Shown here one piece after another: positions 1-64,000 of a stretch of DNA of 64,000 nt (position 1 is the stretch's first letter; each line of letters opens with the position of its first letter). The notes under the pieces are model-generated. The model did no database searches. It saw nothing but the letters and a program-made list of their open reading frames with translations, and was not told where the DNA came from. The position numbers were made by a program, and so were the translations under genes. The stretch is from Carcharhinus amblyrhynchos (taxonomy: Eukaryota), in NCBI GenBank assembly GCA_965287045.1, contig OZ336881.1, positions 63,736,001 through 63,800,000 on the forward strand, given 5' to 3'.

Positions 1-2217
1 CAAGAACTCACACTGAGCTCACTCACACTAAGCTCACTCACAATCACTCACAATGTGCTCACTGACAATCACTCACATTTAACTCACACTGAGCTCACTA
101 ACACTCGTGCACACTAAACTCACTCACACTCACTCACAGTGAGCTCACTCACATTCGCATTCACTCACATGGAGCTCACTCACACTCACACTGAGCTCAC
201 TCACACTGAGCTCATTCACACTGAGCTCATTCACACTGAGCTCATTCACACTGAGCTCACTCACACTCACACTGAGCTCACTCACACTGAGCTCACTCAC
301 ACTGAGCTCACTCACACTCACACTGAGCTCACTCACACTTACTCACACTGAGCTCGTGCACAATCACACTGAGCTCGCTCACACTTACACTGAGCTCATT
401 CACACACACTGAGCTCATGCACAATCACACTGAGTTCACTCACACTGAGCTCAGTCAGACTGAGCTCACTCAGACTGAGCTCACTCACACTCACTCACAC
501 TGAGTTTACTCACACTGAGCTCACTCGCACTCACTCACACTGAGCTCAGTCGCACTCACTCACACTGAGCTCACTCACACTCACAGTGAGCTCACATTCT
601 CACTCACACTCACACTAAACTCACACACTCACACTGAGCTCACTTACACGCATTCACACTGCGCTCACTCAAACACAGTCACACTGAGCTTACTCAGACT
701 CACTCACACGGAGCTCACTCACACTCATTCACACTGAGCTCAATCACACTCACTCACACTGGGCTCATTCACACTCACTCTCACTGAGCTCATTCACACT
801 CACTGAGCTCACTCACACTTACTCACTCACACTGAGCTCACTCACACTCACTCACACAGCTCACTCACACAGCTCACTCACACAGCTCACTCACACTGAG
901 CTCCCTTGCACTCACACTGAGCTCCCTCGCACTCACACTGAGCTCCCTCGCACTCACACTGAGCTCCCTCGCACTCACACTGAGCTCACTCGCACTCACA
1001 CTGAGCTCACTCGCACTCACACTGAGCTCACTCGCACTCACTCACACTGAGCTCACTTACACTCACACTGAGCTCACTCACACTGAGCTCACTCACACTG
1101 AGCTCACTCACACTCACACTGAGCGCACTCACACTCACTCACACTGAGCTCCCTCACACTCACACTGAGCTCACTCACACTGAGCGCACTCACACTCACT
1201 CACACTCACTCACACTGAGCGCACTCACACTCACTCACACTGAGCTCACTCACACTCACTCACACTGAGCTCACTCACACACACTCTCACTGAGCTCATT
1301 CACACTCAAACTGAGTTCACTCACACTGAATGCACTCGCACTCACTCACACTGAGCTCACTCACACTCACACTGAGCTCACTCACACTCATTCACACAGA
1401 ACTCACTCACGCTCACTCACATTGAGCTCACTCACACTCACTCTCACTGAGCTCATTCACACTCACACTGGGCTCACTCACACTGAGCTCATGCACAATC
1501 ACACTGAGTTCACTTACACTCACACACACTGAACTCACTCACACTGAGCTCACTCACCCTGAGCTCACTCACCCTGAGCTCACTCACTCACTCATACTGA
1601 GCTCACTCACTCATACTGAGCTTACTCATTCACTCACACTGAGCTCACTCACACTGAGTCACTCACACTCATTCACACTGAGTCCACTCACGCTCACACT
1701 GAGCTCACTCACACTCACTCACACTGAGCTCACTCACACTGAGCTCACTCACACTCACTCACACTGAGCTCACTCATACTCACTCACACTGAGCTCACTC
1801 ACACTCACTCACACTGAGCTCACTCATACTCACTCACACTGAGCTCACTCACACTCACTCACACTGAGCTCACTCACACTCACTTACACTGAGCTCACTC
1901 ACACTCACTCACACTGAGCTCACTCACACTCACTTACACTGAGCTCACTCGCACTGAGCTCACTCACACTCACACTGAGCTCACTCACATTCACTCACAC
2001 TGAGTTCACTCATGCTCACTCATGCTCACACTGAGCTCACTCACACTCACTCACACTGAGCTCACTCACACACTGAGCCTACACACACACATACTGAGCT
2101 CACTAACACACACTGAACTCACTCACACTGAGCTCACTCACTCACACTCACACTGAGCTCACTCACACTGAGCTCACTCACACTCACACTGAGCTCACTC
2201 ACACTCACTCACACTGA
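1..2217. repeat. Degenerate tandem satellite built from CACT/CA units and CACTGAGCT(CACT) units
   Basis: Continuous repetition of CACACTGAGCTCACT variants, each with a palindromic TGAGCTCA core. The ORFs at 139-351 are translations of the repeat. The array starts before the window. Confidence 0.95.
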
Positions 2218-2394
2218 GGCCAGGTCATTGAGTGTCTTTAAGATGGAGAAAGATAAATTCTTGATTAATAAGTGGATCAGAGGTTATGGGGAAAAGGCAG
2301 GAGAATGGGGATGAGAAAAATATCAGCCCTGATTGAATGGCAGAGCAGACTCGAAAGGCCAAGTGGCCTTATTCTGCTCCTATGTCTTATGGTC
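2218..2394 (+). mobile_element. CR1-type LINE 3' end fragment inserted in the satellite
   Basis: GGGTTATGGGGAAAAGGCAGGAGAATGG...ATCAGCC...GATTGAATGGCAGAGCAGACTCGAAAGGCC...CTGCTCCTATGTCTTATGGTCTT matches the CR1 3' UTR seen at 56890-57025 and 58490-58622. Confidence 0.85.
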
Positions 2395-2497
2395 TTTTCT
2401 TCTCTATGAACGGTATGCTTTGTCTGTGTATTGCGCAAGAAACAATACTTTTCACTGCAAATGAATACGTGTGACAATAATAAATCAAATCAAATCA
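2395..2497 (+). mobile_element. Rex1/Babar-like LINE 3' tail with (AAATC)n end
   Basis: Reverse complement of the 3' end of the RT-bearing element at 44515-44610 (CTCTATGAA..GTATGCTTTGT...AAGAAACAATACTTTTCACTG...GTGACAATAATAAATCAAATCAAATC). Confidence 0.8.
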
Positions 2498-2985
2498 CAC
2501 TCACACTTAGCTCAGTCATGTGCACACTCAGATTGAGCTTACAAACTGACTCACAGTAGCTCACTCACACTCATAGTTGCACTGAGTCCACACATTCACA
2601 CTCACTGTGCTCATTCACTCAGTGAGCTCACACACTCACTCATACTGTTCTCCCTCTGACCAAAAGTTACACTGAGATCACTTTCACTCACAATCACTGA
2701 ACTCACATTCATTTACTCTGTGTTCACTCCCACTCACTCTTACTGAGCTCCCTCACACTCACATTGAACTCATTCACAACTAACTCACAGGGTGCTCCCT
2801 CTCATACAAAAGTGACACTGAGCTCACTCATACTCACACTCAGTGTGCTCACTCCACTCACTCACTTAGCTCCCTTGTGCTCACACTGAGCTCACTCACA
2901 CTGAGCTCCCTCACACTCACACTGAGCCTCCTCACATTCACCCTGAGCTTCCTCACACTCATACAGAGCTCCCTCACACTCTATT
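2498..2985. repeat. Older, more degenerate continuation of the CACTGAGCT satellite
   Basis: Same motif with many substitutions. Confidence 0.85.
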
Positions 2986-3000
2986 TCATAGCTTATTTTT

Positions 3001-3065
3001 AGAATTATTTATGTCACAAGTAGGCTTACATTCACAATGCAGTGAAGGTATTGTGAAAATCCTAT
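3001..3065 (-). mobile_element. Short retroposon 3' tail fragment (same family as 40011-40110)
   Basis: GTCACAAGTAGGCTTACATT..CAATGCA.TGAAG is the reverse complement of CTTCATTGCAGTGTTAATGTAAGCCT.CTTGTGAC at ~40057-40091. Confidence 0.65.
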
Positions 3066-3609
3066 AGCTTATTGCACTTAGCTGTCAGAATTACATTTAC
3101 ACTGTAATAATTCCCATACATTCCCATTCCCATTCAGATCATTCATTTCCATTCACAATGATCACATCTTCAGTCACACACCCTTAACATGATACCATTC
3201 ACCCAAATTCTCCTGCACTGATTTATTTTGTTGTAGACTCATACTCAACTGAGCTGGATCATATCAATTTTGACTACATTCATTTACTCTGAATTACACT
3301 TCAATTTGCATCCAGTTACTGCAACACTGGATTTATGTTACACATCAATACTTTGAGTTTACCAAGGCATATTCTGCTGATTTGCACTCACTGCTACAAT
3401 AACACAAATGCAATTATTCTTCTCTTATCTTTGCTGATTATCTTGACCAATACACACCGATGGTCACAAGTACACCGTGTTAGTTCGCACAATGTTATCA
3501 CTGCATGGATGTGTCACATGCTTTCACTGTTAAAACCAAGTTTGTTGACACATGCTTAACATTAGTACAACGCCAGTGAAGGTGGCAGTGTAAATGGAGC
3601 TATGTGGGA

Positions 3610-3785
3610 CATAAGGAATTCACTCCCAGGGTTAGTGGTTGAGACAAAATTGGATTGGTTATCGAATGAATAGTTGGTAGGGGGAAACGGAAGAGGACAG
3701 ATGAATGTACTTGGAAATACTTGCACGCTGCCGCTGACTGATTAGAGTGAATGGCTGATTCCATGTTGCAACTTCCTTGAATCGT
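3610..3785 (+). mobile_element. Highly decayed CR1-like 3' remnant
   Basis: GGAATTCACTCCCAGGG..GTGGTTGAG...TTGGAT...GAATGGC resembles the CR1 3' region of younger copies in the window. Confidence 0.4.
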
Positions 3786-5367
3786 GAGTCCACTTGAGCA
3801 GCCAAAGTGAACTGATACTCTCTGGAGGAGGCTTCGCCGTCAGTTCCGGAGCTAGTTTGTGCCTTTTCCCGGATTAGTTTCGCTGCGATGTGAAGCCGAA
3901 ACTACTTTGCGGGCGAAATGCTAAACTTGTTAAGATGCACAATGACACAGAGAAATGTGAACCGAGCTGCAGATTTTTCACAGGTTACAATCAGCTCACT
4001 GACAGTGACATGGATCCCCCCTCTCACAACCTCTCACTTGAGAGCTGATGGCTTGAGTCAATGAGATGGAAAGAGGCCCACAGACTCCAGGCAGCCGCAG
4101 TGCCCGAGACCCTCACATGAGCAAGATTAGCGGCAGATAGGGTACCAGGATATTCTTTATTCACACAGACCAACCGGATCCAGAACAGCCGGGTCAGTAA
4201 CAAGGGTCATCAAAGTGGGAAACGATAAAGGACAAATATTGTTGCTTAGTGAGATTACAGTTGTATCAACATGGGGAAAGGTTGGGGGACGTGGTGCTTT
4301 CTCCTGATTTCTCAAGCTACTGAACAGCCCACCCCAAAAATCTTGCCGAGTTGGGCAGCGTGGTCACTGGGGATATGCGGCAGAGCAACTCTCCACGTTT
4401 AATAGAACAAGTAGGAATGGACCAGAGAAAGAGCGAGGGGACTTCTAAAGGGTGATGTCCGAAAAGGAACCGGATTCGCAGCCGCAGGCAGACAACACGC
4501 CCAGAAACACATTTCTCCCATGCACTGAACATCGCCCACAAAAACCGGTCAGGCTCCAGAATCATAAAGTACACCTGTATTGCTGCCGGAAGCATTCATC
4601 GTCTTACATTTTGCACACGCACCCTAACAGAAAATCAGTGTTACACAAAACTGGCAGTTGCCCAGTAAATGGGTACTTGTTTTCTGGATAAATGAGTTGT
4701 TGCACACGCTACACAAATCATTCTCCCAGACAAGTGGGGTCAGAGGCATGCCTTCCAGTTAAGTGATTAATCAGGTAGAGACATGCGGTGGTCGGATTGT
4801 GAGAATCATGCAGGCGGATATTACAATATCTACTTAAGCATAAGCCGTTGAATTATAAATTCGCATTGCATTAAAGAAGGCCAATCGGCCCACCTATCTC
4901 TGCCAGCTCTTAAAAGACCTATTGACTAATTCTCCTCACCTGTTCTTTTTCCAAAAGCTTTCGCATCGTTGTCCTCGGTAAAGACAAATAAAGAACCTAG
5001 ATTGGTCCGTTCAGCGCACTCTGGTACATCCAGAAACAAAGGTGTGGAGTTACAACTCGAACACACGCATCTCTACACTTACACACTTAGACACAGCGCA
5101 CACATACTCACACATTCACACTCACCTGCAGGCGAATCTCCAGGCAGCTGATCTCACAGCAGTGAATGAGGTAGAAATATTTAGTTTGCAAATAACAGGA
5201 AATAGGAGGAGAAGTGCAATAGTTAGAAATTCGCACGATGAACCTTCGCGATTGTTTTGTCGAATCAACTGTATAAAAAAGAAAAAAGTAGTGGCCTGGC
5301 CTAACCGCCTTTATCCATAGGACGGGAAGTTCGTGAACTGTAAGTTTTCACACATCCTTCTGTATTC

Positions 5368-5620
5368 CCACGCACACATACAGACACACATACACGAATA
5401 TGCACGTACATATGCAGACACACATGCACTTTCACACCCATACACATACACTTACACACACTTATACATACAAGCACGCATACACACACTTATACACACA
5501 TACACATTTACATACCCACATATTAACACACATACATACACACATTAATATACATGCCTACACATACATATACACACACTTATACGCACACATATACATA
5601 CACACACGCATACAAACACA
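5368..5620. repeat. Imperfect (CA/TA)n microsatellite
   Basis: Alternating purine-pyrimidine CACATACA repeats; the His/Thr-rich ORFs are artefacts. Confidence 0.9.
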
Positions 5621-6879
5621 GGCAGTTGATTAATAGATAGAGCAAATGAATTAGAAACAGTGGAGTGGATATCACGAAATAATTCATTCTTTATAGAACA
5701 CACATTTGGAGCCTGTTTAGAGACATTACTAATGCAAATAATGCAACTAACAAGTTAAATGACTAATAAGTGGGGGGGGGGGGTGGCGGGATTAAACTTG
5801 TGGAGCGAAGGAGGCAAATTGAAGAGGTTGTCCATAGACTCAACAGCGAAAGCACATAAATTGTCCAGACCTGTATATAGAAACATCCAGACATTTAATA
5901 GACGTACACATTGTTGACAATCACAAGTGACTTTCCAAAAGTATGTACCATTTCAATAATGCTAAGGACATGTATGCATGACACAATATGTAGCTAACTA
6001 TCCACGTTATTATCCAGTAATGCATGTTTCTATTTACATATCCCAGTTTATATCGAAATGGCATTCAGCTAATGTGTCCCTTAGACCTGCCTAAATAGGT
6101 ACTATTTCAAAACACGACTACATAAAATGGAACTATTAGAGCCCTGAACCCAATGCACTGGCAGCGTAAGTGCTGAAATGTGCTGTAATGTTTCACACTT
6201 CAATTTGTTGATGTATTATGCATCATCTACCATGACTTCTGCAATATGGGCTCGGTCGTCACTGTACAGGCAGCTTCCTGATCCCGTTTGAAAACTAAAT
6301 TAAGTATCCAACTGATATGGACTTGCCCTTCCAGTAAAGTGAAACGCGTAAGCAACTAGAACGATTTAATGATTATTCGGCCGTAACTTCACAATCAGGC
6401 CAAGGGCTCCTTCTTGTCACATTTTGGACAACTGTCCCCACATAGTTAAAACTAATCTCGGGGAAACCGTAAATGGATCGATATATAATAGTTTCAACAC
6501 ACATTTACATTAACGTGCTGACTGTATATCAAATAAAACATTAATTAATTATTTCTTAATAATAAATTCCATCAGGTTTAGGAAACATTCGTAGTACACT
6601 TTTCAGTTGGCAATGACTGGAGCCAAGTTTAAATTATGGGACATTCACTTTTATCTCTATATTAAGGCACTAAGCACACGCGGTTCACACCCATGCTATG
6701 TAACTAAACACAAACAAAATCACATGGGGAATTTCAACAAGCAAAGAATTTATGATATTTGAAAATGTAGATATACGCATTTAAAGAAAACTACATCGGT
6801 GGAAGTCCCATTTAATTGCGTACTCCTTCAGTTTAATTTGCTATCTTTGAGTTAATTACTATTTATGAAATTGAAATTA

Positions 6880-7150
6880 AAAATGGATAAATGGCATGCG
6901 TCCCTTTTAATTATTTTACTGCCAGGGCCGAAAGCTAATGTGTGTGTGTATGTATGTGATTCGCCTAAGATTACTATCAGCAGCCGAAGCTACAAGCAGC
7001 TAATCAAAACAATCAGGAAACTTGGCAATTAATGATGAACGAATGTACTAATCATTATATCATCCTGCTGAGAATGTCAATGTAATGATGATGATATATC
7101 GGTTATGACGGTAAATACGAACCTGACAGCAACATTTTACAGCCACCGCT
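6880..7150. promoter_or_regulatory. Candidate conserved enhancer 3' of six3
   Basis: Unique AT-rich sequence with clustered TAAT/ATTA homeodomain cores, an AACAAT Sox motif and TGTCA. Conservation not verified. Confidence 0.35.
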
Positions 7151-9399
7151 TGGATATGGTCCAATATTCGCAAACTAATCTTCAATTACATACAAAGCGA
7201 AGTGACTGAAAAGAGAAAAACGGCCTTGCCTTTGAGGAACAGAAATATGAATCCCACAGTTTAAACTGCCATCTACAAAGGCGGGTTTAATTCCACCTAA
7301 TCCACAGAGAGAATGGGAATTTTTTAAAAAAAAACGTTCTGAGAATGCCTCGAAACAGAACGAATATTCTGTCAATTTTCTTCCCTTAAATGAAGATAAA
7401 TTAATTAATCTGTTGTTGTGGCCTTTGCCTGTCTGGGGTTCCCATTCATCCCGGAGAGGTCACGATCCCATCTGCCTATGACAACAAATCAAAGTTCAAA
7501 TGGGCGGCTTATGTGGCAGTTGATCCTGTATCATAGTCTTTCGTGATCCTTCAATTACTATTTAATAGAATTACAGTTTTAAATCCAAATAGTCTTAAAG
7601 AATGTTTTTTCTCTATTATCAGGAAACAGTGAACGAGTAACAAGTACCGAATGCACCGTGTAGTGCACTGCGGGGAATTATCTATTGACAGATCACACAG
7701 CTCCTGATGTCCAGTGCTCCAATTTACCACCACATGTTCTACGCTATATTAATTATTTACATTTAAATCCTCGCAAACTTTCTAAATACCCTAGTCGTTT
7801 CTTAAAGACGGATAATCATTTGAAATAGACATCCCTGAGATTTGCACAGAACGGGTGCAAAAGCCGGGAAGCACAGAAAAACATTCCCGAATTCCTCAAA
7901 TATGATTCTATGTCCTCCAAATTCCTGTATTATCACTCAGAGAGGCGCGCTGTCTGAGAAATGTAACACGTTTCTATAATGTATAACAATTAGCCAAGGA
8001 GAGGGCGGGGTGAGAGTTGGGGGGGGGGAGGCGGGGGAGTGCGGGTAGCAGGGGCCCTAGGAAAGAGTTGGATACCACTGTAACATTATGGAAGTTTAAG
8101 TGCACAGCCGCGTGCGTCCTACGTGCAAAGCAAGAAGAGACATCGCTTTTAACAAATTGAAGTTCATTTTCTGACATCATATCGCATTCCATTACACAGT
8201 GTTTTCATTTTATTCAATAGGTGATATGGGGAAAGGTGCGGGGCCCTGATTTATCGTGACATTTTATTGTAACATTATAATACAGTACCGGCATTTGAAA
8301 TGAAAACAGCTGTGAGCCCAAAGCCCCTGTGATGCAATGTAAATAGTAGATAAGATGGACAAATATCACCAGTTATTGTGTATTCCAAGCTGCATTTCAA
8401 GTTATATTAAATACTGTGTGCTATGGTGTTTTGTTTTTAAATGGAGCAAATAAAACGAATGCAAAATCACTGACAAATCACTTTCTCAGTTATTGAAGGG
8501 GGTTCCATTTTCCACACTTGAATTATTTAATGTGAAGAACGCGCACTTCAGTGAAGAAAATACCAGAATATGTAGATTTCTTGCCGAGGCAGCAGATAGG
8601 TGAGCAGCTTCCGTGGTGCCTTCTCATCCTCCCCTTCTTGCATCCTTCCTTTCTTAATAGCTGAGCGGTGTTAGCTTTCCTTCCTGCTCTCGCCACTAGC
8701 ATATATCAAAGTAAACAAAACGATCTCATCAATGTACACTTTCACTGCGACATTCCTTCATTAATTATTATTCATAAATATAGAAAAAATGGTTGTAAGG
8801 TAAACATTACACTAGAATGGGGGGGGGGGGTGGGTGAAGGTTGAGGCATTGTTTCAGAACAAGATTGAGGTATTGTTTCAGAGCAACCTGAATCCTACCT
8901 TCAGGATTCTCCCGGTTTTGCGAGGTTGGAATGTCTCAGACCGCTTTTCCCTTCCCGAATTCAGTGCGAGTACAGCACGGCACTGGTAAAGGAACTGCAT
9001 GAATACACACCAATGAAAAAAAAACTTCTGCTCTGCTAACCCGCCAAATTAGTGCAAGATCAGAATAAGCCACGTCCATAGCACAACTATTTTTTATCCC
9101 CCCTCCCTCCCCCGGCCCACTATTGTCTGTCTGAATTCAAAGTGAATTAATTTCAGTAAATAAATAAATGAATCTGCCATTCATTGATGTGATCATGGAG
9201 ACCATTAGTTCCTGAAAAGCCAAATAATGTGTGTGCATATATCCGCTTGACATTAATTATGCTTCTGTGCTGCCCTGTGTGTGTTTTGTGTGTTACTTGT
9301 AAACCAGAAGTGGAGACGTTGCCAACATATCCAGAGAAAAACTCTGTCTCATCCACATACAGAATGTCCACCTTGCAATCTTTTTGATACATCATTTTA

Positions 9400-9760
9400 A
9401 TAGCATATCATATTTAACGATTTCATGGTCCAAACCATGTACTTGGATACAGATAGATAGCAGCTGTAATGCCCTGACTGTGCTTCTTGTGTGATTTGGT
9501 GCATTTGGCATATTAGCACCCGAGTGGAATATCAAAGTCAAATACAGCCCATGCCATCTGTTTGACTTGTATCTCACGCCGAAGGCTTGAGCATTGATGA
9601 ATAAATGCTCATCGGCTTTAGATTAATTTCACCTTAATCAACAGCTAGGCTTGTCATGGATAATAAACTAATGGAGGTCTGAAGAAGACCCATCGATAAT
9701 AATCGGCAGTGGCGAACCAGAGGTAAGCTGCCCTGGCTTTTTGCTTGTGATAGGCCATAT
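9400..9760. promoter_or_regulatory. Candidate conserved non-coding element 3' of six3
   Basis: Non-repetitive block with ATCAAAG (TCF/LEF), CATCTG E-box, GATTAAT and TAATC sites, plus an internal hairpin at 9578-9616. Confidence 0.4.
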
Positions 9761-10789
9761 CTTTCTGGGGCAGGAGGATTTACTGACTCAGAAAGCTTCA
9801 ATTCAGATTTTCATAGATTTGCCTCTCAATCCACTACCCAAGAACAAAACACTTCCTAAATCAGTAGTTTTCATCTATCAAAATCCCAATTTCTGAAATA
9901 AAGCGTCCTAAAATTCCTATTGAATTTTTTTTGCAAAAGGCATATATTGCCAGCGCTGCTGCCACTTTAAAGCTACAGACCATTATTTCAAGGAGATTTC
10001 ACTAATAAGTGCATGTTATCTCTCCTTGCCTGACACGATTTGTTCTGGCAGCTGAGCTCAGTCTCACTCTTTGAAAGTAACACGCCGAGAGAGCGCATGC
10101 TCACCACCACTCCGCGGAGCCCCCATTGCCTCTTCCTTCCTGCAGCCAGCAGCTCCAGCAACTTTCCACTTCCGCATTTCACTCTTCCAATCTCTCAATC
10201 TTTCTGCGGCGTTGGTGCAGTGCAGAAAATTCGGACATTGCTGGATGTGGGTGGGGTGCAATGCTTTCAGTGCAAACACAGAAACTGCTTCAGTTAAATT
10301 TGAATCGGCCGAAAGGCGCGCCTCCATGTAGATTTCTAAGTGGCATTTCATCATGGATGGTGTTCACATCTGCACAATTCCGAGCAACAATACTTGGCAA
10401 ACCAAGTGTTATCGCAGCGCGACAGCGGTGGGAACACCATCGAAGGAATGCAGCTATTTCTACTCCCATATAGACAATAGCTTAGAACTGTCCCAATGTA
10501 CTTGACTCGATTGACTTAGAGATTACCCAAACACTTTTCGTCAACTGCAACTCATGAGTAATTACGCCGGGTTTTGTTCGCAACAAAATTGCGAAAAAAA
10601 ATAGGTGATTGGAAGCCCCCAAACTTTAAAACGCACACGTAATGTAGCGTTTCAGTGTTTTACTCTAAACAAAATCGTGGTTTCACTCGTTAGCTGCTTT
10701 GCCACTCGGTTGGGAGGTTTTCAATAGAAAATTCGGGAGAAATGGAAATACGCCGTGGAAAGATTTTCTCACTCTGAACAAAAGCAACA

Positions 10790-10980
10790 GTTCAAAAAGA
10801 TTCAATATCACCAGGCAGCGCCGAGCACAACACATCGCTGCCAAGGCTGGCGTGAAGGCATTAACTTTACTTGGGGGAAAAAAAAACAACCGCTTTTTCA
10901 AAGCTAATGGCTCTTGTTTCCTGTCGCGATTATAATAGCAAAGATACATGGTTAATTGCTGTTATCAAAACACGGGGAAA
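10790..10980. promoter_or_regulatory. Candidate conserved non-coding element 3' of six3
   Basis: TTCAAAG (TCF), CTAATGG and TTAATTG motifs in unique CpG-containing sequence. Confidence 0.3.
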
Positions 10981-11929
10981 ACAAGAGTCCACTGCAGTCA
11001 TGGTTTCCGTAGCAAGAAATCACAGGGGGTCAACTCGCCACAAGTAAAGGTTCGCAGAAGTTTGAAGAGTATCTTTGTCGTAATACCTTCCTTCTAACAT
11101 AGTTTGTATGTCTGTGTTTTGGTAAGGTTTACTGACATTTTATCTGTGTATGTATCTGTGTATATAAAATATATATCTTAGCGTTTAGACCTCAAATAAA
11201 GTGGGAAAACTCCCCATCGTTTGGTGGTGCTTGCTGGTTTCTGCAGTTTCGCGCTTGCCTCTCATTTAAATTTCGTTTTAGTTGCCAGAGAACCCGTCAC
11301 GGATTTTCTCAAATCGTTATCCAAAGCACACAGGGATAGATTTCAAAAACTTCACAAGTGAAAACAAGTTCAGGGCTCAGTTCTATTTTTAATTCACGCC
11401 TGAATTAACAGCCCGGGGCAATGAACGACATTAGTGCAAAGGTGCTGGCGGTAGACTGTTAGTCATGCAAATAAAGACTTCTTTCAACACTTCACAATGA
11501 ACTTAAGATTCACGGGGAGGAGCTGTAATATGATTAACTGATTAAATGGCGAGTCCTCGTATTTACTGTTTTCATTTGCCGCCATAAATACGAGGAAGTT
11601 AGTGTCTCAAACTCAATTTCTTGTACAATTAGTCTATATCGCACCAAACATATTCCTCACAGTGTGGTTACAGTGTGAAATAATCTACTTCAGTAAAACG
11701 CAAGTCGCACTTTGTGTCTGATTATTGAAAGCCCTTTTCAAAGTGTGTGGCAGATTTGGCTAGCAGTTGCAAATAATTTCCCTTGTTTTTTTCTCAAAAT
11801 CCATAATGAAAAAATAATAGGTATTCCCGTTTTCACATGGGCATTTCCCCGCGAACACTTCGTTTTTTAGCTCCTGTGGGCAAGTATGTCACAGTAACTT
11901 TGCAGAGAAAGACACAATAAAAGCCAGCA

Positions 11930-12820
11930 GGTATAAGAAAACGGAATACTATATTTTGATTTAGAAAGGGTTTTTTTTACATATAGATAAACACACAGTT
12001 GAAGAAACAGTGACTAGTAAGCGCCCTACATAAACTCGGGAGAAATAATAGAACTTCGAACTTGCTGAAGATACTCAAAATAGCACTTTGCATAAAATTA
12101 CATCGCACTAGATTTGTCTAGTTGGATATCACCCCCACCCTCCCCACTTTCTTAAGAACCTAGTACTTTTGTCCGACGCTTGACACAATATGCAAGAACA
12201 CTGAGTCTGTGATCGAGATTGACAGAAAGAAAGAGAGGAAAAAAGAGCAATATCAGATACAGGCATTTCTACACATATATTACAAACTGGGAGAATGATC
12301 GCGTCATTAGATATACATAATTCATATAAAATTTTGAAATAAAAAATAAAAATCTGTTACAGTCATAACTATTCTTCCACATAAACCAGTACCCACACAG
12401 GCAGTAACAGAAGTGTAGAAAAAGGTGCTTACGAGAAATGATTGTCTGCAGAACAGAAAAACGATTACAGCCTGGCTTCGGGGGGGTCTGACCAACACTC
12501 GAACTACAGAGAACAACAAAGGCGACGAAGATTCTCTCAGTCCCTCTTCACTGTAATTCCTTGTAAAAAATATTAACGTAGGTTATTATTTCCCCAGATA
12601 TAAAATACATCATGCAAGTCGGGTGCCTCCATGGAAAGCGCTGAATCAGACGTGCTTGTCCTAGATTTTTTTTTGTTTCAACTGTCACTTTTTTTTCCTT
12701 CTCGAATGCGTTTTTGATTTCTCTGTTTTTTTAAAAATGTTCATTAAATGTCTTTTTTTGTTTTAAATTTCAGGTCCATATTCCTTTGTGAATGCAGTAA
12801 GAGTTTTTTTTGTGTGTGTA
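11930..12820 (-). other. six3: Probable six3 3' UTR (end uncertain)
   Basis: Directly follows the TGA stop and is A/U-rich. The end is placed near a variant AATATA signal (11950-11955) followed by U/GU-rich sequence, which is an inference. Confidence 0.5.
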
Positions 12821-13013
12821 TCATACATCACATTCACTGTCGCTAGACGTTACCGATAGGATGGACGTGGCCGTCTCGGCTCGCTCTGTCATGCTGGACA
12901 CGCTGGTAGTCGGGCTGGCGGCTGTGGACGGAGATTCCGCCGCGCTGTGAGCAGGGCAGCCCGGCTCCGATAGCGTACACACCCCGCTCTGTCCCACTGT
13001 CTGATGCTGCAGC
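12821..13013 (-). CDS. six3: SIX homeobox 3, coding exon 2 (Ser/Thr-rich C-terminus)
   Basis: Acceptor TTTGTCTCGGACAG|G, then [63 protein letters not shown]. The C-terminal [11 protein letters not shown] is diagnostic of Six3. The phase matches exon 1 (683+193=876 nt, 291 aa plus stop). Confidence 0.97.
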
Positions 13014-15512
<2,499 letters not shown>

Positions 15513-15534
15513 TCATTTAAAACAAGCACAGGCT

Positions 15535-15576
15535 CACGCACACACATACACACACGCACACATACACACACACACA
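15535..15576. repeat. (CA)n/(TG)n microsatellite in the six3 5' leader
   Basis: CACGCACACACATACACACACGCACACATACACACACACACA directly upstream of the ATG. Confidence 0.85.
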
Positions 15577-15599
15577 AAACCGGGTCAGATGCAGCCAAA

Positions 15600-15790
15600 T
15601 CGACTAATGTCACACTCCCTCATATTATATCCCCAAAATACTGTGTGGAGCGCTGATTTCTTCTTTTCGCTTTTTCTATTGGTCTTGGTGCTGTCGTTGT
15701 GCCGTTGCCATGGCCCCGCTGTCAATCACTGTCAGGCGTGCCAATCAACCAGCAGAACGTAGAGGCTTTCACCACTTGGGCGGCTGCGGC
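15600..15790 (-). promoter_or_regulatory. six3 proximal promoter
   Basis: On the minus strand: TGATTGGC (15740-47), TGACAG (15729-34), PBX-PREP/MEIS decamer TGATTGACAG (15719-28), RFX-like CCATGGCAAC (15704-13) and a CCAAT box (15678-82), 180-250 bp upstream of the ATG. Confidence 0.7.
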
Positions 15791-17169
15791 GGGGGTTATC
15801 TGAAATAAATCTCAGCATCGCCCACCTACCTCTCCAAAAGTTCAAATGTGAAAGCCTCGGCGCACAGATTTGCTGAATGGGCCGAGTAATTAGGGGATGG
15901 GAACATTTTGCCGCGATCTTAACGAACCTCGTTAAGGCTGAAGATAGGGTGAAAGTAAATGGGACGGCCTATAAAACACGTTGGAATCGAGGGCTCCTCG
16001 CCGAGACAGTTTACACATGATTTGCACGTAGTTTCACTTCATTCGGCGGGTATGAGCATTAATAGGGCCGAGGAATAAAAGCAAAATGAGATCATTAGAC
16101 CCATATTCATGTCATGCCTATGTTTGTATAAGGAGATTTTTTTTAATCTGCCTTCAGCGCTGTGCTTTCCGCGTCTTCATAACCCTTTTTAATTAATAGT
16201 ATAATTGCCAAGCCGAAGCCCGTTTTAAATGCAGCATGCGATGATTGTACTGTACATTGTTATGACTCTGGGTGTAGATCATTACAGCTTGATTTAAGGA
16301 TCTCGCACAGATAGGGCTATTTGGGAATCCGGAGGGAGGATGCAGGTAGATTTAAATACAAAATTAGACTTTCATTTTGAACCATTGGCTTAAAGTTGCT
16401 GAAAATCAAGCCTGGCGTTTTTTAATGCCATTTATCCCATCGGTTCTGACGCTAGGAGTTCTACTGGCCCGCTGCTAACATGCAACTATATTCTACTATT
16501 AGGTATGTTTGCCTTTAAGAAGACTTTAATCAGCATATTTGAGCGGGTGGCTCTTTTGTTTGGCTTCTGTAACTATGGAAGTGTGATTTACAAAGATTTG
16601 TACGGGTCATGGATGTCTTTCCAGCCTTACTGTGTATATTTAGACACGACTTTGCTTGGTGTTAAAAAGTGTATATTTTGAATGGGTTCACACACAGTAG
16701 CGAACAATACGGACATTGTACAGGATTGTACAACGCGTATTGAAACGCAGCATCCAGACTTCAACTAATCTGCCCTCAATAAAGCTGAAATAATTATCCT
16801 AAGCCGCACTTCTACGGGGGAAAAATCATTGAGGAATTCAAAACTTTTTTTTTAATTTGCTCTCCTCCGCATTCCAATGCAGATTGGAGGGGTAACGGTT
16901 ATGAGCCCAATCTGCTTCGCCGCCGAAACCCCGGTTGAAAAAAGATATTGCAATTAAAAAAGGGAAACAGAGAGCGAATTTGCAGTGCACAAGATAATAG
17001 CCCTAATAGGTGGTATGGGTTCTTTAGTGGACTGCAAACTGTTTGCGCTCCTGTCATAGCGCACTCCGCATGAAGTAATTCCAAGTGGCACATGAATAGG
17101 TCCAGTTGGGAGGGTTGTTCAACTGGAAACAGCGATGCTGTATTACACATTCGCTGTAGATTTCTATTA

Positions 17170-17390
17170 AAAAGTATCATCTACGCCCATTTAAATGCCC
17201 TAAATTGTTTCATTCAGAGAAAACACAAGAGGAGAGGCGAGCTTCGAGCAGCATAATCTCTCTACTCTTTAATCACTTTAATTTTCCTTCATTGCTTCAC
17301 AAAACAAAAGGGGGGGAGGAAGAGAAAGAATGTTTAGGAAATGTTTCTAAAATGTTGAATGAGTCTCCCTATAGATTAACCCTGTGAGGT
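17170..17390. promoter_or_regulatory. Candidate upstream six3 enhancer block
   Basis: TAATCT, TTAATC and GATTAA (K50 Otx-type sites) with ACAAA Sox-like motifs, ~1.8 kb upstream of the ATG. Confidence 0.45.
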
Positions 17391-17774
17391 CCGCGGGAAT
17401 CCGCATTTATACATTGATTTGCGTTTTTTTTCAGGGAAGCTTCAGATTTTCCACTCACTTGCTGAAGACGACTTTTCAAAACCAGAAGGATTGGGTTGTA
17501 AAGTGTATTCTACGGTCTTGCGGGCGACCAGCAATGTATCTGAACATTAATCGCTTTTAATGGTAGGTGATTCAAATTTATTTGCTATTGCTCGCAAAAA
17601 CCGACAAGTGAAAATGTATCATATAATTCTTTCTTTCTCTCTCTCTCGCTATACAATATATAATGTATTTATATGCCAGCATAGTATGTACATATGCAGG
17701 TGCTAAGAATAAAAGCAACGATGTATGTGGTTTGCCGCAGCCCATTCGAGACTCATTCACATAGTAAAGCTACA

Positions 17775-17915
17775 AGCACATAATTATTCGCCCAATCTTT
17801 GTGCGAAGAGTACAGGGTGTAAATGGCTTTTTAATGACGGCAGCTGGCCGCTGCTGTTTGTAGCCACTGACCGTCAATGAAACGGCTTAATTCAAAGCTC
17901 TGATCCCTGCCCGGC
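17775..17915. promoter_or_regulatory. Candidate upstream six3 enhancer block
   Basis: TAATTA, CCAAT, TTTAATGAC, CAGCTG E-box, CTTAATT and TTCAAAG in a compact CpG-rich block. Confidence 0.45.
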
Positions 17916-19589
17916 TCACGTAACTGTATCCTCCTCCCCGCCTCGCTCCCCCACCCCACCAGCTACCTCCCCACCCCCCACAAAAAAAAGAAAAGAAGCA
18001 ACAACAACAACTAAAAAAAATACAGCTATTAAGAAAAGCTGCAATTATACTAAAGTGACAAATCAGCATTCGGAGAGGTATACCGGCGGTTAGAAAGTCC
18101 AGGACTCTTTCCCCGGAGAAGCATTTCACATTGCTGTAAGTTTCTTGTTTTATTGGAGCGGATTTCCACATTTGTTGCGGTCACTGTTACCTTTGCACTT
18201 TGCATAAGGTATGACTAATAAGTCGAATTGGGAGAAGTGGCAAAGCGCGTTCAGAATGGAGTAGTTTGAGTGGAAGGCTACAGTGCAGCTTTGCTCGATC
18301 CGTAGCCAAAGTTTCCACAGCTTTTACAGGACCGCACATGTGGACATTTCAACACAAATCTGAACTCATAGGTAATAAAGTTCGCGAGTTTAAATACTTC
18401 AGTCGGGTGACATAACTTAGAATATGTTGCATTGTAATAAGTCTGTGACGAAGGTTGAACTTATTTGTTTTTTTTTCTCTAACCCGAGCCTTGCCTTCGG
18501 AGATTTTTTTAGTTGCCTCTTGCAAGGTGGGACATTGGCTAATTCCTTAGTTATTATTTTTGGTACTGTCACGTCGCCATTGTCGGTATCGATGTAGCAA
18601 ATACGATTCGACCCTTTACTTTCGCCTTTGTTCAGTTTTGTTTGGCGTTTACTTGTGAAATTTCCAATTTGTTTTGTATTCTCTGCTACTGTTTCCTCTA
18701 CTCTTTCCTCCTGCGTTGACCTTGTCTCTTTAAGGTGGCTGGTTAAATGTGAGCTCCGCTGGGTCTCTGTTGCCTGACGCTATATTCAAACAATTCAGAT
18801 GTATCCATTGTCAACACAGTCTGTCCTTCACCCCCGATGCTGGAGCGAATTGCGTGCATGACTTTATTTAGTTTTGCTTGCAGTGTTAATTCTATTGTAC
18901 CTGTTCCATATGTGTTAACTGCATGGTGGATTAACTGTTTGACGTAACTGTATATGTACGATTCGGTTGCAAGCAATGGTTATATAGGTTTATACTTAAA
19001 GCTATAGAGTACCCCTTTAGTGTCATGGGCTTATGTGTTTCACAGATAAATCAAGGTAGTGTTTGCACTTTAGATATTTTAAAAGCAAACAGCCAAATAA
19101 TAACTCACGCGACGACGTTGACAATTTGAAAGGAATTTGGAAACAGGAATTGAATATTCGAATTCATTTAAATGTCAATATATCTAAAACAATCCACAGA
19201 TAATGGTGCCGCAACTTAAATACACGTTAACGATAGAAACACTGATGTACCTCATCCAATGGCATTGTTAAATATTTATTTATAGAATCCTCAAAGATAG
19301 AAGACTGCGCTTATTCATACTTACTTTATGTAACCAGGGAACATGTCATCTAGCTAAATACCTGACAATTGCTCTTCCATTCTGCGTTGCTTACAATGCA
19401 GGAGATAGTAAAAGTTAAACATTAGTCATGTCTATAGCACAGAGGTCATGAAAGCGGAATCTATAAAACAGAGCAAGTTTTTTTTACAATGCACACTCCC
19501 CAATCCAATCTACACCAGTATTATCATGATTCCGCTAAGATTCAACAGTAAATGTCTGAGCACAGAATCTAAGAGGCAAATTTCTGACT

Positions 19590-19785
19590 GGAGCATATTA
19601 AGTTCCAATGTGAGATTGTGCTCTTTCATTTGGAGTGAAGGGAAAGAGTGCAGGGTAACTGCAGAACTACTCAAACGTGACCGCTTCCCTATCAACCAAC
19701 ACAGCCAAGGACCTGTATGTGAACATCACAAAAGTGATCACCCTCTCCAAGTTTGTCATGGAAGTGTTTGTCATCATTGAAAAAA
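19590..19785. promoter_or_regulatory. Candidate upstream six3 enhancer block
   Basis: Unique sequence with paired TGTCA (TALE) motifs and an ATTGT Sox motif. Confidence 0.3.
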
Positions 19786-20089
19786 AAATAGTAATTGCGC
19801 TGACACACTAAGTGAACAGGTTGGAAAGGATAAGTGGGTTCTCAGTAAAACGTAATAGAAAAGGCATTTTTATGCGGAGACATTTACGCTTGGGATTTTA
19901 GCATGTTAATGGTCGTTTCTTGACAATTGAGGATGTAAACAAGGAAATATTAAATAGTTAGAAGGAACGATTTGGTCTTGCAGTTTCAGCAATGATCTTT
20001 ACAATGGACAGCTCATCTCCCCATCCCAGCATTGGATGCGGAATGTTTAGTGAGGAAATCGACAGGTACCACACTGCATGTAGAAAAAC

Positions 20090-20320
20090 TTCCTGCTCTG
20101 TAATTTGGAATTTCTTGCTCAGTCATTATCCTTCTGGCCTTAAGGAAGTGTACATCCTGCAAGGGACAGAGTATTACAAGGGAACTGTCCAATCAGGAGA
20201 TTTACACGCCTTGTTAGCGATATTTAATGAGGTCGCTCTATAGACAAGAAATAAAGGCGCCTTGCCATAGATTTACCTTATGTCAACTCGTTACTTCTAA
20301 TGAATTGAACAAAGCCCAGC
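20090..20320. promoter_or_regulatory. Upstream six3 enhancer containing TCATTAA and CGCTAACAA motifs
   Basis: Minus strand 20230-20211 reads TCATTAAATATCGCTAACAA, which I recall as the motif pair in a teleost six3 anterior neural plate module (recall, not verified). Confidence 0.55.
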
Positions 20321-20353
20321 AAACCTAGCAGTTTTTGTTTTGTGGTGATGCTG

Positions 20354-20470
20354 GCGGGGTGCGGGGCTGGGGGCTGGGGGGGTCGGGGTCGTGGCGGTGG
20401 TGATGGGGTGGGGTGGGGGGTGGTTGTTGAAGTTGCTGGGAGGAGGAGGATGAGGAGGAGGAGGGGTGAA
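20354..20470 (+). repeat. G-rich low-complexity tract, potential G-quadruplex
   Basis: More than eight G3+ runs with short loops, followed by (GGA)n. Confidence 0.6.
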
Positions 20471-20519
20471 AGGTGAATGCCGGCCTTCCTGCTACCGGGT
20501 TATGTGTGTATGTGTCAAA

Positions 20520-22870
20520 ACGAATTAGTTACAGGAATAAAAACGCTGAATCCAGTTCAACAGAATATAATATCATATGGTGCTATCATGGCTCATTGGT
20601 CAGTCGGCTTGACATTTCAATCTGCTTTAGTCAAAAAAAAAGTTGACTTAACTGCCTCTATATAATCGGTCCCTCGAGCTGCCCAAAGCAGATGCCCATC
20701 GTCCTTTCTCCCGAATAAAGCGCTCGATTGCTATCAAATTCAGGTAACCTTTCGATTGCCAATTGCTTGCTTTTGGCGCATGGCATTGTGCCATTACTCC
20801 TAGTGGGTTAGCACTTAAAAATCAATTAGTCTTTTCAAATCTTATAGTAAATTATTTGAAACAAATGCATAGTGCTCCCCCGAGGGAGAGCGGGGCCAGG
20901 ATAAAAAGGTTTTCTTTTTTTTCCTCTCTCTCTGTCGTGTTATTCTAAAAGCCGCTGACAGACGATGAAAGAACAATTTGCCAAATCAGTTCCCGTTTCA
21001 GTGGCTGAGCCGCATCATTAATTGGTGCGTGTGAGAACTAGTTCCTTACAGTTAGGAAATAATGCTGGCGGAACTTTTCACGCTGGCGATGATTACTTTA
21101 TTTTGGATTATGGACAGCTTGTTATAGATAAACGGGAAGCTATAGAAGGCCAGCTCAGCAATCACCATCCCCCCATACTATCGAACACTCTGCACTATAG
21201 ACTAATTCTAATCCATTAGCCTGGCCTGCAGCAGATACATTGATTTCCATCGCCCGCATTGCACTCAATAGATGAATCAGTCAAGCGCAAGGTTTTAACG
21301 TTGGAGGATTATCACGCCACTTCAGTAAATACTAATACTCATAAACTAATGATAAACAGGATCTCTTTACACGGGAAGGCGTCTAATCTTATGCTATTCT
21401 TCTCCGAGAGAAAAAAAATCTTGTATTAATTTCAGAAATTGCTCAATGTAAATTCACACGCTATTCCTGAGTTGACATAATCATATATTTGATTTAACCA
21501 TTAATTGGTGTGACCATACACCCCCACGTCCCAGCCCCCACCCCCCACCCCCTCCACCCCCCGCCAAACCCCTCCAAAACTCTAAAGTGGTCAGGACCTT
21601 CTGTCACGTGAGAAACTGGAACTGAACTTATTTAGTTCGAATAGAGCACGCATTTCATAATTTCTGATCACAAGCCTTAAGCCACTTTTTTTTTTCATCC
21701 TGTTTCCTTTCCTGGTATTTATTAAAACCGATATCTTCCTTATAATTAAGGTCCAGTGACTTCATTAATGCAAGTATTTCTTTGCCACTGCAATGGACAC
21801 CACCTTTAGCAAGTGTGTCATTGTAGCTTTCTTGGTGGGGTGTGGGGGGGGTGCGGTGGGATGTTTCTTGGTAAACTGAACTTCGGTCTGGCTTCCACTG
21901 TACAAGGAAAGGGCCTTTCTGAATCACACTGAATCAGTTAGCTGTTGCCATTATTGGCACATGAGCAGATCGATGTCATAATGCTTTATTGTTATGGTTA
22001 CAACTATTGTATAGTTACACATGCCATTTAGGAATCAAAAGTCTGGGTGACAGCATAGAATTAAAAACATAACAACAGTGTTTTCCACTTCTTTCTCGAT
22101 ACGCTGGCTGGATTACTTTCTCAAAAGGGTAGCGGGACACATCTTCTGCATAAAGCCGGACGGAAAGACTGGTTAGTTTTACACAAACGTCAAATAGACG
22201 ATCTTTCGGGAAGAACTAGTTTCAGAAGCTTCTCTCATTGGCATTCACTTGAACTTAGGTGCTAATTCAACTAGTCCCCCAACCATTCCCCTACGGGGGG
22301 AGGGGGGAGGGGCGGGGGCAGGTAGAGAACAATACACGCTTTAAAAAAATCTATGGTAAATAATACTTGCATGCAGTTTGAAAAGAGAAACGGTCTGTAA
22401 AATGTGTCAGATTTTGAGGGGGGAAAATAGCCTCGCTTCTCATTGTTCTTCATGTCAATTGGAAGTGTGTGTTTCTCTTCAACACAATAGATTATTGAAA
22501 CTACATGTTTCATTTACCATAGTTGCCAAGTATTAATATGATGAATTATGACAAGCCTCGAACTAATTATATTCCATTTTATACACCAACATTATTTCAG
22601 CATCAACTTACCACTGCATCCCTTGTGCACATTACTGCTCTCTACCCCGATGTGGTAAAAGCTCGGGGGGTAAACTGTTGATTCGTTCAACCATCACCCA
22701 AAGAGCTGTAGGAAGGGGGCAAACTATGCCTGCCACACTGCAAACCTGAGTTAACCTCAAACTATACGCCCGTACTATCATGGCCAAATATGATGGTAGA
22801 TGGTGAATTGCAATCAGCTCAATAAACCATCGCCCTTTTAGTTGCAAAACAGCCGTAGCGACTTCCAATA
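20520..22870. promoter_or_regulatory. Cluster of candidate conserved non-coding elements 5-7.5 kb upstream of six3
   Basis: TE-free unique sequence dense in TAAT/ATTA, GGATTA/TAATCC, CAATTA and TGACA motifs, with G/C-run spacers between blocks. Confidence 0.4.
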
Positions 22871-24149
22871 GCTGTATATAAACTTATGTCAAAAATATGT
22901 TGATGCTTCTTTTTATGGGATAAGTGTTGGGATTGGGAAGGAATGCGCAGTTTTTCACCCAGGGTTCGGTGTGACTTACAGGTGTATTGTTTTGTTTATT
23001 CAGAGAGCACACTCTGTCAACACGCTGAAGAAGAAAAATGCTTTTCAAATCAGATAGAAACTACAGATGGCTGTGAAGCCATGTTTAGTAATCGCCAACC
23101 TTAACGCTACTGCTTGATAAAGTGATACTGCATCCTACTCTCCACTCAGCTCTGATGAGTTTCCATCGCCTTCACACCAGCGTAGACAATGGATTTGAAA
23201 TATGAAGTACCAGGATGATCAACAAGTTTGAGTGTGTGCAGCTTTAGCGCTACTGTGAATATTTGCTGAAAGCACAGCATTCTCAGTTACCTAATAACAT
23301 ATGATGGCTGTTACATGCGAGCTTGGTGCCAAGTACCTGTCGGGCATGCTAAGTGTTGCGAGTTGCTACAGGTTTGAAGTTTCAGTCTGTTACATCAGGG
23401 TCAGAAAACATGCTTCGGCTAATTATTGGAGCAAAGTAGCAGAATTCAGGAACCCCTTCACCCGTTCTCAGCTCTCCAACGCAGAGAAATTGAATGTTAG
23501 CAACCCCTCTTGTTCATTTGTTTAACGTCTGCCACTTAGGATTGCAACAATTAAAGATCATATCTTTTTCTGTTCACCTGTACAAACCTAAAGCTTCCAG
23601 CCTGCGGTAGGTCCATGCATTTGCCATGCATTTTCTGTAAACCCATTTGGAGATGTATTGAAATTTGTATCACGCGGATAAATTAGCATAATGAAGATGA
23701 GGCGGATAATCAATTTTCAGCTCAAATGGCGGAAAGTGTGAACAGGTTCGTTTGTGGAAAACTTCTGCGTGTTTCTGCGGCACTGGATGCGCTTCACCAG
23801 CTGCTATTTGAATAAATCGGTTCTGCTCGTATTTACAAATTTATACATACAATTATGTCCACTCATCCGGCTTGCTATCTCTCTAACTTTCAACTATATA
23901 AACACGAATGATCTATTACATGTTAGCATGGGTCCCAAACAACATTATAATAAAGCGTGTTTAATAATCATTATCAAGATTGACTGTTCCTTGTTACAGT
24001 ATGCCAAAGAATATAATGATGTTTATATTCCTGTTCTGTCTACTTCACTTCGTGTCTTTTTGTTGCCTTTTCTCTCTTCTACACATCTGTTTTCCCTTTG
24101 TGCCTCAGCCATTTCGTGCGGTAGTGTGTTTTATTCTAACCCCTCACTG

Positions 24150-24690
24150 AGTCAACGTGTTTCTCTTTATTTTCCGACTGGATTTGGGGGTAACTATCGC
24201 GAATTTGTCACCCCTAGTTTTGGATTGTCCTTTATTAGAAATATTCTCTTCGCATCTATCCTCTCCACCCCATGCATAATTTAAAATTCCTCACCTGTAC
24301 GCCTTTTATAAAGAAAAAACTCCTGACCAGTTCAAACTTTCCCAATTGTTGCAATCTCTGAGTTATTGCAACATCCTTGTAAATCTTTTCTGAGCTTTAT
24401 CCAGTGCTTCTGTCATTTTTATGCCGCGGAGACCAGACCTGTACTCAATATCCTATGTGCGGACTGAGCAGGGTTCTAGGCAAGTTTAATTTTGAATTAT
24501 GTTCCTCTAGAAATATATATCAGTGCTCCGTTAGCAGTTATTATTCCTTGTTTACACCCAAAGTTATTTTTTAATTATTTTATTCCCAGCTCCCGTTACT
24601 CTGCTACCTCTCACGTATTTTCTTATGCTCTAAGGTGTAGGTGATAAGATCTGTCGAAGTACACCACCTCACTTCTATCTATTGTTAAAG
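24150..24690 (-). mobile_element. Ancient decayed CR1-like LINE fragment
   Basis: CATCCTTGTAAATCTTTTCTG..CTTTATCCAGTGC...GGAGACCAGA.CTGTAC.CAATA.CC is the reverse complement of the CR1 ORF2 C-terminal region. Confidence 0.6.
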
Positions 24691-25179
24691 ATCATTTGGC
24701 AACTCTGATAATAGGTTGCATTCTTCCCAGTTGCTAGAGTGCGCTTCCCCTCCCCCCCCCCCCCCCCCCACCCGCGTCGCCATCTCTCCCCAGTGGGTTA
24801 GCAGTAAAGGCAAATATGAATTCGGTGACATTATTTGGAAATCCAGACTCGCCCACAAGTTATCCACTTTGCTATTTAACAAGCCATGTAACCCAATCGG
24901 GTTTTCCAGACATGAGAAACATAACGCACTTGTGTCAGTACGTGTGCGTTAATAAGGGTTGTCCATTCTTTTGCATCACCGACCTCATTACTCAACACTG
25001 CAATCCGTTCACTTACAGGCATGTGAGCAAGTGTGAGTTTGGGAATAGATAATGTGTGCCCAACCGAGGGTTTGTGAGGGGCCTGTGTGTGTCATTGAGT
25101 AAATGAGTGTGTTGTGAATCTGTGCGTAAGTGGGAATCTGCGCGTACGACCAGTTGCAATGGGAAGCACGTGGTGCCCA

Positions 25180-27470
25180 GTGTCCCATTTTGGCTTTTGG
25201 TATTGTAGTTTGCTCCACCGGTGGCCTTACCGCTGTTCTATACGTTGTTCTATACCTTACTGTTGTTCTGTACGTAATTTGGTCCTGTACTTAATATTTT
25301 GGCATTGTACTTTACATTTTGGTATTGCATTTGGTAGTTTGCTGTTGTGGTTGGCGTTTTGGTATTTGGTATTGTGTTTGACATTTTGGCATTGTATTTG
25401 GTATTTTGGTCTTGTGTTGGCTATTTTGATATTGCATTTGGTATTTTGGTATTATATTGGGCATTTTGATATTGTTTGATATCTAGAGATTATATTTGAT
25501 ATTTTGGAATTGTATTTGAGATCTTGGGACTGTATTTGGCATTTTAGTATTGTACTTGTTATTTTGGTATTGCATTTGATGCTTGGCTATTATGTTTGAT
25601 ATATTGGTACTTTGGTATTGTGTTTGGCATTTTGGTATTGTATTTGATATTTTGGAGTTGTATTTGGTATTTTGGCATCTTGATATTACATTTGTTATTT
25701 TGGCATTGAGTTTGGTACTTTTGGTATTTTGATATTGTATTTGGGATTAAATTTCACATTTTGGTATTGTATTTTGGCATTGATATTGTGTTGGACATTT
25801 TGGTATTTTGGCATTGTCCTTCGTATTTTGACATTTAGTATTGTGCACAGTATTTTGACATTGTGTTTGGCATTTTGGTATTATATTTGGTAGTTTGGCA
25901 TGTGATTTTGGTTTGGCACATTGATATTTTATTTGGTATTCTGGTATTGTATTTGGTATTTTGCTATTGTATTTGGTATTTTGACATTGTGTGTGGTGTG
26001 TGATTTTCTAGTGTTGTGTTTGGCATTTTGGTATTGTATTTGCTATTTTGGTTTATGGTTGGTATTTTGGTGTTTGGAACTAAATTTGGCATTTTAGTTT
26101 TGTATTTGGTATTTGAGTATTTTACTAGTATGTTGGCATTGTCTTTGAAATTTGGATCTATATTTCGTATTTGGTATAATATTTGGTACTTGGGTACTCT
26201 ATTTGATACTTTGGCATTATATTCGGTATTTTGGTTTTCGTTTTGTACTTGATATTTTGACATTGTATTTGGTACTTTGTGATATATTTTTGGCATTTTG
26301 GAATTTTGATATTGTATTTGGTTTTGTATTGGGCATTTTGGTATTATATTTGGTATTTTGTTTGGCACTTTGACATTGTTTGTGGTATTTTGGTATTACA
26401 TTTTTTAAATTGTATTTGGAATTTTGGTTTTGCATTCGGTATTTTGTTATTGTATTTGTCACTTAAGTTTGTATTTAGTATGTTGGCATCATAATAGGTA
26501 TTTTGGCAATGAGTTGGTGTTTTGGTATTGCACTTACACTTAAGTACTGCATTTGTTAGTTTGTAATTTTGGTATGATAGTTGGCACTGTGACATTGCAT
26601 TTTGTATTTTGTTATTCCATGTGACATTTTGGTTTTTTTATTTTCATGTTATGTTTAGTATTTGATATTACATTTGGTATTTATGTAATATATTTGGTAT
26701 TTTGGCACTCTGATAATATGTTTGATATTTTTAAATTGTATCTGGTATTTTCAAATTGTATTTGGCATTTTCATATTTTATCTGGGATTGCATTTGGTAT
26801 TTTGGTAATCTTGGTATTTTGATATCGTATTTGTATTACATTTGGCATTGCATTTGGTATTTTGTATTTTGTATTTTGGTATTTTGGTGTTGCACTTGGG
26901 TATTTGGTATTTTGCATTTTGGTATTTGGTATATTTGGCACTCTGGTTTTTTTGGTATATTGGTATTGTGTTTGGTACATTGGTATTTGCTAATTTGGCA
27001 TTGTATTCAGTATTTTCTATTATATTTGCTACTTTGTATTCTGTTATTTTGTTATTAAGTTATTGTATTTGATGTTTTGGCATTTGGTTTTGTATTTGGT
27101 ATTTTGGTACTGTACTTGTTGTTTTGATGTCTGGTATTTTTGTAGTGTATTTGTTTTGGAGGTATTTTGGTCCTGTGTTTGGTATTTTGGTATTATGTTT
27201 GTTATTTTGGCATTGGATTTGGTAAAGTATTTCGTATTTTACGATTTTGTATTGTAGTTGACATTTTAGTATTTTGGTCTTGTACTTTGTACTGTACTTG
27301 GCATTTTGATCTGTTGGTATTTTGGCATCGTTTCTGGCATTCTGGGAATGGATTTGGTGGTTTGATATTTTAGTCTTATTTTGACATTGGAATTTTGGTA
27401 TTATGTTTGTTTTTTTGTATTTGGCAGTTTGTTATTATAATTAGTATATTGGTTTTGTAAAATGGTTTTG
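25180..27470. repeat. Degenerate (TTTGGTATTGTA / TTTTGGCAT)-type minisatellite, ~2.3 kb
   Basis: Continuous mosaic of TTTGGTATT, TTGGCATT and TGTATT units with extreme T/G strand skew. All ORFs here are artefacts. Confidence 0.9.
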
Positions 27471-27779
27471 TTTTACCCAACCGGTATCTTTACTGCTGTT
27501 GTATACGTGGATCCCAAATTCCTGAAGGGTTGTTTCCTGTTCACGCATTTTGTGAGAAAACAATGATCTTGTGGTGAAATTTTCTGATGTTTGTGTTTGT
27601 CCTATTATCCATGCATCATTCAGTACTCATCTTGTTTTGAAAAACAAAATGATGCATTTTAATGAGATACGAAATTTCTAAATTTCAAGTGCAGTGAGCC
27701 CTTTTCGCATTCTTGTATTGAAATAACCACCAAACTTCCCAAAGTGAAATCCATTTGAGTTATAGGCATTTTCTGAAAT

Positions 27780-27965
27780 GTGGGAAACGGGGCAGCAAAC
27801 TCTCACAATAATGCGATAATGACTAGATAACACTATAGCGTTCCCTCAACACTGCGGCGCTCCCTCAACGGTGCACTGAGAGGTCAGCCTTGATATCATA
27901 ATGGAGTATCATCTGAACCCACATCCTCTGATTGAAGGGAAAGGATGGTAACATAGAAACCATGT
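27780..27965 (-). mobile_element. Decayed DeuSINE (SacSINE1-like) remnant
   Basis: GCGCTCCCTCA..GTGCACTGAG.GGTCAGCCT...TGAACCCACA.CCT.CTGA is the reverse complement of the 5' part of the SINE at 47060-47580. Confidence 0.55.
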
Positions 27966-28179
27966 CTAACCACTGAATGTAGAATCATATTTAAAAAGTT
28001 AACGTGGGCATGGCAAATTAGATAAGTCCAGGCTATTTGACGTTGAGTGCACGATTGTGCAACCGGCCTTCGAACACGAATTGTTCTAATTGTAGTGGCA
28101 CACAGACGTGTAAGACTTTCCAAGTCTAGTTAGTTCTAAAGGAATTACGAATGCCTCCGTAGATATTTAAATTGTAAAG

Positions 28180-28480
28180 CAGCTTTATATATTTGTTGTG
28201 ATATACCACCAGACCAGTCTGTTTAATTCCAACATTAATTCACAAACAGACAATCTTTCAATACATTTGTCAATAAATGAAAAGAGTTTCACATATTTAA
28301 ACGTGGCACCATCTGCTGATTGTGATTCAAAGTCAGCAAAACATGTACAAAACGCTAACTGTTGCAAGGCAGGAAGGTTACCGCAGATTTGCCTGTGCGT
28401 CCAATGGTAATTCTATCAGTGATGCATAAAATGGTTTTTTGGGCACATTGGCAGGCAGGTATACAAGATAGAGAGTTAGC
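28180..28480. promoter_or_regulatory. Candidate distal conserved non-coding element
   Basis: ATTAAT, ACAAT, TGTCAATAAA, CATCTG and TTCAAAG motifs in unique sequence. Confidence 0.4.
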
Positions 28481-29269
28481 TGTTTACCTATGTTTTCCGA
28501 TACTTCATAGTTATGCTATCTTGTCTTCTTCAGCGGCCGACGAAGTAACGTCTGGACAACTTTTCAGTTTGATTAAATTGCCTGAAGGAAATATCGTCTC
28601 TTCAGATACATCTACAGCTAAGACCCAAAACAACCACAATCTCCAGTTTATAGTGATGCACAGCACGTATAGAAACGGAGCAACCACAATACATTTACCA
28701 CATTCTTTCCTGGTTAATTCGGATGCGGGGTGTGGGGTTGAGAGGCGGGGTAGGATGGGAGGGTCTCCATGAGGATGATAGGATTGGGGCAGGTGCTGAA
28801 GGGTTGTGTTTCAACTTTCTGTTTTCATTGTTAATCCAAGGCGCGTTGTATTAGGAACGCAAGTTTATTGTACATTTATTCCGAAGACTTGCACTTCTTC
28901 AATCGAGATTTGCTTCTCCTTGTACAATAAGAGTCACTGCAGAAGGCAGACGGCGCTTCCTTCTCTTCGCTGTGAAGGGGACTGCCTGGTATGAAGTAAC
29001 ACGCATACATAAACAGTCAATGTTACATTATTGTGCGAATCAACCCAAACCCAGCAGCTCGGCTTAAAATAACACGTTTTACTGAAGCATTCGGATTATT
29101 TCTTTTGACTTAACAATATGTATTGAGTGAATAGAGATTGCAATCCCATACTAGTTTGTGACGTTCCACAAAAACCTGTTGGAGCTAGTTAATCGTATGT
29201 TCACATGCAAAAAAAACTTCACGTCCCTACGTAGCTCATGAATATGATCTTGTCATACAGTGCACAAAA

Positions 29270-30420
29270 ACATAGCACCTCTGAAATACAGTGATAAAGC
29301 CGATAAGGATGGAGTACAATATATAACATGCAGTTGAAATGCTCAAATGCACAGGCAGCACAGAAACTTCTAAAATATATACTACGCTAACGATAACACA
29401 CATTCACAAATAAAGCATGCACAGTGGCAAGAAGGATAATGCAAGCCCAAACAAAACATGCAACCTAAATACACACACAGTAACAGATACACATACATCA
29501 AAACAGAAACAGCAAACTATCAACCATAAATATGTACAACCATAATGCAGAAACTCACAACTCAAGCACATACAAAGATCACATATCCCTCCAAAGGAGA
29601 AGAAACGTAATGCATGAATCTATACTGAGACACAGAACGCTCAAACAACACAGCTAAACCCAATAAAAAAAATCAATAACATGTAAGCGGACACACATAT
29701 GATGGACCGAGTGGTCTTTTTTCATGCTGTACGTTTCTGATAAACAATGCAAGGTGCACAAATGCAACACACAACCAAGTAAAAAATAGCATATGCAAAT
29801 AGACGCAATGAACAGGCGCAATAAGCAACTCGAAGACATACATTGACATAACACTTCAACACAAGTTGAACACTCGAATACACAGCAGTGCGCATCGACA
29901 CTAAATACAAACTGGAAGGGAAATATTAATAGAACTCTTGATGTAGATGATTGACGAATCATCCCTTACCAGAAACAACAGTGGAAACAGAATCGATAAT
30001 AGCTTTGTCAAGAGAATTGGGTATATATTTGGAAAGGAAAAGTGGGAATCAGTAAAGGGACTTTATAAAGTAATGGGACGAAATGGTTAGCTGTTTCAGA
30101 GGAAGGGCCGAATGATCTCCGCCTGTGCTTAAAATTCAGATGAGACTAACATATTGGATACATGACTACAAATAATACAAAAAAGGCAAATACAAAACCC
30201 ACATACAACAAACATGTACAATACAAAAGATGCACATGGAACACAAAGAACACAGAATGTACGAACATACATGTATCAAATATGAACAAGGCCACGCAAA
30301 ATACAACAATTTTTCACAGAAAATGTGATACAAATATCATAATGAGCCACTGCCACAGTGGATACAATTGGTCAGAGAAACATAATACATAGCCATAAGC
30401 ACACATTATATGAATAAAAC
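29270..30420. repeat. A/C-rich low-complexity region with an embedded old CR1 3' remnant (~29950-30135)
   Basis: Strong A+C skew with ACA/AAC motifs. The internal segment GAGAATTGG.TATATATTTG...GAAGGGCCGAATG..CTCC..CTGTGCT resembles a CR1 tail. Confidence 0.6.
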
Positions 30421-31029
30421 AATCATAACTCTTAACTGACTGCGTCTCGTTAAACTGTTATCACTTTTTGAGTCAACGAACCGTTAGTAATAAGATTTGT
30501 TAGTATTCCTAACAACCTACTCTATCTTTAATGCTGATCTTGAAACAGTCGCGAATCTACTTACTGAATATGGTCCAAGAACAATGCTCCTCTAAAAGTA
30601 ATTATGGGGAATATATTTTACTTCCGAATCTTTATCCTAAGGTCACTTTGGAACGAATCGCACTCGCCGCGCCATTAATGGTGTGTCAAAACCTACACAG
30701 GTATTTGGTAGCGTGGTTATACTGGGCGATTTCTGTTTCAGTGTGCCTCGCTATGGCGTGCCAGAAGCTCGCAGCTCTGAGTCCAATGGTCAAATATTGC
30801 GGAGAAGAAAGACAGCGATACTATCTGTTACAGCAGCAGAGAACCCACCACTGGCTTCACATCCAAACAAGAATCTGCACCTGAGACTAGAATCGCAGAA
30901 GTATCCGAGGCATCAGTTAGACACGACGAACATCTTCCGAAGTTCGGCACAACTTTTCGCCCCTTCGCTCTTCGTCTTTAAAGCAATGATGGCTGGGAAG
31001 GGACGCGGAGTGGGGGATGGGATCAGGAG

Positions 31030-31320
31030 CCAACACTTGTGCACTAAGTAATGTCTTATTGATTTGCATGATATGGATCTCGTAATTTTCTGGTAGCGCT
31101 TCATTAGTAGCACTAGTGGAATAGTTCATAAAACTCCCCGTCCAAGACATAACAATCGACTAGGATTTGTTAATATTGATAATCTGGACGTCTGCTAATA
31201 CAGCGACTGTTTAAAATGCTTATCCCTGATTGACTGGAGCGGCCTATTTACAAGTCCCAGACTTGGCTACTTGACTGTTGGAGGACAATATTATTTCCAT
31301 TTCCCTTGGCTGGGTATATC
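31030..31320. promoter_or_regulatory. Candidate distal enhancer
   Basis: TAATGTC (31049-55), octamer ATTTGCAT (31062-69), AACAAT, TAATCT and TGATTGAC (31227-34). Confidence 0.45.
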
Positions 31321-31894
31321 GAGAGATTTGTCCTCAGTCCCCTGTAGAGGACGCTGTCCTTAGCGCAGGCATCCGACTCCCCAGCCCACATCGCTCCCCT
31401 CCTGCCAGCCACTCCCTACTGCCCACGTCCCCCACCCCGCCCCAGCCACCGCCCCCCCACCACCACCCCCCCCCCCCCCCCCCCCGCCTCCAACCTGAAC
31501 ACCTGTGCGCCATGCCTCAGGCAGCACACGTTTGCCAGCCACCAGCCGGAATTTCTGCCAGTATAATTTGGGGCCAGCAATTATGATTAGTGCAGAAGTA
31601 ATATTGGTTCTAAGCTCACTTCAACTTATCCAGTTGAGTTTATTTTAGAAATCACACGCATTGAAAGGGTCATATTTTTGAACACAATGATGAGACGTTG
31701 AAATGACCAAAGCACGGCGCATGAATCGGCCGGGAGTTTGACCTTTTGCCCTAGGAGCCTTCAGCCGCTGTCTGACTTTAATGGAAAGTAGAAAGTTACA
31801 GGCGCAGTCGGATCATCTCCTTGTGCCTCACATTAGGATATTCAAAACCGTGATCACTTTAGTGAAGCCACTGACATATCCTCATGTCTAAATA

Positions 31895-33090
31895 CGAATA
31901 TATGAAATAGGGGGAGAAATTGGCCATTCGGCCCTCCCAGCCTGCTACATCATTCAAGAAGGTCATAGCTGATCACGTTCCCATCGATCCCCATAACCTA
32001 TGCTTACCTTGGTCAACAATAATATATCAACTTCCGCCTTAAAAAATATTCAATGACCCCGCCTCCGCTGTCTTTTGAGGCAGAGTTCCAAAGATTCACA
32101 ATCTTCTGATATAAAGAAATTTCCTTCATCCCTGTCCTAAAAGGATGTCCTTGAAGTTTAAAACGATTGCCCCCAGTTCTGGACTCACCCGCAAGAGGAA
32201 ACATCCTTTCCACGTTCACCTTCTCAAGACCGTTCACGATCTTATTTACTTCAATCAAACCACCCCTCACTCTTCCAAACCCCAGCGAAAACAAGCCCAA
32301 TCTGTCCAACTTTTCCTCATAGGAGAACCTGCTCATTCCAGGTCTCAATCTAAAGAACCACTTCTGAACTACATTACATGCATTTATAACTTTCCTTAGG
32401 TAAGGGAACAAAGCTGCACACATCTGAGATGTGAGGTGGGATTTTCAGGCCACGGTCTCCCTGAAACCGGAAAACACCCACCCGAGATCAACGGACCTTT
32501 CCATGGTCAGCCCCTTGCCCCCTACAGATGCAGTGATGGATTGAATCGGAAAATTCACCTTGCGATCTCACAAATGCCCGATATAACTGAAGCACAGCAT
32601 TCTTACTTTTATGTTCAATTCATCTCCTAATAAAGGATAACATTCCATTAACTTTCTTAATTATTTACTATTCCTGCATACTGACCTTTTGTGATTCATA
32701 CAATAGAGTAATGCCCTGCTTGACAAAATGAACAACTTTACTTTTCCCGATATTACACTCCACTTGCCACATTTTGTGCTCATCCACTCATCCTATCTCT
32801 ATCTATCTGCAACCTCCTTATGTCCTCTTTCTTTCCTATCTATCTTTGTGTCATCTGCAAATTTGGTTACCGTGCCAAAGATCAAAGATTCCCCTCATCC
32901 AACTCAGAGCTCTGTGGGTCTCCACTGCTCACATCCTGCCAATCAGAAAAGGACCCATTTATGCATACTCTGTTTTGTGCCAACCAATCAATCGTCTATC
33001 CACGCAAATATGTTACCCCCTGAACCGTGAACTTTTGTTTTCTCCAATAACCTATGATGTAGTACTTTATCAAATACCTTCTGGAAATAG
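31895..33090 (-). mobile_element. 5'-truncated, degenerate CR1 LINE
   Basis: ORF 32013-32423 (SYEEKLDRLGLFSL...RGGLIEVNKI...VNLWNS) is CR1 ORF2 C-terminus, with the 3' UTR at the left end. Confidence 0.9.
32434..32560. mobile_element. Short insertion with imperfect terminal inverted repeats inside the CR1
   Basis: AGGTGGGATTTTC...GAAAATTCACCT interrupts the CR1 GATGTG/GTCTCAC sequence, with a possible TSD TGTGA/TGCGA. Confidence 0.55.
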
Positions 33091-33119
33091 ACACGTGTAA
33101 ACAATGAACAGTGTGAATA

Positions 33120-33700
33120 TTATCAAATCTCTAACCTAAAGTGAGAGAAACTGTTAGGCTTATGAATTAAACTCTTGGTAAGTGGCAGTGAGATGGACGC
33201 GGTATTATATTCGAATAACGGCATTATAGCTGCCTATAAAGTTCTTCACATTCACTCAGGATTTAACGTTTTGGCATGGCATAAACTTGTGGTAAAATGA
33301 AGATCAATTTAGGTAGCTAAGTGATGCATGTTTTCTTTGTGATGATCTGTGTGGGCTGGCCAATTAATTCAGAAAGTAATACATCAACTTGCATGCAAAA
33401 TATTTAAGACTTTCTGAAATTTACGTTCAAGTTAAGCAGTTCACAGCTGCTGGGTTGATGAAACTTGAAGCTACCATTCAGGATGGAATCGAGTTATTGA
33501 TCCAATCTCCCTGTACAAATGTTCAATTACTTTCTATCATTCAATATTTAAGTGATAACAGTTTTATTGTAAATGTATCATCCAAGACATTTAACCACAC
33601 CGGCTCATTCCTCTCAACATGCCTTATCTAGCAGTTTGACACATTTCAGCTGGTTTGGATGACAATGCATTGTTCATACAGTCAACTTTATTTATTTCTC
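33120..33700. promoter_or_regulatory. Long candidate conserved non-coding element
   Basis: ~580 bp of unique AT-rich sequence with CAATTAATT, ATGCAAAAT, CTTTGT, CAGCTG and TTGACA motifs, between a LINE and a microsatellite. Confidence 0.4.
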
Positions 33701-33964
33701 CATTTCTGACCGCCTATCTTTCATACATATGGGATACACGGTGTTAGAGTGCATTCAAAACAATGCGAGGATTACAAAACCGAGCAACATTTCTCAAGTG
33801 TTCCCTTTAAATACCAATTACTTCAATGTTTTATTTACTTTTCACGTAACTTTAATGATGTTACGTTTTTCAGAACCAGGCTGCGCGATAACGAATCTGC
33901 CATGTGTGTTACATAGTGAAACCCATCCCCCATCCTTAACCTTCCCACTCCCACCTCTCCCTCC

Positions 33965-34390
33965 CACACACATACAATGCACACATACACAACACACACA
34001 CCACACACGCACCTACATAACACACACATATGCAACACATACATTTACAATACACACATACATAAAACACACACCACACACATACACAACACACACATAC
34101 ACAACATACACATACACAACACACAGTTGCAACACACACATATACACAACACACACGCAGAACACACACACAACACACACATACACAACACACATGCATA
34201 CACAACACACAACACATATACATAACACACACAAAATATACACAGCACACACAACACATATATATACATAACACACACAACACATACACAACACACACAC
34301 ATATATAAAACACATACGCATACTTATCACACACATACATAACACGTACAATACATAAAATATACAACATACACAACACATATACGTGCA
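33965..34390. repeat. Imperfect (CA)-rich microsatellite
   Basis: ACACACATACACA repeats; the Cys/Val and His/Thr ORFs are artefacts. Confidence 0.92.
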
Positions 34391-36769
34391 TTTTGGGAAC
34401 ATTTGCTATGGAACAGATTGTTTCACTTCATTTAATGGATGGTTGCATTGCACCCAGTAAGTCAACCTTCGATATTGCTAGCATTTCTTTATTACGGTTA
34501 TCAAAATGTTTTACGTGGACTCCTTTAAACCATAGTTCACCTGTAGTTTCTTAATGAATGATGACTACTGGCTTTTGAAGCATTGGCAAGTGCACACTCT
34601 GAGGTGGACGCTTTCAGTTCAATCTGCGGCTGATCCGGTCTATAAACTTCGCCCTGTTAATAGATCAACCATATGAGTATATATTTGGGAAAATCTTATC
34701 ATTGACGTTAGGCATGAGCCAAACAGAGCAACGCCTAACCCATTACTGAAACCGCTGAGAAGGATTCATGCCAACTGAATTTTACTTAAAAACTATATTG
34801 ACTGTTTATTTTCGAATCAATAATCTGCCCTGTGAGAACGTTGGGATACAAAACAAAAAATGGCATACACGGAGAACGATGAGCAAGAATACGGTCTATT
34901 ACCGAATGGGTAAAAATAAGTCCAAAACAAATAGCAATGTCATTCACATACTTACAAATTGATAAGTTCACCTATTTGTTATCATTTTCTCAAAAATATG
35001 CACTGGTGCGATCTGAAAAAAAATGATGCTATGTCCCCTTATTCTGCAGACAATCCAAGAAACATGTTTCCTAATAAGCTCTTGTTGAATGTGCTGGTGC
35101 ACAACAGTAGCTTAAACTGATAGGTTGCTTTTCCATGACGGATTTAAGTAACTCCATTCAGTTGGTTGCTTGAATGCTATCCTTGTTTGGAACGATGCTT
35201 TCTCTGTTTAACTATATTCTTTCATGCCTTCAAAGTATAAACATATTCACTGGTGAAAGATATACAAACACGTACACACGCACGCAAGTGAAAACGTGTC
35301 TACAGATCGTGGTTTGCTGTAATTGAAGGTCAAGCGCACACATCGTGGCTCATTCCTATAAATAGATTTTGATATTTGGAAAAGATATATTTTACTCGAT
35401 TAACTTACAGGATAATGGCACAAATACATCATTCACTGAACTTGTTATTCACGAATGAGCAACGTCTGTCGAATATCATATTCATCTTTCTCTCGGTGTG
35501 TCTGCCACAATCAATGCTGATAAGGACGTCTGAAGACTGAAAGGAGACACGGTCAATAATTTGTGAGCATCAGCACCGTGACAGGTTCAATATACACTAT
35601 TCCCCTGTTTAAAGCTACTGGCAGCTTTAAAACAACTGCATCTCTACCAACAGTTCGCTGGCGATTGCGGTGTAGAGTCGTTATTGAAATGTGTCACCTC
35701 AGATCAAATCACACTTACCATCAGTGCAGAGCTAGGGGAGCGGGAAGGGAGACTGCACGTTTAAAATGTATTTATTTGCTTATTTTTTTTCTGGGTGCTT
35801 GTTTATCGAAATCACTCGCAACGTTTCAACCTCGCGAGGCCGCCAGAACATCAAAACAAACTGTCACCAACTCTGCCTCAAAGCACAATGGCAGCATCCA
35901 AACTCAAGTCTTTAGCCACCGGAGCAGGTCCATTCACGCCGATTTTCAATCACAAATTTTAAAAAAGGAATTGCGGGTGCATTTTTGTCAGAAAACCAAG
36001 AGGTTTGGAGACCCTGTCATTGGCAGTTGTGGTTTCTGACCCTTATCTCTTTAGATTGGTGGAAGGAAACAGCACGGATAACCGCACTGGTCATAAAAGT
36101 TGCGTTTGAATGAACGAGGCAATGAAGTCATGTCTGTAAAATATATCCCCCACTCAAAGATGCTTTGCAATTGCAGTGAGGCATTTTCATTTCACAACAG
36201 TGTGTGACAACTGTGGCATTCGTCAGTGAAATGAATACAGTGTATGAAAGTAGTAGACATTGAGCATTGTACAATTATACGTTCTCAGTTATGGTTTGCA
36301 TAAATCTACTCGACTGTTACTGGATTTAAATTCAGAGTCAGTGGGAGGGGAATATGATACTTTTGATTAGTTGAATCTAATACTGTAATATACTATTATT
36401 CGATTGCTTATGTTTAATTATTTCCCCAGGACTTTATTACTTATCCACATTTAGTCCACAGCTGTCGATTAAAATTTAATATGAAATGCGGTGTAATTTG
36501 AGATGGGATTTTAACTAGTACAGAAATATATTATAATTAAACTTTGTTTCGTAAGGTCAACGCCAGTAACCCTATGTCCTGATATCAGTGGCCTAAAAGA
36601 GTCCATGATCGATACTGAAGATTTAAAATATAGATAATGTTTAACAGCTTACATCAATGTAATATAGGCATTTTGCTCTACATTAATACTCCAGACAATA
36701 TTCATTAGATAATGACTGATAACTTATATGACGTGCCCGATATTAATATGGTTTAGATTATGAGATAGA

Positions 36770-36927
36770 ATATGTTCAGGCAAGACACCCATGTTTCTAA
36801 ATCAAGGGAGATGGGAGAAAGGGGGATCAGGATATTGAATTCCTTGATCAACCATGATCAAGATGAATGGCGAAGCAGGCTCGAAGGGCCGAGTGCCCTA
36901 CTCCTGCTTCCAGTTTCTATGTTTCTA
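36770..36927 (+). mobile_element. CR1 3' end fragment
   Basis: ATCAAGGGAGATGGGAGAAAGG...GATCA.CCATGATC...GAATGGCGAAGCAGGCTCGAAGGGCCGA...CCTACTCCTGCT followed by a (TTTCTATG) tail. Confidence 0.85.
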
Positions 36928-37234
36928 CGTGTTGGCTTACAATAGCTTGATGCGTCAGGCTGAGATAGGCGTAAATTGAGCAGTAGATTTTTGATTACAT
37001 CTAAGGTCAAATTTTATTAATGCACAAAACATCCACGAGCCAATGACAGTAGGAAAACACAATAATCTTACTAGTATCATTATCAAACTCATGTGTCAAA
37101 TCTCCAACCTGCTTCATTGCCCAAGCTGCTCAGCAATGGTCACTGACTATAATGTACCTAGCAATTTACATCACACACTGCTTACTACAAGAGCAGCGTA
37201 TGATAACATCTTCAAATAAATTAAAATAATCTTA

Positions 37235-37795
37235 AATATACATGTTGCCTGAATATCGCCTATTTTGCTGAATGTTTGCAAGACGTTGTGACATATGATT
37301 AATGAATGTTGTAATATAAGTTTACTGGATGTTGTAATACATATGTTCGCAATATTTGAATATCGGGGAAGTTTAATGTAAGCCGATTTGTATCATTGAC
37401 AAAATAAACTTAACTTTTAAATATATCTTTGTTGAATGTTGTTTGGTTGCTGAAAATAGTAATACCTTACTAACTTTTCTAATAGATTGGCCAAATATTG
37501 TTATATGTTTGCCGAAAACTGTAATGCGTCTGTGGAAATTGTAGTATTCTTGTTTGTCGAATACTGTTATATATGTTTTCTGAATATTTTCCTACATATG
37601 TTCAAAGAATGCTATAATATATGTCAACTAGATGTTGTAATATATACTTCTGTGAAATACTGTGCCAAGTATGTTTGCTGAATGTTAGATACGCTGGAAC
37701 GCTAATACATGCATTTGCTGCGCATTGTTGAATTTTGTAATATATATATATTACTGAGTGTTATCACATATGTTTGCTGAATATCGTCGTGTATA
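37235..37795. repeat. Highly degenerate ~20-23-bp tandem repeat (GAATGTTGTAATATATGTTTGCT-like)
   Basis: Recurrent TGTTGTAATA, ATATGTTTGCTGAAT and GAATATTG units. Confidence 0.6.
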
Positions 37796-40010
37796 TCTCC
37801 ATTATGGTTACAGCAATTGGTTATTGGACACAGAAGATAATTTATGAGATAGGTCAATTATTCTGAATTGAATATTCACAGCTATGCTTTTATAGCTTTT
37901 AAAAAGTCATGCATGTATTTCTCCTTAGGCTTGGTAACCATTTTGACAACGTTATATATGCGTATTATTTACTTTAAAGATTTGGTAACATTCATTTGTG
38001 TCTTTCAGTTTATGTCCCCACTGTAATAACAAAGTATACAAAACTTAATGAGAATGGCCACAAATAAAGAAAACAAGAATGCTGAATACATTTTCCCCCT
38101 GCAGTGTATCAATCTTTGTACCGAGACCGTTACTCTATTAATTTCTGACCATAGGTTTTTCAGGGGAAGCATTGCTTATTTTTGAGTGACAATGAGTTAT
38201 CCCTTTAAAGTTTCAGTTTATTTTAATTCTTGCGTGACTCCAATCTATTTTGCTGTATTTTGTAACATACTTGAATGTATACTTTCCTGCGAGTTTGTTT
38301 TTAAATCCGAAGTTTTTAATTCAGTTTTGTTTTTAAGAATATAAGTTTCACCTCAGTAAAAGAACGGCGTAAGAAAAGAGACGAAGTTGTTTGGATTTTG
38401 TTTCCTGGCCACAAGAGTCAACAAAAACAAAACAAAAGGTCCTTGTGAAAAAAACGTCTTTCCTGAAGCAGATCAAAAGATTTTTTCTCATTATTTTTTG
38501 ATGCAGAAGAAGCTAATAAGGCACGCAAAGTCTTTTCAATTGTCGAATGTCTTTATTTCAGAAAAGGGATTACCGCCAGGAAACAGGGGAACAAAAGAAA
38601 AAATGGCAGAAGTTTTGGTTCCAGACTCACGAAGGCCGGAAGGTCTCGACTTTTTGACGTTATTATCGCGTTTGTACAAGACTGACTTTATATTGTGGAC
38701 TAGCCCGGGGTCCCAGACTGATTCCTGGAGTGTCACATATGTCAGAAACTCCCACAGCCCAGCCCACGCCGCAACGCTCTCACCTATATATATATTATTT
38801 TTCTTCATCGTGCGTGAGTTCAAAGTTCATCGCAGGGCTTGTCTGGCCTCACAGCTTGCTAACAGAAAAAGCAACACACCTATACAGATATAGTCAGAGA
38901 GGTTCTTTTAAAGAGTATTCAGCATACATAAATAAACTGTTCAGGAATTATGGATCGCTTAATTAATAGCCAGTGATATATTGGTTCCACAGTTACACAG
39001 CACGGACACCTGTTGAACTCTTCTTTTTTTTACACTTCAATGAAATGGAATAGAAAGTAGAAGGGCACTGTGACCGCTTCTACGGCTTGTGGTTATTCTC
39101 AAAATGCTACAATGACTAAATGAAATTATGTGATTTTTGATTCATGAATATTCATCATTAAGCTTTAATTTGAAATAGTTTAAAATGATGCAAGATATTA
39201 AATATTGTGTTGTGTAAGTGTATCTTCAATTAATATTAATGTGCAGACTTATTAAACAAGTCACAGTATTTCTAAACGTTACTTCAGATTGTGATATGTA
39301 TCGATCAATTACATATCTATCTATCTATCTATCCAAAATCTTTATAAGTTCAGAGTTTGTTAAATTAAAAATTACTCAAGAGTTTGCAAAGAGGACCAGC
39401 AATGTGTTCACGAGAATCGAACACTTAAACATTTGCCGTATATTCCATGGCTAAATTCAGTTGTTTTAAATTGTCAGTTTGTTGACTCAATGCCTGCTTT
39501 CAAAGATGCGCCTGACAATATTCATGTTTCGATCATTTCATTATTTTTCTATCAAAATCCAAAATATCTACATTATTTAATTGAATACAGTGTGCAAACA
39601 ATCAAAACAGACACCAGAAGCATTTATAGTACATGCAAACGCCTATACAAAGGCAACTCAGAAGCAATTGGAAACAACTCAAAGGGGGGACAGCATTTTC
39701 GGGTACAATGAATTTTGAAATGAAGTGTAACCAAGCATGTCAGTCTGGAAGCTTAGTTTTGCAAGAATGCAAATATACATTTAAGTATTATGCTTTCCAA
39801 ACTAGTTGTGGACAGTCAGATAGATTTAGGCTGAAATGTTTATTTTTAAATAATTAAAACGATGCAAGGACGCTTTATCTGATTGTAATATAAAATATGT
39901 ATAAAGAGCAGCTGTTTGTAACAGTCCCGTTCAGGCTCAAGCGGGACTGCTTTATTAATTTTAATGAATTAATGAGCTCCTGATGTCTGATTAAAATAAT
40001 CATTTATTGA

Positions 40011-40112
40011 TGTCTATACCCGAACAGGCGCCAGAGTGCGGCGATTTTCAGGGTAACTTCATTGCAGTGTTAATGTAAGCCTCCTTGTGACTAATAAATA
40101 AACTTTGCTTTG
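40011..40112 (+). mobile_element. Short retroposon 3' tail fragment
   Basis: CCGAACAGGCGCC.GAGTG.GGCGA...GTAACTTCATTGCAGTGTTAATGTAAGCCT.CTTGTGACTAATAAATAAACTTT. A second copy lies at 3001-3065 and the flanks share TTGATG. Confidence 0.7.
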
Positions 40113-40959
40113 ATGGTAAATCAGAACATAGGGACGATTGATTTATTCATACTCGTTCCACACAAGTTATTAGCCAGACTGCAGGTCAGTATAATGTATA
40201 ATCCGTAGTTCGCAGTTTAAACAACTTTTAAAGTTGGCTGTTAGTGAAACACTGAATATCAGCAGCAACATATTTTAGTTTTCTGGGATTTAAGAAACAA
40301 TGCACACATTGTCATGGAAAAGAGGGTTTTAAAAATGAGTTCTACTGCCTCATTACAAAGAAAAATATTTCTCAAAGGTGAGTGTAAGTGCAATGCATTT
40401 CACTAACTCTTCAACAACTTACCCTTGATGACTTAGATCTTGTTTTATATGGTCAAGTGTAAACCACGGTATCGGATGCCTCTGACTTCCCTGTATCGTT
40501 ATCTAACAAGCTTCAGAGAAACATAGCAAAGCCACAGGGCAGTTTGGAAGAGCTCGAGAGTGCGGAGAAAACTTGACCAAGTTTGATCAGTGCAAACAGT
40601 AGAATTAGTTAGCCGAAGGCCGCCCAGGAGCCGTGCGGTACATTGTGTGAACAACTGAAGCTACTGTTTTAAATGTGTGGACTGGACATTGGAAGCGTTT
40701 GGTGTAAAATGCTTTGTCCTCCCCTTCCCCGAGTGGGGGGAAAATGCTGTCTTTCATTAGCTCGAACATATTATCAATTTATTTCAGCAAGCGGTGTTGT
40801 AGTGTAAAGATAGGGTTTTCTTCACAATGTTTTCGATTTCCGCACAAAGCCGGCCCCTGCCTTCCCTGGAAATACAGTCTACACGAGGCTGGGAGAGGAA
40901 ATAAGAGAAACAAAGATATTAATGCGTCCACATAACGGGTCTAATCACAAAAGGTCGCT

Positions 40960-41400
40960 GTGTTGTGTGAAGGTGGGGTATGTTGGCAGATAAAACATTT
41001 GTGCTTTATGCACCAGAGGCCAGTCAGTCTGAGTCGTGCATGTCTAACTTGGCGTTTGTTTTTTTTTAATTAAGGGAACACATTGGTGCCTGCTATTGAT
41101 AGAAGGGGGTAAAGTGTCATGTGAAGGTAATGGGAAGTTACTGGGAAGCAGCTGGGTGGCGATGGGGTCTGGTTCAAGCTGCGGTCAGAGCGGCTGCCAT
41201 CTTTTGTTTTCCTCCTCCAGAATCCACTTCCTTCCTGCAGGGGATGTGCTCAGCCTCTTTGCAGCAACTTTGCCCGACTATGTCATCGGCCAAGCCTGGA
41301 TGTTTGTTTTCCTTGCGTGAGCTTCTGCCAAACAGGAAAACAAGCGATATTATTGCGTCATCGAGCAACATAGAACTTAATTTCAATGTAATCCATTCTT
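40960..41400. promoter_or_regulatory. Candidate distal conserved element, possibly transcribed
   Basis: GC-balanced unique block with TAATTA, CAGCTG, a YY1-like GCCATCTT and two plus-strand polypyrimidine-CAG acceptor-like sites. Confidence 0.35.
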
Positions 41401-41809
41401 TCCCTCAGTTTCATCTTCTGGTGCTGTCACGGTTAGAGGTAATTCTACCTTTGTTTTATTTTTAAACAAAGTTAGGAAGTTCAAATAGTTACTGTCCAGA
41501 CCACAGCATCCATATAAACCAAAGTTACCGCGTAACATAAATAAACTGTTGCTTCCTGTTGCTGAGCCCGCACATCTACACCGCCTCACCTGAGAAACAG
41601 CGTCTTTAACATTAACTCAATTAAACAGAATACTTCGTTGCTGGTACTTCTGCGTGGGGAATGACTCCTTCTTTTCCACCACAGAATGGTATTAGTCAGT
41701 GACAGGTCATCAGACTCTGACAGGGCCTGCAAATATGTCACAAAGGTGAAACAAGCATTACATACCAATCACTGCTTAGCAATATGTAGTCGAACTGCTC
41801 CAATCCATC

Positions 41810-42650
41810 ATTGTTTTGACATCAAACTATGACAAGATATGCTGGCATGAGTGCCAAGCAGTATGTTATCAAGTGTGACATATTGAAACACGATATTCTG
41901 TAAGAGTTTGGTCATATTCCATCAAGCATTGTAATAAATTAGGTGGAAGTTTGCAAAATAGTGTAGCTAGGAGCAAACAATAACACTGCCTCTATGTTAC
42001 AACTGAAAATATCGTTATTTAACAGTGACAGGGCATACATGTAAACTGTAGAGTGCTATGTTGTTAACGTGTGACAAATACATTGTTCAGTTGTATTGCA
42101 TCAAAGTTGACATTATTACCTAGTTGTAATATGTTCAAATGTGGCAGGTACGGTGGCATCTATACTACTTCCAGCAGTATGCCTTCAAAGCATGACAAGG
42201 GTAAGTGTATATGTTACTCAATAATTTCATAGAAGGTTGACAAGATATATTTCATTATCTAATGTTGCAGAATATGTGTATTAGCCAGCAATATGTTGCC
42301 AAGCTGTGATAGGACATAAGTATGCATTCTCTGACAATATCACAAGTATACTATAGTACACGAGTTATTATCAAGAATGCAAGATGCATGGCAAAATCTA
42401 TATTTATCTTCAGACTAACTATGATAAAGAATTATGTCACCATCAGTAATATGCCATTAAAGTGCAAAGGAACACTGCAATATTCAAAAAGAAAATCAAG
42501 AGCTACTTATGTTTTTCTAGTAATATATCATTGCAATCTGGCAGAATAGATACATTAGTATCTGATCGTATGTCACAAAGTGTGACAGGCTATAATTGTG
42601 ACTATAAATGAATATATTTTATAATAATATACCATGAAAATATATGAAGT
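41810..42650. repeat. Highly degenerate AT-rich tandem repeat (TGTTATCAAGTGTGACAAGATATA-like)
   Basis: Recurrent GTGTGACA, TGACAAG and TATGTT units. Confidence 0.45.
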
Positions 42651-43063
42651 AGTATGCTTGTTTACAGTAACAAAGATTTCAATTTCTGTCCACTACTACA
42701 GTACTTCAAAGGTAGGAATTAGTCTTTGGCTCATGTGTAGTCTCCCCAGTCGCCAATTCAGTGGAATAGATCTCAAATGCTGGATTGACATCATGTTGGG
42801 TATTTACATACACATGGAGTGCCATTGACTCAGTGATTATATTCCTGAAGCAGAAAGTAGGCAATGGATTTGAGCGACATTCCAAAAGGTCCCACCAACT
42901 GGAGACAGAAAACAGTTGATAACCTATTAGACACTTGCATTTGGATGGAATGACCACTGGTTTTGTGGTTGTATTCCTACCATTCAGTCAGAAAGGCTTG
43001 AATTAGGTCTCTTTCCAGTCAAGACCAGCAAATATAAACTGGAACTCTGGGTTTGAATAATGT

Positions 43064-43150
43064 CATGATATGGGTATGCCGGCGTTGGATTGGGGTAAAC
43101 ACAGTAAAAAGTCGGTTGGACTGAAACCTGGTGTTGTCAGACTTCTTACT
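43064..43150 (-). mobile_element. PLE-derived short element, family A (truncated, with inversion)
   Basis: The tail GATATGGGTATGCCGGCGTTGGATTGGGGTAAACACAGTAAAAAGTC is joined to an inverted GTTGGACTGAAACCTGGTGTTGTCAGACTTCTTACT. TSD TTTGAATAATGT/TTTGAACAATGT at 43052-63 and 43150-61. Confidence 0.75.
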
Positions 43151-43360
43151 TTGAACAATGTGTCATTGATCAATGGGAATACTTGATCTATTTAGTACGC
43201 GGACTTCACCTGCATCAAGGGTAGATGTAGTTCTTTAGGCTTCTTGCAGCTCATCAAGGAGAGATTATATCAAAGATAAAAACAATTAAGGGAGGCATTG
43301 AGAAACCACTTCACCTATTCTTTCAACTGGCTCAAGAATCCCATGTGTGAGGTTTGTGTT

Positions 43361-43495
43361 GAGCTCTGACAAAGGGTCATCCAGACCTAAAATGCTACCT
43401 CTATTTTCTCTCCTCAGGTGCTGTCAGACCTACTGTGATTTTGCAGCATTTTCTGTTTTTGTTTCAGATTCCAGCACCTGCAATATTTTGTCTTT
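43361..43495 (+). mobile_element. PLE-derived short element, family B, with decayed hammerhead motif
   Basis: GAGCT-CTGACAA-AGGGTC-ATCCA-GACCT-AAAA-TG-CT-ACCTC, then CTCTCC.CAG.TGCTGTCAGACC...CAGCATTTTCTGTTTTTG..TCAGATTCCAGCA.CTGCA.TATTTTG. Related copies lie at 46185 and 56338/57501. Confidence 0.6.
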
Positions 43496-44514
43496 ATAAT
43501 ATCTGAATGAGTATATATTTATCTCAAAAATGAAGTTTATTATCTGGTAGCATATAAAAATGTGGCAGTGTGTGTTAACACTCAGTAGTATCCCACTGAA
43601 GTGTGACTATTAAACTGCCATTTCAATACATAATGTTTTGGGGTCATTAAGATTTTTATTGCTATTTCAGTCAATGAACAGACTAGAGCAGGCCCTCAGT
43701 AACAGAGAAAAAACACCTTTAATGTATAAACATTTAGAATATGAATATAGGATCAGGAGTTGGTAAACCATCCTTTAATATGTTGCACCGTTCAGTGAGA
43801 TAGTGGCTGATTTGTACCTTAACCCAAATTTGTTGTCTTCCGTCCATATATTTTTATAGTTGTCCTACTGCAGCAAAAAAAAAGCTATTGATCTCAGATT
43901 TAAAACAATTACTTGACTTATCATTGACTGCTCATTGTAGTGCAGATTTCCATGTTTCTACCGCTCTTTGAATTATAGATTACACTCATAGACCATGTAC
44001 ACTCACAGATTCTTTGCATGAAGAAATGACCTGGCTCTGATTTTATGGTGACACCCCTGTCCCCCATTCCCCACCAGCAAGAAAGAGGTGCACTTATTAT
44101 AGCCTATCAATTCTTATCAAAATACAAAAACGCCAATCGAATCATCCCCTGTCGTTTTATATCCAATGAGATGCAAGCTCGGTTAATGTAACCTTTCTCA
44201 ATAATCTATAGCATTCAGTTGAATCTGTGCTGCACTTCTTTCAAGGCCAATGTATCATTTCTAAGTCACAGTGCCCAGAGCCATACACAATAGTCCAAAC
44301 ATGAAATAACTAGGCTTTATATAGCTCTAGCAAAACATCAACCCCAAGATATTCTAAGACTCTCATTATGAAAATTAATATTCCATCAACTTTTAGATTA
44401 TTTTTGTATCATTTTAGTGAGGTGTTTTCATGGACTTCCACTGTTCCTAGTTTTTCATCATTTAAATAATATTTTGGTCTGTTCTTTTCTGGTCCAAATT
44501 GGGTGACCCTATTC

Positions 44515-46040
44515 TTTGATTTGATTTATTATTGTCACATGTATACAGTGAAAAGTATTGTTTCTTACGTGGTATACAAAGCATACCATTCATAGAGAAG
44601 GAAACAAGAGAGTGCAGAATGTAGTGTTACTGTCATAGCTAGGGTGTAAAGAAAGATCAACTTTAATGGACTTTGATCCATTCAAAATCTGATGGCTACA
44701 GGGAAGAAGCTGTTCTTGAGTCAGTTGGTATGTGATCTCAGACATCTGTATCTTTTTCTCAATGGAATAAGGTGGAAGAGAGAAAGCCCAGTGTGCGTTG
44801 GGTCCTTAATTATGCTGGCTGCTTTGTCGAGGCAGCAGGAAGTGTACACAGAGTCAGTGGATGGGAGGCTAGTTTGCGTGATCAATTGGTCTACATTCAC
44901 GACCTTTTGTAATTACTTGCAGTCTTGGGCAGAGCAGGAGCCATACCAAGCTTTGATACAACCAGAAAGAATGCTTTCTATGGTGTATCTGTAAAAGTTG
45001 GTGAGAATTGTTGCTGACATGCCAAATTTCCTTAGTCTTCTGAGGAAGTAGAGGTATTTATGGGCTTTCTTAACTATAGTGTCAGCATGGGGGGATCAGG
45101 ACAGGCTGTTTGTGATCTGGACACCTAAAAACTTGAAGCTTTCGATCATTTCTACTTTTTCCCCGTTGATGTAAACAGGGGCATGTTCTCCACTACTCTT
45201 CCTAAAGTCAATGACAATCTCCTTCATTTTGTTGACATTGAGGGCGAGATTATTGTTGCTGCATCAGTTCACCAGATTTTCTGTCTCATTCCTGTACACT
45301 GTCTCATCTTTGTTTGAGATCCTACCCACTATGGTGGTGTTGCCAGCAAATTTGAAAACTGCATTGGAAGGGAATTTGGCCATATAGTCATAGGTGTACA
45401 AGTAGTCTAGTAGGGGGCTGAGAACACAGCCTTGTAGGACACCAGTGTTGAGGATGATTGTGGAGGAGGTGTTGTTGCTTATCCTTACTGAATGAGGTCT
45501 GTGGGTTAGGAAGTTCAGGATCCAGTCATAGAGGGAGGAGCTGAGACCCAGGCCATGGAGTTTGGAGAAGAGTTTTGTAGGAATAATGGTGTTAAAGGCT
45601 GAACTATAGTCAAAAATAGGAATCTGACATAGGTGTCTTTGTTATCGAGCTGTTCCAGGTTTGAGTGCAGGGCCAGGGAGATGGTGCCTGCTGTGGACCT
45701 GTTGCTGTGGTAAGCAAACTATGGTGGATTCAGGTAGTCCAGGAGGCAGGAATTGATTGGTGCCATGACTAACCTTTGGAAGCACTTCATAATGATGGAT
45801 TTCAGAGCCACCGGACGATAGTCATTAAGGTACGCTGCTTGGCTTTTCTTAGGTACAGGGACAATGGTCATCTACTTGAAGCAGATGGAGACCTCAGATT
45901 GTTGTAAAGAGAGGTTGAAGATGTCTGCAAACACCCCTGCCAGCTGATCCACACAGGATATGAGTGTTTGTCCTAGTACTCCATCCAGGCCAGTCGCTTT
46001 CCATGGGTTGACCTTTGAGAAAGCTGCTCTGACCTGTGTC
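44515..46040 (-). mobile_element. Rex1/Babar-like non-LTR retrotransposon, 5'-truncated, inactive RT
   Basis: The minus strand at ~45470-45310 translates to [53 protein letters not shown], with FADD mutated to FAGN. It has an (AAATC)n tail and an imperfect TSD TGACCCTATTCT/TGACCCACATTCT. Confidence 0.85.
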
Positions 46041-46184
46041 CTGACCCACATTCTTATCTGGGTTGAAATTCATTCACCAGAATGTTTATCACTCCCATAA
46101 TCTATCAGTGTTTCGTTGTAATTTTATGCTCTCATATGCATTACTTACTACACCAGTATCCTTGTACCATCACCAAACTCCCAC

Positions 46185-46316
46185 ATGCAGTGAAAAGCAG
46201 TCAGCTCAAAATATTAACTCTACTTCTCTCCACAGACGCTTAGACAGCTGTGCATTCTCTGCATTTTCTATTTTTCTTTAAGATTTCCAGCATCTGCAGT
46301 ATTTTGCTTTTGCATT
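46185..46316 (+). mobile_element. PLE-derived family B remnant
   Basis: TTAACTCT..TTCTCTCCACAGACGCT...GCATTTTCT.TTTTT...AGATTTCCAGCATCTGCAGTATTTTGC resembles 43395-43495. Confidence 0.6.
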
Positions 46317-46661
46317 TATTGCTCTCTGTTATGTTATCAAAGCCATTGATAGGTATAGTGAACAGTCAAGACCCCAGCACAGACCCGTGTAAGACACCAT
46401 TCCAATTTGAGTGCATATCTTTTAGCCCTATTCTCTGTCTTCTACCGTCTAACCAATCTACTAATCAGGTCAATAATTTACCTTCAATTCCTTGAGTTTT
46501 GATTCCAGCTAACAGTCTCCCACCAGGAACTAGTTGAGAGATACAATATTTCACAAAGACCACCTGGATTTTCCTTCTAAGAAAGCAATAGAAAGTGCAC
46601 AAAGTGGATGAAATGGAGTGAGATCACTTGTGGCCAAAACTATGGCTTCAGCTTCATGTCG

Positions 46662-46878
46662 TGATGTGGAGATGCCTGCACTGGATTGGGTTAAACACAG
46701 TAAGAAGTCTTACAACACCAGGTTAAAGTCCAACAGGTTTATTTGGAGTACTTGCTGCTCCTTCCTCAGGGATCTCCCACTCACCTGACGAAGGAGCAAC
46801 AAGAGCTTCGAAAGCTAGTGGCGTTTGCTACCAAATAAACTTGTTGGACTTTAGTCTGGTGTTGTAAGACTTCTTACT
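46662..46878. mobile_element. PLE-derived short element, family A, fold-back structure
   Basis: A 37-nt tail is followed by 48-bp inverted arms (46699-46746 and 46831-46878) enclosing back-to-back hammerhead motifs. Confidence 0.85.
46782..46820 (+). ncRNA. Minimal type-I hammerhead ribozyme motif with intact core
   Basis: CAC-CUGACGA-A-GGAGC-AACAAGA-GCUUC-GAAA-GC-UA-GUG: stem I CAC/GUG, core CUGANGA and GAAA, stem II GGAGC/GCUUC, palindromic AGCU in place of stem III. Transcription and activity are unknown. Confidence 0.7.
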
Positions 46879-47059
46879 ATATTTAGTTTCATATAACATC
46901 AGTATTGATTCAATCCCTTTACTGTATCCAAGGGATTATGTAGGATGTAAAAATGAACTTAAAGCGGGCCCAGGTTTAGTCTTCAGAATTATAATTCCAC
47001 TCCCCTCACCCCCACCCCCCAGACGCTAATCCCCAAGCAAGTAAAGTTTAATGTCGTCT

Positions 47060-47580
47060 GTGACTTAGTGATCGCATTCTCACTCTCGCCTCTGTGTTAG
47101 AAGGTTGATAATTCAAGCTCACTCCAGAGACCAGAGCACATAACTCAAGCAGTACTGGGGGAGTGCTCAACTGTAGCAAGTGCCACCTTGCTGGTGAGAT
47201 TAAACAGAGGCCCAGTTCACCTGTCGAAGAGGGAAACCTCGAAAGCTTGTGCGTTTACTATCAAATAAATCGGTTGGACTAAAACCTGGTGTAGTCAGAT
47301 TTTTTACTGTGTTTACCCCAATCCAACGCCGGCACATCCACACCAGGAAAAAGATCGCCAGGGCAGTGTTACAAGAAGCGCTGGGGAATTCTGCTGGTAC
47401 TCTGGCCAACATCTAACCCTCAAACAAATGGTTTAATCATCTACTTGATTGCCGTTTCGGAAATCTTGCCACCCGCAAACCGGGTTCTGTCTTTCCTACA
47501 TTAAAACCTCAAAATCATTGAATTGGCCGTAAAGGCTTCGGGAAATCTGTACTGACTATATAAATACAAGCATTTTCTCT
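47060..47580 (+). mobile_element. DeuSINE (SacSINE1-like) tRNA-derived SINE interrupted by a PLE element
   Basis: CACTCTCGCCTCTG.GT.AGAAGGTTG...TTCAAG..CACTCCAGAGAC..GAGCACATAA...CAGTACTG.GGGAGTGCT...TTAAAC.GAGGCCC, resuming GAAG..GGGGAATTCT..TGGT...CTGGCCAACAT and ending CTATATAAAT.CAAG. Confidence 0.7.
47218..47345 (+). mobile_element. PLE-derived family A element with hammerhead motif (one core substitution)
   Basis: CAC-CUGUCGA-A-GAGG-GAAA-CCUC-GAAA-GC-UU-GUG (47218-47251), followed by AATAAA, the family body and the tail CCAACGCCGGCACATCCACACCA. Confidence 0.8.
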
Positions 47581-48989
47581 GAATGGAAGTTCACCGAGTA
47601 GCTCAGTGTCTAATTCAGTTCTACATTTACAGAGCGTGATTTGGAATAAATATTATTGTGCAGCACAATCAAAATACAACGAATTACATAATCCAGCAGT
47701 GATATTTAATCGGAGGGTGATAAAGTACAGATGTTATCCTGTAAAACGCCATCAAACTGTGACAAACTGTGGGTTATTACTTATAACACTCATTCAAAGA
47801 AGGGCAGCATTTAAACCTAAAAACTTAAACGATTCATATCTCCATGTTTCCCAAAGAAAACTGTGAAGTTTACCAGCTATAAGGAATATAACTGTTACAC
47901 ATGACCAAGATCAAAGTTGCACAATTACTCGATAACAAAATGAAATTAATACCATCTCCTTTGAGAGTAAACACGAACATTTGGAGTTAATATTTCTAAC
48001 TCTGAAATTACCCATTTCACAAGCTAATGCTACTGCATCATTTCATTGCGAACATCGATTTCCAAAACGCCTATATAACTTTTGTATGTGTGATACTTGG
48101 GATTTTAATCTCTGCCCTGATAGCATGTATGATGCGTTATCTGAACAAGCCTATGACTCTGCAATGTAGCTGAACTTACAGTGAGCGCTATGCGGCCAGC
48201 GCCCGAAGAAACAGTCACTGGAGGGTGAAACACTCCCACCCTTAATATGCTTAAAGCCAGGCAGGATCCCTCGCGTGAGTTCAGATCCGTAACTTTTAAT
48301 ATGACCGTTATACAGCGGGAAACTAAACTATCTGCCCGCTGGATTAATAACCTCAAGAATCGGAAATACAGAAGTGCGAAGAATAAATGAAGACAAATAA
48401 AATATTTTCTAGCGAATTTACATGCAGCATCGGACAGCACAAAATACGAAGGACTCTGACCTTAAAAAAACAAACTGTTACTGATAGCAAACTTGTTTCA
48501 TTTTTAAATTACAACGCAATTTAAACAAAAACAGCGTTCATGTAATACTGGGATCGAAAGCGGCAAGTGTTTTTTGCTTCTGGTGAGAAAAAGAGAACTT
48601 AATCCAGGGCGGAGATTAAGACTGAAATGATACAATAAAAGTATCATCTTTTGGAGGAGCTGCTATAACATTTCACAGGAGCTGGCTGAAGAGACTGGAA
48701 CGCCATTCACCTCACCATCCTGTCCCGTTTAATTAACTCCGAGACTGGACTTCCCTTAAAAGATATGGTAGGGGGTGGGGGCGCGGAATATACAAGTTCT
48801 GATGAGTTGTTCGCAGATGTTTCTCCAAAAGAAGACAACACTGTAAAGCAGAGAAAATGACCGACATATGGGACGACCCCAGGAAGGGTCAATTCAACAA
48901 AACAATCAAATAAACACACAAGTTCCAGGTCCTTTCATGTTCTGCTGATGATGTCTAAGTAACCAAACGGCGCCCGTCCAGTAAAGGAA

Positions 48990-49027
48990 TGATGTAACCT
49001 GGTGTAACCTGCTGTTGTGAGACTTCT
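48990..49027 (+). mobile_element. 38-bp family A micro-insertion with 13-bp TSD
   Basis: TAACCTGGTG-TAACCTGCTGTTGTGAGACTTCT, flanked by TCCAGTAAAGGAA at 48977-89 and 49028-40. Confidence 0.7.
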
Positions 49028-49514
49028 TCCAGTAAAGGAAGCCAAACTCCAATCTTTCACAGTCTCAACAGAGAACACCTAAATAATCAAGTGGGTTCGG
49101 GCCACCGGGTGGGATCCATTCTCAGAATGAATCTCTTTGGCGGCGTTTTACACCAGCACTTGGCTGTAAGGTCCGAGAGTTCAGTGTGTGCAGGATTCTG
49201 TGAAAGAGAAAGTGTATTCCCTGTGCTTACACAGGGGAGGGGAGCCTACGGGGGTGGAGGATACACTGACACTGGCTCCCGAGGCAGCAGCATGCTCACT
49301 CTGTGGAGGTCAGTAGGCCGTTATTAGCTTATTTAAGCATCTTCTGTGCTGCAAGTATCCGGGGTCTTGCTACTGTATCGAGCGGGGAAATATAATTTGC
49401 TGTTTCCTTTGGGGAGTAAGCAACGCGAGCTGCTCCCTTTAAGTTCCAGTGCGATTGCTAGTTGTCAGAAGGCAGGGCCGCTCAGTGTCAAAACAGTGAC
49501 TGGAAATAGAAGCG

Positions 49515-49870
49515 GAAACAACAAAGAGAAACACACAGGGCAAGAGAGGAGAAAGAGAGGGAAAAGACACAGGCAGAGGTGAGGACGGGGGGTGTGCTGC
49601 GAACGGGCGTGAGAGGCGAGTGGAGGCAGGATACAACTGAGTGAGTGAGCAACAGAGGACAGAGAGGAAGAGAGAAGGAGGAAAAGTCTGGGGCACAGAC
49701 ACAAGTAATGGAAGCGACACAGAGATGAAGAGGGAATGAATGGGACAGTGAAAGAGGCACACACGAGGAGACACTGGGCGGTGGGGAGACATACTGACAT
49801 AGGGGGAAATAATGTGAGAGATATGAATGAAAGTGGGAGAAACAGAAAAACAAGTAACCAGAATGACACA
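49515..49870. repeat. GA-rich low-complexity region
   Basis: Purine-skewed GAGA/GAAA runs; the overlapping ORFs are artefacts. Confidence 0.7.
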
Positions 49871-50859
49871 TAAAGATGCATTTTCAGGTAATTAACTGCG
49901 CAGAACCGCGAAGCCAGGTACCTGTGATTTGAGGTGATATATTTAAACACAGGTATGCGTCTGTGGGATGGTAAATGTAAGCATTTTTTACATTTCACTT
50001 CCAGGACAGATCTGGTTTTAAGTGCACTGATTACTGATTGTCACGTGTTAAGGTGATGTACAGCTGCCCTCTCCCAGCACAATCACTTGCAGCATTTCAA
50101 TGGATCTTTGAAAGACGCCAATGTGAGCATGTTCAGGGTAGAATAGACCGAGCTGTCAAGTCCTTCACATTTGATCATATAAGAATGTCGAAAGGGTTGA
50201 ATATAATATGCGAGGGGAACAAAGTTGAAAACTGGTTCCTTGACTAGCAATACCACACATATTTATGTACTTAATACGGTCACACGATTTTGTATGAGCA
50301 TATTACAGCAAAAGCATACTTACTATTCCTGCCTTGAACTGCAGTCGCTCATAACTGACCTATGAAGTCCTTTTCTTTAGCACGAGCTAAAGAAACTATC
50401 GAGTGTTCTTACCAGCTCCAGATGTACTAACAGGCACAGTAAAAAGAATGTTCTCAAGACAGGCACCCACTGCCTAAGGGGCCTCACTTATTCTTTGTGA
50501 TTAAGTAATGCAGTGGTAGCTATTTGATAATGGAAGGCAGCGCATGCCAGACTGGCCTCTTTCACATATGTTCACACGAACATATACATTCAAACACGCA
50601 TAATCAGACATACACACATTTCAGCGGGATTCCCTGGATAGTGAAATCCAATCTGCTCCTTCTTTCTTGTCCCAGGGATGCAGATGCCATTTGAACTGCC
50701 CCTACCTGAGATTAGGTACCTCAATAAAAGAGAAATAAGAAGCATACCTCAGATAGCTGAATCTGGACGTCTTGCAACTTGGTCAGTGCTATGTTTTTCC
50801 TCTATTGAGCTTCTGATCTCAAGCCCATCACAGTGGTGAGGTGAAGGTTGAAAAAAATC

Positions 50860-51290
50860 AGAGAGAGGCCAGTACATCAATGTGATTCAGAATAGCACTG
50901 TTGAAAACATTTAGAGCAAATCATCTCCCCGCAGACTTACCCATGTTAATTCCACAACCCATTAACACAGAGTGGAAATTAAAAGAGTAAATAAACAAAA
51001 CATATTACAACATTAGTTGACCTTAACATGTGTTATTTTCAATGCTACTTCTAGCGAAATAATTTGAAGTTTTTGCAACACTGACAATGTCAGTCATGCT
51101 CTATTTATGTACTTGTAATTCTGATCGTTACATCTGCGTCTGCCACTCCTGTGACCCACAGAATGCATTGCTGAAGGTCAAAGGTCAGTGATATAGATGT
51201 GCAATTTAACATTGACAGGCTGTTAAAACCTGAACATCTTCCTGACAACAAGCATCGAACTATTTCTTTAACAGGGTAGTTTCTTTAGCT
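50860..51290. promoter_or_regulatory. Candidate distal enhancer with a perfect DR1 nuclear-receptor element
   Basis: AGGTCA-A-AGGTCA at 51175-51187, TGACAG at 51213-18, and E-boxes CATCTG/CAGATG nearby. Confidence 0.5.
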
Positions 51291-51589
51291 ACTACATATA
51301 CACTTGAAAATGTACAGCAGCATGGTTGATCACAATGAAATTCACTTGTATTCATGTGGCATTCAAAGGAGCTATCTATGCATTCTCACTCCGCATCACA
51401 AATCAGCTGTCCGTCCACCTGAGCGAACCAACTCTGGAAATATTTGCTGGCACTAAATTGAATTTACTCTCTTAAACTTTGTTCGCAGTTTATTAAGTAA
51501 ATGTGTACTAGCAATTAATAGCATAATGTGGGATGGATTCCAGATGAAAAAAATATACAATTATGCATTGATTAAGATATATAATGGAA

Positions 51590-51862
51590 ACATAGAATCC
51601 TTTCAGTGCAGAAGGAAGCCATTCAGCCCATCAATTTTGCACCGAAACAATCCCACCTAGTCCCTAACCCTGTTTATTAATCCCCCTGACACTAAGGGGC
51701 AATTTAGCATGGCCAATCAACCTAACCCCCACATCTTTGGACTGTGGGAGGAAACCAAAGCACTGAGGGGAAACCCACACAGACATGGGGAAAATATACA
51801 AACTCCACACCTAATGCTGGAATTGAAGCTGGGTCCTTGGCACTGTAAGGCAGCAGTGCCAC
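51590..51862 (-). mobile_element. HE1-type V-SINE (internally deleted)
   Basis: CATAGAATCC...CAGTGCAGAAGGA.GCCATTC.GCCCATC...GGGGCAATTTAGCATGGCCAATC.ACCTAACC..CACATCTTTGGACTGTGGGAGGAAACC, the reverse complement of 60442-60765. Confidence 0.85.
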
Positions 51863-52199
51863 CTGGAATAAAATTGGAAAAATTCTCTGCAGGAAGAGGA
51901 TTGATGGTTATCAATTGTGTAATAAATAGATTGAGGGTGTGATAATTTGTGAAGGAAATGTGATGGTAAAAAAAAAGGTCTTGGATGTGCAAGTTACAAT
52001 AATATTCTGTAGTTTTCACTGATTTTACTTAGAGATAAGAAAGTTTCACATAAATGTGCCTTAGCAAATTAGATGGAGTGCACCATTTCCATGATAGACT
52101 ATTCAGAAGGAATGGATTTGAAATAGAACACCAAAACCATCTATAGAACTGTGTTTATCAGAAGCATGTCAAAGATACATATCATAGTGATTGTCATGT

Positions 52200-52406
52200 A
52201 AATAGAATCACAGAACCATAGGATCCTTCCAATGGAGAAGAGGCCATCAAGTCTGTATTGACTCTCTGACACAGTATCTTACCCAGTTCCACTCCCCTGC
52301 CCTGTCCCTGTAATGTCCATACATTTCCTGTGGTTAATCCATCCAACCTACACATTTTGGGACACAGGTGCCATTTAGCATGGCTAACCCACCTAACCTG
52401 CACATC
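52200..52406 (-). mobile_element. HE1-type SINE, 3' half
   Basis: ATAGAATC tail followed by ...ATTTAGCATGGCTAA.CCACCTAACCTGCACATCT. Confidence 0.75.
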
Positions 52407-52945
52407 TAGTTTAGTTGTTATGAGGGCATCATTACAGGAGCAATTACTCAGAAGGAAAGATTCCATAAGAAGGTCATGGGAAAATAGAAGGCAATTCAGG
52501 CACTTAAGGGGTGTAAAATCAATAAGGAGAAGGTGGGTCTCTACTTAGTGTTGATAAGGCACCAGTTCCAGATGGGATGCATCCAAGAATACTGAGGGGA
52601 GTGGAAATGGAAATTACAAAGGTGCTAGTCATAATCATACAGTCTTCCTTAGACCCAGGAGTGGTACCAGAGGACCAGAGGACACAGATTTAAGGGAATT
52701 GGCAAAATAAGGAGTGGTGACATGAGAAGAAATGTTTTCACACAGAGTGATTAGGATCTGGAATGTACTGCTTGACAGTGTAGTGAAGGTAGGTTCAATT
52801 GAGGCTTTCAAGACTGTTACCTGAAAAAGCTGAATGTGCAAGGCTATGGGGAAGGGGCAGATTATATTGCTCCTACTCAGAACCGCGCAAGCACAATAGG
52901 CTGAACGGCCTCATTCTATGCTGTAATAATTCCGTGCTTCTGCGA
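52407..52945 (+). mobile_element. Rearranged CR1 fragments
   Basis: GATGGGATGCATCCAAGAATACTGAGGG (PDGMHPRIL-like), then CACAGATTTAAG...CACACAGAGTG.TTAGGATCTGGAATG..CTG and a 3' UTR. Confidence 0.7.
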
Positions 52946-53009
52946 AAAAGAGCCTGTTAATTATTTGTGACAATATTAGTTAAATAAATTATGCTAGTCA
53001 GTACACATG

Positions 53010-53225
53010 GAGAATTCTCTGTTTTTCTTTGACAGTGCCATTGACTCTTTAACATACATCCAGGCCAGCAGGATAAGCAGACAGGGACTTAATTTTACAT
53101 TTCATTGGTTTCATACTGATTTTAACATTCCCTTTACTTGGCACTGGTGACATTGTGGATTATTTGAACTTGAACCCACAACCTACTGACACAGAGATGA
53201 ATGCACAACAAACTGGGATAAGTTG
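53010..53225 (-). mobile_element. Decayed DeuSINE remnant
   Basis: AGTGCCAT.G..TCTTT.ACAT...GCAGACAGGG.CTT..TTT.ACAT.TCAT...CTTGAACCCACAACCT.CTGAC.CAGAG. Confidence 0.55.
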
Positions 53226-56200
53226 GGTAAGTCAGAAAGCCTTCTCTCATTCCATGTTTTCTCCAATTTCGAGTGTAAATTCCACATAATTAATAACAAT
53301 CAAGGAACACTCAAGATAAATCCTATCTAAAGTAACGTTGACGTCATATCAATAGTTACATCCTTTGAAGAAAGTCGAATAGTTTTGCAATTTCACATTT
53401 AGTTGTATCTAAAGCTTTGAATCAGTTACTTCCATGAATCAATTACTTCCCCACAACCTCCCCCCCACCCCGCCCAAAAAAAGAAAGGTGTAAGAATAGA
53501 GAAAATGTCCACACACACGATTAAACTATTTAGGAAATAAGCAGGCCCACAACATTTATGGTTCAATGCATGACAATGGCTTTTGGGGTGACATTTAATG
53601 TTTGAAAAAAAATTAAACATGTTCCAATTTTAGTGCTCAAAGTTTGAGTTCTTGCAAGTTCTCCCTACAAATAGTTTTAAAAGGTTTGTCAATAGTAAAA
53701 AGGTCTTTATCGTATTCAGTACTTACTGATATCAGAAATGAATAGTGATTTGGAAATAAATAAATACATCAAAAATAGTTTTTTTTTGGACAATTCATGC
53801 TATGCTTGAGAAGGATTCTTCCATGTGCAGCCAAGATTTGATCTTTGACCTATAATAGTAGGTGCTGATATTCAGAATCTCTTAATAGACTGCTCTGGTT
53901 CAATAATGTCTGATTTTCTGCTGTGATTCAAAGCTGTCAGGATCCTTGGAGAAAAGAGTTGCTTGTATAGTTCAACCATATCAGCACAAAACTGAAGAAT
54001 CAGAAAGTAATCTAACAGTGACTTTATAGTATTGACAGTCTCAGGCCATTATTTCTAAGTGCTTTGACACTACTGAAGTGCATTCAATGACAGATGTGTA
54101 GTTTTTTTCTCTGTTAACTGCGCAAAATGCAACACAGAAACAAGAAATAAGATATGTTCAAGCTATTGGAATATTCTACAGGCCTCCAAATATCTTGTGA
54201 GGGAGAAAGAGAGGAGCAAATCTGCAAGAAAATCACAGAGGTATGCAAGAACTATAGAGTGGGGACATTGGGGGACTTCAATTACCCAAATATTGATTGG
54301 GATAACATTAGACGGAAATGAAAGAGAGGAATTTCTGAAATGTGTTCAGGAAAACTTCCTCAACCAATGCATTTTGAGATCAATTAGCAAGGGGACTTGC
54401 TAGGTCTGGTACTGGGGAATGAGATGGGACAAATGGATAAACTGTCTATGGGAAATCACTTTGGTAAGAATGAACATTGTGTCATAAGTCTTAGATTTGT
54501 GATGGGGAAGAGCAAGGAACAATCTAAAGGAGAACTTCTAAATTAAAAGAGGGCTAACTTCCATGGGATGATTGTTTGATCCGTGGTAAATGGAAGTGGA
54601 GACCAAAAGAATAAATGCAATGGAACAATTACATAAGATATGCAGCACAGAAATAATCCATTCAACCCAACCAGGTCATGGCTGTATTTATAGTCCATTA
54701 AAGCCTCCACCCATATTTCCTCATCTAAATTGATCATCACAATCCTTGATTCCCTTCTCCCTCATATGTCTGTCTAGTTTGCCTTTAAAGGCATCAATGC
54801 TATTCATTTCAACCATTCCCCGTCCTAGTGAGTCCAATTCTCACCACTCTTTGGGTAAAGAAGTTTGTTTTGAATTTGCTGCTGGATTTCTTGGCAACTA
54901 TCTCATAAGTATTCCTTAGGGAGGAGATACTTTAGGTACCAGTTATATCCATTCCAACTAGGGAGGAAGGTGCTGGAACAAAAGCAAATGTTCCTAGGAC
55001 AACAAAGGTGATGGCAACAATGATGAAAAGAAGGAAAGAATGGATGATGCATATCAGGTGAATTCATCAAGTCAGAGCCAAGCCAAATACGATATATTGA
55101 GAATAGATGTGAAGAGGAAGATAAAACTATCAAAGAAAGAATAGGAGAATAGAATGACAGTTAACATAAAAAGGAACAGAAAGATCATCTCCCAATATGT
55201 AAATAATAAGTAGCAAGTGGCAGGGTGGGACCTTTTAGAGATAAGTAAGGTAATATATACTCAGCGGCACAGAGCAAAACTAGAATACTGAATGAATACT
55301 TTGTATTGCTGTTTACTTAAGAAGAGGATTCTAACAAAATATTGATAGAAGCAGACATAGTAGAGGTAATGGATGAGTTGAACATCGTTGGGTAGGATGA
55401 ACTGGGTTACTCAGAGTGGACAAATTGCCTGGTCTGGATAGCTTGCATTCTGGTTGCTAAAGGAAATGGGGATGGAGATAACAGAAGGGCTGACCATTAT
55501 TTTCCAATTTTCCTTAGATATAAGAGAGGTGCCAGAGGTTTGGAGAGAAAGACAAAAGTGACACTCTTTTTTGAGAAAGGGCTGTTCTAGAAACTACACG
55601 CCAGTCAGTTTACCGTAGTGGTGGGTAAGGCTTGAGAAACAATAGTCAGGGGAAAAGTCAACTTGGAGAAGTTTGAGTTAATTAAGGACAGCCAGCACAG
55701 ATTTTTAAAAAGAAAATTGTGCTTGACTAATCTAATTGAATTTTTGATGAAGTAACAGAGTTGTTTCACTTACAGAAGTTGTCCGTATGGATTTAAGTAA
55801 GGGTCGACAAAGTACCATATTAAAGGCTGGTTAACAGTTGAGGCTCACAGACTGGTGGGACCAATGAGACCTTGCATAAAAGAATTGGTTTCAGGACGGG
55901 AAAGAGCAAGTTGTGCTAAATGGTTGTTTTTCAGGCGAGAGGGCAGCAGACAGTGATGTTCTTCAAGGGTCAGTGCTAGGATCAATGATTTTTTGCTACA
56001 TGTAAATAACTCAACTATTGGAATACAAACAAAAATTTCAAAATTTGTTGTAATAACAAATTTGGAGATGTGGCAAATAGTAAGAGTAGTACCAATCATC
56101 TAAAACAGTATATAGGTAGGCTGGCAGAAGGGACAGGTCAGTAGCAGCTGGAGCCTAACACAGAGGAGTGTGAAGTGTTGTATTTTGGCAGAGGGATAGA

Positions 56201-56337
56201 ATGAGGCAATATACACTTAATGACATCATTCTAAAGAATACAGAAACAGAGGGGACCAATGATGTTCATGTGCCTAAATCCTTGAAGATAGCAGGGCATA
56301 TCCAAAGAACAATTAGCGAAGCATATGGGACCTTGGA

Positions 56338-56388
56338 TAAAAATATAAAATGCTGGATAAACTTCAGCAAGTCTGACAGCATTGTGTG
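56338..56388 (-). mobile_element. PLE-derived family B, 3' part (5' part at 57501-57555)
   Basis: AAAATGCTGGA.AAACT.CAGCA.GTCTGACAGCAT is the reverse complement of 43418-43455. Confidence 0.65.
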
Positions 56389-56494
56389 GTGATGTGTGGA
56401 TCAACCAGAGTTTTATAAAGGTTCAGAATAACTTTCTTGCTTTGATACTCGATACCTTTTTTTAGGAAGACCAATATAGGAATTTAGGAAGACC

Positions 56495-57027
56495 TGCGCA
56501 AAGATATTTTGGCCTTGGAGGGAGTACAGAGGAGGTTTACTAGGCTGATACTGGAGTTGAGGGGGTTGAGCTATGAGGAGAGGCTGAATAAACTGGGCTT
56601 GTACTCGTTAGAGTTTAGAAGAATGAGGGGAGATCTCATTGAGACGTATAAGATGATGAATGGGATGGATAGGATAGAGGTGGAGAGACTCTTCCCGCTC
56701 AAAAAAGACAGTAGGACTAGGGGGCACAGCCTCAAGATAAAAGGGGGGCGGTTTAGAACGGAGTTGAGGAGGAACTTCTTCACTCAAAGGGTGGTGAATC
56801 TCTGGAATTCTCTGCCCGTTGAAGTGGTGGAGGCTGCCTCGCTAAATATTTTTAAGACGTGGGTTGATGGGTTTTTGATAAGAGAGGGGATTAAGGGTTA
56901 TGGGGAGAGGGCGGGAAAGTGGAACTGAGCAGCGACAGATCAGCCATGATCTTATTGAATGGTGGGGCAGGCTCGAAGGGCTAGATGGCCTACTCCTGCT
57001 CCTATTTCTTATGTTCTTATGTTCTTA
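56495..57027 (+). mobile_element. Young CR1 (HER1-like) 3' fragment with open ORF2 C-terminus
   Basis: ORF 56509-56928 (LEGVQRRFTRLI...SYEERL..LGLYSLEFRRMRGDLIETYK...RTRGHSLK...FFTQRVVNLWNSLP) and a (TTCTTATG)n tail. Confidence 0.93.
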
Positions 57028-57049
57028 TATATATACATACACCAATGTA

Positions 57050-57500
57050 TGATGTATGAGGAGAGATTGACTAAGTTAGAATTGTTTTCTCTGGAGTTCA
57101 GACGAATGAAGGGGGATCTCATAGAAACTTATAAAATTCTAACTGGACTAGACAGGATGGATGCAGGAAGGATGTTCCTGATTTGGGAGTGTCCTGAACC
57201 AGGTGTCACAGTCTAACGATATAGGATAGACCATTTAGGACGGAGATAAGAAGACACTTCTTCACCCAAAGAGTAGTAAGCCTGTGAAATTCATTACCAC
57301 AGGAACTATTTGATGCCAAAACATCAGATGTACGCAAGAGGTGGCTAGTTATAGCACTTGGGGCAAACAGAATCAAAGATCATGGGGAGAAAGTGGGATT
57401 GAGTTGAACAATCAGCCATGATCATGATGAATGGTAGAGCAGGTTCAAAGGACCAAATGGCCTCCTCCTGTCCCTATCTTCTATAATTCAATGTTTCCAT
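57050..57500 (+). mobile_element. CR1 3' fragment, different subfamily
   Basis: MYEERLTKLELFSLEFRRMKGDLIETYKILTGLDRMDAGRMF followed by a 3' UTR. Confidence 0.88.
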
Positions 57501-57555
57501 GGAGAGTAAAAGGAAATTAACATTTCACGTCCAATATGACTCTTCCTCAAAACTT
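57501..57555 (-). mobile_element. PLE-derived family B, 5' part with decayed hammerhead motif
   Basis: Minus strand reads AGTT-TTGAGGA-AGAGTC-ATATTG-GACGT-GAAA-TG-TT-AATT...CTCTCC. Confidence 0.55.
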
Positions 57556-57979
57556 GGGATCTTGGGATCTTCTTGGGATCTTGGTCTTCCTAAAGAAAGG
57601 TATTAAGTATCAAAGCAAGAAAGTTATTTTGAATGTTTATAAAACTCTGGTTGAGCCACAGCAAGAGTATTGCATCTTGTTCTAGTCACCACATTTTATA
57701 AAGGTGTAAAGATCCTTGAGAGGGTGTAGAAAAAAAAATCAGAGTGGTTCCAGGGATGAGAGACTTTGTCTACAAGGTTAAGTTGGAAAAGCTGATGTCA
57801 TTCACTTGGAGCAAAGAAGATTTAGGGAAGATCTGATAGAATATACAAGATTATGAAAGGTTCAGATAAGGCAGATAAAGAAAAGCCATTAACTGATCAT
57901 ACAAGGAATTGGAGGTTTAAGATTTTTGACAAAAAATGCAGGGTCGTTGATGTAGATGTGAGGAAGAACTTTATTATGC

Positions 57980-58835
57980 TTTTTCTTTATTCTTTGATGG
58001 GATGTGCATGTCACAGGCCAGTATTTGTTGCCTATCACTAATTGCCCTTGAACTGGATGGCTTGCTCAGCCATTTCAGAAGTCAAGTAAGAGTCAACCAT
58101 AGTGCTCTGGTTCTGGAGTAGGCCAAACCAGCTTAGGATGGCAGAGCTGAGATGAGGGGGTTGGACTATGAAGAGAGACTAAATAGACTAGGTCTGTACT
58201 CGTTGGAGTTTAGAGGATGAGGGGGGATCTTATAGAGACGTATAAGATAATGAAGGGGATGGATAGGGTAGAGGTAGAGAGATTCTTCCTGCTTAGAAAG
58301 GATAGCAGAACTAGAGGGCACAGCCTCAAGATAAGGGGGGGGGCAGTTTAGATTGGAGTTGAGGAGGAACTTCTTCACTCAAAGGGTGGTGAATCTCTGG
58401 AATTCTCTGCCCATTGAAGTGGTGGAGGCTACCTCGCTAAACATATTTAAGTCACGGGTGGATAGGTTTTTGACAGACAAGGGAATTAAGGGTTATGGGG
58501 AAAAAGCAGGAAAGTGGAAAAGAGCCACTTCAGATCAGCCATGATCTTATTGAATGGCGGGGCAGGCTCGAGGGGCTAGATGGCCTACTCCTGCTCCTAT
58601 TTCTTATGTTCTTATGTTCTTAGCTGCTTCCCTAAAAGACATCAGTGAACCTGATGAAGTTTTTATTATAATCGGTGATAGTTTCACGGTCACCATTACT
58701 GAATTTAACTTTCTATTTTGGATGTATTAACTGAATTCAAATTCCACCAGCTGCTCTGGTCAGAATGTTTCCGAAGCATTGGCCTGGGTTTCTGGATTAT
58801 TAGTCCAACACATTACCATTGTGCCACTGCCTCCC
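57980..58835 (-). mobile_element. tRNA-derived SINE split by a young CR1 insertion
   Basis: The minus-strand head GGGAGGCAGTGGCACAATGGTAATGTGTTGGACTAATAATCCAGA is A-box-like. The body GGTTCACTGATGTCTTTTAGGGAAG|CTGCCATCCT continues across the insertion, ending AAGGGCAATTAG...CACATCCCATCAAAGAATAAA. Confidence 0.7.
58146..58622 (+). mobile_element. Young CR1 3' fragment, close relative of 56495-57027
   Basis: Near-identical stretches (GAGTTGAGGAGGAACTTCTTCACTCAAAGGGTGGTGAATCTCTGGAATTCTCTGCCC), a (TTCTTATG)n tail and AGCTG at both junctions. Confidence 0.92.
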
Positions 58836-59158
58836 TGGCACTGAGTGGGAATGACCAAGAATTGGCATGACCTGGAATTGGCCACAAGGGCAGCGGAAGT
58901 TCAGACAGTTAATAATTTTAAAAGGAAATTGGAAGAGCATATAGGGGAAATAAACCTGTAGGGCTACAGGGAGGGGAGGAGGCTGGGGGTGTGGCAATGA
59001 CACTGCATGGGACGAATGGCTGAACGGCTGCTTTGTGTGATACAATGGCTAATGATGTGATAACATGCTTATCCCCAAATGTGCACTCAGATTACAATCA
59101 CTTATTTAACTAAAGTAAAAGCAGATAGCTAGTTCTATGGATCACCATATTATCAGTA

Positions 59159-59300
59159 AGAAGTCTCCACCTGATGAAGGAGCAGCGCTCCAGAAGCTAG
59201 TGGCATTTGCTACCAAATAAACCTGTTGGATTTTAACCTGGTGTTGTGAAACTTCTTACTGTGTTTACCCCAGTCCAATGGCGCATCTCCACATCACGAA
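59159..59300 (+). mobile_element. PLE-derived family A element with hammerhead motif and 16-bp TSD
   Basis: An inverted stub (AGT)AAGAAGTCT, then CAC-CUGAUGA-A-GGAGC-AGC-GCUCC-AGAA-GC-UA-GUG (59168-59202, GAAA altered to AGAA), the body and the tail. TSD CACCATATTATCAGTA at 59143-58 and 59301-16. Confidence 0.85.
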
Positions 59301-59349
59301 CACCATATTATCAGTAGTGCTTGACCAGATTACATAAGATTTATCACTG

Positions 59350-59480
59350 ACATGGATGTAAAATGGGAGTGTGGTTCACAAAGATTTATATAAATGTGCT
59401 TTATATGGCATAATGGGCAAATGGCAGACAGGTTGTGCTGTGGGTTGTGATTTGCATTGATCACTCGCAACAAAAGAACG
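59350..59480. promoter_or_regulatory. Candidate conserved non-coding element
   Basis: ACAAAG (Sox), GATTTAT, ATAATGG, CAAATG and octamer ATTTGCAT in a unique island between TEs. Confidence 0.3.
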
Positions 59481-60029
59481 CAAGTATTGGACAGGCAGGG
59501 AGCTCCAATCCCAGATGAACAATTTTTAACATAAAAAGAACACAGGCGACAACATCGCTACTCTTAGAACATTAAAGTGATTCCATAATGCTTGAAAAGT
59601 TCCCAGGAGATTCACTGGATTATCTGGGCACTGTTAAAATATGGCTTTTAATACACCATTGCAAAACCTAAGCAATATGATACCATCTATTTGAGGTGTT
59701 CTCACTTTAGTATGCCCAGGAGTGAGGATGTCAACCTGACTCCCAAATTACACAAACACTTTTGTTTTGGTGCGCATCCAAAAATGACTTTCATCAAGAC
59801 AGAAACTGTCATGTAATGACACTGTTGAAGAATAAATGGGAAGTAAACATTTTTTAATGGATTTTAAAAAATTATGATTGATCGCGTTTATAACTATATG
59901 CAATTATAAGTCAGCATGCAAATTGCAATGATCAAAACTGAATGCATTTCTCAATTTTTATTTGTAGTGGGTGGGTGTATATAATGCAACAACTTTTTGT
60001 GTGTTGAATCCCTTGTTCCAAGCATTCAA

Positions 60030-60915
60030 ACATATGAATTAGGAGCAGGAATAGGTCACTCAACCACTTGATCCTGCACCACCATTCAAAAAGTCATGGC
60101 TGATCTGATTATGACCTCAATTCTGTCCCTGCCTACTCTTGATAACCTTTTATCCCTTTGTTAATCAAGAGTCTATCCAGCATTAGAAATATTCAAAGAT
60201 TCACCATTCACTGCCTTTTGAGGAAAAGAGTTCCAAAGACTCATGGCCCTCTGTGAGAAAAACATTTCCTCATCTCTGTCTTAAATAAACAACTTTATTT
60301 TTAAACAGTGACACCTAGTTCTGGGTTCTCCCAAAAGTGGAAACATTCTCTCCCCATCCACTCTGTCAAGACCCCTCTGGATCTTAAAGGTTTCAATCTT
60401 ACTCTTTAAATTTCAGTGGGTACAAGTCCAGCCTATTCAACCAGCACAGTGGCACAGTAGTTAGCACTGCTGCCTCACAGCGCCAAGGACATGGGTTCAG
60501 TTCTGGCCTTGGGTCACTGTCAGTGTGGAGTTTGCACATTCTCCCTTTGTCTGCGTGGGCTTCTTCCAGGTGCTCTGGTTTCCTCCCACAGTCCAAAGAT
60601 GTGTGAGTTAGGTTGATTGGCTATGCTAATTTGCCCCTTAGTGTTAGGGACTAACAGTGCAAATATGTGGGGTAATGGGGGTAGGGTCTGAGTGGGATTG
60701 TTGACAGTGCAGGCTCGATGGGCCAAATGGCCTCCTTCTGCACTGTAGGGATTCTATGATTCTAACCTTTCCTCATAAGACAACCTTACCATTCCTGGTA
60801 TAAGCCTAGTAAACCTTCCCTGAACTGCTTCTAATGCATTTATTACCCTTAAGTAAGTGGACCTATACTCTACACTACTCCAGATGTGTTTTCATCAGAG
60901 CCCTATACAACTAAA
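60030..60915 (-). mobile_element. CR1 3' fragment interrupted by an HE1 SINE
   Basis: CATATGAATTAGGAGCAGGA.TAGG.CA...TCATGGCTGATCTG...GAGTTCCAAAGA...GCCTATTCAACC, resuming at CTTTCCTCATAAGACAACC. Confidence 0.85.
60442..60763 (+). mobile_element. Full-length HE1 V-SINE (tRNA-derived)
   Basis: A-box GTGGCACAGTAGTTAGC, B-box GGTTCAGTTC, V-domain GTGGAGTTTGCACATTCTCC...GGTTTCCTCCCACAGTCCAAAGATGTG, a CR1-like tail and a (GATTCTAT) end. Confidence 0.92.
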
Positions 60916-60999
60916 TGGCATTGTCATTTTTGAAAAATAAAGGCAATTATCTGTTTTAATCACAGTATCACCAAATTAGTACAGTTGGGCCAGTCAGGT

Positions 61000-61340
61000 C
61001 ATAGAATTATAGAATCCCTACAGTGTAGAAGGAGGTCATTTGACCATTCAGCCCATCGAGTCCACACTGATTCTCCAAAAGAGCATCTTATCGAGGCCCG
61101 ACACCCACCATGGCTTATCCACCTAACCTACAGATTCTAAGGGGCAATTTAGCGTGGCCAATCCACCTAACCTGCACATCTTATTACCATGAAAGGAAAT
61201 CACAGCACCTGGAGAAAACCCATGCTGACACTGAGAGAAAGTGCAGATTCCATACAGACAGTCACCTGAGGCCGGAATCAAACCCAGGTCCCTGGAACTG
61301 TGAGGCAGCAATGCTCACTATTGTGCCACCATACCACCCG
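61000..61340 (-). mobile_element. HE1 V-SINE
   Basis: Reverse complement of the 60442 copy, including the head GGGTGGTATGGTGGCACAATAGTGAGCATTGCTGCCTCACAG. Confidence 0.88.
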
Positions 61341-62149
61341 TACTAATGATCATTTTCTCGAAATCTATTGAGAACTACTTCCAGACCATCACAACACATC
61401 TTAAATGTTGCTTTCCCAGCTTTTTGCCTGAAAGGCTATTACATGAGATAACTATTCTATTTTTGTAGAATATTGTAGCCTTTTGCTCTTTCTCGCCCAC
61501 ACACTGCCTTTGCCCTATAGTTGCAATTGATAACATTTTGCCTGTGCAATTTCCTCTAAATATTATTATATATTAAAAGTACTGAGCAGATTCCAAAACT
61601 CAATCTGAAAAGATACTGTTAAGATTTATCAATGAGAAATCTTTTTTTTAAATTGTCAATATTTACTTGCCAGTTATAACATACGGGATCAGTTATGCCT
61701 GTAGGTGGGAATATGTTTGACCTGTCACTTAATATTAGCTTTATCACCTGCATAGTATTTTAGTTGGTTGAGAGCTTTTTCCCAGTCTAGAGAAGCAAAA
61801 TCACACCAATACTACCTCTATTCACTGACAGCCATTCACTTCTAATCAGAAACTCCTCGGATGTTCCTGTACTATTTGAAAATCAACACTTAGGTAACTT
61901 ATAAAGCTGACCCTTGACCTCTGTTTCTACTGCAATTTTGCCCATTGAGTCCATCAATCTATTCACTCTTCAGCCCGAACAGTATATCTATCACTGGCCA
62001 CACTATCCCATGGATGCTGCACTATATCACCAACCCAGTCTCCAGTCCCACCTCACTTTGACCAGACTGATGTTAGCATCCAGGCCAGAAACTCCAAGGT
62101 GTTTTATGAAGATAGTCTAGACCCTAAGTTTTATATTTGTTTTTGGCAC

Positions 62150-62843
62150 GGTGAAAATGAAATGTTTCACTCCTGGCATGATTCAAGTAACCCGCTAGGA
62201 AGGTTTTATCAAACAAAGTTTATTTAAGAACACAGTTGAATTATTATAAAAAGATTTAGCATAACTTTTACCAATTATAAGATTTAAACAAGATACAGTA
62301 TAAACCTTAACTGCTAGCTATCTATGTTGTTCCACGTCAAACACTACCTCACAGACATACACCCTTTTCTCGACTTGGCACAAAAAATAAGTATGTTCAC
62401 GTGATGCTGGTTTTGCAGCTTTTTAACATCTGCTTGAATTGATCCTTTGAATATTGGATGAAATCTCTGAGGCTTCCCAGTCTTGGATCTTTCAGAAAGC
62501 ATTGAGAGAGAGAAAGAGAGACTGCCTTCTTCTTCCAGCCTCTAGCAACAACTGGGAACCAAAACTAAAAACTAGGCTTTCCTGTGGAAAACACTAACCC
62601 CACTCATATCACCTGACTGTTAATCATCACCAAATCAAGTTCTAGTCAGCAATCCCCAAAGGACCATAAAACCCCAGAACAGAGCATTAGTCCAGATTAA
62701 AATCAACATGATATACTGCTTCAGCAGCAATAAAGGATACCGGTCACAGAAATCATGGCACCAATAAAATACTGGCGCTGGCTTGAAAAACCTGCAGAGA
62801 AGCACAATGAAAACATATTTCCCAAAGGCAAAGCATCATCACA
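62150..62843 (-). mobile_element. Probable solo LTR (~690 bp)
   Basis: The minus strand begins TGTGATGATG and ends ...CATTTTCAC(C), with AATAAA ~70 nt before the end. No convincing TSD. Confidence 0.4.
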
Positions 62844-62858
62844 CTGACTCAATGTCTG

Positions 62859-63008
62859 GTAAAAAGTCTGACAACACCAGGTTTTAATCCAACCGATTTA
62901 TTTGATAGTAAACGCACTTACTATCAAATAAATCAGTTGGATTAAAACCTGGTGTTGTCAGACTTTTTACTGTGTTTACTCCAGTCCAACGCCGGCATAC
63001 CCACATCA
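62859..63008 (+). mobile_element. PLE-derived family A element forming a 53-bp near-perfect hairpin plus tail
   Basis: Arms at 62859-62911 and 62918-62970 (1 mismatch), loop ACGCAC and a 38-nt tail. TSD TCAATGTCTGG/TCAATGTGTGG. Confidence 0.88.
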
Positions 63009-63319
63009 ATGTGTGGCCCCATGGCTTCTCTCCTACACTACCTAAGATATAGAACCACCCCACTGAACCTCTTATCAAGCCCAAATTTTTCCCACTCATA
63101 ATAGTATTGCCAATTTTCTCTGTCCTTTCTCTTCCTCTCCCATCCTCTGCTTTCTTTCTCCCTCTCAATTCTCTACCTCCTTCTATCTTGTCCCTAATTC
63201 CCATTACCTTTGTGAAGATACTATTTGGATATCATCCTATTATCTATTTGAAATCAGACAAAGAGAAACCCTAATTTGGGAAGGAAGAAATAAATGAGAG
63301 GGGAAAAAATGGTCATGTA

Positions 63320-63600
63320 TGTGTGGAGGGCTGCTTTTCCAATTTGAAAGAAGCCTGAGTAGGCAGTCCATCCATCTCTGTTCATTCAACACCCGAATTA
63401 GCCCAGATGCAGTGTTGTTTGATAGCATTAAATCATACATTAATTATATTCTGGAGCAGTTTATGTGCTTATGGTGATGTGTACTTGCCCATTCCACAAT
63501 CTGTTGTATTGCTAGGTCAATTCAAATGGTAATACTGTAACAAGAGTAGGTCACAGATGTCCCTGACAAATAATGAATAGTTAACGAGAAATCACAAGCT
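63320..63600. promoter_or_regulatory. Candidate distal conserved non-coding element
   Basis: TTAAATCA (PBX-HOX-like), ATTAATTA, ACAAT, CAGATG twice, AGGTCA half-sites twice and TGACA. Confidence 0.4.
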
Positions 63601-64000
63601 TTTCAGACAGGACACAGTCACGGCTTTCAAGGCTAAATAACTAGTATTCAGTTTTTTTTAATATTCTGTTTTCTTCAAAAAACCACTCTAACAGTTTTAG
63701 TAAATGTTGATGTTTCCCTTTAATCGCAAAATTGTCAGCGACACACTTCAAAGTGAATTGGAAATTAAAGAGGCATATTTCAGAAGTAAAGGTTCTCCAT
63801 TCTGTTAAATGCAGAGTTGGGGGAAGGGATTAGTAATTAGGCTTAATTATTATTCAAAAAGAAACAAAGGTGCTGGAACCAATTCATTTAGAGGTGTTAA
63901 TGTGTAAATAAAGTTGAGATTCTTTTAGGCTCACATATATTGGCATTTATTTAAATAGATTATTCTGTGCTGCCTTATTAAGCTGTAGTAACCAATTACC

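What the first reader, a model, noticed from the sequence alone, without database searches (positions are those of the whole stretch)
43064..63008. Six family A insertions share one architecture: fixed inversion breakpoint, unpaired tail, long TSDs
Seen: copies lie at 43064, 46662, 47218, 48990, 59159 and 62859. In four of them (43064, 46662, 59159, 62859) an inverted segment ends at the same family position (AGTAAGAAGTC/GACTTCTTACT), always leaving the terminal ~35-38 nt (GTGTTTACCCCAGTCCAACGCCGGCATCTCCACATCA) unpaired. Four copies have 11-16-bp TSDs. Established: PLE insertions often show inverted truncated terminal repeats plus a short tail. Inference: the fixed breakpoint records a defined priming, template-jump or fold-back step, and the family behaves as a SINE-like parasite without Pol III boxes. 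Repeat annotators may mislabel such copies as MITEs.
Basis: partly seen in the sequence, partly recalled or inferred. Interest (0 to 1): 0.72.

Follow-up and report, generated by a model that had tools for sequence, protein, structure and literature searches.

The report
Shark Penelope retrotransposon cuts symmetric targets
These six inserts are shortened copies of a very abundant shark jumping gene; across the genome its two-armed copies sit in a mirror-symmetric target with a 12-base duplication and carry one short and one long end, which likely means a paired enzyme cuts both DNA strands together and starts copying one RNA from two fixed points.

Summary
The six copies, the shared breakpoint, the unpaired ~37-nt tail and four duplications are real. 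They are not a SINE: they are 5'-truncated 3' ends of an autonomous Neptune-type Penelope-like element (893-aa RT + GIY-YIG ORF, minimal hammerhead motif, over 64,000 exact end-motif hits). Inverted pLTR plus one-sided tail is published, and the tail's ends match two RT start sites shown in vitro. What I did not find in print: (1) two-armed insertions pair one short (S) with one tail (T) end in 92 of 93 classifiable cases, and 26 of 26 in a hold-out; (2) the duplication is nearly fixed at 12 (sometimes 13) bp; (3) it lies in a palindromic site, (C)TG-NN-[12]-NN-CA(G): both half-sites in 22 of 26 sites against 0.6% background, and CA over TG 1,545:68, 406:46 and 1,180:147 genome-wide. Best reading: concerted staggered nicking by two endonuclease domains and twin priming at two fixed RNA sites. 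This scan noted the twin-priming idea before in other shark genomes; two look-ups found no note of the target motif.

The parts
43064..43149 (.). Two-armed insertion: tail (T) arm on minus strand ending at the ORF start codon, joined to a plus-strand arm ending at S
43047..43063 (+). Left target half-site CTG (43047-49), 2 nt, left copy of 12-bp duplication (43052-63)
43150..43165 (+). Right copy of duplication (43150-61), 2 nt, half-site CA (43164-65)
46660..46881 (.). Old-subfamily two-armed insertion: T arm minus, S arm plus; decayed 13-bp duplication 46647-59/46882-94 (10 of 13) with TG at 46643-44 and CA at 46897-98
   Evidence: duplication read by hand
46782..46820 (+). Minimal type I hammerhead motif (CTGACGA, stem II, GAAA, palindromic AGCT); activity not tested
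   Evidence: motif as in PMC4209133
47216..47345 (+). Single-armed T-ended copy, no duplication; CAG half-site at 47359-61; hammerhead core altered
48990..49028 (.). Minimal two-armed insertion: 6-nt T arm plus short S arm; 12-bp exact duplication 48978-89/49029-40; CA at 49043-44, left half-site not met
59159..59296 (.). Old-subfamily insertion: 11-nt inverted S arm plus T-ended plus-strand arm with altered hammerhead core (59167-59203); 16-nt exact flanking repeat; CAG at 59312-14; left half-site not cleanly met
62859..63008 (.). Young-subfamily two-armed insertion: S arm minus (5' end at the predicted hammerhead cut site), T arm plus; duplication 62849-59/63006-16; CTG at 62844-46, CA at 63020-21

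Best explanation
The copies are truncated insertions of an autonomous Neptune-type Penelope-like element, likely laid down by a paired enzyme that is predicted to nick both target strands 12 nt apart at a symmetric (C)TG-N16-CA(G) site and to prime reverse transcription from both nicks, once at the tail end and once 37 nt further in. SHOWN: parent identity; two 3'-end classes (T = the ORF start codon, S = about 37 nt upstream); S+T pairing; 12(13)-bp duplication; symmetric target; 1-2 nt target-RNA microhomology; same sequence variant on both arms; coupled arm lengths. INFERRED: each GIY-YIG domain nicks 2 nt 5' of CA(G) on its own strand, giving 12-nt 3' overhangs; both RTs use one RNA, so they cannot share a start site; the leading S-primed RT usually gets further, the trailing T-primed RT displaces it or stalls just past S; the two cDNA ends are joined head to head, often by 1-3 nt microhomology; many cDNAs run off near the RNA 5' end at about -135, which makes the 100-250 bp stubs; single-armed copies without duplication arise when one priming fails or one arm is later lost.
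For: Parent: homology upstream of the stubs runs into EN and RT; L134 holds a 893-aa ORF starting at the tail end; RVT_1 hit, GIY-YIG in 34 of 44 aligned relatives; best fold matches are telomerase RTs. Pairing: of 119 head-to-head insertions 92 S+T, 1 T+T, 0 S+S, 26 with an unclassifiable end; hold-out of 40: 26 S+T, 0 S+S or T+T, 2 unclassifiable, 12 single. Duplication: exact match of 12 or more in 47 of 56 young S+T insertions (12 in 26, 13 in 11), 2 of 38 young singles, at most 7 in 600 shuffled pairs. Target: in 26 exact-12 sites T-4 24, G-3 25, C+14 25, A+15 25, C-5 19, G+16 19; both half-sites 22 of 26, background 0.6%; spacing 12 fits 35 of 50, 13 fits 9 of 22, 11 fits 4 of 53, 14 fits 0 of 10; hold-out 17 of 23 at 12 or 13. 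Genome-wide CA vs TG 14 nt past the end: young S 1,545 vs 68 (about 4,000 such ends), young T 406 vs 46, old S 1,180 vs 147. Microhomology mean 1.67 (S) and 1.12 (T) vs 0.49 and 0.41 shuffled. One template: stem-II variant identical on both arms in 29 of 37, 3.8 expected; in 2 mixed tandems the inverted arm matches the terminal joint. Arm 5' ends within 20 nt in 23 of 51 (8.8 expected) and 5 of 21 long ones (0.6 expected); S arm longer in 34 vs 12 of 47. In vitro a lizard PLE cuts and extends both strands, starts at two sites bounding the tail and is modelled as a dimer (PMC11167929).
Against: No biochemistry on this protein and no empty orthologous sites. 43% of sampled insertions (91 of 212) are single-armed and only 17 of 37 young single ends have CAG at the expected distance (controls 7 and 4). 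T arm is the longer in 12 of 47 pairs. Start sites scatter over about 8 nt. Same variant on both arms would also follow from fold-back, from one active locus per cell, or from gene conversion. Part of the arm-length coupling is the common pile-up at -140 to -121 (44 of 200 arms). The lizard enzyme prefers ATT, primes without homology and shows no strand difference in start site. Window copies 48990 and 59159 meet only one half-site. Most sampled short copies come from the first 47 Mb of one contig.
Confidence: 0.62

Rival explanations
1. Same concerted cut, but the second arm is mostly made by fold-back: one long cDNA self-primes, copies itself back toward S, and is captured by a short cDNA or by the other overhang (related to the self-priming proposal in PMC3846280).
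For: Arms share variants and often end within 20 nt of each other; 1-3 nt overlaps at many joints; S-longer bias.
Against: Fold-back from T alone needs the T arm to be longer, but S is longer in 34 of 46 and exceeds a full unit in several copies; many pairs differ by 0-4 nt with either sign, too little for a hairpin loop; S-only copies exist.
Confidence: 0.2
2. Concerted symmetric cut and twin priming, but from two RNA molecules, one per subunit, held in different registers.
For: Explains S+T pairing and very unequal arms; strand displacement not needed.
Against: At least 8 stem-II variants are common among young copies, yet arms match in 29 of 37; coupled 5' ends in kilobase arms are easier with one RNA.
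Confidence: 0.12
3. Canonical sequential TPRT: first nick, then a second nick at a variable distance after synthesis (as stated in PMC8557442), with inverted arms as repair by-products.
For: Single-armed copies without duplication; duplications of 11-14 occur.
Against: Near-fixed 12-13 spacing, mirror half-sites on both strands, and strict S+T pairing.
Confidence: 0.04
4. A separate non-autonomous family (SINE-like, retrozyme or MITE) with a fixed structure.
For: Median insertion about 210 bp; pile-up of 5' ends; hammerhead motif; near-fixed duplication in a palindromic site resembles DDE transposons.
Against: Continuous length range to over 5 kb, arms entering the ORF, insertion-specific joints, shared variants with full-length copies, unequal ends, no head-to-tail pLTR-only arrays in the sample.
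Confidence: 0.02

Closest known systems
Poseidon element PAc of Anolis carolinensis (PMC11167929; main text parts 1-2 of 4 read)
   Same: RT + C-terminal GIY-YIG, hammerhead in pLTR, tail bounded by two RT start sites in AC-rich sequence, both strands cut and extended, dimer model.
   Different: PAc prefers ATT, starts 111-118 nt inside the ORF and primes without homology; here T is at the start codon, the target is (C)TG-N16-CA(G), there is 1-2 nt microhomology, and the protein has the Cys linker that Poseidon lacks. Pairing of the two starts within an insertion was not reported in the parts read.
Neptune-clade EN+ PLEs (PMC8557442; introduction and passages read)
   Same: CX2-5CxxC linker, CCHH-type EN, partial tandems, inverted 5'-truncated copy, 30-40 bp tail often at one end only.
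   Different: That paper describes variable TSD length from sequential cleavage and microsatellite bias; here the TSD is nearly fixed and the target is a spaced palindrome in non-repetitive DNA.
Adineta vaga Pen2/Pen2a/Pen3a (PMC3846280; passages read)
   Same: Inverted pLTR, 31-bp tail, 8-10 bp TSDs on inverted copies, no TSD on a direct tandem.
   Different: Low copy, no target consensus given in the passages seen; authors favour self-priming on an antisense template.
LINE-1 twin priming (recalled, no call)
   Same: Second nick primes a second cDNA, giving an inversion joined by microhomology.
   Different: L1's second primer anneals at a variable internal site and arms do not overlap; here both starts are fixed and the arms duplicate each other.
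Non-LTR retrozymes (bioRxiv 10.64898/2026.07.22.740005; abstract, part 1 of 5 and passages read)
   Same: Short pLTR-derived units with type I hammerhead.
   Different: Defined as head-to-tail tandem arrays; these copies are head-to-head or single and are built anew at each insertion.

Membership tests
EN+ Penelope-like element | Single ORF with telomerase-like RT | tested here: met
   893-aa ORF, YIDD at 534, RVT_1 above cutoff; top fold matches are TERT
EN+ Penelope-like element | C-terminal GIY-YIG endonuclease with CCHH and R, H, E, N residues | tested here: met
   Read in P0002 (IVY..C..C..YIG, RMNEH, HFSGH, GLN); Pfam GIY-YIG in 34 of 44 relatives but not in P0002 itself
EN+ Penelope-like element | pLTRs, partial tandems, inverted 5' copy, 30-40 bp tail | tested here: met
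EN+ Penelope-like element | Minimal type I hammerhead motif in the pLTR | tested here: met
   Core present; all 24 stem-II variants pair 3-5 bp; no Rfam hammerhead hit; cleavage not tested
Neptune clade | CX2-5CxxC linker between RT and EN | tested here: met
   Residues 755-763; C755 and C760 invariant in 44 of 44 aligned proteins; shared with Nematis per PMC8557442
Neptune clade | Placement with reference Neptune RTs on a tree | not tested
   No labelled reference sequences were available from the tools
Neptune clade | Microsatellite insertion bias (hypothesised in the literature) | tested here: not met
   26 target sites are diverse, non-repetitive, with TG/CA half-sites
SINE-like non-autonomous family | Discrete master structure distinct from the autonomous partner | tested here: not met
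MITE / DDE transposon | Equal terminal inverted repeats and a transposase parent | tested here: not met
   Ends are S and T, parent is RT-EN
Non-LTR retrozyme | Head-to-tail tandem units each with a hammerhead | tested here: not met
   No pLTR-only tandem arrays among the insertions listed

The most novel reading that the evidence does not exclude
This shark lineage is a retrotransposon that integrates like a dimeric restriction enzyme: two GIY-YIG domains read a spaced palindrome, cut with a fixed 12-nt stagger, and two RTs copy the same RNA from two fixed starts. Twin priming would be the normal pathway, and the long-unexplained inverted pLTR plus one-sided tail of Penelope-like elements would be its direct footprint.
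Probability: 0.55. Interest if true: 0.78.

Novelty: new variant of a known kind. Interest (0 to 1): 0.62.

Why it matters
How Penelope-like elements make inverted repeats and the one-sided tail is stated as open in PMC8557442 and only partly answered in vitro in PMC11167929. This family gives exact predictions (nick 2 nt 5' of CA(G) on each strand, 12-nt 3' overhangs, one S and one T start per event) and young intact ORFs with which to test them. A retroelement that writes cDNA from both ends of a defined staggered cut is also of interest for genome-writing tools. For annotation, about 10^5 such stubs per genome (rough: 6 in 180 kb untargeted) should be filed as PLE, not MITE or SINE.

Tried and rejected
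Rfam scan: only chance microRNA-hairpin matches, no hammerhead model hit. Solved-structure search by sequence: 0 matches. Homodimer prediction for residues 1-300: no verdict, score 0.52 with a control at 0.36. Sequencing runs: no RNA holder listed, so the RNA start and hammerhead cleavage were not tested. Contigs of runs from six coded organisms cover the junction and depth falls 10-fold or more past the start codon in the four runs; several loose-end consensus rows show CA 12-15 nt out, but agreement is 0.34-0.58, so this is a weak hint only. A stem enclosing S folds in both subfamilies but no better than shuffles (z -0.01 and 0.25). S as an endonuclease cut in the element's own DNA: rejected, S ends spread over -40 to -32 and the junction lacks the spaced palindrome. 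Hammerhead cut site as the main 5' stop: only 3 of 200 arms start at -95, against 44 at -140 to -121. Equal cDNA length for both arms (would give an offset of 38): median offset 14. The binomial test used 23 in error; the hand count is 22 of 26. The first 4.7 Mb of contig C1 hold segmental duplicates; 35 of 247 insertions were dropped by flank similarity, and a few diverged duplicates remain among singles. PMC522041 (Drosophila Penelope endonuclease) is not held.
Full report
Observation. The window is G000:C12:63736001-63800000 of a 2.92-Gb genome. Blastn with the window's own copies finds the six insertions named and no others of this family. Five have a 3' end at both sides; one (47216) is single. 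Four duplications are as described; a fifth, decayed one at 46660 was read by hand. Coordinates below are relative to the A of the ORF start codon (+1).

Identity. In 30 genomic loci fetched with the 59170-59297 stretch, homology continued upstream to variable depth, through a GIY-YIG region into an RT. A protein search gave 13,066 candidates; 12 of the 150 scored lie in open frames of 900 aa or more. One, L134, was read in full: pLTR, 893-aa ORF, pLTR, unit about 3,025 bp. The tail is the 37 nt between the S end and the start codon. The protein has RT motifs, a CX4CxxC linker and a CCHH-type EN; the model (pLDDT 89) matches telomerase RTs best. Closest named proteins are from sharks (84-91%) and turtles (42-45%). 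The pLTR holds a minimal hammerhead motif like those in PMC4209133 (passages); stem II varies between young lineages but pairs in all 24 variants. Exact 25-mers for the old and young subfamily occur 30,999 and 33,227 times (two-armed copies count twice).

Census. From 212 loci and the window, 530 blast chains gave 260 with a junction-type end, 247 away from locus edges and 212 after removing duplicates: 119 head-to-head, 91 single, 2 tail-to-tail. Loci were chosen by end motif, by tail, by RT match or blind; results are given also for the sets not chosen on tail or ORF. Ends are bimodal: 103 S, 86 T, 26 other of 215. Head-to-head copies pair S with T in 92, T with T in 1, S with S in 0; 26 have an unclassifiable end (53, 1, 0 and 18 in the unbiased sets). 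Cryptic arms of 6-25 nt among 'singles' were also of the complementary type (5 seen).

Duplication and target. Of 56 young S+T insertions the longest exact flanking match is 12 in 26, 13 in 11, 14-16 in 10, 11 in 2 and under 10 in 7; of 38 young singles 2 reach 12; 600 shuffled pairs reach at most 7. The 26 sites with exactly 12 were chosen without regard to sequence and show TG at -4/-3 and CA at +14/+15, with C and G next out in 19 each; both half-sites occur in 22 of 26, against 0.6% in 180 kb of untargeted DNA. Spacing tests favour 12, then 13. Whole-genome counts of CA against TG (similar background, 8.5% and 7.5%) 14 nt past an end are 1,545:68, 406:46 and 1,180:147; 38 of the 46 TG controls at T have CA 2-3 nt earlier (hand count). 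A hold-out of 40 consecutive ends, with predictions noted first, gave 26 S+T, no S+S or T+T, 2 unclassifiable and 12 single after inspection of 8 doubtful cases (two queried ends were tails with a mutated first base); 17 of 23 with an exact duplication of 11 or more had both half-sites at spacing 12 or 13, 2 more at 14. All six window copies have the CA half-site at the expected distance on at least one side, three on both.

Priming and template. With the duplication fixed, true ends are -40 to -32 (S) and mostly -3 to +4 (T), and the target matches the RNA just past the start by 1.67 and 1.12 nt on average, against 0.49 and 0.41 shuffled. Both arms carry the same stem-II variant in 29 of 37 young insertions (35 within one edit; 3.8 expected). 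Arm 5' ends correlate (rho 0.75, n 51) and the S arm is longer in 34 of 46. 44 of 200 arms start at -140 to -121, 20-35 nt past a TATA-like TTTATAT; a transcription start there is inferred, not shown.

Mechanism. By standard TPRT geometry a 12-bp duplication with a 3' element end on each side needs a nick on each strand, 12 nt apart, each 2 nt 5' of CA(G). The symmetry points to two endonuclease domains acting together; the strict S+T pairing points to two RTs that cannot use the same start, most simply on one RNA. Fold-back of one cDNA and a two-RNA version remain open (see rivals). The short copies are early-terminated products of the autonomous element.

What is known. Inverted 5'-truncated copy and one-sided tail: PMC8557442 (introduction and passages), PMC3846280 (passages). 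Two RT starts bounding the tail, both strands extended, ATT preference, dimer model: PMC11167929 (parts 1-2 of 4). PMC8557442 states that PLE duplications vary in length through sequential cleavage. PMC2377424 (passages) reports a TATA-less internal promoter for Drosophila Penelope, which does not support my TATA reading. PMC12910113 (passages) had nothing on PLE targets. Nine literature searches found no palindromic PLE target, fixed 12-bp duplication or S+T pairing statistic; subscription papers, Repbase reports and supplements were not seen, so priority is uncertain. Earlier notes of this scan describe the same stubs in other shark genomes and suggest copying from both strands; look-ups for the target motif returned nothing.

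Verdict. The added value is the target-site and pairing rule, which is well supported in this genome and makes the open PLE mechanism testable. Novelty: new variant of a known kind. Interest 0.62.

Noticed in passing
L135, L168: Partial tandems whose inner pLTR carries a different hammerhead stem-II variant from the terminal one, so tandem parents can be mosaics of two lineages.
   Followed up: partly
young copies, hammerhead stem II (e.g. L134:3405-3425): Stem II and its loop differ widely between lineages that are 98-99% identical elsewhere, while pairing is kept.
   Followed up: partly
L150:2735-7236: Four-segment insertion with three joints at the same two element positions (736 and 1186), S and T outer ends and a 12-bp duplication; suggests repeated template switching.
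   Followed up: no
L221: A two-armed stub inserted inside the ORF of another copy of the same family.
   Followed up: no
L210, L166, L183, L103, L190, L035: Several single-armed copies have their 5' end abutting the TTCTTATG-repeat end of a host LINE/SINE-type repeat; possibly later insertions that removed the second arm.
   Followed up: no
G000:C1:0-4.7 Mb and 5.28-5.52 Mb: Large segmental or tandem duplications carry the same insertions several times.
   Followed up: partly
window:1-2200 and 25250-27460: Two degenerate minisatellite arrays (15-25 nt CACT-rich units; 20-nt TTTGG-rich units).
   Followed up: no
window:58757-58833, 60449-60641, 61137-61329, 51684-51864: tRNA-like and other dispersed SINE-like repeats, one pair in inverted orientation.
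   Followed up: no
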